64,000 bases of DNA, from assembly GCF_018977255.1 (NCBI RefSeq), contig NW_024704756.1:16678001-16742000 (forward strand). The letters run 5' to 3'. Within the stretch, counting starts at the first letter, position 1, and every line of letters begins with the position of its first letter. The notes beneath the pieces were generated by a model that saw only the letters and a program-made list of their open reading frames with translations, was not told where the DNA came from and made no database searches. Below are positions 1-64,000 of this stretch, piece by piece. Source of the stretch: Callorhinchus milii (taxonomy: Eukaryota). The position numbers and the translations under genes are program-made.

Positions 1-231
1 AGAGAGAGAGAGAGAGAGAGAGAGAGAAACTCGCTTCTCTTTTCCAACAGCCCCGCGGGATCTTTAACATCCACCTGAACCGGCGCAGACAGGGAGTGAG
101 GTTTAATGCGCTCAGCTGTGAATTTCAGGTATTTCACAGACAATTATTCCCGACGGAAAAGTCCTCTGCGCTCCCTCTCCGTACCCCTCCCCCCCCCATC
201 CCCCACCCCACAGGCCAACCTCACCCGTTAC

Positions 232-1085
232 CTGGAGGTTTGATTCCCAACTGGTCCTTCAGGTAATTCATGAATACGAGCAGACCACAGTTGGGGTTAG
301 CAAGAAAATACTTGTGCTCTGTAATTACAAGAGAATCCACACTGACTTCACAGTCACAGGAACGGTGAATTCGTAATAATAACAATAATATTCCTTACAT
401 TTGAATACAGCGCCTGATAACGTCATTGAGGTGTCTCAAAGCTCTTCACAGAATATACTATCAAGTGGATTGACTGTTTATTTTGTGGGCAAAACCCGAC
501 AGCCAATTGCACCCAGTGGTTAGTTAATTAATGAATGAAGTAAGAAGCTTCAGCTCACAAATTACTTTGCTACTTTGACTGCACTTTTGGTCATCTTTCA
601 TCTCAGGAGGACGTCTCGAAGCACTTCACACAGTTGAAAAGAGACGAACGAACGAACGAACGAACAAACAAACAAACAAACAAAGGAGGAAATACAAATG
701 TGCCGAATTGTGGTTAACAAATGAAGGAAAGGCGTCCAGGAGATAAGTGAGGCATTTATGTTGGGAAGAGAGTGAGAGGGACACACACACACACACACAC
801 AGAGGTAAAGAGGGGGAGAGAGACACACACACACACTATTTTCATATCCACAATGGCGCTGGTCGCAGGCAGTGGGCAGGTCGGTGAGTTCTCTCGCGTA
901 GATTTTGTTTTAAACCCACGTAACGTTTGGAAGCGCTTGTTCTGAGGCCGTGACCTTCGATGACCGTTCAGCCGGTGGAGAGGTTTGGTCGGGTTTGGCT
1001 GTTGGCGTTTTGGCTGCAGTGACTGATGTCCCCGGACCCCGCGAGGTGAGGTGAGCTCACCTCCGTACCAGACATAGATGAACAT
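232..1085 (-). CDS. CXorf65: CXorf65 homolog (CXorf65/C22orf15 family), coding exons 1-2; gene continues off the left edge
   Basis: Exon 1 is 1085-1061 (25 nt, MFIYVWYG, donor GAG|gtgagc). Exon 2 is 318-232 (87 nt, acceptor tacag, donor gtaacg). Spliced: MFIYVWYGEHKYFLANPNCGLLVFMNYLKDQLGIKPP, which aligns with human CXorf65 [37 protein letters not shown] (recalled). It lies on the same strand as, and downstream of, IL2RG, as in human Xq13. Confidence 0.8.
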
Positions 1086-1734
1086 GTTGTGGCGGCAGGT
1101 TTTGCCTCTGTGCCGGACTTTTCTCTCCTTGGCGGCTCTCAGGGGCTCAGGCCTCCTGTTTCGAGCCGCCATCACGACGTTTGTGACCTCAACGGCTTCG
1201 TGAGGTCATCGGTGTCGCAGACAACAATCACCTTCGGGGGCGGTTAAGCTCAGAGTAAACGCGCACCCGGGCGTTCTACACACGCCCGCGCGCCCGCGCA
1301 CGCACGGACACGCCACTCGCATACCCACCACACACGAGCGCGCGCCAAGCACACGCGCACCGGCTGCCCTGTTACACCCACAAACAAAACACACGCAGTC
1401 ACTCCACTTTACAGTGTATCCTGTGAAGTGCTTTGAGACGTCTCCAAGACGTGATGAGGCGCCGGGTCGAGCGCGAGGAGTATTATCGTTATTATATTGT
1501 TATTTACAGTCGTCCTCCCTGGTTCCTTGCGCCAGCGGGCGAGGGGGGAGGGGGGGGGGGGGGGGGGGCGCGGAGCGAGGGGGGGTTTTCCCCCTTCGGG
1601 AAGAATTCAGGGAAAACATGGAGCTGGAGCCGACGGTTCTGGGATCAGATGACAAAACATTCCAGCAATAGGGTGGGACCCGGCGGCCGAACGGGAAGCA
1701 AAGTCCAGTGATTTTTTTTGCACTCTCTTTCTTT

Positions 1735-1797
1735 CTCTCTCCTTCGAACACACGGAAGGAAAACCCAATCCTCTCTCTCTCTCTCTCTTCTCCCTCC

Positions 1798-1829
<32 letters not shown>

Positions 1830-2812
1830 GCGCACGCTCTCTCGCTCTCTGTGGAAAGCGTAACGGAACCTCGATCGGGAACGCAGGAGAATAGGGAACT
1901 TGAGAACTAGAGAGAGAGGGAGTGAGAGAGAGAGAGAGAGAGAGCGATGTGTAACAGCGAGATGGGAGGAGCTCCTCTCTCAAACACCACCAGCCGGTAA
2001 AGCAGAGAGAGAGTCCAACGATATTTTTGTTCTCTTTCTCTCTCTCTCTCTCTCCCTTTCGAACACCGCAAGAGGAAAACCACAATCCTCTCTCTCTCTC
2101 TCTCGCTCGCTCTCTCTCTCTCTCTTTTTCCCTCTTCTCCATGGACGCTGCTTGACCTGCTGTGTGTTTCCAGCGCCGTCTGTGTTTGCAGCAGAGCAGA
2201 GAGAGGCCGGGTTTGGTTCAGGGGGTCGGGAATGGTTGGCGAGCGCTCAGCGGGAGGACAGAGCTTCCTGCAGCTGTGTGTCCTCATCTGGTTGTTGACC
2301 GCACAATCCGCAGAGATCAACACACGGCCCGACTGTGAGTAACCGCTTCGCGCTTCCCTTTCTGACGGGGGATTTTTTCTCGTCGTTGGGGGAAAAAAAT
2401 TTGGTTCTTCTTTTTTTTTTGCTGCTTTTCTTCTCTCTCTCCCTCTCTTTCTCGCTCTGTTTCTCTCTCTCACTCTCTTTCTCATTAGCTCTCTGTTTCT
2501 CACAGTCTCACTCTCTTTCTCTCTCTGTCTCTCTCTCACTCGCACTGTCTCAACAACAACAAAATTACATTTATAGAGCGCCTTTCACGTCGGGAGGACG
2601 TCTCACTCTCTCTCTCTCACTCTCGCTCTCTCGCTCTCGCTCACTCTCACTCTCGCTCACTCTCGCTCGCTCACTCTCGCTCACTCTCTCTCGCTCTCTC
2701 TCGCTGTCACTCTCGCTCTCTCTCACTCTCTCTCGCTCTCTCTCTCGCTCTCTCACTCTCTCTCGCTCTCTCTCTCTCACTCTCACTCTCTCTCGCTCGC
2801 TCTCTCTCTCTC
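1735..2812. repeat. (CT)n/(CTCA/CTCG)n microsatellite complex with short local duplications
   Basis: Long CT/GA runs seen directly. The motif 'ttcgaacac..gaaaac..caatcctctctct' occurs near 1742 and near 2057. Confidence 0.9.
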
Positions 2813-2818
2813 GCCCGG

Positions 2819-2846
2819 TCTGAGAATTCTCAGAAACTTGACTTCC
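2819..2846 (+). promoter_or_regulatory. Candidate promoter elements of the IL2RG-like paralog: STAT GAS site and ETS core
   Basis: TTCTCAGAA at 2827-2835 overlaps the 16-bp palindrome TCTGAGAATTCTCAGA. ACTTCCG follows, just before ATG 2855. Motif match only. Confidence 0.35.
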
Positions 2847-2854
2847 GACGGGGA

Positions 2855-2942
2855 ATGGAAGGCAAAGTGCTGGAAATTTCTAGAAGCTTTCCGTCACTGT
2901 TGTTTTCCTTTCTTTGGCCCAAGGGAAGCTCCGAGGCTCTGG
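2855..2942 (+). CDS. Candidate signal-peptide exon 1 of the IL2RG-like paralog
   Basis: MEGKVLEISRSFPSLLFSFLWPKGSSEAL loosely parallels the IL2RG leader (..[13 protein letters not shown]). It ends in phase 1 as required, but the donor (G|gtgtaa) is weak. Confidence 0.35.
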
Positions 2943-3564
2943 GTGTAACCAGTGAAACCTGTTGGTTCAGGACAGAGGGGCGGGAGGAGTGTGTGGGCTT
3001 TCTGTATAGAATAACATATACTCCTGGAGGCGAACCCAGGGGTTCAGCTGCTGCAAATGCAAATACAGTACTATTATTATTATCAATTGTAGATCCTCAC
3101 ACTCCATGCCCTGGCACCTCCCTACCTCTCCCACCTGCTTAGCCCCCAACCCACCACCTGCCGCCTCTGCTCAGCCAACTCCAGGCTCCTGTCCATCCCT
3201 CGTCCCCTCCCCTCCACTCCACCATCGGTGGCCTCCAGCCACTTACGCCCCGAAACTTGGGAACTCTCTCCCTCAATCCCCTTCCACCTTGCCCGTTCCT
3301 TCCCCCATTTTCAGATCATACCTATGGTCACCTCCTCCCTCCCTCCCTCCCTCCGGCCCCCCCCCCCCCCCCACCCCCCCACCCCCGGCTCGGTGTCAGG
3401 CTCCGTCTGCCACTGTTAAGCCCTCCAAGACGCTGCCCGGGGTGAAAGGCGCTGTATAAAAGCAAGTTGTTGTTGTGTTATTACAGGTTAAATCATTCTG
3501 TAAAGGTAGTTTCAGTGATGGTCAACCAGACCAATAGCACTGCCATGTTACAGAGGGACGGATG

Positions 3565-3960
3565 TCATTTTCTCAGTATGTTTGAACTTCCTGCAGTAAC
3601 TATTTTTGGCAGCATGTTGATGTTTTGTTCACCAGTTATCTTGTTGAGCCTTTTCCGAATAGTCTTATTCACAGTCCCAGCAGCACCGATTAGTATAGTA
3701 ACTGTCTTTTATACACGGCCTTCATATTTTAAGGTTATTGTTATTATTTTTATTATTATAACGTCCGCATTCAATTTGCAGGTCAACATATTTCCTAGTT
3801 TTCTCTCGTTCCTTATTTCTTACATCGTAATCAATAATACTACACGTACAATCTAGTTGTTTTTTTGATGATAGTATCTGCTTGTTACAGATTACTGTCC
3901 TGTCTGCGTGTACCTGTGACTCCCAAATCCCTGATGACTTTCCTAACTCAGTGCCGTGTT
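3565..3960 (-). mobile_element. Decayed C-terminal restriction-like endonuclease region of an R4/Dong(Rex6)-type non-LTR retrotransposon
   Basis: Minus-strand pieces read IWESQVHADRTVICNK..IIDYDVRNKEREKTRKYVDLQIECGR and KTVTILIGAAGTVNKTIRKRLNKITGEQNINMLPKIVTAGSSNILRK*. These match the recalled W-D..TD..NRPD..IID..KE.EK..KY.DL..E..R..IVIGALG..LQK..LLG...ILR pattern. Frameshifted. Confidence 0.65.
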
Positions 3961-4109
3961 TGGATATACGTCGCATTCGCGACAGTTCTAGATTCTAAAC
4001 CGCTTCAATCCACGACTGTTTGGCTGCCCCATTTTGGCCACAAAACATACATTCAGTTCACTTCATAGTATATCCTGTGAAGGGCTTTTGAGACGTTTCG
4101 AAGACGTGA

Positions 4110-4435
4110 TAATAATAACAAGAATAATCCTCGCATTTGATCAAGCGCTTGTCACATCTTCGAGACGTCTCAAAGCTCTTCACAGAATAGACGGTGAATT
4201 GAATTGACTGTACATTTGTGGGTGAAACGCGGCAGCCAATTGTGCACAGCAGCGTCCCCACAAACAGCCGTGGATTGAAGTGACCAANTTTTTTTTATCA
4301 GTGGTTTTTTTTCTTGAGGGATTATTATCAGGGTTGTGGAGTGAGGAAACTTGCCCGAGGTTTCGCCCTGACTGTGAATCGACCTCAAGTGTCTCACTTG
4401 CGAGGCGAGTGCTCTAACCGCTGAGCTACAGGATC
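4110..4435 (-). mobile_element. tRNA-derived Deu-type SINE
   Basis: tRNA-like head (ctgtagctcagcggttagagcactcgcc..), Deu core (gctgtttgtggggacgctgctgtgcacaattggctgccgcg) and tail ending in gcgaggattatt. Confidence 0.8.
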
Positions 4436-4533
4436 CCTCAAGGTGCAGTGTCAAATGCAAGATTATTATTATAATGTTGATGATGGTGATGTGAGCTCCT
4501 GATGGCTAAGCTCTGTGTTTGCGATCCCTACAG

Positions 4534-7500
4534 CTGTGGAGTGTATTTACTACAATGGTGAGGTTTTGGAGTGCACGTGGAGTCTGGCTGATGGCAATGT
4601 GAACTACACCATGTACTACTGGTGAGTGTGGCTTTGACACTGAGTCGGAATCTCCCCGAGAGCAGAACTTCTCAAATCAGGTTTTCCTGCTTCCTGTAGG
4701 TTTGTCCCATGTGTGTCGGCTTGGCCCAGTGGTAGCCGCTCGTCTCTGAGTCACAAGCTTGTGGCTTCGAATCCCACGTCAGGACTTGACCTCGCACAGT
4801 CTAAGCTGACCCTCCAATGCAGCGCTGGGGTGTGCTGCGTTGTCGGAGGATGAGACATTCAATCGAGGTCCCGTCTGCCTGTTCGGGAAGATGTTAAAGA
4901 TCCCGCGGGGCTATTCGAAAAGAGAAGGGAGTTTTTCTCTCTCTCTCTCTCTCCCGGTGTCCTGGCCAACAATCCCCCAAATAAAAGTGGTCACTCACTC
5001 CATGGCTGTTTGTAGGATATTGTAGGACAGTGTGCTGAGTGCTGGGGTGGGGGAGAGAGAAAAGAGAATGTTCTAGAGCTTTGCCTGGGTGTAAAAGCCC
5101 TGATGTGAGACCCTGTCCCAAGTATGCAGGGAACTAATGGTCGAGTCTGTGAGAGAGATTTCGACATTGTCCAAGTCTTCAGCTGTAATCTACTCCAGGG
5201 AGTTAGAGAGTTTTTATTTATATATATATATATATATGTTTGTCTCAAGGTGTTTTAAAAAAAGGGAATGAGAATTGAATAGTCCCCCTGATCCTACTCC
5301 TCTCTAGCTCTGCGACTTCAACACCATAATCAACCTTTCTGCTTCCTCCATTCAGCAGACATTGGTTTGCTCCATGTCCCCCATCCTGCCCACCCCACCA
5401 TTGATTTATCTGCCCCCACCTCTGGAACTCCATCCCCGAATCTCTCCGCCTCGCCTCCTCCCTTGCCTTTTTCAAGGCCTGTCTCAAGACCTATCTCTTT
5501 AACCGTGTCACACTCCCACCCCTGCTCTCCCTGCCTTCCAACCCTCTTGATTCTCACCCCTCTGCAAACCCTTAACTGTCCAGCACCTTGAGACATCATC
5601 CGACGTGAAAGGTGCTGTAGAAATGGAACCTGTTGTTGTTGTTGGAATAGTAACTGTTGCACACCTTCTCTCCCAGGTACACATCAGAACCAGCTGAGGA
5701 ATGTGGCTCCTACATCCAGCAGGACGGCTACAACATTGGCTGCAAGTTCACAAAGGACAAGATCCGGGAGTTTGTGAATTTTCACGTGCACCGGATTGGG
5801 ATCAATGGCTCGGAGAGCGTGTTCCCCCCCAACCAAACCTTCCAGCTGCAGGACCAAGGTACGGGGGACAAGAAAGGCCTTTAACAGCACCTTTTGACCA
5901 TCGCTCGCAGCGCTTTGCAGGAGATTAACGTCAGGTGCAGTGACTGGGTTTGTTGGTAGGCGGCAATTTCGCATCCGTGAGATCACGCGAGGCGAATGCT
6001 GCGTTGACCTGGGGGATTGTTGGCCACACAAGTGGGGAGGACCTGCCTTTGCTTTTGTGGTGGTGCTGTGGGAACTTTGATGTGCAGTTAAAGAGGAGAT
6101 AGATGGGACCTGAGTTTAATGTCCTCATCTGTAGGATCGTACGCCCGACTACACAGCCCTCCCCCTCCCACCCCCCTCGCCAGCTCTGCACTGGCCACAA
6201 TCTTCCAGATTAAAAGGTTATTCACCTCATGGTGCTCTGTGGGCATTGGGTGGATTGGCTTATTCTGCGTGTGGTGCCAAGCACTTTGAGACATTCTGAC
6301 TGGTTACAAAAGGTGTAACAAACGTGCGAATGCCACGTTATGTATATAAATGGTATTGCGGCAACTTTCTCCTGGACGATGTGAGGCTTGTAGGAAACTG
6401 CCTGGAGTTTCGTTGCTTTCTCTGAATCTCGAGCTCGCGGAGACTTGGGTTAAATTCAGTTTATGGAACGTTCAGGTTATGTTTTTTCAGTGAAACCCAA
6501 TCCTCCGGCCAACCTGACCGTCAACGCCATGGCCAACAGCAGCATCTCCCTGACCTGGGAGGCGCCCATGATCCCACGCTGTCTACAGTACGAGATCAAA
6601 TACAGGAGCAACAAGGACAAAGACTGGCAGGTACCGCGAGCCAATTTACTCTTGCTTTCCTGCACGTATGAGTGTTAGAGTGATCCCAGCCAATACTCCA
6701 CCATTAACAACAAGTGGAAGCTCGTCTCGCACGTGAGAGGACCCGGGTTTGATTCCCGGGGCAGGGCAAATGTTTCCTTACTCCACACGCCCCTGTTTTC
6801 CCAGCAGTAAGTAGGAACCCGGCTGTTAGTCAATTGGTGGATCACTTTCTGGGGGTAATAATTCCTCCCCCCAAAAATGTGACTCAATTCACGATGGAGC
6901 CAGGCTGACCCACATTCTTGTTTCTTATCCACAGACAGAATATTGCAACGAACAAACAAAATTCACGTTGCCGAGCGTGAACCCAGACGACCTCTACGTG
7001 TTTTGCGTGAGAAGCAAAATCAACGATTTTTGTGGCCTGAGTCACCTGTGGAGTAAATGGAGCTCGCACATTTACTGGGGAGAAATCATCACAGGTAAAT
7101 TCCCCCCTCATCCCCCTGTTCACCAGTATCTGACTCCCCACGGAGTCACTTTGACACTGGGATCTAATGCGTTCACTTACTAGTTCCTTAATCAGAAATC
7201 CGTTACAATTCCTGACTCCGGGACCAGATCGTGTCACGGAGCAGTGCAGTTACACGCCTCCAGTTAATGTGGAAGAGATTGCCCCCTGTGTTCCCACAAC
7301 CCGGACTCCTTGTTGAGCAACATCTTTAATAAATAGTCCTGTAGGTTAGTGGTTAGAGTTCTCACCTCACAAACAAGAGAGACCTGGGTTTAATTCCCGG
7401 GCAGAGCAAAGCATTGGGCAAGTTTCCTTACTCCACACGCCTCTGTTTACCAGCAGTAAGTAAGAACCCAGTTGTTAGACGATTGGCGGATTGCTTTCTG

Positions 7501-9703
7501 GGGATAATAATCCCTTCAAAAGAACAAATAAATAATAACGTGGTCACTCAATCCACAACTGTTTGTGGGACGCTGCTGTGTGCAATTGGCTGCTGCCTTT
7601 TGCCCACAAAATATACAGTCACTAAACGTTACAGTATATTCTGTGAAACGCTTTGAGACGTCTCAACAACAAGATAATGTGCTATATCAAATGCAAGGAT
7701 TATTATATTATAATATTATTATTGTCTTACAGAGCCCGAGGAGAAGAATTTCTATTTCTGGATCCTGATCTCGATCCTGGCTGTTGTGGTGTTATTGCTG
7801 ATTATTCTGTGCCGGTTACAGAATAAAAGGTAAACTTGGTCTTGCTTTAGGCTCAGAAAGAGGCTGATTGAGGAACTTTGCATCGATTAGGTCAGAGACA
7901 GACATGACACCCCCCCCCCCACCCAGTGTTTCAGCCACTAAGCCCTGAAACTCTGGAACACTCTTCCTCTATCCCTCCGTCTTGCCCCTTCCTTCCCCCA
8001 TCTTCAGATTGCGCCTGGAAACCTTCCTCCTCGACCGTGCCTTCGGTCACCTCCCTCTCTCCCCCGGCTCGGCATTAATAATAATAATAATCCTTGCATT
8101 TGATATAGAGCTTTTCACATCTTCTCAACGTCTCAAAGCGCTTCACAGAATAGACTGTAAAGTGAAGTGACTGTATGTTTGTGGGCGAACGCGGCAGCCA
8201 ATTGCGCACAGCAATGTCCCACAAACAGTCGTGGATTGAAATGACCAATTTATTATTGTTTTTCTTGAGGGATTATTATCAGGCTGTGTGTGGAGTAAGG
8301 AAACTTGCCCAAGGTTTCACCCCCTGCCGGGAATCGAACCCAGGTCTCTCACTTGCAAAGTGAGTGCTCTAACCACTGAGCTACAGCTCTCTGTTTGTGC
8401 TCCTTACCTAAAATTAAAAAGATGTGGTCACTCAATCCACAACTGTTTGTGGGGACGCTGCTGTGCGCAATTGGCTGCCGTGCTCCGCCCACAAAATATA
8501 CAGTTAATTCACTTTAAGATATACTCCGTGAAGCGCTTTAAGAGGTCCCAAAGATGTGATAAGGCGCTATGTCAAATGCGAGGATTATTATTATTATTTA
8601 ATATAAATCCTGGCCCTTGGACTCGGGTGGAAAGGGCCTTCGTTTGTCTTGTCGTAAGGTTGAAAAATTGTTGCACCATTTCCAATCGAACGTGTCTCTC
8701 AGGTTACAGTCAATCTTTCGGACGTCGGGACCTGCTCCTGAACAAACAATTGTGCCCCTGATCGAGAAAATCAATCAAACCAACGGGACCATCAAGGTAC
8801 ATACAATAAGAAACTGTTATTATCTAATAATACAGGGCAATCATTCATTATACAATAACACAGGACAATACTAAGCCTTTGATCCAGGACATGTGGAGTC
8901 AGGATGGGTCACAATAAAAAGGGGTTCACACCCTTAACTGGTGTCAAGTTTAGTGATTGCGATCTGTAGCCAACAAATGCAGCAGCACCTTGCAGTCACA
9001 CAGGAGCTTTCATGTGGCGGTCTGGCTCAGTTGCAGCACTCTCTGAGGCAACAGTTGTGGGTTTGAGCCCCACGTCAGGACTTCAAGCTCACAGTCTCGG
9101 CTGACGCGACAGTGCAGTGCTCGGGGAAGCACTGAATTGTCAGGGTCACCCGTCCGTCAGGTGAGCTCCTGTCTGTGCTGCGGACGGTGAAAGTGGATGG
9201 TAAAGATTTTGCAGCGCTATTCAAAAAGAGAAGTGAGTTTCTCTCTCACTGCCGGTTTCCTGGCTGACAATTCCCCCAAATAAAACTAGTCACTCACTTC
9301 GTGGCTGTTTGCGGGATATTGCTGTGTGCAAAATTGGTTGTAAAATTTGCCTACAAAGTACAATCACGACCACGTGAGCTTCGAGACGTCCTCCTGAGGT
9401 GATAACAAATGGTTATATTTAGTCTTATGTTTGTGTGAAAGAAACTTTTATTAGAATGAGATAAAATGAAGAGAACCTTGTAGGGGGAGTGGGGTGGGGG
9501 GTGGGGGGGGGGGTGAAGGCAGGCAATTCATTTGAATTGGAAAGAAAGAGTGGGAGGAGGGAACGTCACCCAGGATAACTGGGAGAAGAACAGCAGTCAA
9601 ACAGGAGGAGCCTCCGACACAAGAGGGAAGAGGAAAGGAAAATTCTGATGTCTTTTTTCTCTCGGTGTGTTTTCTCTGCCAGGAAACTCAAGAGGTCCAG
9701 TAA
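4534..9703 (+). CDS. IL2RG-like class I cytokine receptor paralog with truncated cytoplasmic tail (exons 2-8)
   Basis: Exons: 4534-4621 ([23 protein letters not shown]), 5677-5858 ([22 protein letters not shown]), 6491-6630 ([25 protein letters not shown]), 6935-7094 (..[17 protein letters not shown]), 7733-7829 ([22 protein letters not shown]), 8703-8796 ([14 protein letters not shown]..), 9683-9703 (ETQEVQ*). All introns are GT-AG, the frame is open, and exon phases equal those of IL2RG. AATAAA repeats lie at about 9966-9990. Confidence 0.88.
4713..5030 (+). mobile_element. Older SacSINE1-like DeuSINE copy (further copies near 9015-9390, 45718-45960, 47675-48050, 58434-58730)
   Basis: Pattern gtcggcttggcccagtggtagc..tctgagtcacaag..gtggcttcgaatccc..ggatgagac..gttaaagatccc..ccggtgtcctggccaa. 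Family name from recalled consensus. Confidence 0.7.
7337..7722 (+). mobile_element. tRNA-derived Deu-type SINE immediately upstream of the paralog TM exon
   Basis: Head, Deu core and (TTA)n tail. The tail ends about 10 nt before the acceptor at 7732. Confidence 0.85.
8075..8385 (-). mobile_element. tRNA-derived Deu-type SINE, inverted relative to 7337-7722
   Basis: Reverse complement reads ctgtagctcagtggttagagcactcactttgcaagtgagagacctgggttcgattccc..Deu core..gcaaggattattatt. Confidence 0.88.
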
Positions 9704-12700
9704 GTGGATTGATCCGTGTTCTCCCCCACCACCCACCCACCCACCCACCCACGCCAACCCCCCCCCCACCACCCAGCTACACTCCTCGTCTGTTCCTTCG
9801 GGACAAGGTGGACGAGCCGCTCGCTGGGTTTTAAAACCACCTTGAGGCCTCTTAAAGGGACAGTGCAACGAATGTCCGCAACCTGCTTTCTGTGCGCTGT
9901 GCTGATGTCCCTCACAGTGAGAGATTACGTCTTCGCTTCAGGGAAATGCGCCGAATGAATGAATGAATAAATAAATAAATAAATAAATATACAAATAAAT
10001 ATATTTCCAAATGGTTTCCTGGCATTTCCTCAAATGTTTTCAGTCAGTCAAACCCACTGCCTGCAGCGAGGGGAGGGGGGAATGTCTAATGGGGAGAGTT
10101 TATGATGGCAGGGGGTGTGGACTTCTGCACAAAATGGCTCCTTGTAGCCTGTGACGTTCCAAAACATCACACCAGGTACGGGAAGTCCCAGAGCATTCAA
10201 CCACTCATGGGAATCCAGATGTTCCAGAGTCAGGTCACAAAGGGTTGGTTAGTGGCAGATCCTAATGGGTCAGTTTGGTGCTTGGTGATGTTTAGGGTTG
10301 ACGGTTGGTTGATGGTGTCTCCTGTTTGAAATAAATTCAGACGTGAAGCCAACCACAGGAATTGGGGGGGGTGGGGGGGGGGGGGGGGTTGGGGTGGGGG
10401 GGAGATTGGCTGTTCACCCAAACCGTGATGAGAATCTAGCAAATCCGCAGAAAATATTGTGCAGTCTTTTATGAGGTTTCCTGTTCTCTGAACAAAGTAG
10501 GACACGACCTAAAAACGAGAGAGTGCGGCTTTGTTTTTGACCTGAAGGTCCTCTGGTTCTGAACTCAGGTCAGTTGTTTGCACGCTCGCCTCGGAGTCAG
10601 GAGGTTGCGGGTGCAAGACACACAGCGCTGGGGGTGGGTGGGGGCTGCTGGGGGGGACATTCCATTGTCAGAAGCGCTGCCCCTTGGATGAGATGTTAAA
10701 CCGAGCTCCCCGTCAGGACCTCTCCTCAGGTCCCGCTCGAAAGGATAAGGGAGTTTCTCTCTCCTGGCTGTCCTGGCTGACAAACCCCGGGATACAATCG
10801 GTCGCTCACTTCACGTCTGTTTGTGGGGACGTTGCTGTCCATAACTTGGCTGCCGCCCTGGCCTGCAAAACACACAGTCACTGGGCTTTACAGTAAATCC
10901 TGTGAAGCACTTGGTGACATCTTCCTGATGTGTGAAGGTGCTGCATCAAGTGTGTGTGTGTGTGTGGTGTCTGTGTGTGTGTGCTCCAGGGGATGATTGG
11001 CGGCTGTCTGTAGGACAGTGAGGTGTAGAGTTTCCTCTATAAGATGTGAGATGTTTATCTGCTCGGAGCTCAGTGTTCTCTTTCGTGTGTGACAGGATAT
11101 GGCTCGTGTGGTCGGCCTCGTTGGGAACAACTGCTGCCGTCTTTGCAGCTGGAATAACGGCCCCCGTTCAGTTCTCGCTCTCACATTGTGGGCGCTCTGG
11201 AAATTCACCTCAATACCAAAAGCTCTTAACCACTTTGATGTAAGGGAGTTGTGTAGTGCTTAGAGCACTCGCATTGCCAGTTTTGATTCCCAGGCAGAGC
11301 AAAGCCTTAGGCAAGTTTCGTTTCTCCACACGCCTCGGATGACTAACCTAGTCAGTAAGTAGGAACCTGGTCATTAGTGGATTGGCAGATCACTTTCCGA
11401 AGTTAATAAGCCCTTCAAAAAACAAATAATAATAATAATTTGGTCACTCGATCCACGATTGTTGTGGGACACCGCTGTGCGCGATTGGCTGTCACGTTTC
11501 ATCCACAAAATACCGTCACTACACTTTACAGCACATTCTGTGAAGCGCTTTGAGACGTCTCAAAATGACGTAATAAGGCGTTATATCAAATGAAAGGATT
11601 ATTAGTGGTAGTAATAATGCCCACAGCACAAGAGACAGTGGATTTATGTTATTTATTTAACTCAGAAAGGAAGAGAACAACGTTATCAAAGCCCCCCCCC
11701 CCCCCCCCCGCACACACATTCACACAGCAAGAAGCTTCTATAATTCATCACCCTGGTATACAGTGAAACTAATTATTTCCTACATAGCAATTCCTGTGGT
11801 TTGGTTGTATGTTGGCTTCCAGAGCAGCAATAATACAATAATAACAATGCTAATAATAGCAGCTCTTAACCTGCTGTGATGGTGGGGTGGGGGTGGGGGG
11901 TGGGGGGAATAGTCAGTGCATTGGGCAGGGCTTTGGAGGGTGGATGGTAAATTTGCTCTGAGACCTGGGGTCCAACTGTGGAGTACTCGGGTTGGCGATG
12001 GCCTTTTCCCAACTGATGGAAACATCCATTCGGCATTCATTGCATTTCGTGTCGGGAGGATGTTCCAGGGCACTGGATAATGAGGGGTTTGCACCCAAGA
12101 TGGAGCTTGAATTCAGAGAGGGAGGAGGGCAAGGTGTAAATTATGTCAGAAGGACGTCTCAAAGTGTCTGACTCAGCCAACTGAGCGCCCAAAGTGGGGG
12201 TGGTTGTGGGGTGCAGGGGGGAGGGGGAGGGGGAGCGAGGAGGGGAAGATGAGGTATCGGAGGAAGGGGTGGGTGGGTGGGGGAGGGGGAGGCATGGAGG
12301 GAAAAGGTGGGTGCAAGTGAGGTCAAAGACCCTTTCACTTTCCGCAGCCCGATCGTTACTTCTGAAGTGAAGTGTGCGGAAATGTTTCACAGCAGGTTTT
12401 GTTGGCAAAGTTAGCAGCGACGGCTTATACATAGTCTGTACGGTCGTAGGCTGTGGGGGAGCGAGGAAGGAGGCAATGGAACCTGAGACTGTCTGTGGCT
12501 CAGCAGGAGGTGGTTTGGCTTTGCCGTGATGCATTGCTTGGTTTTATTGGCTGTTTAAAGGGCCCCTTTATATTTCGAGCCTTTAATTTGTCGTGGGCTC
12601 GATTGCCTCTGTTTACCAAGTGGCCAAGCTGTGGAAATAACCTGTGACGATTTATTTCCCTGAATGTAATCAGACTTGAGGATCTTTAGCTCTGACATTA

Positions 12701-12869
12701 AATGGCATCTGGCTCCTGCCCCCTCCCCCTCCCCCGCCCGCTCTACAAATATTGATCATAAACAGAGCCCCGAGGAAACACAGTTAGAAAATACTCTGGA
12801 CAAAAAGTGAAGCATCACAGTAAATACAAACGTTCCATAAGTCATTATTAACTTCTTGATATAAGGGTT

Positions 12870-13480
12870 CTTTGTTTCTTGTGGCAACAACAACCAATTA
12901 CATGTGTAAAGCGCCTTTCAAGGCGCTCGACCGTCAAGAGTTTGGGACCCGAGCTGGGGTTGTGATCGGGGAGGGTAGAGGGCGGGGAGGTGGGTGGGGG
13001 GGAAGGATGGTGATAGAAGGCACGGTCAAAGAGAAGGGTCTTGAAACAAGTCTTGAGGGAGGCAAGGGAGGGGGCGAGGCGGTAGGGGGCTTGGTTCCTC
13101 CCTACCTCTGCGACCTCCCAACCCCCTACAATCCTGCTCGCTCCCTCCACTCAGCGGGCTCCGCCTGCTTCATGTCCCCCGCCTCGCTCGCCCCACTATT
13201 GGCGAGTGGGCCTTCAGCCACTCTGCCCCCACCCTCTGGAAGTCCATCCCGCAGTCCCTCACCTCGCCCCCTCTCTCCTCTCCTTCAAGAGCCATCTCAA
13301 GACCCTCCTCTTTGACCAAGCTTTCGATCACCCTCCTGCCGTCCCCTTGCCCTCCGCCCTCCCTGACCCCGCTCCCCCCACCACACCGGCTCGGGTCCGA
13401 AGCTCTGACTGTCCGGTCGGTGTTTTGGGACGTCCTCCCCACGTGAAAGGCGCGTTACAAATATAATTTTGCTGTTGTTG
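12870..13480. mobile_element. Two L2-like LINE 3' fragments back to back (minus strand about 12870-13090, plus strand about 13095-13480); other fragments at 5330-5645 and 62200-62460
   Basis: ORF2-end motif (..ccttcagccactctgcccccaccctctggaa..tccttcaagagccatctcaagaccctcctctttgacc) and tail gggacgtcctccccacgtgaaaggcgc..(TTG)n. The tail is shared with the local SINEs. Confidence 0.7.
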
Positions 13481-14339
13481 TTCTGTGCACATATAGCGCC
13501 CGTCATGAGCCCGACATCTCGGAGCGCTGCGAACGAAGAGTGGCTGCTTATCTGCTCCTGCGCTACTCCCCCAGGCTGCCTCCGACGCTCGCTGGCTTCT
13601 GGGCGCTTCCTGTTTTGTTGCTCAGCCACATTCCCTGCCGCCACTGGCGCCACGGGGGGAAGCAACGGAAAGATAAAAGAACAAGACTCGGGTCAGTCGG
13701 TTGCCCCACTCGGGGTACGATACACGTAACAAGCGCAGCAGAGCAAAGCGGCGCACTCGGAGGCCGCCTTTCTACGGGGTGAAAGTGCTTGGCTTACCGA
13801 TTCGGAGGAGTCGGTGTGAATTTTAACAGTTTAACTCGGGACGGCTTTTAAGTTGATTCATTTTTTTGTGGTGGGGAGGGGGGGGTTGGGGGGTGGGGGG
13901 GTGCTGTGGGGGGGCAGGGAATTGATATTTATTTCCTGTTGAGGAAGAAAGGGTGAAATCCGGATTTTCCCCGGCCAAGTTTATCCCAGGGAGTGGGGTG
14001 GGGAGTGGTGGGGGTGGGGGGAGAGGGGTTGAGTGGGGGTGGGAGTTGGGGGGTGGGGAAGCAGCGGTATAAAGACCGAGGAGTTTTGCCCCATTGTTTA
14101 CATCGGGGATGGGGTGTGTCCAACCTTTTGGAAGTTCCACCTAAAAAGAGTTAATTTTTTTTTGCATAACTACTTCTATGGGGAGAGAGACCACGTTTCT
14201 CATTAGGGGAAAAACCTGTGGAAACCACATGTGGAAGAACATGTTTTTTGTGCGTCATGTATTCTGAGGGCAAGCGATTGGTTGGGGGAGGGGTTTAGAA
14301 TGCCGTCAATTCTCCCCCGTGTTGGTTGTGTCGCAGTGT

Positions 14340-17300
14340 CTAAACCCTCACGTAGATGTTTTTGTTTATGCCGTACCTATTGCTCTCTGCTAAACGCACC
14401 ACGTCAATGAAGAGGGTCTCGGGCTGGACCCCTCCTCCGTTGCTGGGAACCGTGTCCTTGCCCAGGAACACTGGCCTCTCCAAGTGCTGCCAGAGTCCTC
14501 GCTGCTGGGTGTCCTCTTTGGAGTAGGGAGGGGGCTCGCTCACGAGGCATGCGTTCTCGTGGTAGATTGGTTTGAAGCCCTCCAGCGTGTCCTTGGGAAC
14601 TCCCAGCCAATCCTACAGTTCAACACACATTACAATTATACACAGCACCAGGACAGTCAGGGATTCTGACCTGAGAATGGGTGGGATCAGGAAGGGTGGA
14701 GGGCAGGGAGGGTAGGAGGGTGACCGAAGGCGCGGTTGAAGAGGAAGGTCTTGAGACGGGCCTTGAAGGAGGCAAGGGAGAGGGCAAGGCGGAGGGACTG
14801 TGGGAGTGGCATCTCAAACACTTACACAGATGTAAAGCTTCAGAGAGATCAACAACATCCTGTTTATATAGTACCCTTCAAGATCATTTACTCTGTGTCT
14901 GATTGTGGTTCAATACTGTGCACATATTGGCCGATGCGTTTGCCTACAAATACACAGTAACTACGCTTTGGAGCAATTCCCTGTGAAGCGCTTTGAGGTG
15001 TTTCGCTGTTACAATCCCACTTATAAAATACCGGGATGATTATTGTTATAATTATTTTTCTACCTGAAAGTTCCCACCAAAGTTGTCGAACAGAGAGTCA
15101 AACCTCCTTCCTGGGTTTGGAATCTTTGGGATGATGATGACCTTGAGTCTAGAAGCAGAAGAAGAGGAAAATAAACATTGGGATAAACCAGGACTTTGGG
15201 GAATGAGCCACTGTCCCTGAGCCCAGTTAGGAGTTTGGCAGCAATGGGGACTGTTCCCTTTTCATGCAACTTCTCAACTGAGATACCAGAATCTGTCAGT
15301 TCTGCTCTGGACCACTGGATGGTGCGCCGAGGCATGTAAGATCCTTCCCTTTGGGGTGATGAGGGGCGGGTGGGTGGGGGAGGCAGAGGGTAATCAATGA
15401 CTGATTTGGAATGAGGTTGGTGTCAGAATGCTGGATTCATTTAAGAAACAGCTCAGTGCTGTGATGGTGGACATTAGGATTGGGAACTCTGAGACCAAAT
15501 GCAATGAAGGGTCTTCTTTTTCCAAATCAATCTTGTGATTCCCCTCCCACGCAGCAAGCAAAGGCACGTGGGGAGGCACTGAGCGAAAACAAGAATCGGA
15601 TTCTCTCCCCACACCTCAAGACCCACCGGCAAAGCTGACATGAACAACTGGGTGAAATGAGCAGAGTGTGAGCCCCGGATCAAAACAGGTCAATCTCCTT
15701 CAGGCAAAGTCACATAAAGGGTGAGTTTAGCAAAACAACACAGAGGGTTGGTAGGATGTTGAAATGGCCCATCAAACATGTTGCTTTAAGCAGAATCTGT
15801 AATTGCTTTTAAAAGGGAATTAAAGAATTGTTTGGGAAGTGGAAAATATAAAAAGGGTGAGAGGTGGAGGGGTGAGAGGGGAGGGGGGAAGGTAGAAAGT
15901 TGGGACTAAACAGGTAGCACTCTCACTAGAACAGGTAGTATGAGCCGAATGACCTCCTTCTGTGCTATAAAATTCTACGATCCTCACGAGAAAATAGTAA
16001 TGCTGAAATGAGGTGAGAGAAAGAGAGAGAGAGAGAGAAAGTGCTGATGTAATAAGGCTTTGTGCTACTCACTTTTCATTCTTTAGTATAAGCACGAGCA
16101 AAATTAGAGCCAAAATGATAAGTCCAGGGATCAAAGTGATGCACATTTGAAGCCTGGTGTCTCCGGGAGTTTCAGTGGCGTCTACGAAACAGAAAAAGAA
16201 ATTGTCCTGAATAAAGCGAATAACATTGGATTTACCTTCAGATTAAGATTGAAAAGGTTCCACAGTTGGGGCTCGGACATGCGATGGTCCTCTCCTGCCC
16301 CCGCACCCCCCAATCTTCCTTCCTCTCTAACCTTGGGGTAGTGTGGGGAAGGAGGGAGGTGCTGATACTTACCTAAATTGCCCCAAGTCACCGATGAGCT
16401 CCACTCACTCCAGAAGAGAGTTGTACCACAAAAATCGTTGATCTTAGCCCGTACTTTAAAGGTGTAGAGTTTCTTTGGGTCCACACTCGGCACGGGAAAC
16501 TTTGTTTGTTCTTGCAGGGATTCAATCTGTTTGTGGGCGAGAAAAGGGGAAAAAATAACAGAGTGGTATGCAATTTAAAGTTCACGGAATCTGTTTAATG
16601 GGTCATCTGAAGGATGCAACTCAGACAATCCAACGCTCCCTCCCCAACCAGGGCTGGAGTGTCAGCCTGGACTAACGATTTTAAAGGCTTGAACAGAGAT
16701 TAGTAATAGAGAGAGAGAGAGAGAGAGAGTGTGGTTAACCAAGGAGTGAGAGTGCTACCAACTGAGCCAAACTGAGCCCTGAAGGTACATCCGTGGGCCT
16801 GACATTATTCAAGCTCTCTCGGTACCTGCCAGTCTTTGTCCTTGTTGCTCTTGTACTTGATCTCATACTGCAGACAGTGTTGGATCATGGGTGGCTCCCA
16901 GCTCAGGGAGATCCCGTTGTTGGTTGTGGTGTTGACGGTCAGGTTTGTCGGAGGATTGGGTTTCACTGGGAAGAAAGCACAGAAATGTGTCGATCGGCCC
17001 CATCAGGTCTGCCCTAGTGGGGTTCCCCCAGGCTTAACCTGCTCCTGATTTCAAACCAATTCAGGGCTCAGTTCAGTCAACGAGAGGCTGAGTCAAAGCC
17101 GATCTTCCTGGTCAGTGAAAGCCAGCGAGCAAGGTGAGGTGGGGTGGAGTGGGGGGGAGGGGACGTGTGCGAGGGGAGAGTGGGCCGTGGGAGTCTACAC
17201 GCCCATCGATTTTTTTTTAATTTCAACTCGAGCCCGTTCCAGCTACTAAGAATTCCAGACACCAGGAATCTGGTCCGGTTCAGTGGCTAACAACCGTTAC

Positions 17301-20300
17301 CACACCCAACTAATCGCTCAATCTTTAGATTGTGGCTGAGAACCCCCTCCCAGTCCCCGCTCTGTGTCCCACCCCTCCACCTCCATGCCCTGTGTCCACC
17401 TGCCCCCACACCCGCATACCTTGGTCCTGCAGCTGGAAGGTTTGGTTGGGGGGGATCACCCTCTCCGAGCCAATGATCCCAATCCGGTTCACGTGAAAAT
17501 TCACAAACTCCCGGATCTTGTCCTTTGTGAAGTTGCAGCCAATGTTGTAGCCGTCCTGCTGGATGTAGGAGCCACATTCCTGAGCTGGCTCTGATGCGTA
17601 CCTGGGGGGGAAGGTGTGCAACACATCTTAGTTCAGGAGAGAGTTAGTGTGGATAATGTGAATAATGAACTGGGTATTCTTGCAGGGAATTAACTGATAA
17701 CTATTTAGTTGCTTTTGGTGGGATTCTGATCCACAGGTTCCCTCCCTGCATTCTGTGTAAAGGCATTAGGGTGGGTCGATGAGTGGCACAGTCTCCTCTA
17801 AGTCACAAGGCTTTGAGCTCGTTGTCTCGGCTGACATTCTAGTGCAGTGTTGGTGGAGCTTTGCACTAATAATCCTTACATTTCCTTTTTTTTGATATAA
17901 TGCCTTATCATGTCTTCAAGACTTCTTAAAGCGCTTCACAGAATATACTGTAAAGTGAATTGACTGTATACTTTGGATACAGTGGAGTCCTGTAGCTCAG
18001 TTGTGGAGTCCTGTAGCTCAGTGGTTAGAGCACTCGCTTTGCAAGTGAGAGACCTGAGTTCAATCCCAGGCAGAGGGCGAAACCTTGGGCAAGTTTCCTT
18101 ACTCCACACAGAGCCTAATAATCCCTCCAAAACCAAAAACAATAATAAATTGGTCATTTTCAATCTACGACTGTTTGTGGGACATTGCTGTGCGCAATTG
18201 GCTGCCGCGTTCGCCCACAAATATACAGTCAATTCACTTTACAGTGTGTTCTGTGAAGCGCTTTGGGACGTCCTCCCGACGTGAAAAGCGCTATATCAAA
18301 GGCAAGGATTATTATTATTATTATTTTGCGGGCAAAACGCGGCAACCAATTGCGCACAGCAGCGTCCCACAAACAGTCGTGGATTGAGTGATTAGATTTT
18401 TATTTATTTATTTTTGAGGGATTATTACCCCTGGAAAGCGATCCGCCAACTACCGGGTTCCTACTTACTGCTAAGTAAATAGAGGTGAGTGGAGTAAGGA
18501 AACTTGCCTCAGGTTTTGTCCCATCCGGGAATCAAACACAGGTCCTCTCGCTTGCGAGGTGAGTGCTTTAACTACTGAGTTACAGGGGTCTATTTGGCTC
18601 ATCTCATTGTTTCCTCCCTCACCCACCCTCACGCGAGGATAGGATCGTGTTTCAGTATGAGGGCAAACAACCTCACTGACACTCACTCTCCATCCAGGCT
18701 TCCACATGAAGAATGGCCACTTGGACGCGCATGAGACATCAGTGCTTAGAACCAACCACAGTTGTCAGCTTGAAGAGGAGGACGGGAATAAGAGAGAGAG
18801 AGACAAGAGGCCATTAAACCCCTCTTTGCTGGGTTGCATTTGAGCCACACTCACCAGTAGTGCATGGTGTAGTTCGGTTCCCCATCACTGTGACTCCAGG
18901 TGCACTCCATGAAATCGCTGTTGTAGCAAATGCACTTCACAGCTGCAGAGACAACACAGAGAGCTTACACACTGCCACCTGCCAGCACGCCCGCCTTCCC
19001 GCCAGGGCAAGAGAGTACAAGAGAGGTTCAAACCAAGAAGATCCCATTCTTCTTCCATATTTGCGGTATTTCATAAAGGAATTCCTAATAGGATTTCTTT
19101 TTCCAAAGAATATTGGAAATTACTAGATTAGCCATGTCAGTTAGGCCGCAAAATACAAAGTCACTACATTTTACAGTACATTCTGTGGGGTGCTTTGAGA
19201 CGTCTTGAAGACGTGATAATAATAATAACAGTAATCCTTGCATTTGATATAGCACTTTTCAACATCTTCTCAACGTCTCAAAGCTCTTCACAGAATATAC
19301 TGTAAAGTGAATTGACTGTATATTTGTGGGCGAACGCGGCAGCCAATTGCGCGCAGCAATGTCCCACAAACAGTCGTGGATTGAAAATGACCAATTTATT
19401 ATTGTTCTGTTTTGGAGGGATTATTATTAGGCTCTGTGTGGAGTAAGGAAACTTGCCCAAGGTTTCGCCCTCTGCCTGGAATTGAACCCGGGTGTCTCGC
19501 TTGCAAAGCGAGTGCTCTAACCACTGAGCTACAGGACTCCACTAAAGTGAATTGACTGTATATTTGTGTACAATTAAGGCACTGTATCAAATGCAAGGAT
19601 TATTATTATTAATATAAAGACAGACAGACAAATTATTGCCTCAATCCAACTTTATGCTGATGCACTGAAACTAAAATCCTTTGCCCGAAGCTAAAATCTT
19701 TTCTTAGAAAAGAACTGGAAATCTGATGACTCGAATTGTTTCATTTCAAAGAAACTGATCTTGTGAGAGAAACTGTGAAGTGTAATGACTGTGAATTTGT
19801 AGGCAAATGCGGCAGTCAATTCATGCAGAGCAAAGCCCCTCAAACACCAATGACTGATTCTGATCTGGCCAGGACTCCAGGAGGAACTCTCTTTTTGAAT
19901 AGTGTCCTGGGATCTTTAATATCCACCTGAACAGACAGATTGGGACTTGGTTTAAGGTCTCATCCAAAGGATGGCATCTTTGATGGCATCTCTGATGGCA
20001 CGCAGCACTCTCCCACCACGACATTGGCATGTCTGCCTACACTGAACTGAAAGTGCCAACGTTAGGACCAGAACCCACAAGCTTCTAAGTCACAGGGAAG
20101 ATATAGGCTGCACAAAAATATAACTGAATTGAAGAATTTTCCACAATACTTGATAAGGACTGCAGAGAAACACAGTTTCCAAATTAAACCGCCATTAAAC
20201 TGCCGTGGCCAAACATAGGATCTTAGGGCACAGAAGGAGACCATTCGGCCTATCGTGCCTGTGTCAGCTCTTTGAAAGAGCTACCGGCCAGACAACAACA

Positions 20301-22106
20301 ACAACAACAACAAGATTCCATTTATAAAGCGCCTTTCACGTCAGGAGGACGTCCAGACCCACTTCCCCGCACTTTCCCCAGAGCCCTGGAAATTTTTCCA
20401 CAATTACGTTGCAGTTAAATGTTCAATGTGGAAAAATGGAATAAAAAGAACTCGGATACAGATGAATAAAAATATCCTCTGAAATTGCTAAATGTGTCAC
20501 AAAAAATTCCACTGTGGGTTTTGCGATCAGAGATTTCAATCAGGTGTTTGAGGTTTACTGGGGGTTGGTGAATGATGTCAGACCAATGCTCAAATGAATA
20601 TAGATCTGTTAATCAGTTTCATCTCAAAGAAACGGCCTGAATTCCTACCTGACCTCAGCTTGTGAGACATTTTGCCTTATAATAATAACAATAATAATCC
20701 TTGCATTTGATATAGCGCTGTTCACGTCTTCTAGACGTATCAAAGTGCTTCATAGAATAAATTGCCTTAAAGTAGCACGCAAGATCTTTTTGTTTTAAAA
20801 TATAAGATTTTAATTTGGAAGATGGTTTTCTGATTCTTAAAAAGAATCAGTTTCCAAAATTAAGATTGAATTTAAAAATTTCCAGATTATCTGCACATTA
20901 TTATTATTATTATTATTATCGACATCATCATCATCTTTGATACTGGAACAACAACAATAACAAATGACATTTACACGGCGCCTTTCAAGTCGGGAGGACG
21001 TCCCAAGACGCTGGACAATCAGGGATTTGGACTTGAGTTGGGGGTTGGGGTCAGGAAGGGTGGAGGGCAGGAAGAGTGTGGGTAGGAGGGTGACCGAATG
21101 TACGGTTGAAGAGGAGGATCTTGAGACGATGGAGCGGGCCATGTGGGGGACATGGAAGGGTGGTTGATGCCAAAATGCTGGATTGATTTGACAAATAGCC
21201 TACTGCTGCCTTGAGGAGATGGCAGGATGAGGTATTCAGGAAGGATTAGGTTAATTATTCGAATCGATTCAGCGTTTTTTTTTATCCGTTTTGCAATGTC
21301 CTTGGTTTGGGCTACACGGAAAAAGATAAGATCTTAACTCAAGAAAATAATTCTAAATGATCTCTTTTCTGAGTTTCTAATCAGTCATTGTTTTTGTGGG
21401 TGGTGGTGGGGGTGGGGGGCGGTGGACTGGGTGGGGAGGGTTGAGCGGTGGAGAACAGAAGATAAGAGCAGTTGAGATTATTGGAATGTGAGGTCGAATG
21501 GAGACCTTACGCTGGGACTCACAATGTCAATCATGATTAGACAATCAAATTAGTTAGGAAATAATATCTGGGAGATACAGCTTCTAGTTTGGGACATGAC
21601 AAGTGCAGGCGACAGCTGGGATAGTGGAAGGTGAATTGGATGGACCCTGGCCTTCATCGTCTAGAAAATTTAGAAAATTCTTATGTTCTTATGTTTTATA
21701 TCTCTATTCCACCTCCCAATCTCTTGTTCTTAACCATTCAATTCCACTCCCGCCCCCCGCCAAGAAAAATAAAACAAGTCTGACGGGTTAGGAAGAATTC
21801 TAGATACATGAAAGGCACTGTGTAAATTATTTTCTTATTCTCTTGAATTTAGATTTAACTGTTTTTTCCAAGTAGCCCAAACCAAGCGTTAAAAAAAAGT
21901 CTAAATGTATTTATTTCTGATCCGATGGTGTGGCGCACTTCAAATTCGTTTCCTGTCAGGTACTGGGCGAAAAAATACTTTTAGTCTTAACTTTTAGTTG
22001 AGAAAGACTCACGTTCAGATGATACATTGGGCTCAGCTGAGTGGAGAAGAAGCAGACAGATGAAGGGAAACAGCTCCCCAGATCCCAGAAAGTAACTGCT
22101 AGACAT
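14340..22106 (-). CDS. IL2RG: Cytokine receptor common gamma chain, 8 exons, 374 aa
   Basis: Exons: 22106-22013 ([31 protein letters not shown]), 18942-18855 ([18 protein letters not shown]), 17601-17420, 16965-16826, 16526-16373 (WSEWS), 16181-16073 (TM), 15148-15064 (Box1 LKVIIIPKIPNP..LF..GNFQ), 14612-14340. The last exon begins DWLGVPKDTLEGFKPIYHENACLVSE, versus human gamma-c [26 protein letters not shown]. CDS is 1125 nt and in frame. Synteny with CXorf65 agrees. Confidence 0.9.
17982..18325 (+). mobile_element. Young full-length tRNA-derived Deu-type SINE with a 21-bp head duplication
   Basis: gtggagtcctgtagctcagt occurs twice, followed by A/B boxes, Deu core and tail (TTA)n. Confidence 0.9.
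19232..19542 (-). mobile_element. Young full-length tRNA-derived Deu-type SINE, inverted partner of 17982-18325
   Basis: Reverse complement closely matches 18003-18310. Confidence 0.9.
19701..19756. promoter_or_regulatory. Cluster of STAT, AP-1-like and IRF motifs in IL2RG intron 1
   Basis: TTCTTAGAA (19701), TGATGACTC (about 19724), GTTTCATTTC (= GAAATGAAAC, ISRE-like, about 19738) and TTCAAAGAA (about 19745). Motif match only. Confidence 0.35.
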
Positions 22107-22164
22107 CTTGCGAGTCTAATCCTCAGTCGATTTTATTTCCATTCCATTCACCTAGCTCTCGCTC

Positions 22165-22390
22165 TCAATGTGGTCTGATGACAATAACGGCTCAAGAGCA
22201 AGTGTTTCCTTCCCTGCGTGCGCTCTCTCTCTCTCTATCTACACACACATATATATATACATGTGTATTTCCTCTGTTCTACAACCCAGAGGCAATCGTC
22301 ATTTCCTCACCAATGATTCTCCCACACCAAAGTGCAGAACTTTTGCTTTGCTGTGATGCACTTTCAGGGATCTGAGAAAGAAAACCGCAG
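22165..22390 (-). promoter_or_regulatory. IL2RG proximal promoter with ETS (GAGGAA/GGAA) and RUNX-like sites
   Basis: atttcctc at 22267 and 22301, gtttccttcc near 22204, tgtggt near 22169 and aaccgca near 22383, all upstream of ATG 22106. The mammalian IL2RG promoter is ETS-dependent and TATA-less. Confidence 0.4.
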
Positions 22391-23643
22391 AGAAGTTAGC
22401 AAAGGAGATTAAAGTGACCAGTGCAAGCAGGACATCAGCTGTCTTCAGAGTTTAGCAGCAGCTACAGATGACTGGACACCTGAGATTTAATCTGCTTGGT
22501 TCCCCATGTTCGGGATCCACTGAGACCACGTTTAGTTCAGACCCTGCAAGAATCAGCTACAACTTTCTAAGTGAAAGGTAAAAATAAATGGAATTATATT
22601 TAAATTATTATATGTGCCACAAACAGACAGCGAACCCTGAATTGTGATCTGTTTGTGACAGAAAAGTTTATTTCCAAAGATCTTATTAGTTTCTGCCTCT
22701 GCCCCCCACCCTTTGGAACACCATCCCACAGTCCCTCCACCTCGGCCCCCCACCCCCCTTGCCTCCTTCAAGACCATCCTCTTCGACCGCACCTTTGGTC
22801 ACCCTCATACCCCTATCCTGTAAACATACGGTCAATTCACTTTACAGCATATGCTGTGAAGCGCTTTGAGACTTCTAGATGTGAAAAGCACTACATCTAA
22901 TGCAAGGAATTATTATTATTATAATATTATTATCCTCTCTACCCCCCACCCCTCTTGATCCCAACCCCCAGCATGGGTCCAAATCCTTGACTGTCCAGCG
23001 CCTTGGGATGTCCTCCTGATGTCACAAGCGCTGTGTAATTTGTTGTTATTTAATCTCTTACCAAGCAGGAGGTTTGCTATGCCCCATATCTATTGGACTG
23101 AGCAGATTGCTACAAGAACTTGCTTTTATATTAGAGCCACTCACGGAGCATAAGCATCTCAAAGTACTTTGTAAAGTAAAATTGTTAGAAACTGAGATGT
23201 GGGGGAGGTAAACACGACACAATCTGTACCAACGAGGTCCCAGAAATAAGTTCACTCTTCAAATTGTAAGGTTTTCTTTTGTTTCATGGTTAACAATTAG
23301 ACAAGTCACAACTTCTCACCATGGAGAGATGTTTCAGAGGGGACCATATCGAGACGTGCGTAAAATTTTAAATGGGATTGAAAATCTAAACCCCCAACGG
23401 GGCTTCAGGATGGACCAAGACGGCAGAACGAGAGGAACGAGAGATTTAGAGTTTCAAAGGAGGCAATTTCAGGACCGACGCGGGAGGTTTTCGGTATCCC
23501 CCGGAAGGCCAAGACATTGGGCTCTTTTAAAAAACCGCCTGATGCTGTGATGGAAGGTTTCGCTGTTCCTGATGGATGAGATCAAATGGGCCAAAGGGCT
23601 TCTTCATCCGAACTCACCTTGTGAGGTGAGGTTTGAGTTCAAC

Positions 23644-24070
23644 CTCTCTCTCTCTCTCTCTCTCCCCCCCTGCCCCTCCCCCTCTCTCCCCCTGCCCCAC
23701 TTTCTCCCCCGCCCCCTCTCCCTCTCTCCCCCTGCCCCACCTTCTCCCCTTGCCCCTCACCCCCCCTGACCCTCTCTCCCCCTGCCCCACCTTCTCCCCC
23801 TGCCCCGCCCCCTCTCCCTCTCTCCCCCTGCCCCACCTTCTCCCCTTGCCCCTCACCCCCCCCTGACCCTCTCTCCCCTGCCCCACCTTCTCCCCTGCCC
23901 CTCACCCCCCCTGACCCTCTCCCCCCCCCCCTCTCCCCCCCCGACCCTCTCCCCCCTGACCCTCTCTCACCCCTCTCCCCCCCTCACCCTCTCCCCTCAC
24001 CCTCTCCCCTCACCCTCTCCCCCTGACCCTCTCCCCCCCTCACCCTCTCCCCTGACCCTCTCTCCCCTCC
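23644..24070. repeat. C-rich polypyrimidine minisatellite (ccctctctcccctgccccaccttctcccc..; copy at about 38309-38720)
   Basis: Tandem imperfect units seen directly. Confidence 0.9.
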
Positions 24071-24104
24071 TGTCAGTCACACTCCCCCTCTTTCTCGCTC
24101 TGTC

Positions 24105-24250
24105 CCTTTAAACGCGAAGATGGTAACAGAGCGGAGGGGGCGGGGCCTGTGCCGGTGTCTGTGATTGGCGGAGAAGCGGCAGGAAACGGATACAATAATG
24201 TTACCACTTTGATCGACAGACGACCGGAGTCTGAGGCCCAACAGCTGTGA
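24105..24250 (+). promoter_or_regulatory. CNPY3 CpG-type promoter
   Basis: AAGATGG (YY1-like), GGGGCGGGG GC box near 24137, inverted CCAAT (gattggc) near 24162, and ETS cores (caggaa). Confidence 0.5.
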
Positions 24251-24254
24251 TAGG

Positions 24255-24850
24255 GCCCGAGCCCCCCCCCCCCCCGAGCCCCCCACAGCCTGAGCCCCCC
24301 CACCCCGAGCCCCCCCTACAGCCTGAGCCCCCCCCCCGAGCCCCCACAGCCTGAGCCCCCCCACCCCACAGCCTGAGCCCCCCCCCCCCGAGCCCCCCAC
24401 AGCCTGAGCCCCCCCTACAGCCTGACCCCCCCCACCCCACAGCCTGAGCCCCCCCCCGAGCCCCCCCACAGCCTGAGACCCCCCCCGAGCCCCCCCTATA
24501 GCCTGACCCCCCCACGAGCCCCCCCACAGCCTGAGCCCCCCCCCCGAGCCCCCCCACAGCCTGAGCCCCCCCCCCCGAGCCCCCCCTACAGCCTGACCCC
24601 CCCCCGAGCCCCCCCACAGCCTGAGCCCCCCCCCCCGAGCCCCCCCACAGCCTGAGCCCCCCCCCCCCCCCCGAGCCCCCCTACAGCCTGACCCCCCCCC
24701 CCCACAGCCTGACCCCCCCCCCCACAGGCTGACCCCCCCCCACCCTACAGCTTGACCCCCCACAGCCTGACCCCCCCACAGCCTGACCCCCCCCACCCTA
24801 CAGCCTGACCCCCCCCCCCCCCACAACAACCCCACAGCCTGACCCCCAGC
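24255..24850. repeat. Minisatellite of cagcctgagc(c)n-gagc(c)n-a units ending at the CNPY3 ATG (copy at 38905-39478)
   Basis: Many tandem units with variable C runs, seen directly. Confidence 0.92.
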
Positions 24851-24851
24851 C

Positions 24852-27800
24852 ATGCTGACCTCTCCAGAGCTGCTCACAGCCCTCCTCCTGCTGTCCAGCG
24901 CGGTCTGGGCCGCCGATGACTCCGAGTGGGTGAAACTGCCTGATAAGTGCGAAGGTGGGTGTGTGGGTTTTTTTTGGTGGTGGGGGGGGGGCTGTGTGTC
25001 TGTGTATTTCGTTGTTTTTTTTTAAAAAAAGAAAAAAGCGCCCGACTGGACATCATCAGCCACCTGGGGAGGCTGACCTCACCTACAGAGGGAGTGGGGG
25101 GTGGGGGGGGGGGGGCTCTGCCACGGTCTGGAGACGATGATCACAATGTTGTTTGTCCTTTCAGGCAGACCAGTTCGGTCATGTTGCTGTTCATGATGAT
25201 GGTGATGATGATGATGATAATAATAATCCTCGCATTTGATACAGCGCCTTTTATCGTGTCTCCGAGACGTCTCAAAGCGCTTCCCAGGATACGCTGTAAA
25301 TTGGCTCAATGTTTTGTGGGCGAAACGCGGCAGCACACAGTGTGGGAGAGAACTGGCCCTTAGCTATTAAAGGATTCTTCGGATTGCTTTTAAAATAATC
25401 ACAGTGGGGGGAGGGAGAGGGGGAGGTGGGGTGGGGTGGGGGTAGGGGGGGGGGTTCTGAGTTTGTTACCTGTACCAACACTATTGGGTTCTTTCTACTT
25501 GTTTTGTGAGCTTTGGGACGCCGTGGGCCTGAGGTCGGGATACTGCCGGGCAGACCAGACCGCCGGCTCCCAGCGACTGTGGTTGTCGGTGTTCAAACCA
25601 ATTCCTGAATCCTTCTGATTTTTCTTCTCAATAAATGGCGGAATCCAATGGTTATAAAGTATTACCCACTGAGTGACTGAACAGAAGAAGTATTCCAAAG
25701 GGGTTGGGACCACTCGGCGGGTCAGGCAGCGTCTATGGAGAGAGGAAAGTGAGTCAACGTTTCGGGTCCACGACCCTTCGTCAGAACCCGAAACGTTGAC
25801 TCACTTTCCTCTCTCCGTAGGTGCTGCCTGACCTGCCGAGTGTTTCCCAGCGACTTCTGTTCTTGTTTCAGATTTCCAGCGTCTTCAGTATTTTGCATTT
25901 AGGAGTATTATTCCTGTGGGAGTGCAAAGTTTTACCGGTTCGTCACAGCTCACTCATGTCTCACACGACTGCACACGAGTGCCTCGTGACTTGTGTCCTT
26001 CCTCAGTAGGAATTTACGATGAGATGAGTTTTGGCAAAAGGAACTTCATTTTACTTTTAAATTTACTGGGGCGGGGGGGTGGGGGGGGGGAGGAGGAGTT
26101 GAGTAAATATTGGGGCATTTGTTTCTATTTGATTGCACGGGATTATGTTGGGATTATGGTGCTGTGTTTTGAGAATTAAAGGGGTTTCTTGCATTGAGGT
26201 TAGATCAGGAATATAATGGGATGAACATTCTGCCAATATCTTTCTGTGTTTGGGCCAAAACGTGAAGCGATCCTGAGATGCTGATCACACCCGGAGAGAG
26301 GGTGAGGGAGTGACTGCGAATTGGTGGGAGGGCGAGCGTTCAAACTGCCCAGGCCAGGCAGCAGAGGCAAGAGCTTGTTAAACACTGTAAATAACCTGCT
26401 CTGTTTCCTGCTGTCTCGCTATAAGCGGAGGCTGGACGCAGGGGATAGACTGTTCCAGAGTTTCAAGGAGCTCACAAACCCGCAAAAACCTCAGACTGTG
26501 TTATTTCTGCTCCGGGTCCATGTCCCACAGCAATGTTCACCTCTTGATTCGTTCCCCCATCAGTGTCCGCCTCTGTGTTTGTTCCCCCAGTGTGCAAATT
26601 CCTCTCCGTGGAACTGAAATCGGCCTTCGAGGAGACGGGGAAAACCAATGAGGTGATTGACACCAAATATGGCTTTCTGGAAGGAAAAGGGTCGAAAATA
26701 AAATACAGGCACTCGTAAGCATATCATTGCATGTCTGCGGTTTCATTTTATTACAGCGTTACATTATTTAAGTTTTTTTTTCCAGTTATTCCTCTTGCAA
26801 TTGCCAGTTATGCTCTGGATCCATTTGTGAGTATGGTTTGATATTGCATTCCCTTCCATGGGAGTGGTGTTAGCTTATAACTAGCATTGCCCGAGCCACC
26901 AGGGCTTTGGCTTTGTAGAGATGAGAATGTGTTTATACTGTACCGCCAAGTCCCATTGATGAGACAGTGAGCTGGCCACATATCCTGACTGTATTTGTTG
27001 ACTGTGGACCTTTCTGTGTTGTTCAGCCCCATGTGGTTACTCCTTTTATTAACCCCCCCCCCGACATAAATGAAGTGACTAAGCCACCCTGAGAAGCGAA
27101 GCAGGAATGGTCTCTGCTGTGCAAAAGTTCATTCCTTTTTCTCTCTCTTCAAAGAGATATTCGGCTGATTGAAGTGACCGAAAACATTTGCAACCGCCTG
27201 CTGCAGTACAACCTTCACAAGGAGAGGAGTGGGAGCAATCGCTTTGCTAAGGTGAGGTGAGGGGTGTTGGTTGAGCTGCTTTTACAGTAAGGGGCAATTC
27301 CTTGATGATGAAGGGCATGTGAGGTAAGGAGGGAGGATGTGGTATTTGAAAATGGGGTCATTTCATTCCTGTTACTTCCTGTGAAAGTATCTCCCTCCTC
27401 CACCCCTCACCCCCTCCAGCGAACAACAATAATAATAATCCTTGCATTTTGATATAGCTCCTTATCACATCGTTCAGACGGCTCAAAGCACTTCAGAATA
27501 TATTGTAAAGTAAATTGACTGTGTACTTTGTGGGAGAAACGTGGCAACCAATTGCGCACAGCAGTGTCCCACAAACAGTCGTGGATTGAGTGACCAAATT
27601 ATTATTATTACTTTTTTGGATGCATTATTACCCCCGGAAAGTGATCTGCCAATCAACTAACAACCAGGTTCTTACTTACCGCTAGGTAAACAGAGTTGCT
27701 TCCTGTCTGGGAATCGAACTCGAGGCCTCTCCCTCGTGAGGCAAGTGCACTAACCACTACACTACAGGAATCTGTGATGGGCATAGACAATGTTCTGGCG

Positions 27801-29459
27801 TAGTCACTGACATCGTATCGTTTCTGTTTGCAAACCAGGGGATGAGCGAGACCTTTCAGACCCTCCATGGCCTCGTTCATAAAGGTGTTAAAGTGGTGAT
27901 GGATATCCCCTACGAGCTGTGGAATGAGACGTCTGCTGAGGTGTCGGACATGAAGAAACAGGTACTTGAAGATCGGTTGTCACAGTCCCGGCCCTAGACT
28001 GAACGTAGGATCAGAGAATGTTACAGCACAGGAGGCCCCAATGTAGGGTGTTTTCTTCCATTATTAGTATTGTTTCAGGAACATACAAGGGCAAAAAAGA
28101 TCATCGCGGTCCATCTCAAGTAAATAAGTGGTGTTACCCCTCTATCTGTCACACCCTTCAATTGATTCCTTCATCAAATAACTTGCTATTTCCCTTTCAA
28201 AGTTTGCTGGCAGGATCTGCCTCCCTGGCTTGTCAATTCCACACATTCACCTCTCTCACTCTCTCTCTCTCTCTGTCAAGCAGTTAAATCTGCCTATTCA
28301 CTGTTGTTCTTCTTGGGCTTGGGTCCTAGTCTCCTTTAGGAACATAGGAATAGGAGTAGGCCATTCAGCCCCTCAAGCCTGCCACAGTTTTGAGTTCAGG
28401 AGAGTTGGAACAGAGTCGGGCTGATGCGAGTCAGTAAGGGATAGATATTTGGTTCTTCTAACTTTTTAGGATCAGGTGGCAGATGACTGGTCAATCTCCT
28501 TTGAGAGGGAAGGGAGTGGAGGCTATCTCACCCTATTGTGTCCTATCTTTTGCTCCTCAGTGTGATGTGATGCTGGAGGAGTTTGAAGATGTCATTGAAG
28601 ATTGGTACAAAAACCATCAGGAAGATGATCTCACCCACTTCCTGTGTGAACAGCATGTGCTGAAGTCTCACGAGAAGGGTATGGAACCCAGAGCTAATGG
28701 GGCTTGTGTTCATTTAATATGTAAAGTGGAGGAAAAATCAGTTTAACTATCCCAAAGGTTTACTGTCTGGGATCTGCTGGGCCAAATATAGGAATGGGAG
28801 GAGGCCGTTCAGCCCATCCAGCCTGCTCCACCAGTGTACATAATTGATCTGTCTGTTCTCTGGTGGACGTTAAAGCATCTCATGAGGCTATCGCAAAAGA
28901 GAAGGGAGCTTCTCCCAGTGTCCTGGCCAACAATCCTCCAGATGAATCGAGCATTCACCTTGTTGGTGGGCGTTGGTGCACTTTGCAGCCCAAATGGTTG
29001 CCATGGTTGCTTACAATAAGTCACTATGCTTTACTGTAATTACTTGTGAAGAGTTTAGAGACGTTTCAAAAGTGAAAAGGAGGTATGAAAATGTCTTGAA
29101 GGTCTGTCCAGGAATTGTGTGTTTCAGTGCAATTTATGGCATCGTATTGGAACTGTAGCGCAGTTTAACCACTTACAAATGGGAATGTTGAATGTGTTTC
29201 AGAATGTTTGAAAGAAGTGTGGACAGCCCAGAAAGGCGACTTGGAAGCGATTGACGAGAAAAAGAAAAAGAAGAAAAAGAAGACGAATGATGGGAAAAAG
29301 AAGAAGGAAGGGATCAAAAAGAAAGGGAAGAAAATGAAGGAGGTAAAGAAGCGAGAGGAAGGGGAGGACAGTGACCAGGAGCAGGGGCACAACAGCTCAT
29401 CTGATGAGGAAAACATTCAACAGGAAACTCCACTGTTTCACAAACCTGATGAGCTGTGA
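24852..29459 (+). CDS. CNPY3: Protein canopy homolog 3 (PRAT4A, gp96 co-chaperone for TLRs), 6 exons
   Basis: Exons: 24852-24954, 26591-26714, 27155-27251, 27839-27961, 28561-28678, 29203-29459. Signal peptide, then [85 protein letters not shown], a Lys-rich tail and ER-retention PDEL*. AATAAA at 29792. Confidence 0.95.
25711..25842. repeat. 57-bp-arm inverted repeat (Penelope-terminus-like) with a hammerhead ribozyme core on the minus strand; copy at 40336-40467
   Basis: Arms are 25711-25767 and 25786-25842 with an 18-nt loop. The minus strand reads CTGACGA-agggtc-gtg-gaccc-GAAA-CGTT. Confidence 0.75.
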
Positions 29460-30122
29460 GGAGTTGCGGAGATAGACTTGGGGTTGGAGCAGAAGCATTG
29501 CTGGTAACTTGTATCATGAGATTATCTATTTTGTGGGTGGAGGTGTCTTGTACGTGGTTCCCCACAGTGCTTATTCTTTCCATTCCCCCTGTGTTCATAC
29601 TACAGTATGGATGGTCAAAAAGCACCAACCCACTGTCGTCATCTTAAACCGAAGTGAGCGAGACTGTGCACACTTAACTCCCCAGGAAAGACATGGCGGG
29701 GGTGGGAGGGGAGCGCGGAGGGTAGAACATCCCTGGGCCAGCAACTCATTGAGTTAGTAATGGACAATGAATTCTAATACTTTTATAAGTGAATAAAGAG
29801 TGGATGTGAAAGTAGGTTTGGTGTTTTTCTGTGGGTGTTGGGTAAAAATATAAACAGGCCTCTTGAGAACATAATTGTGAGGACATTGGGTCTGTACCTG
29901 TGAATCCATCTCACCCCTGTTTGTAATTCACCCCTCGCAGCTAATTTTCTTCCTACTCTGATATCTAAACCAAAATGCTTTTAAAAAATATAGACACAGA
30001 GATGTGTTGCAGGTAATAGTTGAAGAGGGGGTGGGGGGGCGCTGGTGAGACTGATGATCCAGTCCTCTCAGACCAGGCGTGTTATTTGCGGTCCGTACAC
30101 ACGTGTGTTCGTCGTGTTGCAG

Positions 30123-33100
30123 ATTGGCGCTGGGAGAAAGGCAAATGGCAGCCAGAGGATTACCACCGGATCCTGCAGTGTTTCCTGGACAGGAAGGACA
30201 GCTGCTACTCCATTCATCAGATGGGTAAGGGCGGCGCGGGGCACGGGGGGGCCATGCGGATGCTTAGCGATGAGATTCATTTCCATAAGGCAGTGATTGC
30301 TCCCGGGCCCCCTCGTGCTCTCTGACCTGATGAGAGGGAATTTGTGGCAAACACCAGAGACAGTTTGTTCAATGTTGGAGCCAGGTGCTCGTGAGTTGTG
30401 TGACCTCCACAGGAGGCGCACTTTATGTCACAAGCCAGAGTTTAATGCTGCTGTTTTTCTGACGAGTTCTTTGTCAGGGAATTGAGGAAATAACTGCAAA
30501 GTAGGATTAATAAAAATGGCAACATTTATTAAAAAAAGGTGGCAGCGACACAGACTCAATGGGCTAAATGACCTCCTCTGCTGAAAATTGCTAGTTTCTA
30601 ACCCTCCAGTCTGTAAGTGCCTTTGCTCAGTCTGATCAGCGCATCACTCGATGGATTCAGTCCACAAGACGTGTATTTTTCTGAGATTGTCAGTTTTGGG
30701 TGTGAGTCATGAAACCTGCAGTTTATTAAGTATTCTGTTCTCCCGAGTACTTCATGAAATAATTTTTATTCACAACTCAGTGTTAATGTGAACCTAAAGA
30801 GAGATCCGGTTCTAAATGTGTTCTTTCTGCTTTTCCTAACAGCTCAGATGGGAGTGGGAGAGGGTAAATCTGTAGGCGAATGGTACGGACCTAACACTGT
30901 GGCCCAAGTATTGAAGTAAGTGAACAATTTAAGTTTCAGAGCAACGTCCCATCAAACTGTTATAGAGTTTAAGGGAATCTTTAACATCTGTATGTTTATT
31001 TTGGTTAATGCTTTTCAAAATTTGTTTGAATTTAAATGGTTCTCGTAGACTCACAGGATCATAGAGGTCTGGAGATGAAGGTGTGTATTTGGTGTATCAC
31101 ATCCCATCCTTATGGTATATCCACTCCACCATCCCTCCCGTAACAGTATCGAGCCGTTTCTGAAATGTCTGCCAGTGATCTGGCCTCATCCATCCATCCT
31201 GGTAACCTTGTTCCAGTTGTTAATTACCATTAAACTTTATATAAGCGCTCTGGGACTCTACCCCACATGAAGGGTGCTATATAGATGCAAGTTATTGTTG
31301 TATAAAGAAATACTTTCTGGTGTCTAATTATTATTAAACACATGAATATTAAACCCTTGTATTAAGTTCCTCTTCACCTTGTCTGTGTGACCAAGCCCTC
31401 GTGATAAATCTGCCTCATGGCATTCCGTATGTAATTGTAAACACTGCTGACACAGTATCATGGACACATGGCTTCTGGTGTTTATTATGTTGCATAAAGA
31501 TTATGCTGATCATAAAGTTACCAATGATTTCTGCCTTTAGTCTGTTAGTATGCAAGCTGTTAGATTTTGTTTTACTGTTCTCCTTAGAGGAGGAGGTAAG
31601 TGGGATCTCCTCAGCCTCTTGTTTTTACTGTTGTAAGAAGTTTGCTAGACTATAATAATGTGTAATAATCTAGTATTTGATATAGCACTTTATCACGTCT
31701 TCGAGACATCTCGAAAACTTTCACAGAATATACTGTAAAGTGTAGTGACTGTATATTTTGTGGGCGAAACGGGAAGCCAGTTGAGCACAGCAGTGTCCCA
31801 CAAACAGTCATGGATTGAGTGACCAAATTATTATTATTTTCTTGAAGGGATTATTACCCCCGGAAAAATGATCCGCCAATCGACTAACAACCAAGTTCCT
31901 ACTTACTGCTAGGTAAACAGGCTTGCGGAATAAGGAAACTTGGCCAATGTTTCGCCCTGTCTGGGAATCAAACTTGGGTCCTCTCCCTTGTGACTAAATT
32001 ACAGACTAATCTCTCACTTTGTTTCTCTGTAGGAAGCTCACCTTATTCGATGAGTGGAACACTCTGGCGGTTTACATCTCTATGGATAATACTGTAGTTG
32101 TTGAAGATATCAGTGAGTCTGTGTCTTTATTACTAAAAATACGTAATGGAAAATGAGGGGAATGTGTTGAATCAAAGAAATCGAGGCCTGAAAATCCACC
32201 TGACCTTAGTTTTAACACCACTGTCTTAAAGTTTTTGATTCAAAAAAAAATTCAGTCTCTATTCAGAAGCAGTTCTTAAAAAGAAACGTCTTCCAAAATT
32301 TCCACAAATTCATATCAGGGTCACATCTTAGTTCAGGAGAGAGTTAGTGTGGATAATGTGAATAATGAACTGGGTATTCTTGCAGGAATTAACTGATAAC
32401 TATTTATTGCTTTTGTGGATTCTGATCCACAGGTCCCTCCCTGCATTCTGTGTAAAGGCATTAGGGTGGGTCGATGAGTGGCACAGTCTCCTCTAAGTCA
32501 CAAGGCTTTGAGCTCGTTGTCTCGGCTGACATTCTAGTGCAGTGTTGGTGGAGCTTTGCACTAATAATCCTTACATTTCCTTTTTTTTGATATAATGCCT
32601 TATCATGTCTTCAAGACTTCTTAAAGCGCTTCACAGAATATACTGTAAAGTGAATTGACTGTATACTTTGGATACAGTGGAGTCCTGTAGCTCAGTTGTG
32701 GAGTCCTGTAGCTCAGTGGTTAGAGCACTCGCTTTGCAAGTGAGAGACCTGAGTTCAATCCCAGGCAGAGGGCGAAACCTTGGGCAAGTTTCCTTACTCC
32801 ACACAGAGCCTAATAATCCCTCCAAAACCAAAAACAATAATAAATTGGTCATTTTCAATCTACGACTGTTTGTGGGACATTGCTGTGCGCAATTGGCTGC
32901 CGCGTTCGCCCACAAATATACAGTCAATTCACTTTACAGTGTGTTCTGTGAAGCGCTTTGGGACGTCCTCCCGACGTGAAAAGCGCTATATCAAAGGCAA
33001 GGATTATTATTATTATTATTTTGCGGGCAAAACGCGGCAACCAATTGCGCACAGCAGCGTCCCACAAACAGTCGTGGATTGAGTGATTAGATTTATTTAT

Positions 33101-36100
33101 TTATTTTTGAGGGATTATTACCCCTGGAAAGCGATCCGCCAACTACCGGGTTCCTACTTACTGCTAAGTAAATAGAGGTGAGTGGAGTAAGGAAACTTGC
33201 CTCAGGTTTTGTCCCATCCGGGAATCAAACACAGGTCCTCTCGCTTGCGAGGTGAGTGCTTTAACTACTGAGTTACAGGGGTCTATTTGGCTCATCTCAT
33301 TGTTTCCTCCCTCACCCACCCTCACGCGAGGATAGGATCGTGTTTCAGTATGAGGGCAAACAACCTCACTGACACTCACTCTCCATCCAGGCTTCCACAT
33401 GAAGAACGGCCACTTGGACGCGCATGAGACATCATGCTTAGAACCAACCACAGTTGTCAGCTTGAAGAGGAGGACGGGAATAAGAGAGAGAGAGACAAGA
33501 GGCCATTAAACCCCTCTTTGCTGGGTTGCATTTGAGCCACACTCACCAGTAGTGCATGGTGTAGTTCGGTTCCCCATCACTGTGACTCCAGGTGCACTCC
33601 ATGAAATCGCTGTTGTAGCAAATGCACTTCACAGCTGCAGAGACAACACAGAGAGCTTACACACTGCCACCTGCCAGCACGCCCGCCTTCCCGCCAGGGC
33701 AAGAGAGTACAAGAGAGGTTCAAACCAAGAAGATCCCATTCTTCTTCCATATTTGCGGTATTTCATAAAGGAATTCCTAATAGGATTTCTTTTTCCAAAG
33801 AATATTGGAAATTACTAGATTAGCCATGTCAGTTAGGCCGCAAAATACAAAGTCACTACATTTTACAGTACATTCTGTGGGTGCTTTGAGACGTCTTGAA
33901 GACGTGATAATAATAATAACAGTAATCCTTGCATTTGATATAGCACTTTTCAACATCTTCTCAACGTCTCAAAGCTCTTCACAGAATATACTGTAAAGTG
34001 AATTGACTGTATATTTGTGGGCGAACAGCGGCAGCCAATTGCGCACAGCAATGTCCCACAAACAGTCGTGGATTGAAAATGACCAATTTATTATTGTTCT
34101 GTTTTGGAGGGATTATTATTAGGCTCTGTGTGGAGTAAGGAAACTTGCCCAAGGTTTCGCCCTCTGCCTGGAATTGAACCCGGGTGTCTCGCTTGCAAAG
34201 CGAGTGCTCTAACCACTGAGCTACAGGACTCCACTAAAGTGAATTGACTGTATATTTGTGTACAATTAAGGCACTGTATCAAATGCAAGGATTATTATTA
34301 TTAATATAAGACAGACAGACAAATTATTGCCTCAATCCAACTTTATGCTGATGCACTGAAACTAAAATCCTTTGCCCGAAGCTAAAATCTTTTCTTAGAA
34401 AAGAACTGGAAATCTGATGACTCGAATTGTTTCATTTCAAAGAAACTGATCTTGTGAGAGAAACTGTGAAGTGTAATGACTGTGAATTTGTAGGCAAATG
34501 CGGCAGTCAATTCATGCAGAGCAAAGCCCCTCAAACACCAATGACTGATTCTGATCTGGCCAGGACTCCAGGAGGAACTCTCTTTTTGAATAGTGTCCTG
34601 GGATCTTTAATATCCACCTGAACAGACAGATTGGGACTTGGTTTAAGGTCTCATCCAAAGGATGGCATCTTTGATGGCATCTCTGATGGCACGCAGCACT
34701 CTCCCACCACGACATTGGCATGTCTGCCTACACTGAACTGAAAGTGCCAACGTTAGGACCAGAACCCACAAGCTTCTAAGTCACAGGGAAGATATAGGCT
34801 GCACAAAAATATAACTGAATTGAAGAATTTTCCACAATACTTGATAAGGACTGCAGAGAAACACAGTTTCCAAATTAAACCGCCATTAAACTGCCGTGGC
34901 CAAACATAGGATCTTAGGGCACAGAAGGAGACCATTCGGCCTATCGTGCCTGTGTCAGCTCTTTGAAAGAGCTACCGGCCAGACAACAACAACAACAACA
35001 ACAAGATTCCATTTATAAAGCGCCTTTCACGTCAGGAGGACGTCCAGACCCACTTCCCCGCACTTTCCCCAGAGCCCTGGAAATTTTTCCACAATTACGT
35101 TGCAGTTAAATGTTCAATGTGGAAAAATGGAATAAAAAGAACTCGGATACAGATGAATAAAAATATCCTCTGAAATTGCTAAATGTGTCACAAAAAATTC
35201 CACTGTGGGTTTTGCGATCAGAGATTTCAATCAGGTGTTTGAGGTTTACTGGGGGTTGGTGAATGATGTCAGAAAATGAATATAGATCTGTTAATCAGTT
35301 TCATCTCAAAGAAACGGCCTGAATTCCTACCTGACCTCAGCTTGTGAGACATTTTGCCTTATAATAATAACAATAATAATCCTTGCATTTGATATAGCGC
35401 TGTTCACGTCTTCTAGACGTATCAAAGTGCTTCATAGAATAAATTGCCTTAAAGTAGCACGCAAGATCTTTTTGTTTTAAAATATAAGATTTTAATTTGG
35501 AAGATGGTTTTCTGATTCTTAAAAAGAATCAGTTTCCAAAATTAAGATTGAATTTAAAAATTTCCAGATTATCTGCACATTATTATTATTATTATTATTA
35601 TTATCGACATCATCATCATCTTTGATACTGGAACAACAACAATAACAAATGACATTTACACGGCGCCTTTCAAGTCGGGAGACGTCCCAAGACGCTGGAC
35701 AGTCAGAGATTTGGACTTGAGTTGGGGGTTGGGGTCAGGAAGGGTGGAGGGCAGGAAGAGTGTGGGTAGGAGGGTGACCGAATGTACGGTTGAAGAGGAG
35801 GATCTTGAGACGATGGAGCGGGCCATGTGGGGGACATGGAAGGGTGGTTGATGCCAAAATGCTGGATTGATTTGACAAATAGCCTACTGCTGCCTTGAGG
35901 AGATGGCAGGATGAGGTATTCAGGAAGGATTAGGTTAATTATTCGAATCGATTCAGCGTTTTTTTTTATCCGTTTTGCAATGTCCTTGGTTTGGGCTACA
36001 CGGAAAAAGATAAGATCTTAACTCAAGAAAATAATTCTAAATGATCTCTTTTCTGAGTTTCTAATCAGTCATTGTTTTTGTGGGTGGTGGTGGGGTGGGG

Positions 36101-39100
36101 GGGCGGTGGACTGGGTGGGGAGGGTTGAGCGGTGGAGAACAGAAGATAAGAGCAGTTGAGATTATTGGAATGTGAGGTCGAATGGAGACCTTACGCTGGG
36201 ACTCACAATGTCAATCATGATTAGACAATCAAATTAGTTAGGAAATAATATCTGGGAGATACAGCTTCTAGTTTGGGACATGACAAGTGCAGGCGACAGC
36301 TGGGATAGTGGAAGGTGAATTGGATGGACCCTGGCCTTCATCGTCTAGAAAATTTAGAAAATTCTTATGTTCTTATGTTTTATATCTCTATTCCACCTCC
36401 CAATCTCTTGTCTTAACCATTCAATTCCACTCCCGCCCCCCGCCAAGAAAAATAAACAAGTCTGACGGGTTAGGAAGAATTCTAGATACATGAAAGGCAC
36501 TGTGTAAATTATTTTCTTATTCTCTTGAATTTAGATTTAACTGTTTTTTCCAAGTAGCCCAAACCAAGCGTTAAAAAAAAGTCTAAATGTATTTATTTTC
36601 TGATCCGATGGTGTGGCGCACTTCAAATTCGTTTCCTGTCAGGTACTGGGCGAAAAAATACTTTTAGTCTTAACTTTTAGTTGAGAAAGACTCACGTTCA
36701 GATGATACATTGGGCTCAGCTGAGTGGAGAAGAAGCAGACAGATGAAGGGAAACAGCTCCCCAGATCCCAGAAAGTAACTGCTAGACATCTTGCGAGTCT
36801 AATCCTCAGTCGATTTTATTTCCATTCCATTCACCTAGCTCTCGCTCTCAATGTGGTCTGATGACAATAACGGCTCAAGAGCAAGTGTTTCCTTCCCTGC
36901 GTGCGCTCTCTCTCTCTCTATCTACACACACATATATATATACATGTGTATTTCCTCTGTTCTACAACCCAGAGGCAATCGTCATTTCCTCACCAATGAT
37001 TCTCCCACACCAAAGTGCAGAACTTTTGCTTTGCTGTGATGCACTTTCAGGGATCTGAGAAAGAAAACCGCAGAGAAGTTAGCAAAGGAGATTAAAGTGA
37101 CCAGTGCAAGCAGGACATCAGCTGTCTTCAGAGTTTAGCAGCAGCTACAGATGACTGGACACCTGAGATTTAATCTGCTTGGTTCCCCATGTTCGGGATC
37201 CACTGAGACCACGTTTAGTTCAGACCCTGCAAGAATCAGCTACAACTTTCTAAGTGAAAGGTAAAAATAAATGGAATTATATTTAAATTATTATATGTGC
37301 CACAAACAGACAGCGAACCCTGAATTGTGATCCTGTTTGTGACAGAAAAGTTTATTTCCAAAGATCTTATTAGTTTCTGCCTCTGCCCCCACCCTTTGGA
37401 ACACCATCCCACAGTCCCTCCACCTCGGCCCCCCACCCCCCTTGCCTCCTTCAAGACCATCCTCTTCGACCGCACCTTTGGTCACCTCATACCCCTATCC
37501 TGTAACATACGGTCAATTCACTTTACAGCATATGCTTGAAGCGCTTTGAGACTTCTAGATGTGAAAAGCACTACATCTAATGCAAGGAATTATTATTATT
37601 ATAATATATTATCCTCTCTACCCACCCTCTTGATCCCAACCCCAGCATGGGTCCAAATCCTTGACTGTCCAGCGCCTTGGGATGTCCTCCTGATGTCACA
37701 AGCGCTGTGTAATTGTTGTTATTTAATCTCTACCAAGCAGGAGGTTTGCTATGCCCCATATCTATTGACTGAGCAGATTGCACAAGAACTTGCTTTATAT
37801 TAGAGCCACTCACGGAGCATAAGCATCTCAAAGTACTTTGTAAAGTAAAATTGTTAGAAACTGAGATGTGGGGGAGGTAAACACGACACAATCTGTACCA
37901 ACGAGGTCCCAGAAATAAGTTCACTCTTCAAATTGTAAGGTTTTCTTTTGTTTCATGGTTAACAATTAGACAAGTCACAACTTCTCACCATGGAGAGATG
38001 TTTCAGAGGGGACCATATCGAGACGTGCGTAAAATTTTAAATGGGATTGAAAATCTAAACCCCCAACGGGCTTCAGGATGGACCAAGACGGCAGAACGAG
38101 AGAACGAGAGATTTAGAGTTTCAAAGGAGGCAATTTCAGGACCGAGCGGGAGGTTTTCGGTATCCCCGGAAGGCCAAGACATTGGGCTCTTTTAAAAAAC
38201 CGCCTGATGCTGTGATGGAAGGTTTCGCTGTTCCTGATGGATGAGATCAAATGGGCCAAAGGGCTTCTTCATCCGAACTCACCTTGTGAGGTGAGGTTTG
38301 AGTTCAACCTCTCTCTCTCTCTCTCTCCCCCCTCCCCCTCCCCCTCTCCCCCTGCCCCACTTTCTCCCCCGCCCCTCTCCTCTCTCCCCCTGCCCACCTT
38401 CTCCCCTTGCCCCTCACCCCCCTCACCCTCTCTCCCCCTGCCCCACCTTCTCCCCTGCTCCCGCCCTCTCCTCTCTCTCTCCCCCTGCCCCACCTTCTCC
38501 CCTTGCCCCTCACCCCCCCTGACCCTCTCTCCCCTTGCCCCACCTTCTCCCCCTGCCCCTCACCCCCGACCCTCTCCCCCCTCCCCTCTCCCCCCCCGAC
38601 TCTCCCCCCTGACCCTCTCCACCCCTCTCCCCCCTCACCCTCTCCCCTCACCCTCTCCCCTCGCCCTCTCCCCTCGCCCTCTCCCCCCTCACCCTCTCCC
38701 CTGACCCTCTCTCCCCTCCTGTCAGTCACACTCCCCTCTTTCTCGCTCTGTCCCTTTAAACGCGAAGATGGTAACAGAGCGGAGGGGGCGGGGCCTGTGC
38801 CGGTGTCTGTGATTGGCGGAGAAGCGGCAGGAAACGGATACAATAATGTTACCACTTTGATCGACAGACGACCGGAGTCTGAGGCCCAACAGCTGTGATA
38901 GGGCCCGAGCCCCCCCCCCCCGAGCCCCCCACAGCCTGAGCCCCCCCACCCCGAGCCCCCCCACAGCCTGAGCCCCCCCCCGAGCCCCCCACAGCCTGAG
39001 CCCCCCCACCCACAGCCTGAGCCCCCCCCCCCCGAGCCCCCCACAGCCTGAGCCCCCCTACAGCCTGACCCCCCCACCCCACAGCCTGAGCCCCCCCCCG

Positions 39101-42100
39101 AGCCCCCCCACAGCCTGAGACCCCCCCGAGCCCCCCCTATAGCCTGACCCCCCACGAGCCCCCCCACAGCCTGAGCCCCCCCCCCGAGCCCCCCCACAGC
39201 CTGAGCCCCCCCCCCCGAGCCCCCCCTACAGCCTGACCCCCCCCGAGCCCCCCCACAGCCTGAGCCCCCCCCCCGAGCCCCCCACAGCCTGAGCCCCCCC
39301 CCCCGAGCCCCCCTACAGCCTGACCCCCCCACCCCACAGCCTGACCCCCCCCCCACAGGCTGACCCCCCCCACCCTACAGCTTGACCCCCCACAGCCTGA
39401 CCCCCCACAGCCTGACCCCCCCCACCCTACAGCCTGACCCCCCCCCCCCCACAACAACCCCACAGCCTGACCCCCAGCCATGCTGACCTCTCCAGAGCTG
39501 CTCACAGCCCTCCTCCTGCTGTCCAGCGCGGTCTGGGCCGCCGATGACTCCGAGTGGGTGAAACTGCCTGATAAGTGCGAAGGTGGGTGTGTGGTTTTTT
39601 TTTGGTGGTGGGGGGGGGGCTGTGTGTCTGTGTATTTCGTTGTTTTTTTTTAAAAAAAGAAAAAAGCGCCCGACTGGACATCATCAGCCACCTGGGGAGG
39701 CTGACCTCACCTACAGAGGGAGTGGGGGGTGGGGGGGGGGGGGGCTCTGCCACGGTCTGGAGACGATGATCACAATGTTGTTTGTCCTTTCAGGCAGACC
39801 AGTTCGGTCATGTTGCTGTTCATGATGATGGTGATGATGATGATGATAATAATAATCCTCGCATTTGATACAGCGCCTTTTATCGTGTCTCCGAGACGTC
39901 TCAAAGCGCTTCCCAGGATACGCTGTAAATTGGCTCAATGTTTTGTGGGCGAAACGCGGCAGCACACAGTGTGGAGAGAACTGGCCCTTAGCTATTAAAG
40001 GATTCTTCGGATTGCTTTTAAAATAATCACAGTGGGGGGAGGGAGAGGGGGAGGTGGGGTGGGGTGGGGTAGGGGGGGGGTTCTGAGTTTGTTACCTGTA
40101 CCAACACTATTGGGTTCTTTCTACTTGTTTTGTGAGCTTTGGGACGCCGTGGGCCTGAGGTCGGGATACTGCCGGGCAGACCAGACCGCCGGCTCCCAGC
40201 GACTGTGGTTGTCGGTGTTCAAACCAATTCCTGAATCCTTCTGATTTTTCTCTCAATAAATGGCGGAATCCAATGGTTATAAAGTATTACCCACTGAGTG
40301 ACTGAACAGAAGAAGTATTCCAAAGGGGTTGGGACCACTCGGCGGGTCAGGCAGCGTCTATGGAGAGAGGAAAGTGAGTCAACGTTTCGGGTCCACGACC
40401 CTTCGTCAGAACCCGAAACGTTGACTCACTTTCCTCTCTCCGTAGGTGCTGCCTGATCTGCCGAGTGTTTCCCAGCGACTTCTGTTCTTGTTTCAGATTT
40501 CCAGCGTCTTCAGTATTTTGCATTTAGGAGTATTATTCCTGTGGGAGTGCAAAGTTTTACCGGTTCGTCACAGCTCACTCATGTCTCACACGACTGCACA
40601 CGAGTGCCTCGTGACTTGTGTCCTTCCTCAGTAGGAATTTACGATGAGATGAGTTTTGGCAAAAGGAACTTCATTTTACTTTTAAATTTACTGGGGCGGG
40701 GGGGTGGGGGGGGGGAGGAGTTGAGTAAATATTGGGGCATTTGTTTCTATTTGATTGCACGGGATTATGTTGGGATTATGGTGCTGTGTTTTGAGAATTA
40801 AAGGGGTTTCTTGCATTGAGGTTAGATCAGGAATATAATGGGATGAACATTCTGCCCAATATCTTTCTGTGTTTGGGCCAAAACGTGAAGCGATCCTGAG
40901 ATGCTGATCACACCCGGAGAGAGGGTGAGGGAGTGACTGCGAATTGGTGGGAGGGCGAGCGTTCAAACTGCCCAGGCCAGGCAGCAGAGGCAAGAGCTTG
41001 TTAAACACTGTAAATAACCTGCTCTGTTTCCTGCTGTCTCGCTATAAGCGGAGGCTGGACGCAGGGGATAGACTGTTCCAGAGTTTCAAGGAGCTCACAA
41101 ACCCGCAAAAACCTCAGACTGTGTTATTTCTGCTCCGGGTCCATGTCCCACAGCAATGTTCACCTCTTGATTCGTTCCCCCATCAGTGTCCGCCTCTGTG
41201 TTTGTTCCCCCAGTGTGCAAATTCCTCTCCGTGGAACTGAAATCGGCCTTCGAGGAGACGGGGAAAACCAATGAGGTGATTGACACCAAATATGGCTTTC
41301 TGGAAGGAAAAGGGTCGAAAATAAAATACAGGCACTCGTAAGCATATCATTGCATGTCTGCGGTTTCATTTTATTACAGCGTTACATTATTTAAGTTTTT
41401 TTTTCCAGTTATTCCTCTTGCAATTGCCAGTTATGCTCTGGATCCATTTGTGAGTATGGTTTGATATTGCATTCCCTTCCATGGGAGTGGTGTTAGCTTA
41501 TAACTAGCATTGCCCGAGCCACCAGGGCTTTGGCTTTGTAGAGATGAGAATGTGTTTATACTGTACCGCCAAGTCCCATTGATGAGACAGTGAGCTGGCC
41601 ACATATCCTGACTGTATTTGTTGACTGTGGACCTTTCTGTGTTGTTCAGCCCCATGTGGTTACTCCTTTTATTAACCCCCCCCCCGACATAAATGAAGTG
41701 ACTAAGCCACCCTGAGAAGCGAAGCAGGAATGGTCTCTGCTGTGCAAAAGTTCATTCCTTTTTCTCTCTCTTCAAAGAGATATTCGGCTGATTGAAGTGA
41801 CCGAAAACATTTGCAACCGCCTGCTGCAGTACAACCTTCACAAGGAGAGGAGTGGGAGCAATCGCTTTGCTAAGGTGAGGTGAGGGGTGTTGGTTGAGCT
41901 GCTTTTACAGTAAGGGGCAATTCCTTGATGATGAAGGGCATGTGAGGTAAGGAGGGAGGATGTGGTATTTGAAAATGGGGTCAATTCATTCCTGTAACTT
42001 CCTGTGAAAGTATCTCCCTCCTCCACCCCTCACCCCCTCCAGCGAACAACAATAATAATGTGTAATAATCTGTATTTGATATAGCACTTTATCACGTCTT

Positions 42101-45100
42101 CGAGACATCTCGAAAACTTTCACAGAATATACTGTAAAGTGTAGTGACTGTATATTTTGTGGGCGAAACGGGAAGCCAGTTGAGCACAGCAGTGTCCCAC
42201 AAACAGTCATGGATTGAGTGACCAAATTATTATTATTTTTTTGAAGGGATTATTACTCCTGGAAAAATGATCCGCCAATCGACTAACAACCAGGTTCCTA
42301 CTTACTGCTAGGTAAACAGGCTTGCGGAATAAGGAAACTTGGCCAATGTTTCGCCCTGTCTGGGAATCAAACTTGGGTCCTCTCCCTCGTGAGGCAAGTG
42401 CACTAACCACTACACTACAGGAATCTGTGATGGGCATAGACAATGTTCTGGCGTAGTCACTGACATCGTATCGTTTCTGTTTGCAAACCAGGGGATGAGC
42501 GAGACCTTTCAGACCCTCCATGGCCTCGTTCATAAAGGTGTTAAAGTGGTGATGGATATCCCCTACGAGCTGTGGAATGAGACGTCTGCTGAGGTGTCGG
42601 ACATGAAGAAACAGGTACTTGAAGATCGGTTGTCACAGTCCCGGCCCTAGACTGAACGTAGGATCAGAGAATGTTACAGCACAGGAGGCCCCAATGTAGG
42701 GTGTTTTCTTCCATTATTAGTATTGTTTCAGGAACATACAAGGGCAAAAAAGATCATCGCGGTCCATCTCAAGTAAATAAGTGGTGTTACCCCTCTATCT
42801 GTCACACCCTTCAATTGATTCCTTCATCAAATAACTTGCTATTTCCCTTTCAAAGTTTGCTGGCAGGATCTGCCTCCCTGGCTTGTCAATTCCACACATT
42901 CACCTCTCTCACTCTCTCTCTCTCTCTGTCAAGCAGTTAAATCTGCCTATTCACTGTTGTTCTTCTTGGGCTTGGGTCCTAGTCTCCTTTAGGAACATAG
43001 GAATAGGAGTAGGCCATTCAGCCCCTCAAGCCTGCCACAGTTTTGAGTTCAGGAGAGTTGGAACAGAGTCGGGCTGATGCGAGTCAGTAAGGGATAGATA
43101 TTTGGTTCTTCTAACTTTTTAGGATCAGGTGGCAGATGACTGGTCAATCTCCTTTGAGAGGGAAGGGAGTGGAGGCTATCTCACCCTATTGTGTCCTATC
43201 TTTTGCTCCTCAGTGTGATGTGATGCTGGAGGAGTTTGAAGATGTCATTGAAGATTGGTACAAAAACCATCAGGAAGATGATCTCACCCACTTCCTGTGT
43301 GAACAGCATGTGCTGAAGTCTCACGAGAAGGGTATGGAACCCAGAGCTAATGGGGCTTGTGTTCATTTAATATGTAAAGTGGAGGAAAAATCAGTTTAAC
43401 TATCCCAAAGGTTTACTGTCTGGGATCTGCTGGGCCAAATATAGGAATGGGAGGAGGCCGTTCAGCCCATCCAGCCTGCTCCACCAGTGTACATAATTGA
43501 TCTGTCTGTTCTCTGGTGGACGTTAAAGCATCTCATGAGGCTATCGCAAAAGAGAAGGGAGCTTCTCCCAGTGTCCTGGCCAACAATCCTCCAGATGAAT
43601 CGAGCATTCACCTTGTTGGTGGGCGTTGGTGCACTTTGCAGCCCAAATGGTTGCCATGGTTGCTTACAATAAGTCACTATGCTTTACTGTAATTACTTGT
43701 GAAGAGTTTAGAGACGTTTCAAAAGTGAAAAGGAGGTATGAAAATGTCTTGAAGGTCTGTCCAGGAATTGTGTGTTTCAGTGCAATTTATGGCATCGTAT
43801 TGGAACTGTAGCGCAGTTTAACCACTTACAAATGGGAATGTTGAATGTGTTTCAGAATGTTTGAAAGAAGTGTGGACAGCCCAGAAAGGCGACTTGGAAG
43901 CGATTGACGAGAAAAAGAAAAAGAAGAAAAAGAAGACGAATGATGGGAAAAAGAAGAAGGAAGGGATCAAAAAGAAAGGGAAGAAAATGAAGGAGGTAAA
44001 GAAGCGAGAGGAAGGGGAGGACAGTGACCAGGAGCAGGGGCACAACAGCTCATCTGATGAGGAAAACATTCAACAGGAAACTCCACTGTTTCACAAACCT
44101 GATGAGCTGTGAGGAGTTGCGGAGATAGACTTGGGGTTGGAGCAGAAGCATTGCTGGTAACTTGTATCATGAGATTATCTATTTTGTGGTGGAGGTGTCT
44201 TGTACGTGGTTCCCCACAGTGCTTATTCTTTCCATTCCCCCTGTGTTCATACTACAGTATGGATGGTCAAAAAGCACCAACCCACTGTCGTCATCTTAAA
44301 CCGAAGTGAGCGAGACTGTGCACACTTAACTCCCCAGGAAAGACATGGCGGGGGTGGGAGGGGAGCGCGGAGGGTAGAACATCCCTGGGCCAGCAACTCA
44401 TTGAGTTAGTAATGGACAATGAATTCTAATACTTTTATAAGTGAATAAAGAGTGGATGTGAAAGTAGGTTTGGTGTTTTTCTGTGGGTGTTGGGTAAAAA
44501 TATAAACAGGCCTCTTGAGAACATAATTGTGAGGACATTGGGTCTGTACCNNNNNNNNNNNNNNNNNNNNNNNNNTGCAAATAATTTGATGTATCGCCTT
44601 ATCACGTCTTCGAGATGTCTCAAAGCACTTCACAGAATATACTGTAAAGTGAATTGACTGTATATTTTGTGGGCGAAAGCGGCAGCCAATTGCGCACAGC
44701 AATTGAATTGAGTGATCAAATTATTATTTACTGGGTTATTATTTAATTTATTTTATTAGTAGTTATTATTATTGAATATTGGGTCCCCACTGTTGTTTGC
44801 TGAATTCACATTTACAAATCCTTGTAATGCAACTCCACGCAGGTTTAATATCGTATTTTCCATCTTAATCATTTTCATTTTTGATTAACTTTGTTTTTCG
44901 GGGGGACATCTTTACAGAAAAACTCTGCAAATCACTGTACGGGGGCGAATTATCCAAATCCCAGGGGCCGCCTCACCACGACGAGTGGAAACCACTGCTG
45001 CTGATCATACCTCTACGCATGGGAATCAACCACATCAATCCCGTCTACATCAACACGCTGAAGGCAAGTCCAGGGCGCAGCAAGGAGGCATGAGCACTCT

Positions 45101-48100
45101 CAGCCTAGAGTTACTTAACGGGAGTGATTTCTGATTATTATCAGAGCTGTGATCATGAGGCTCTACCCAGAGCCTCAGTAGCACTCGTAGCCCAGGGTTC
45201 CAATGTTCTAATAACTCATGCTGTGTGAGTAAATGTTCCTCTTGTTTTCCTCCTCAGCACTTCCAGTGAAATCCTGAGTTTATGTCCTCATGTTACTGAT
45301 TCACCAAGTGGTGGGAATGTGTTAAGTGCAGTGATGGACTCCTGTCTTGCCTTCTCATACTACTATCACAGCTATTTAACAGCCCAGGGCAGCTGCTTAG
45401 CAACAGATTGATTTAAAAATAACTCTTGTCTAACACTCGTCTTCTTTTCTCTGCTAGGAATGCTTTAAGATGCCACAATCTTTAGGAGTCTTGGGAGGAA
45501 AACCAAACAATGCGTATTACTTCATAGGATTTATTGGTAAGAGACTGGAGTAATTAGCGAACTGCTCTCTTCAGTGTGTAACAGTGGTGAGGGATACCAC
45601 AGTAATTTGTGTTCCATGTCTAAACATGACATCCACTTATATCCAGATTTTATCTATGGAAGGGAGGGACAGATTGTAGACTGTGTCTGTGTGTACAGGC
45701 TGTATGGATTGTGTGTAAGTGTCAGCCTGGCTCAGTTGGTGGTGCTTTCATCTCTGGGTCAGGCAGTTGTAGATTCAGCTCCATGTGAGTATTTTAAGTT
45801 TATGTCCCGGCTGATACTTCGGTGCAGTACTGGGCAAATGCTGCATTGTTGGAGGTGTCGTCCTTCGAATGAAACCTTAAACTGAGGTCTCTTCTGTCTG
45901 TTTGTGTGGATCTTAAAGATTCAAGGGTACTATTGTATTTTTTCCATGTTATCTGTCCAACAGTCCTTGACAGTAATTGCTGTGAAGTATGTTTGTCATG
46001 ATATGTCTCTGTATAAATGCAAGTTCTTTGTTTTGCATCAGAATTATATAATATGAAGGTAGTTGAATGGGATTTATTCCACCTGCTGTTAAAATTTGGT
46101 GCTCTGTGTATATTTGAGCTGTTCTCTGCCGTCTATACAGGAGATGAACTAATCTATTTAGACCCTCACTCGACGCAGGCTGCAGTGGACACAGAGGAGG
46201 ACGGGAGTGTGGATGATCATAGTTATCACTGCCAGCGGGTGCCACATCGTATGAAGATCACCCAACTGGACCCCTCAGTGGCTTTGGTGAGCAACAGCAG
46301 CAAGCAGCACCCTGTGTGCCCTCTCAGCTTAGCCCAGCCCTGCCAGCATTGTGTTTGTGAGCAGCTGTGAAAGTTTATTTGAGGCAGTTATCTCTTCATT
46401 TTACCCAGCTTCCGCAATTGGTTCACGTTTGCATCCCTGGCAAAGAACCAATTCATTCACAGTGTAATTACACCTCCCCTGGGCAAAGCTACAGATTACA
46501 ATTACAGACATGTTTTTGGTTAAGTGTATTCTGTGTTGGAAGAGGAAAACAGGATGCAGATGTATAACCTCTGAGTTGGACACTTGCACAGATCGTTTTG
46601 CAACATTCATCCAGGTGGTGCTATTAACATGGAAAAATCTGGAGAATTTGTGTCTGGGCGATAACAGGCAAACCACACTTTTCTCTCAGCCTAACCCAGG
46701 ACCCGAGGCCTCATTAGAACTTGTGCAGATCTTAAATAAAATCCTGCGAAGAACACTTTTATATTAATTTCTTGGATATTAATGGAGATGTTCTCACAGC
46801 GAGGTGATCGAATCTGGAATGCATTGCCTGAACGGGTGGTGGAAGCTGATTTGATAACCACTTTTAAGAGAAGTAGATAATTTTGGGGGGAGAATATGTA
46901 TAATTCTATGATTCTAGACCCAGTGGAGTTCCAGATCTCTGCTCAGACAGATTCTCATGGCACGTGTTTCTGTTTGCAGGGATTTTTTTGCTACACTGAA
47001 AAAGACTTTGAAAGCTGGTGCAGTCTTGTGCAGAAGGTAGGAATGAAAGATTCTCTTGTGTGGTCTGATTTAAATCTCGTTTCCTCTTTTCTGAATGAAA
47101 CACTGCTTGGAATCTGCAGGGTCCATGTTTGTTCCCTCTTTGCAGTCTGAGTTAGCAAGGACTCAGCCGATCGAATTCCTCATTCTTGCTTTTGAATCCC
47201 TCCGTGGCCTACCCACCCCCCACCACACACTACCTCTAAATGTCGGCCTGGCTCTTTAAAGACCAACTCTTTCTCCCAACCCAGCATGTTCTGATTGTAT
47301 TGTTTGCATCACTCCACCCTGCTGCAAACTTGAATATATTTCTTTATACATCAAGTTCTGATGACATTCTCGGAGCACGGAGCCTGCAGGGGTTATTGAG
47401 TCCGCCAGCTGTTGTAGCTGAGTGAACATCAGCAGAGGTGTGTCCATTATCCCTCAGTGTGTTTCAGTGATCGTATGTTTATTCAGTTCCCCCGTACTGT
47501 ACCGGTCTCAGCCAATGTCTAAACATGAATATTAATAAAATACTGATCTTTACCATATCAAATCCCAAATGTGTGCTGACATTTTAACAATCAGTATCAG
47601 ATAGATTCAGTGTCATTGCTCCTGGGTTAATATGGATCTTATCAGCAGTGAATCGACCATTTTGACCTGGACTGCATCCTGACTCAGTTGGCAGCAATCT
47701 AGCATCTGGGTTGCATCAGGATTTTGAACTCTCAGTCGAGGCTGATATTCCAGTAAAGTGCAGGGGGAGTGCTGCATTGTCGGTTGAGCCATTAAACTGA
47801 GATCCCGTATGTTTGTTCAGATGGACGTTAGAGATCCCACTGAAATATTTAAATAAAACTGAAGGAAATCAAGTGTCATTAGCCAATGATTCTCAAGATA
47901 ATAAATTGGTCATTCACTTCATGACTGTTTGTGACGCATTACAAATTGGATGCTGCATTCGCCTGTAAATATACTGTCACTCATTTAACAGTAAATTCTA
48001 TGAAGCATTTTGAGTTGTGGTAAAGCGCTAGATCAAATTGCAAGGATTATTATTTGGAGAATTGATGCTGGATTCCAACCCATTTCCTTGCAATTTAAAG

Positions 48101-51100
48101 GACCTGTTCCTGGCCACTGTGCTACTGGGATACTTTTATCAAGAGATGCTGCTTACTCTGGTTTTGAATCGCTTGTCAGTACTGGCTTGATGACTGACTG
48201 TATGGGAACTGTTGTGTGTTTTTCTAAGTCACCCTTTATTATAAATGCCACCTTCCAGCTTTCCCCTCCCACATCCCCCTTGAATGAGACTTTAAACCAA
48301 GGTTCCCCTCCCATCTATGGGCTGCATGTTAAAGATTCCACAACAGTATTCGAGAAGAGTCGCTATCAGTGTTGTGGTAAACAGTGCCCTGATACATTGA
48401 GTTACTTTTACTTTAAATAATTTACTTCGTGGCTGTTTGTAGGACTTTGCTGTGCACACAATGTGCCCTCAATTGCCCAGACCCTACACTTAATTACTTG
48501 TGAAGTGCTACGAGGTGTTATGTCATTCTACATTGATATTACACGTAATACTATTAATATCAAAAGTGTTAGATCAAACAGAGGAGAGATTTCCCCCTCC
48601 CCCCATTGCAAATAGTCATCAACCAATAGTACAATTCCTTAATCCAACAATAGACAGAATTTACTTCTCTTGGGACAGAAACTCGAACAGTAAAAGGAGA
48701 CAATGTGTATCTTTGCTACAGGCAATATTTAATACAAATTAAACAGGAATACATGAGGCAAAAGGCATACATGAGGGTGAAGGGTGTAGAGGAATGTTGA
48801 GGGTCTTTAGCATAATCATCTACAAAGCTAACAGGAAAGCTGATCCTTCTCACAATGAATCCTGAAAGTATCTTGGAATAATACTGGTAGAATAGAAATG
48901 GAGAGGATCTGGCACATTGTGCCCTATATGCCAATAACCAAGCCAACTGAGTAAAGAGTAAATAAGCTTAAATACAGACATCCCCTTTACACTTCACATC
49001 TACATGTCCTGGATTCCATTCCTTTATCTCTCGACCCTGTGAAATCACCCAGTGGCTGACACCAACCTTCAATCGAAGTCAGTGTAACTGTGCGACACTT
49101 GCATTGTGGCAACTGGTCCAACTGTCGGGAGATTCCCGCACCCTCACCCCCTCCCTACACCCCGATACCATTCACACCAGGTGCTCTTGGTAAGTGGGCA
49201 CTTGGCCGCTGGAAATGAAAAGTGTATCTATTCTCTGCCCAAAGCTGTTCTCACCACTTTTGTCACCTCGAGCTCCGTGGCACATAAACAGCTGGGCCAC
49301 CAATTCCTTTGGAATTGCCAGAGCAGGGAGGCCAGGGTAAGCAATTCGGGTGTTGTGGAGTTTTGACATTTGTTAACAAGACAGACGTCACACTCGTTGG
49401 TGAGAGATTAAAGAATATCTTTCCCTTTCCTCCCCTCTTCCCTCTACCTATTGCCCCTGGGCTTAGTTCAGGAAACTCCACAAAGTGCAGTCTGACTTTT
49501 AACCTTCCGCTATCCTCCTCAGCTGCAAGCCGAGACCACCTTTAGCAACTTGCAGAGGGGTCTTTTCCTCCTTATTCTCAATGTAAATACTGGCTCCCTT
49601 TTCCACCAGCAGTTGGGCTTCCTCAGATCTCTCTTCATCACACGCCAAGTGCCTGGGAACAGAAGGCAAATCAAACCATGGTCAGGGTGCAATGGGGGAG
49701 AAAGCTCAATCATGATTTTAAAAACAACAGTGTACAAGTGTAACCCCACAACATGCGCGATGTCAACCCTAGAGATAAACTAGTCCACTCAACACACTGG
49801 ATAATGAGCAAGAGTGGATTGTCCCTCAGCTTCATGTTCCTCTCTTGTCAATGTTTCTCCACCAATTTGATGTATCGCCTTATCACGTCTTCGAGATGTC
49901 TCAAAGCACTTCACAGAATATACTGTAAAGTGAATTGACTGTATATTTTGTGGGCGAAAGCGGCAGCCAATTGCGCACAGCAATTGAATTGAGTGATCAA
50001 ATTATTATTTACTGGGTTATTATTTAATTTATTTTATTAGTAGTTATTATTATTGAATATTGGGTCCCCACTGTTGTTTGCTGAATTCACATTTACAAAT
50101 CCTTGTAATGCAACTCCACGCAGGTTTAATATCGTATTTTCCATCTTAATCATTTTCATTTTTGATTAACTTTGTTTTTCGGGGGGACATCTTTACAGAA
50201 AAACTCTGCAAATCACTGTACGGGGGCGAATTATCCAAATCCCAGGGGCCGCCTCACCACGACGAGTGGAAACCACTGCTGCTGATCATACCTCTACGCA
50301 TGGGAATCAACCACATCAATCCCGTCTACATCAACACGCTGAAGGCAAGTCCAGGGCGCAGCAAGGAGGCATGAGCACTCTCAGCCTAGAGTTACTTAAC
50401 GGGAGTGATTTCTGATTATTATCAGAGCTGTGATCATGAGGCTCTACCCAGAGCCTCAGTAGCACTCGTAGCCCAGGGTTCCAATGTTCTAATAACTCAT
50501 GCTGTGTGAGTAAATGTTCCTCTTGTTTTCCTCCTCAGCACTTCCAGTGAAATCCTGAGTTTATGTCCTCATGTTACTGATTCACCAAGTGGTGGGAATG
50601 TGTTAAGTGCAGTGATGGACTCCTGTCTTGCCTTCTCATACTACTATCACAGCTGTATTTAACAGCCCAGGGCAGCTGCTTAGCAACAGATTGATTTAAA
50701 AATAACTCTTGTCTAACACTCGTCTTCTTTTCTCTGCTAGGAATGCTTTAAGATGCCACAATCTTTAGGAGTCTTGGGAGGAAAACCAAACAATGCGTAT
50801 TACTTCATAGGATTTATTGGTAAGAGACTGGAGTAATTAGCGAACTGCTCTCTTCAGTGTGTAACAGTGGTGAGGGATACCACAGTAATTTGTGTTCCAT
50901 GTCTAAACATGACATCCACTTATATCCAGATTTTATCTATGGAAGGGAGGGACAGGATTGTAGACTGTGTCTGTGTGTACAGGCTGTATGGATTGTGTGT
51001 AAGTGTCAGCCTGGCTCAGTTGGTGGTGCTTTCATCTCTGGGTCAGGCAGTTGTAGATTCAGCTCCATGTGAGTATTTTAAGTTTATGTCCCGGCTGATA

Positions 51101-53789
51101 CTTCGGTGCAGTACTGGGCAAATGCTGCATTGTTGGAGGTGTCGTCCTTCGAATGAAACCTTAAACTGAGGTCTCTTCTGTCTGTTTGTGTGGATCTTAA
51201 AGATTCAAGGGTACTATTGTATTTTTTCCATGTTATCTGTCCAACAGTCCTTGACAGTAATTGCTGTGAAGTATGTTTGTCATGATATGTCTCTGTATAA
51301 ATGCAAGTTCTTTGTTTTGCATCAGAATTATACAATATGAAGGTAGTTGAATGGGATTTATTCCACCTGCTGTTAAAATTTGGTGCTCTGTGTATATTTG
51401 AGCTGTTCTCTGCCGTCTATACAGGAGATGAACTAATCTATTTAGACCCTCACTCGACGCAGGCTGCAGTGGACACAGAGGAGGACGGGAGTGTGGATGA
51501 TCATAGTTATCACTGCCAGCGGGTGCCACATCGTATGAAGATCACCCAACTGGACCCCTCAGTGGCTTTGGTGAGCAACAGCAGCAAGCAGCACCCTGTG
51601 TGCCCTCTCAGCTTAGCCCAGCCCTGCCAGCATTGTGTTTGTGAGCAGCTGTGAAAGTTTATTTGAGGCAGTTATCTCTTCATTTTACCCAGCTTCCGCA
51701 ATTGGTTCACGTTTGCATCCCTGGCAAAGAACCAATTCATTCACAGTGTAATTACACCTCCCCTGGGCAAAGCTACAGATTACAATTACAGACATGTTTT
51801 TGGTTAAGTGTAATTCTGTGTTGGAAGAGGAAAACAGGATGCAGATGTATAACCTCTGAGTTGGACACTTGCACAGATCGTTTTGCAACATTCATCCAGG
51901 TGGTGCTATTAACATGGAAAAATCTGGAGAATTTGTGTCTGGGCGATAACAGGCAAACCACACTTTTCTCTCAGCCTAACCCAGGACCCGAGGCCTCATT
52001 AGAACTTGTGCAGATCTTAAATAAAATCCTGCGAAGAACACTTTTATATTAATTTCTTGGATATTAATGGAGATGTTCTCACAGCGAGGTGATCGAATCT
52101 GGAATGCATTGCCTGAACGGGTGGTGGAAGCTGATTTGATAACCACTTTTAAGAGAAGTAGATAATTTTGGGGGGAGAATATGTATAATTCTATGATTCT
52201 AGACCCAGTGGAGTTCCAGATCTCTGCTCAGACAGATTCTCATGGCACGTGTTTCTGTTTGCAGGGATTTTTTTGCTACACTGAAAAAGACTTTGAAAGC
52301 TGGTGCAGTCTTGTGCAGAAGGTAGGAATGAAAGATTCTCTTGTGTGGTCTGATTTAAATCTCGTTTCCTCTTTTCTGAATGAAACACTGCTTGGAATCT
52401 GCAGGGTCCATGTTTGTTCCCTCTTTGCAGTCTGAGTTAGCAAGGACTCAGCCGATCGAATTCCTCATTCTTGCTTTTGAATCCCTCCGTGGCCTACCCA
52501 CCCCCCACCACACACTACCTCTAAATGTCGGCCTGGCTCTTTAAAGACCAACTCTTTCTCCCAACCCAGCATGTTCTGATTGTATTGTTTGCATCACTCC
52601 ACCCTGCTGCAAACTTGAATATATTTCTTTATACATCAAGTTCTGATGACATTCTCGGAGCACGGAGCCTGCAGGGGTTATTGAGTCCGCCAGCTGTTGT
52701 AGCTGAGTGAACATCAGCAGAGGTGTGTCCATTATCCCTCAGTGTGTTTCAGTGATCGTATGTTTATTCAGTTCCCCCGTACTGTACCGGTCTCAGCCAA
52801 TGTCTAAACATGAATATTAATAAAATACTGATCTTTACCATATCAAATCCCAAATGTGTGCTGACATTTTAACAATCAGTATCAGATAGATTCAGTGTCA
52901 TTGCTCCTGGGTTAATATGGATCTTATCAGCAGTGAATCGACCATTTTGACCTGGACTGCATCCTGACTCAGTTGGCAGCAATCTAGCATCTGGGTTGCA
53001 TCAGGATTTTGAACTCTCAGTCGAGGCTGATATTCCAGTAAAGTGCAGGGGAGTGCTGCATTGTCGGTTGAGCCATTAAACTGAGATCCCGTATGTTTGT
53101 TCTGATGTTCGTTAGAGATCCCACTGAAATATTTAAATAAAACTGAAGGAAATCAAGTGTCATTAGCCAATGATTCTCAAGATAATAAATTGGTCATTCA
53201 CTTCATGACTGTTTGTGACGCATTACAAATTGGATGCTGCATTCGCCTGTAAATATACTGTCACTCATTTAACAGTAAATTCTATGAAGCATTTTGAGTT
53301 GTGGTAAAGCGCTAGATCAAATTGCAAGGATTATTATTTGGAGAATTGATGCTGGATTCCAACCCATTTCCTTGCAATTTAAAGGACCTGTTCCTGGCCA
53401 CTGTGCTACTGGGATACTTTTATCAAGAGATGCTGCTTACTCTGGTTTTGAATCGCTTGTCAGTACTGGCTTGATGACTGACTGTATGGGAATGTGTCAA
53501 ACTGCAGGAAATTCTGAGGACGCGGAGTTTCCGGATGTTCGAGCTGGTTGAGAAGCATCCTTCACACTGGCCTCCATTTGTACCTGCAACCAAGCCTGAA
53601 GTGCACACTACAGGAGCAGGTGAGGGTCAGGGCAGGGCTGTGACCCTGGGATCATTAGCACTAGAGACCCTTTGATTCCAAAAATCTTTCTTTAATTCCA
53701 TTAATCCACTTGTGTTTTTCCCAGAGTTCATTGAACCAGCTGACAAACTGTTTGAATCTGAGGAAGAGTTTGAAATTCTGAACATCTAA
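30123..53789 (+). CDS. ATG4A: Cysteine protease ATG4A, 5' exons missing and gene interrupted by duplicated blocks
   Basis: Exons: 30123-30224 ([27 protein letters not shown]), 30843-30915, 32033-32112, 50199-50344, 50741-50819 ([24 protein letters not shown]), 51425-51570 (YLDPH, catalytic Asp/His), 52265-52321, 53508-53619 ([14 protein letters not shown]), 53725-53789 (..[10 protein letters not shown]-terminal LIR). AATAAA at 55173. No exon with the catalytic Cys (GWGCMLR) was found. Confidence 0.92.
33547..36789 (-). pseudogene. IL2RG: Duplicate IL2RG exons 1-2 only (36789-36696, 33634-33547)
   Basis: Matches exons 1-2 of the full gene. The duplicate block stops 20 nt short of exon 3. Confidence 0.8.
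39480..44112 (+). CDS. CNPY3: Second copy of CNPY3 inside the duplicated block
   Basis: Exons: 39480-39582, 41214-41337, 41778-41874, 42492-42614, 43214-43331, 43856-44112. The coding sequence appears identical to the first copy. Confidence 0.8.
44551..44575. other. Assembly gap (25 N)
   Basis: Run of 25 n. Confidence 0.99.
44583..48208 (+). repeat. ATG4A: 3.6-kb near-identical duplicate of 49864-53492, carrying four ATG4A exons (44918-45063, 45458-45536, 46141-46286, 46980-47036)
   Basis: Matches from aatttgatgtatcgcc to actgtatgggaa, with only scattered small differences. Confidence 0.92.
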
Positions 53790-56700
53790 AGCTTCCCAGA
53801 GGGTGGAACCTCATCTCATCGTTGCTTCTCAGTTCAGCGCTGCTGTGGAGTGACTGCAGTATGAGGCGCTGGAGCACTTCATCTCCAGCAGCTTTCCTAA
53901 CCAGACCTGTGCCTGAATCCGTAGGGACATCAGAATTCCGCAGCCAGCACAGCCGAAGATAATGAGCTATCTCTAACTTAATGAGCAATGGCGCTGAAAG
54001 CGTTAACTTTCCCCCTTCCTCCCTTCCCCGCCAAGTAACGGGTCTGCTTTTGGGCAGAAGGGGGCAAGACGGACATTCTCTAAAAAGCGAGTGCTCTTCA
54101 TCCGCTGGGAGAGTAACAGCAAGTTATTGAGAGGAGTTTGCACGGAGCAGGTCAGCAACGACAGGAAGTGACATGAACTTTTGACGCTGATTCATCGCTC
54201 TGTGACATCCCTCCTGGAGGGGAGTGGGCTCTGCGCTCGGCACTGCTAAATGCTGTCAGTCTGTGGAGCCGTCTCGGGCTCAAACACGTCAGGTTCTTAA
54301 TCTGCCCGAGCTCCTGGATGTGTGTTTGGAAATGTACTCTGAAAATTCCTTCATCAGCACTCCAATCTCACTTCTAGTGTTTATATTGAAGGCTTTTTTT
54401 TGGGGGGGATAAATATTTAAATGTAGAAAAATTCAGTTTGTCATTATTTAACATACCTTCTCTTTCCCCCCCCACCACCACCTGTACAATGTCTCACCCA
54501 GTTTGGGTAGACCATGTACACTCCTGACCTCCACTGCACTATGTTTGATCCTTTCTCCTACTCAGATTGGTCTGGTTGTCCTGCCCTTGATGTGCACTAG
54601 CTCTGTGTGCTAATACATTGGCGTGGAGGGTAAAGTTTTTTTTAAGTAAAAAATATATTATTTTCCCCCAAATTCTGTTTGTGAGCTTTGAAAATTGAGT
54701 TTTAACAATGTACCAGAGCTGCACATCATCTGTAGAAGCAAAGTTTTTGTTTCTTTAAAAAAACAATGTCCACAATTCTCTCTGCTGTCCCCACCCCTGG
54801 ATCTCAGATTGATGAAGACTTGAGTTCACCCATCACCAGCACACTTTGAACTGCCTTCAGCTCCCATGCTCTGCTGCACAAATTGGTTACTCAACCTACA
54901 GCAACAGTTGATAGTGGGATAGCAGTGACTCGATAAGGCCACAATGCGGGAATTGCCCATCCAGTAAGTGCTGCTCTTCATCAGTGCAGTGGACATCTGT
55001 CATGGGCTGTTGTGAGTGGGAGGAAATTCATCTCAGCAGGATAGGGTTGACCCAAAACACTACAAGTTTAAAATAACCTCAAAAGAATCTCTGCTTAGCA
55101 GCTTCTGAAGTATTTTTTATGTCCTCAACTTTGTAGAGGAATATCTGATGTACCTTGCTTTATCTGTTTTTTAATAAATTGTTTGCCAAGGAGTATGATT
55201 ATCAAACATGTCAAACTACTAACTGATGTCAAACCACCATATTTCGTGTGCAGAGAGTTTGGTGATGGTTATGAGCAGCGGAGAATGAGTGACATGGAGT
55301 ACAATGTTGCCTGGGGCCGAGGGGTTGACACTGGGATAAGCTTTACAGTCAGTAACTTGTGTTCGCAGTGTTACTTCTTGGTAGTCAGTGGCACAGTCTG
55401 TCAACTTGCAGTCATTCCTCCTTGCCGGTGATCCAACATCTACTGTGAGCCAAAACTGCCACTGCTGGCCTGCATTGGATGTTCTTCTGTACTAACCACT
55501 GCTGCACTTCCCCTGGGATCAGCAACTCTGAACCAGTTCCAGCTCAGCACCACTAAATAAATGGTGACATTCTTCCTGTAACAGACCTTGGCAAAGTGAC
55601 CTGACAATCAATCCCAGTTATTCCATATACATAAACCATCTAAACGGTTAGATTCTACCCTGAAACTCACTCCTGGTAATCCCTTGTTTGAGGAATGGAC
55701 ATGGACATATTCCAGCTTTTCCTTGCTCTGCACACAATTTGCCCATTGTTTGATTGTGTAAATGTCTCCATCAGTCACTAACGATCTGTAGTTAGTACGA
55801 GTGTAATACTGCTCCCTCTTCTGTGTATAGGCCTGACGGCATCCTGGCAAAGTCGCCTTCACAGTGTGTGTCTGACATCACAACAGCTGCTTCTTTCCTT
55901 ACAGCAGGGCTTTTACATCAGTCTTATAAATACATCAGCTGGGCGCTGGACAGGCAGCTTAGCAATGAGTGCACTCACGACAAACTGAAACGATTGATAG
56001 ACTGTTAACTTGTAAAAGGAGAGGGGGTTTTAACAATTGGGACTGGTTGACATTGGAGACTTGGTCAAGATCGTCTTAACGATCTCTAGGAGTTGGTGTG
56101 TGTACTTGTCTTCTTAGCATGAACTGTTTTCTGGTAACGTGGAGAACCATCAAAAAGAAGTTATCAGAAATCCATCTTTCTTCTGTTAAGAATTTCCATC
56201 AAATACCTTTTCATTTTCTTCCAGTAAAATAGCCCCAAGTTTTAAGCGTATCCTCATAATGATATGCCCCTTAATCTTGGTATCTATGTGCATATACGTT
56301 ACATCAATGGTTCTGGTGTTTGTTTTTGGGGTGCCTGGAATGACAGACAGTTCTCTAACTATGGCCCAATCAACATTTCGTTTAAATGCAACAACATTTT
56401 ATATTTTTTATATTAACGAAAACCAAGAATTTGAGAAAAACTCCAATTTTCCCTTTTTAGGGTCTATGTAACTCTCATCTTTACATATCCATGTATCAAT
56501 AGGCCGAGATCTTTGTTCCATAGCATCATTAAGAACTTAACTACTTTCTTCCCCTCCTCCCAGGAGATGTACCATTGCATATTTCACAAAATTCAACTGC
56601 ATCTGCCACCTTTCAGCTCACTGCCTGACCACCGAGATCAACCTGCAATTTTCTGCATTCTTTCTCACATTTTGTCATCCTCCCTAACTTGTTCAGACAG

Positions 56701-56854
56701 CAATGCCCTTTTAACAAAAGGAAGGATGTAATTGCGAAATTATTTCTGCAAAAGTATATATTGTAATTTCCTGTCTCTGTCATATGATCTTCCTGTGGTG
56801 GGAGAATATTTTTTTTTACCAGAGAGACTGGGATTACAAAAAAGATAATTAAAA

Positions 56855-59800
56855 ATGGATCCCAAATGTTGGATTAAATTACGTGAACCAAGATCCAAGT
56901 CTCCATCGAGAGGGGTCATTGTAATGATTATTGTTCTCTTCTTGGCTGTTTTAACCTGTCTGATGCTGGTAATTTTATTGCAAGAAATAAGTAGTCTGCG
57001 GACTGAACTGGCAAATGTCCACAAAGAGCTTCATGCTTTTAACAAAAGGAGAGAACATTTCAGGGTCATTTCAATGCAACCGGTAAGGAAACCTTTTTCA
57101 CTTTCTCCTTCTGTAGAGCTTTCCTCAAAATGTTGTTATACATCCCCAGTTCTCAATCACTCTCTAAAGTGGTTTAACTTTACCTCCACTTGCAATGCTG
57201 TAAGCATGAAATTGTATTATTGGACGATGGTAGATACAATCACATGATATCGCTCCAGAATTCAACAGCTCACTCGACTGCACTCAGACATGCCTCAAGA
57301 CAGAAAAATATTAGAGATATTTGGTCAGCAATCACACAGCATGATGCTTATCAATCCAGCAATGACCTACAGGTAAGCAAAGCTAACAACAAGTCTACAC
57401 CTCCAGGTCTCTATCAGCTGTGCCTTGAATTACTGTAGACCTTGCACCTGGCTCTATAATTATAATAATAATAATCCTTGCATTTGATATAGCGCTTTTC
57501 ACATCTTCCCGACGTCTCAAAGCACTTCACAGCATATACTGTAAAGTGAATTGACTGGAAATATTCCGGGCGAAATGCAGACCAATTTATTATATTTTTC
57601 TTCTTGAGGGACTATTATCAGGCGTGAAGAGTAACAAAACTTGCCCAATGTTTCACCCTGCCGGGAATCGAACCCAGGTCACTCGCTTGCTAACCACTGA
57701 GCTACAGTACTCTTACTGTTTATCTGGAGAAGTGATGCAATGTGTTTCAATATCTCATGCGTACAGCATTGCAAGTGGAGGTAAAGTTAACCAATTTAGA
57801 GAGTGATTGAGAGCTGGGAATGCACAACAACATTTGCGGCTCGGATCTCAGTCACACCAGGAAATGGGAATGCGAGGCAGACGCTTCTCAGCACTGCTGG
57901 AAGAACAGCACCTGAGCAGCCAGGGAGCTTGTGCTAATGGACACCATGAAAGAAAAGCAGTGGCATAGTTTATGCATGTACTGCATTCTGACTGAAAAGT
58001 GTGGTGCAGGAAGTATAGTGTGAAACGAGGGGATTAAATGCAAACTTAACTTTTTCTGTACCACATTTTGTTTGAAATCCCTCCTCCACCCATCCCCCCA
58101 CCCCAGGGAGATCTGTCTGAAACACTGAATAAACAGAATGAGTCCATCTTCCAAAGAAAAGAAAAGTTATCTGGACTGAATAGAAACAGTGAGGAACTGA
58201 GAGGCCTGACCAGGAGAAGGAGAAATGTAGGACAGTGCAGACGTAAGTGACTGATCTGATCACATTCTCCTGCTCTTTCACTTCAAATGACTTAAATTTT
58301 TTCATTCACTGTATAAAGAAATGTCTTTGGCTCATAAATGTGTTTATAAAATTACTTATTTATAGTTAATTAGCAATTTATTAAAAGGAACCTCTTTATT
58401 TTCAATTTGGGGATAATTCATAAAGGTATTGTGTGTCAGCCTGGCTCAATTATAGCACTCTCACCTCTGAGGCAGAAGGTTGTGGGTTCAAACCCCACGT
58501 TGGGACTTGGAAATCATACAGTCTAACCTGACATTCCAATGCAGTGCTGTGGATGTGTTGCATTGATGGAGGCGCCGTCCTTCAGATGAGACTTTAAATT
58601 GAGGTCCTGTTTACCCATTCAGGTGGACGTTAAAGATCCCATGGCGCTATTTGAAAAGTGAGGGGAGTTTCTCCCGGTGTCCTGGCCAACGATCCCCCAA
58701 ATAAATTGGTCGCTCACTCCATGGCTTTGAATCACAAAGCTCAAACCTTTCTGAAGTTTGAGCTGAATGCTTTGAAACATCTAAGTGCAAATTGTATTTG
58801 ACAAACTTTTTTCTCTTTGTAGAACTATCATTCCTACAGCTGAGTCCCAATGCTGAGAGAAGCACAATCCAGCAAGGTAATAGTCACACTACCCAGTATA
58901 TAGTGGAATCTGTTTTGTTGGCTCATGGTTCTACAAGTGGGCAAGTTTTCTATCCTCAGAAATTGCAGAGAATTGTGGCCAAGAGCGTTCATAGAGCGAG
59001 CTTTAAATCTTGAATTTGGTGCATTCCAATGAAACACTACACTTTTGAGGTTCGAGATGGGACCTTTGAGACGGTCCCTTACTTTGATGATAAGCAGCAG
59101 CAGCCTTGAAAGTGTTACGTGCAGTCTGTTTGGTTTTGGTTTAATGGTTTCCTGATAGAAATGTCAGTGACGGAAGTAAAAGGGGATATTGCACTACATT
59201 AAGTGGAAGGAGAGAAGTGTCAACTTGTAGCTGTTAGAAAATGTGAAGTAGTGCCATCGCTTGTAACTCCTCTCATCCCTTGCACACTGTAACAGGGCAA
59301 CGCACAGCCAAGCTCTTCTCCATCAGTCCTGACAGCTACACTTGGCAAGTGTTGGAACATCCACTCAGCCAACTCATTTTTAGCATAATTTGGTTCTTGG
59401 TGTTCATTTTGTCTTCTTCATTTTTACTAAACAAATCAAATTAATTTCCTTCCTGTTGTTTAAGTAACGGGCTACACACTTTTTGCTGAGAGGGTGGTTC
59501 GGAGACTCTCTGGACCTGCTGATTGCCTCAGGGCTAAACTGTTGTACATTGACTTCTTCACTCAAAGGGCGGTGAATGTATGGAACTCACTACCCCAAAG
59601 GGCTGTTGACGCTCAGTCCTTGAACATATTCAAGACTGAGATAGATAGATTTCTTATTGCAAAAGGGACTAAGGGATATGGAGATAAGGCAGCGTCAGGT
59701 TATTAGCTGGAGTTAGATTAGAAGATCAGCCATGATTGAATGGCGGGGCAGAGGCTCGAAGGGCCGAATGGCCTACTCCTGCCCCTACATGTTATGTTAT

Positions 59801-61593
59801 GTTTGCTGTTCATATTGATGGTGGCTTTAAGTTAGCCAATTTAAAAAAAACTTGTAAATTCACTTACTGTCCACTGTTTGTCCATTATCCAGATTGCAAT
59901 AACATCTTTCCTTTTAAAATCTCTATTCATCATTGGGGTCCCTCAATGTTCTTCACATCAGAGGATTCAACATTTATTCCTTGGATTGTGGCTTCTCAAA
60001 GAGGTGCTGGACTGGAAAAAAAATTGAATAAAATACTTGTGAAAGAAGAAGGCTATTACAGTGTGTACAGTCAGGTGAGGAGAATGTTTAAAGCGGTGAT
60101 GGCCTCTCACTTTGTGGGAGCTTTCATTTTAACTGAACTAAGATTTTCATACAACCGCTGGATTACAATAATAATTGTTCTTAAAAATAATTGCTATCTG
60201 ATAGCAGTTGAAATACTTCAAAACTGGGACTTGGGTACCTGAGCCACGAGCAAAGGCTGCAGAGGTGGGAATGTTCTCCCTGGAGAGGAGAAGACTGGGG
60301 GGAGATCTGATGGATGTCTTCAAGATCCTAAATTGAACCAGGGGATGTAAGTTTGAGCTCAGAAAAATAGAGGTGTAAAGTCATTAAATTGTGTGTGAAA
60401 GTGAATGCAATGGACAACCCAGGAAACTGGTGAGGCAAATTGTAGGGGAAAATTGAAGAGGGAAATGGATAGGTATCTGGAGAACAAGTCTATATGAGGA
60501 GTTTGGGGCAGGATACTGTAGCGTTGTTATTTATTCAGCAAGTTGGACTTTTCTGATCCTGTACAATCCTAATCTACTGCTTGTGGAGTGCAAGCCCACA
60601 ATGCCTGATATCTTTACAGGTTCTGTATTTTGATAACTGCATGGCCATGGGTCACGTTGTGCGGAGGAAGAAGTCTCATCTAGTTGGCAATGAACAACGT
60701 CTAACAACGCTTTTCCGTTGCATTCAAAACATGCCAAATAACACTGCCAGTAACACCTGCTTCACAGCTGGTAAGCCTGGCGCTTCTATTTACTACCCCT
60801 CTTTTCCAGAAAGTTGACTAAATAATAACCGTTATTCTGAATAGAGATTGTGATGCACTTATTTGAGTGAGGCTACATACCAATAAGTCTAGTGACCAAT
60901 AGATTGCAGACAATCAACACACTAGTCGGTGGAGGTTGTGAGCGAGCAGTCTTTTGATCTATAGTATTTTGGAGGCTCTATTTTCAACTTGTTTAGCATT
61001 ATTAAACCTCCAAATTATTGTATAAAAAGATGACCTGATTTGCTCTTGAACTCTTGATCAAATGACTGCCTTGTATTTACGGCAGGTACTCATTACTTTA
61101 TATATAAACTATCTAAACCTTTCGATTGGTTTCTAATCCGTAACTCGCTCGCACAGATCCAGTATTTTATAAATAAACCATTTAATCTGTTAATTAGATT
61201 CTATTCTATGACATTCCTGTGTAACCTATAAAACCTTCTTTAAAACGTAATAATATATCCTTGAATTTGATATAGCGCCTTATCACGTTATTGAAACGTC
61301 CCAAAGCGCTTCACAGAATATATTGCAAAGTGAATTGAGTGTTTTTTGTGGGTGAAACATATCTCTTCAACATCAACATCTTTAAATCTCCCCTTCCCAA
61401 CACAATGCTCACTATTGATTTGCCATAGACTTTGAGGTGATTTAAAAGAAAACTTATTGCAGCACTTTGTGGTTTAGGAATTGTGAAGCTTGACCAAGGT
61501 GATGAGCTGGAGCTCCTGTTGCCTTCTCGGCCCAATGCTCAGATCTCCATGGATGGGGACTCGACCTTTTTTGGTGCCATTCAAGTATTGTGA
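56855..61593 (+). CDS. BAFF-family TNF superfamily ligand, probably BALM (TNFSF13B-like), type II membrane protein, 7 exons, 303 aa
   Basis: Exons: 56855-57082 (TM VIVMIIVLFLAVLTCLMLVILL), 57259-57372, 58107-58242 (furin site RRRR), 58823-58876 (SFLQL), 59962-60074 (FIPW..RG.GLE..ILVKEEGYYSVYSQ), 60620-60770 (VLYFD..AMGHVVRRKK..TLFRCIQNMP..NTCFTAG), 61478-61593 (IVKLDQGDELELLLPSRPNAQISMDGDSTFFGAIQVL*). 912 nt, in frame. AATAAA at 62110. Confidence 0.9.
59551..59800 (+). mobile_element. CR1-clade LINE 3' end in the intron between ligand exons 4 and 5
   Basis: FFTQRAVNVWNSLPQRAVDAQSLNIFKTEIDRFL, then gatcagccatga..gaatggcg..ggctcgaagggccgaatggcctactcctgc and a (TATGT)n tail. Confidence 0.85.
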
Positions 61594-64000
61594 AGCGATG
61601 GAACGAAGTGGCCACCGCCACTGATGAGCAGAATGATATTGTCCGACCTGCATTTGCTCCGGTGCGTCTCCAGGTTTTCCTGTGCGCGGTGACAGAAACA
61701 CTTCCCTGGTGCACAGGCACGCCAGACCTGCTATGGAGGGGAGGCGGCTTCTGTGAAACCATCACAAGTTGTGAAGATTTTGTGAAATTCAACCCAGCGA
61801 CTCACTTTGCTAAACAATCTGTTTTAATCATTGCACAGCTCTGGTGGAGCCAAGCCCTGCCTTGGGTCAGATCTCCACTGAAGCCTTCTCATCAGAAGTG
61901 GAACTTCTTGTCCCACTTCTTACATGTTCTCTCTGTTTTTCACGGCAAGCATCAGATAATAAGGGTATGTTCCTGCTGGCTTGAGTGTTCCCATCAAAAG
62001 CTACACCTGTAATAGACGTTCAGAAATAATAGCTGATCTGTTAGCAGACTGTGGGAAGAGGTGATCGGTAGTGCTGCAACACCATTCTCACAATTCTGAA
62101 TCTCTACAAAATAAAAATGTTGCAGAAATCTTAACTCTTTTATAATTTCTACTTTCCCTTTGTTATTGTCTGCCTTCCCTCGTTATGAAGTGCTTCCTTT
62201 ATTAGTTTGTTTGAGGCGGGACTTGAAGGAGGCTAAGGAGGGGGTGAGGCGGAGTGATTGGGGGATGGAATTCCAGAGGTTGGGGGCAGAGTGGCCGAAG
62301 GCTCTCCGCCAATGGTGAGGGTGTGAGTCGGGGGACGTGGAGCAGGCCAGAGCCGGCTGAGCGGAGGGAATGGGCGAGTTGGTAGGGGGTTAGTCCAGCG
62401 CCTTGGGACGTCCTCCCGGCGTGAAAGGCGCTATACAAATGTAATTTTGTTGTTGTTATCGGTTGGACTGACCGTTCCCATGTTCTTTGCCCACGTTGTC
62501 TTCAAATGTAAGATTGTGCAGCACTTTTGGAAAAATCGTTAAATGGAATCGGTGTTGACCAGAACAGCAGAAAACTGGCTTCCAAATTAAGGCTGAATTT
62601 TAAGAAGTTTCCAAAATTCTCCACGATCTTAAATTTTAAGATAATGTCCTAAAGCGAAAACCACGAGAGAGGTTGAGCCTCTGATTTCAGGCCGTCTCTG
62701 TAGAGTTTTGCAGGGAACGGATTGGACTGTGACTGAGAGACAGTATACTTTCATCCTACCCTGTCCAGACTCTAATGTGCCAAACTACTCCACCACTTGC
62801 TTCTCCTAATAAAGTTAGGACTATATTATAAGATGGGACAGAACATAGAGCATTCTGCTGCATTTGAACTGTGTGGATCGTGAAAAGGTTAATGCTGGAA
62901 TTCTGTCAAAACCCTACAGTGAAACGTACTGGAGGCCTGTCAGTCAGTCAAACTTTCCTGAGTTACTCTGGGACTTAAGACCGTGTAAATCTGAACTTTC
63001 TCACACATGCTCACGCAGACTGCACAGAATGTACCGTAACTGTCAAAGAAATAAATAGATAGGTTTATTTGTACGCCCTGGACTTGTGCCGAACGTGGAT
63101 GCGTTGGTCAACATTGGTTACGTGTGAGACGTGGGTCCTGAACCTGGGCGAGTTGGATCTACATAGCAGTGGATTAATACTATGCCCCCGCCCTCCACCC
63201 TCACCTCAGCCATGTTGCAGGATGGCACATAGACTATCTAGTTCTGAGAAGTAAGGAATTTACTCTCCTGCATCCCCCCCCCAACACCCCCACCCCCTCC
63301 TTTCCCAGCACAACCACATAATCCGAACCCAACGTGAGCAGGATTTTAAGGACTGCTAGTATTTAAGATTTAACTCCTGACAATTCGTGCTCTCTTCCAA
63401 TTTATTCACATAACCCCCACTCAACCCCCCTGAGTTGAGTGCATTGCTCGTATCTCCTACTGGTTGGTACAAAGGTGGCACGAGGAGGGGAACCTGACGA
63501 CTTTGAATGCCTTCCTGAAATTGCCAAGCGCAGCACAATAAGCCTGTGGATCAGGAGGAGGCCAATCACCTGAAGAGCCTGTTCACTTACATTGATGGCA
63601 GATCTTTATTCACCTTTTCTCCATATCCCTTGCTTTCCCAAGTATCTATTTCAATCCCTTTAAAACATCTAATTTTATTCTGTATCCGGGGCCTTCTGGA
63701 GCCCGAGAAGTATTTCCTAAATTAAATTAAATAGAAATCAAACCTGGCATCTGACCCTTGCCATCACAGGCTGTGGTTTCAGAGCAGGGCAGTGTCAAAG
63801 ACTGATCTTTGATAAAGATTGTGCAATGGTTAATAGAACAAACACTATAATTCCACAGTGTGGCCATAGGGTGGCGGTAATACAACATCGACACAACAAC
63901 AATCCCTGTCTTGACAATACAGTAAACAGGCTCCAGTTAGGAAGCTAACAAATACATCTAATAATAATCCTTGCATTTGATACAACGCCTTGTCATGTCT

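Follow-up and report, generated by a model that had tools for sequence, protein, structure and literature searches.

The window analysed here is a stretch of 64,000 nucleotides from the elephant shark, Callorhinchus milii (contig NW_024704756.1), in which two convergent genes, A and B, encode receptors of gamma-c (common gamma chain) type (Table 1). Judged by the sequence of its ectodomain and by its Box1 motif, gene B is IL2RG, the gene of the common gamma chain proper. The ectodomain is that of a two-domain class I cytokine receptor (Pfam CRLF2-like D1/D2), the Box1 motif follows the membrane helix, the best match by sequence among solved structures is human gamma-c (E 1e-36, phmmer, PDB; IL-13Ralpha2 follows with 3e-28 and CRLF2 with 4e-12), and the top 11 Foldseek matches of the predicted fold are human gamma-c chains. 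The peptide of gene B exon 3 matches the C. milii gamma-c-like protein P0004 at 100% and C. milii P0005 at 88%. Gene A follows the same eight-exon plan, with a degenerate Box1 exon as exon 7 and a tail of ~38 residues, and a motif check of its protein record found no Box1 motif for JAK3 docking.

Exon models derived from the window DNA recover the ectodomains of both genes. In the sequencing runs labelled as RNA (see below), the exon 2-exon 3 and exon 3-exon 4 joints of gene A are seen in both runs and its exon 4-exon 5 joint in X5, while the exon 4-exon 5 joint of gene B is seen in both. A single gene with alternative exons at both ends is ruled out by the two physical copies on opposite strands, the exon-3 copies being inverted with 11.5 kb between them. 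The neighbourhood includes genes for a CNPY-family protein, for an ATG4 peptidase and for an ankyrin protein, as well as an exon of a CXorf65-like gene on the strand of gene B; the latter is a weak synteny marker, its 28-aa Pfam match lying below the curated cut-off, and CXorf65 adjoins IL2RG in the human genome.

Table 1. Features of the elephant shark gamma-c locus (positions in the window).
Feature	Position	Strand	Remarks
CXorf65-like gene exon	233..316	-	Pfam Il2rg, E 8e-4, 20 bits, under the 27-bit cut-off; 28-aa piece
Gene A, tailless gamma-c paralog	2232..9703	+	294 aa, record P0031
Gene A exons	2232-2334, 4534-4621, 5677-5858, 6491-6630, 6935-7094, 7733-7829, 8703-8796, 9683-9703	+	7733-7829, transmembrane (TM); 8703-8796, degenerate Box1 exon
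Exon 2 tract, oldest visible	4534..4632	+	pairs with 18942-18844; donor-side intron stub of ~11 nt common to gene B
Conversion tract, gene A copy	5655..5867	+	22 nt of intron 2, exon 3 (5677-5858), ~9 nt of intron 3
Exon 4 tract, older and more decayed	6488..6640	+	pairs with 16968-16816; 88% identity; last 25 exon bases identical
Gene B, IL2RG proper	14340..22106	-	369 aa, record P0004
Gene B exons	22106-22013, 18942-18855, 17601-17420, 16965-16826, 16526-16373, 16181-16073, 15148-15064, 14612-14340	-	16181-16073, TM; 15148-15064, Box1
Conversion tract, gene B copy	17411..17623	-	exon 3 = 17601-17420
Tandem repeat, probable assembly artefact	17622-29898 / 32322-44550 (within 17622..44550)		98.3%; ends at a 25-N gap

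Near-identity of exon 3 in the elephant shark

The two copies of exon 3 differ at 8 of 182 nt, and the residue list given in a preliminary description of this DNA, with seven non-synonymous changes and one silent, is exactly reproduced (A/B: T/A, E/E, E/Q, K/N, H/N, N/I, S/R, F/I). The tract that contains the exon measures 213 nt at 94.4% identity (12 mismatches, BLAST E 8e-91) and is the longest of the 467 inverted pairs found in the window. Homology reaches 22 nt into intron 2 and ~9 nt into intron 3 and then ends; to the earlier statement that the introns cannot be aligned outside ~22 nt before exon 3, these ~9 nt and short donor-side stubs at exons 2 and 4 have to be added. Exon 4 differs at 18 of 140 nt, the number first reported as approximate, and exons 2 and 5 are, as had been described, clearly more diverged. 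The dS/dN values between A and B (Nei-Gojobori) are 0.74/0.24 for exon 2, 0.027/0.051 for exon 3, 0.26/0.117 for exon 4 and 2.2/0.37 for exon 5, and the deficit of silent changes in exon 3 is significant against exons 2 and 5 together (P=3e-9) and against exon 4 (P=0.036, Fisher). The elephant shark pair, which is among the less homogenised, has its latest tract in exon 3. Because 22 intronic bases lie inside this tract, the template was probably DNA rather than spliced RNA, and conversion templated by spliced RNA is disfavoured.

Four of the 24 listed sequencing runs were compared over 16300-17850, their DNA-like and RNA labels being guesses. Both DNA-like runs, X1 and X4, contain a contig with intron 2 and the 5' letters of gene B, which shows 0 differences, and an A-type contig with 4 differences that departs from the reference at 17623. 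The two types converge on a single 165-nt exon-3 contig that runs on into intron 3 of gene B and carries, at five 3' sites, the A letters at four and the B letter at one; its depth is 1.15 and 1.52 times single-copy, where merging of both bubbles by the assembler would give 1.30 and identical copies 2.0. Among the RNA-labelled runs, X11 holds a contig with all 8 A letters and exon 2 of gene A as a loose end, and X5 one with the three 5' letters of A and the five 3' letters of B. The loose ends and joints, compared by eye, fit the splice junctions of both genes, and the same two exon-3 proteins occur in transcript-derived and re-annotated records (P0029, P0027, P0031) from two annotation generations. 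In this species the similarity of exon 3 is real and no product of polishing or consensus calling, as the preliminary description had allowed it might be: independent runs carry both versions with both intron flanks.

The start of a tandem repeat lies within the exon-3 tract, 2 nt from its end, and the repeat contains exons 1 and 2 of gene B, the CNPY-family gene and part of the ATG4 gene. A real duplication of 17622-32321 is disfavoured by single-base losses at the start of the second copy, by the gap at its end and by a single unbroken contig of run X4 across 17552-17850, and the repeat is probably an assembly artefact.

Long and short genes across cartilaginous fishes

Long and short gamma-c genes were compared in 18 species (one chimaera, 13 sharks and 4 batoids), with one isoform per gene, annotated protein records for every species other than the elephant shark, and exon splits set in all proteins by the elephant shark exon boundaries. 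Seven chondrichthyan records from six species, either single or multi-domain models, were left out, namely the multi-ectodomain models of Hemitrygon (P0006, P0072) and Leucoraja (P0073) and those of Amblyraja, Narcine, Hypanus and Ginglymostoma, in which a single gene of the two was found. The Box1 motif is present in 18 of 18 long proteins and in 0 of 18 short ones, and the short twin is open and full-length in all 18 species. In 17 of them the two records lie on contigs of equal size, suggesting linkage, and in four they have adjacent accession or model numbers. The short tails range from a few to ~40 residues; several sharks have paralog-specific conserved features in them (a basic stretch, cysteines), and by eye no motif common to the elephant shark and elasmobranch short tails was seen. 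In several species there are records of isoforms of the twin without the TM segment. Outside the cartilaginous fishes, no clear tailless TM twin was seen among 23 of at least 150 representatives of 50% clusters, many of which are truncated models, so that absence is not implied.

Mean identity between the long and short proteins within a species is 0.32 for exon 1 (n=15), 0.79, 0.89, 0.91 and 0.87 for exons 2 to 5, and 0.24 for exon 6, and between the long proteins of different species it is 0.56, 0.73, 0.61, 0.62, 0.65 and 0.57 for exons 1 to 6. The Box1 exon of the long tail is almost invariant, whereas the ectodomain is ~61-65% identical between species. In exon 3 the two proteins are identical in 5 of the 18 species and differ by at most one residue in 9, by 3-8 residues in 4 and by 15-22 of ~58 in 5; these last, drifted pairs belong to four carpet sharks and one skate and group partly by paralog.

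In the exon 3 tree the long and short labels change 15 times and 12 of the 18 pairs are sisters within their own species, and the tree of exons 3-5 has 15 label changes as well. Exons 1 and 6 together, which encode the signal peptide and the transmembrane segment, show one label change and group by paralog (split support 71). A constraint that holds the short genes together (monophyly of the paralogs) is rejected with p-AU 2e-8 in exon 3 and 3e-5 in exons 3-5. In quartets of closely related species, the exon 3 sites with a species pattern and a paralog pattern number 2/0 in mackerel sharks, 5/0 in catsharks, 3/0 in mobulids, 1/2 in bamboo sharks and 0/9 in the zebra and whale sharks, and exons 1 and 6 have paralog-pattern sites only. 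Conversion has gone on after recent speciations, since the exon 3 sites of the first three groups follow the species. Two hallmarks of concerted evolution are present, in the form of conflicting segment trees at the protein level and, for the elephant shark, of a local collapse of dS.

On the TM-exon profiles built from elasmobranchs, the short elephant shark gene scores 24.8 bits against the short profile and 6.9 against the long one, and the long gene 12.3 bits against the long profile and -1.6 against the short one. These scores favour orthology of the elephant shark twin with those of elasmobranchs. Both elephant shark signal peptides score higher on the short profile, and exons 1 and 6 do not reject a grouping of both elephant shark genes as a clade (p-AU 0.28). 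The pair is an old duplication whose ectodomain has been homogenised repeatedly, by a process still active and patchy, and recurrent conversion of an ancient pair is considered very likely. Gene conversion between the inverted copies, which the preliminary description had proposed from the elephant shark, is now more strongly supported, exon 3 grouping by species in 12 of 18 pairs where grouping by paralog would have spoken against it. The narrower idea that conversion keeps part of the D1 domain, exon 3, matched stands as to conversion, but exon 3 holds no special place in the class as a whole, exons 3-5 all being homogenised.

Proposed role of the tailless gene and competing explanations

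It is rather probable, on the strength of these sequences, that the locus holds two convergent gamma-c genes, one with and one without a Box1 tail, whose ectodomain exons are re-copied by ectopic conversion, and that the tailless twin acts as a dominant-negative decoy. The duplication would predate the split between holocephalans and elasmobranchs, placed at ~420 million years ago in PMC6238376. The inverted copies, 11.5 kb apart, may pair during repair, each tract would be limited to an exon and its splice signals because the introns no longer align, and the 8 differences in exon 3 would be ordinary mutations gathered after the last exon-3 event. Gamma-c alone binds cytokine weakly, and Box1 is required for JAK3. 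The twin, with cytokine-facing loops and the W-S-x-W-S motif, might join complexes of cytokine and private chain in the place of gamma-c; it would bring no JAK3 and signalling would be damped, and forms that skip exon 6 would have an equal effect as soluble proteins. Selection would retain the conversions that re-match the binding surface and purge those that reach the tail or the signal peptide.

The twin has kept the predicted ligand-binding surface and lost the signalling tail. Differences within species stand to those between species in a ratio of 0.17 at the 28 cytokine-facing positions of exons 3-5 and of 0.32 at the remaining 130, and a value this low is reached in 2 of 157 circular shifts, in a test that was not blind and used a partly provisional loop set and related species; the tighter matching of the loops is a hint in favour of the putative dominant-negative role. 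In the elephant shark, 24 of the 28 positions are identical, and the 4 that differ include the equivalent of H159 (H to R), which, with C160 and P207-S211, we take to be a cytokine contact of human gamma-c. A dominant-negative function is the simplest role to propose because the ectodomain is intact, Box1 is lost, the gene is retained in 18 species, isoforms without the TM segment exist and the loops are matched. That the twin is a decoy or brake on gamma-chain cytokine signalling could equally well prove right or wrong. More tentative still is the wider proposal that a dedicated dominant-negative gamma-c gene arose before the split and serves the whole class, selection using conversion to tune its loops to a fast-evolving chain, so that it would form a separately regulated rheostat over all IL-2-family cytokines, for which mammals would use a splice form instead.

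The lapse of exon-3 matching in 5 of the 18 species counts against the decoy reading and fits an alternative that is unlikely but ahead of the others, in which the copies are homogenised merely through the closeness of inverted genes, their match has no adaptive value and the twin could do its work without matching exactly. Patchiness by exon in the elephant shark points the same way, and the 7:1 ratio of replacements to silent changes is consistent with neutral drift since the last event. Passive conversion does not lead one to expect, however, a twin that has remained open and full-length in all 18 species and whose splicing is seen in both of the RNA-labelled runs compared, nor exons 1 and 6 that were never homogenised, nor loops matched more tightly than the remainder.

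Two other functions are improbable, to about the same degree. The twin may soak up a microbial or parasite protein that binds the gamma-c ectodomain, conversion renewing the bait as in the CEACAM family; the architecture resembles that of CEACAM1 and its decoys, as far as the accounts cited below describe them, and the ectodomain changes between species while the Box1 exon hardly does, but the tightest match falls on the cytokine-facing loops and no excess of amino-acid change is seen in exon 3. Alternatively, the twin may hold or present cytokine as an agonist or alternative co-receptor, or signal through its short tail. The conserved tail features of several sharks would suit such a role, and soluble receptors may be agonists according to the relevant passage of PMC11752881; against it, the tails are short, have no Box1 in any species and, by eye, share no motif between the elephant shark and elasmobranchs.

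A shade less probable again is a fuller version of the idea in the preliminary description, by which positive selection after conversion split surface residues and glycan sites of exon 3 for different ligand preferences. It draws on the seven replacements among eight changes, on the two of these that remove sequons and on a ratio of borderline significance when tested against strong purifying selection (P 0.008-0.07 for omega 0.17-0.33); with omega at 0.25-0.45 the ratio is no more than borderline (P 0.03-0.15). Exon 3 has 142.8 non-synonymous and 37.2 synonymous sites (79% non-synonymous), and seven of eight is the neutral expectation (P=0.48, or 0.29-0.37 with transition bias); dN/dS in this exon is not significantly above 1 (P 0.29-0.48), and its replacement ratio does not differ from that of the remaining exons (Fisher P=0.26). 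In an alignment with human gamma-c, the changed residues fall at K70, Q78, Q94, Q109, R114 and ~R117-R118, and the loop of the Y103 equivalent (F93) and the equivalent of Q127 are identical between A and B. The residues near the cytokine interface listed in the part of PMC7031511 concerned are K70, N71, K97, Y103, K125, Q127, N128 and R155. The changes miss the main cytokine-contact loop, 9 of the 18 species have 0-1 differences in exon 3, and selection on a few surface residues is left unsupported. The sequons are distributed as claimed, N-F-T in B only and N-G-S in A only. Two separate losses are more likely than a swap because, in elasmobranchs, N is common at the first site (23 of 34 sequences) and I is absent at the second (0 of 34), and each gene has likely lost a different one of the two glycan sites.

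Least credible by far are an assembly or polishing artefact, for which one may point to the probably false 12-kb repeat beginning right at the tract end and to the single merged exon-3 contig of the DNA-like runs, and independent recent duplications in each lineage: the former is at odds with independent runs in which all 8 variant letters occur along with the intron flanks of both genes and with the agreement of two annotation generations and transcript-derived records on both exon-3 proteins, and the latter is incompatible with the grouping of exons 1 and 6 by paralog.

Comparison with known systems

Gamma-c is the single shared hub for IL-2, -4, -7, -9, -15 and -21, is single-copy in humans, and its loss leads to X-linked SCID. 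If the proposal is true, a tailless twin that is repeatedly re-matched to the hub would add a new layer of regulation to the most ancient lineage that has adaptive immunity, where T-helper and regulatory circuitry is a matter of debate. No description of such a gene-converted twin in cartilaginous fishes was found in the portions covered of the literature searched, which included PMC7658486, PMC6936713, PMC6238376, PMC8226699, PMC4929537, PMC3964593 and a supplement of PMC3964593, the subscription journals of comparative immunology lying mostly outside coverage. In practice, reads, primers and whole-protein trees of shark 'IL2RG' mix two genes and call for caution. Several shark short twins have been named automatically 'IL-13 receptor alpha-2-like'; by their sequence this database name is a mislabel, and users of such names should be aware that several of these records are gamma-c twins.

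IL-13Ralpha2 is a short-tailed decoy from the same group of receptors, and the shark twin resembles it and CRLF2/TSLPR in its short cytoplasmic tail and gamma-c-related ectodomain, but differs from IL-13Ralpha2 in having two rather than three fibronectin domains and in being ~90% identical to the gamma-c of its own species. Teleost gamma-c duplicates are probably unlinked products of that group's genome duplication. Zebrafish gamma-c.a and gamma-c.b are likewise two gamma-c genes, one mainly lymphopoietic and the other of unclear function, and the relevant parts of PMC4929537 and PMC6936713 describe neither a tailless copy nor gene conversion. A mammalian parallel is the soluble gamma-c, an exon-6-skipped form that is reported to impair T-cell signalling, and signalling by IL-2 and IL-7 (PMC11752881, in the passage citing Hong et al. 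2014). It too is an ectodomain without a signalling tail, with the binding surface of the signalling chain, but as a secreted splice form of a single gene it is matched automatically, whereas the shark twin has a gene to itself, first exon included, is mainly membrane-anchored with TM-less isoform records of its own, and needs conversion to stay matched.

The analogy with paired receptors drawn in the preliminary description holds in form, but the shark pair is one of a signalling and a tailless receptor and apparently not of an activating and an inhibitory one. Siglec-5/14 and Siglec-11/16 belong to the paired receptors that evolve in concert. CEACAM1 and its ITAM-bearing or decoy paralogs, as described in the sections drawn on from PMC2832619, PMC11646289 and PMC7042247, share with the shark genes the arrangement of neighbouring paralogs with homogenised ligand-binding exons and distinct membrane and cytoplasmic exons, as well as an occasional escape from concerted evolution. 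CEACAM and Siglec proteins are Ig-family receptors of pathogens or sialic acid, found in mammals and with opposing ITIM and ITAM tails; by contrast, the shark pair consists of the shared subunit of class I cytokine receptors and a partner without known signalling motif, and apparently occurs in all Chondrichthyes, which would extend the concerted evolution of paired receptors beyond Ig receptors that bind pathogens, to the hub of a cytokine receptor family.

Direct repeats around the ATG4 gene

Two direct repeats affect the ATG4 gene (see the table). The copies of the longer one differ by 59 substitutions and 148 indel bases, with five single-base losses within the first 120 bases; its start overlaps by 2 nt with the end of the exon-3 tract, the probably gene-converted segment shared by IL2RG proper (gene B) and its tailless paralog (gene A). 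The repeat splits the ATG4 gene, and a 25-N gap marks its end. A misplaced contig that broke at the exon-3 repeat is the likely explanation. The shorter, near-perfect repeat leaves ATG4 with two sets of its 3' exons, and it is probably an assembly duplicate as well. The same window holds exon-like frames recognised by eye as a candidate BAFF-like protein, for which no Pfam match was obtained with the single piece scanned.

Direct repeats and candidate coding frames, in window coordinates
Feature	Position	Second copy	Strand	Identity
Direct repeat, 12.3 kb	17622-29898	32322-44550		98.3%
Direct repeat, 3.6 kb	44583-48208	49864-53492		99.75%
Exon-like frames, TNF-family BAFF-like type II membrane protein (candidate)	56849-61590		+	

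Exons of the two gamma-c genes

Two reciprocal A/B hybrids were encountered, with the switch point in a 49-nt identical stretch of exon 3: the protein record P0035 (UniRef V9L4Q0) has exons 1-2 from B and the remainder from A, and a contig of the RNA-labelled run X5, lying over window 17420-17602, has exon 2 from A and its 3' letters from B. Both are most likely transcript-assembly chimeras, but an inversion, by crossover, of the 11.5 kb that separates the exon-3 copies would yield the same hybrids.

The signal-peptide exon 1 of gene B (22106-22013) scores 10.9 bits on the elasmobranch short-gene profile versus 2.8 on the long-gene profile, so exon 1 may have been converted or swapped long ago in the chimaera lineage. 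In exon 4, one of the 18 A/B differences, at window 16856 (gene B coordinates), is missing in the DNA-like runs X1 and X4 and in X5, whose A-type contigs carry 17 differences instead of 18, and the site is apparently heterozygous in the RNA-labelled run X11. It seems to be a silent gene A polymorphism, with one allele sharing the letter of B. Exon 7 of gene A (8703-8796) has two reading frames, set by whether TM exon 6 is skipped, and the frame used after the TM resembles the ending of TM-less shark isoforms.

Related database records

Protein models with 2-6 tandem gamma-c ectodomains, i.e., a repeated block of exons 2-5, occur in batoids (P0006 and P0072 from Hemitrygon, P0073 from Leucoraja) and in P0130, P0131 and P0138, records that look like ray-finned fish. 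They may represent genuine receptors with several ectodomains, or tandem copies merged into one model. Short gamma-c twins are also present under the automatic name "interleukin-13 receptor subunit alpha-2-like" (P0041, P0049, P0074, P0077, P0079 and P0080), a wrong label that conceals the family.
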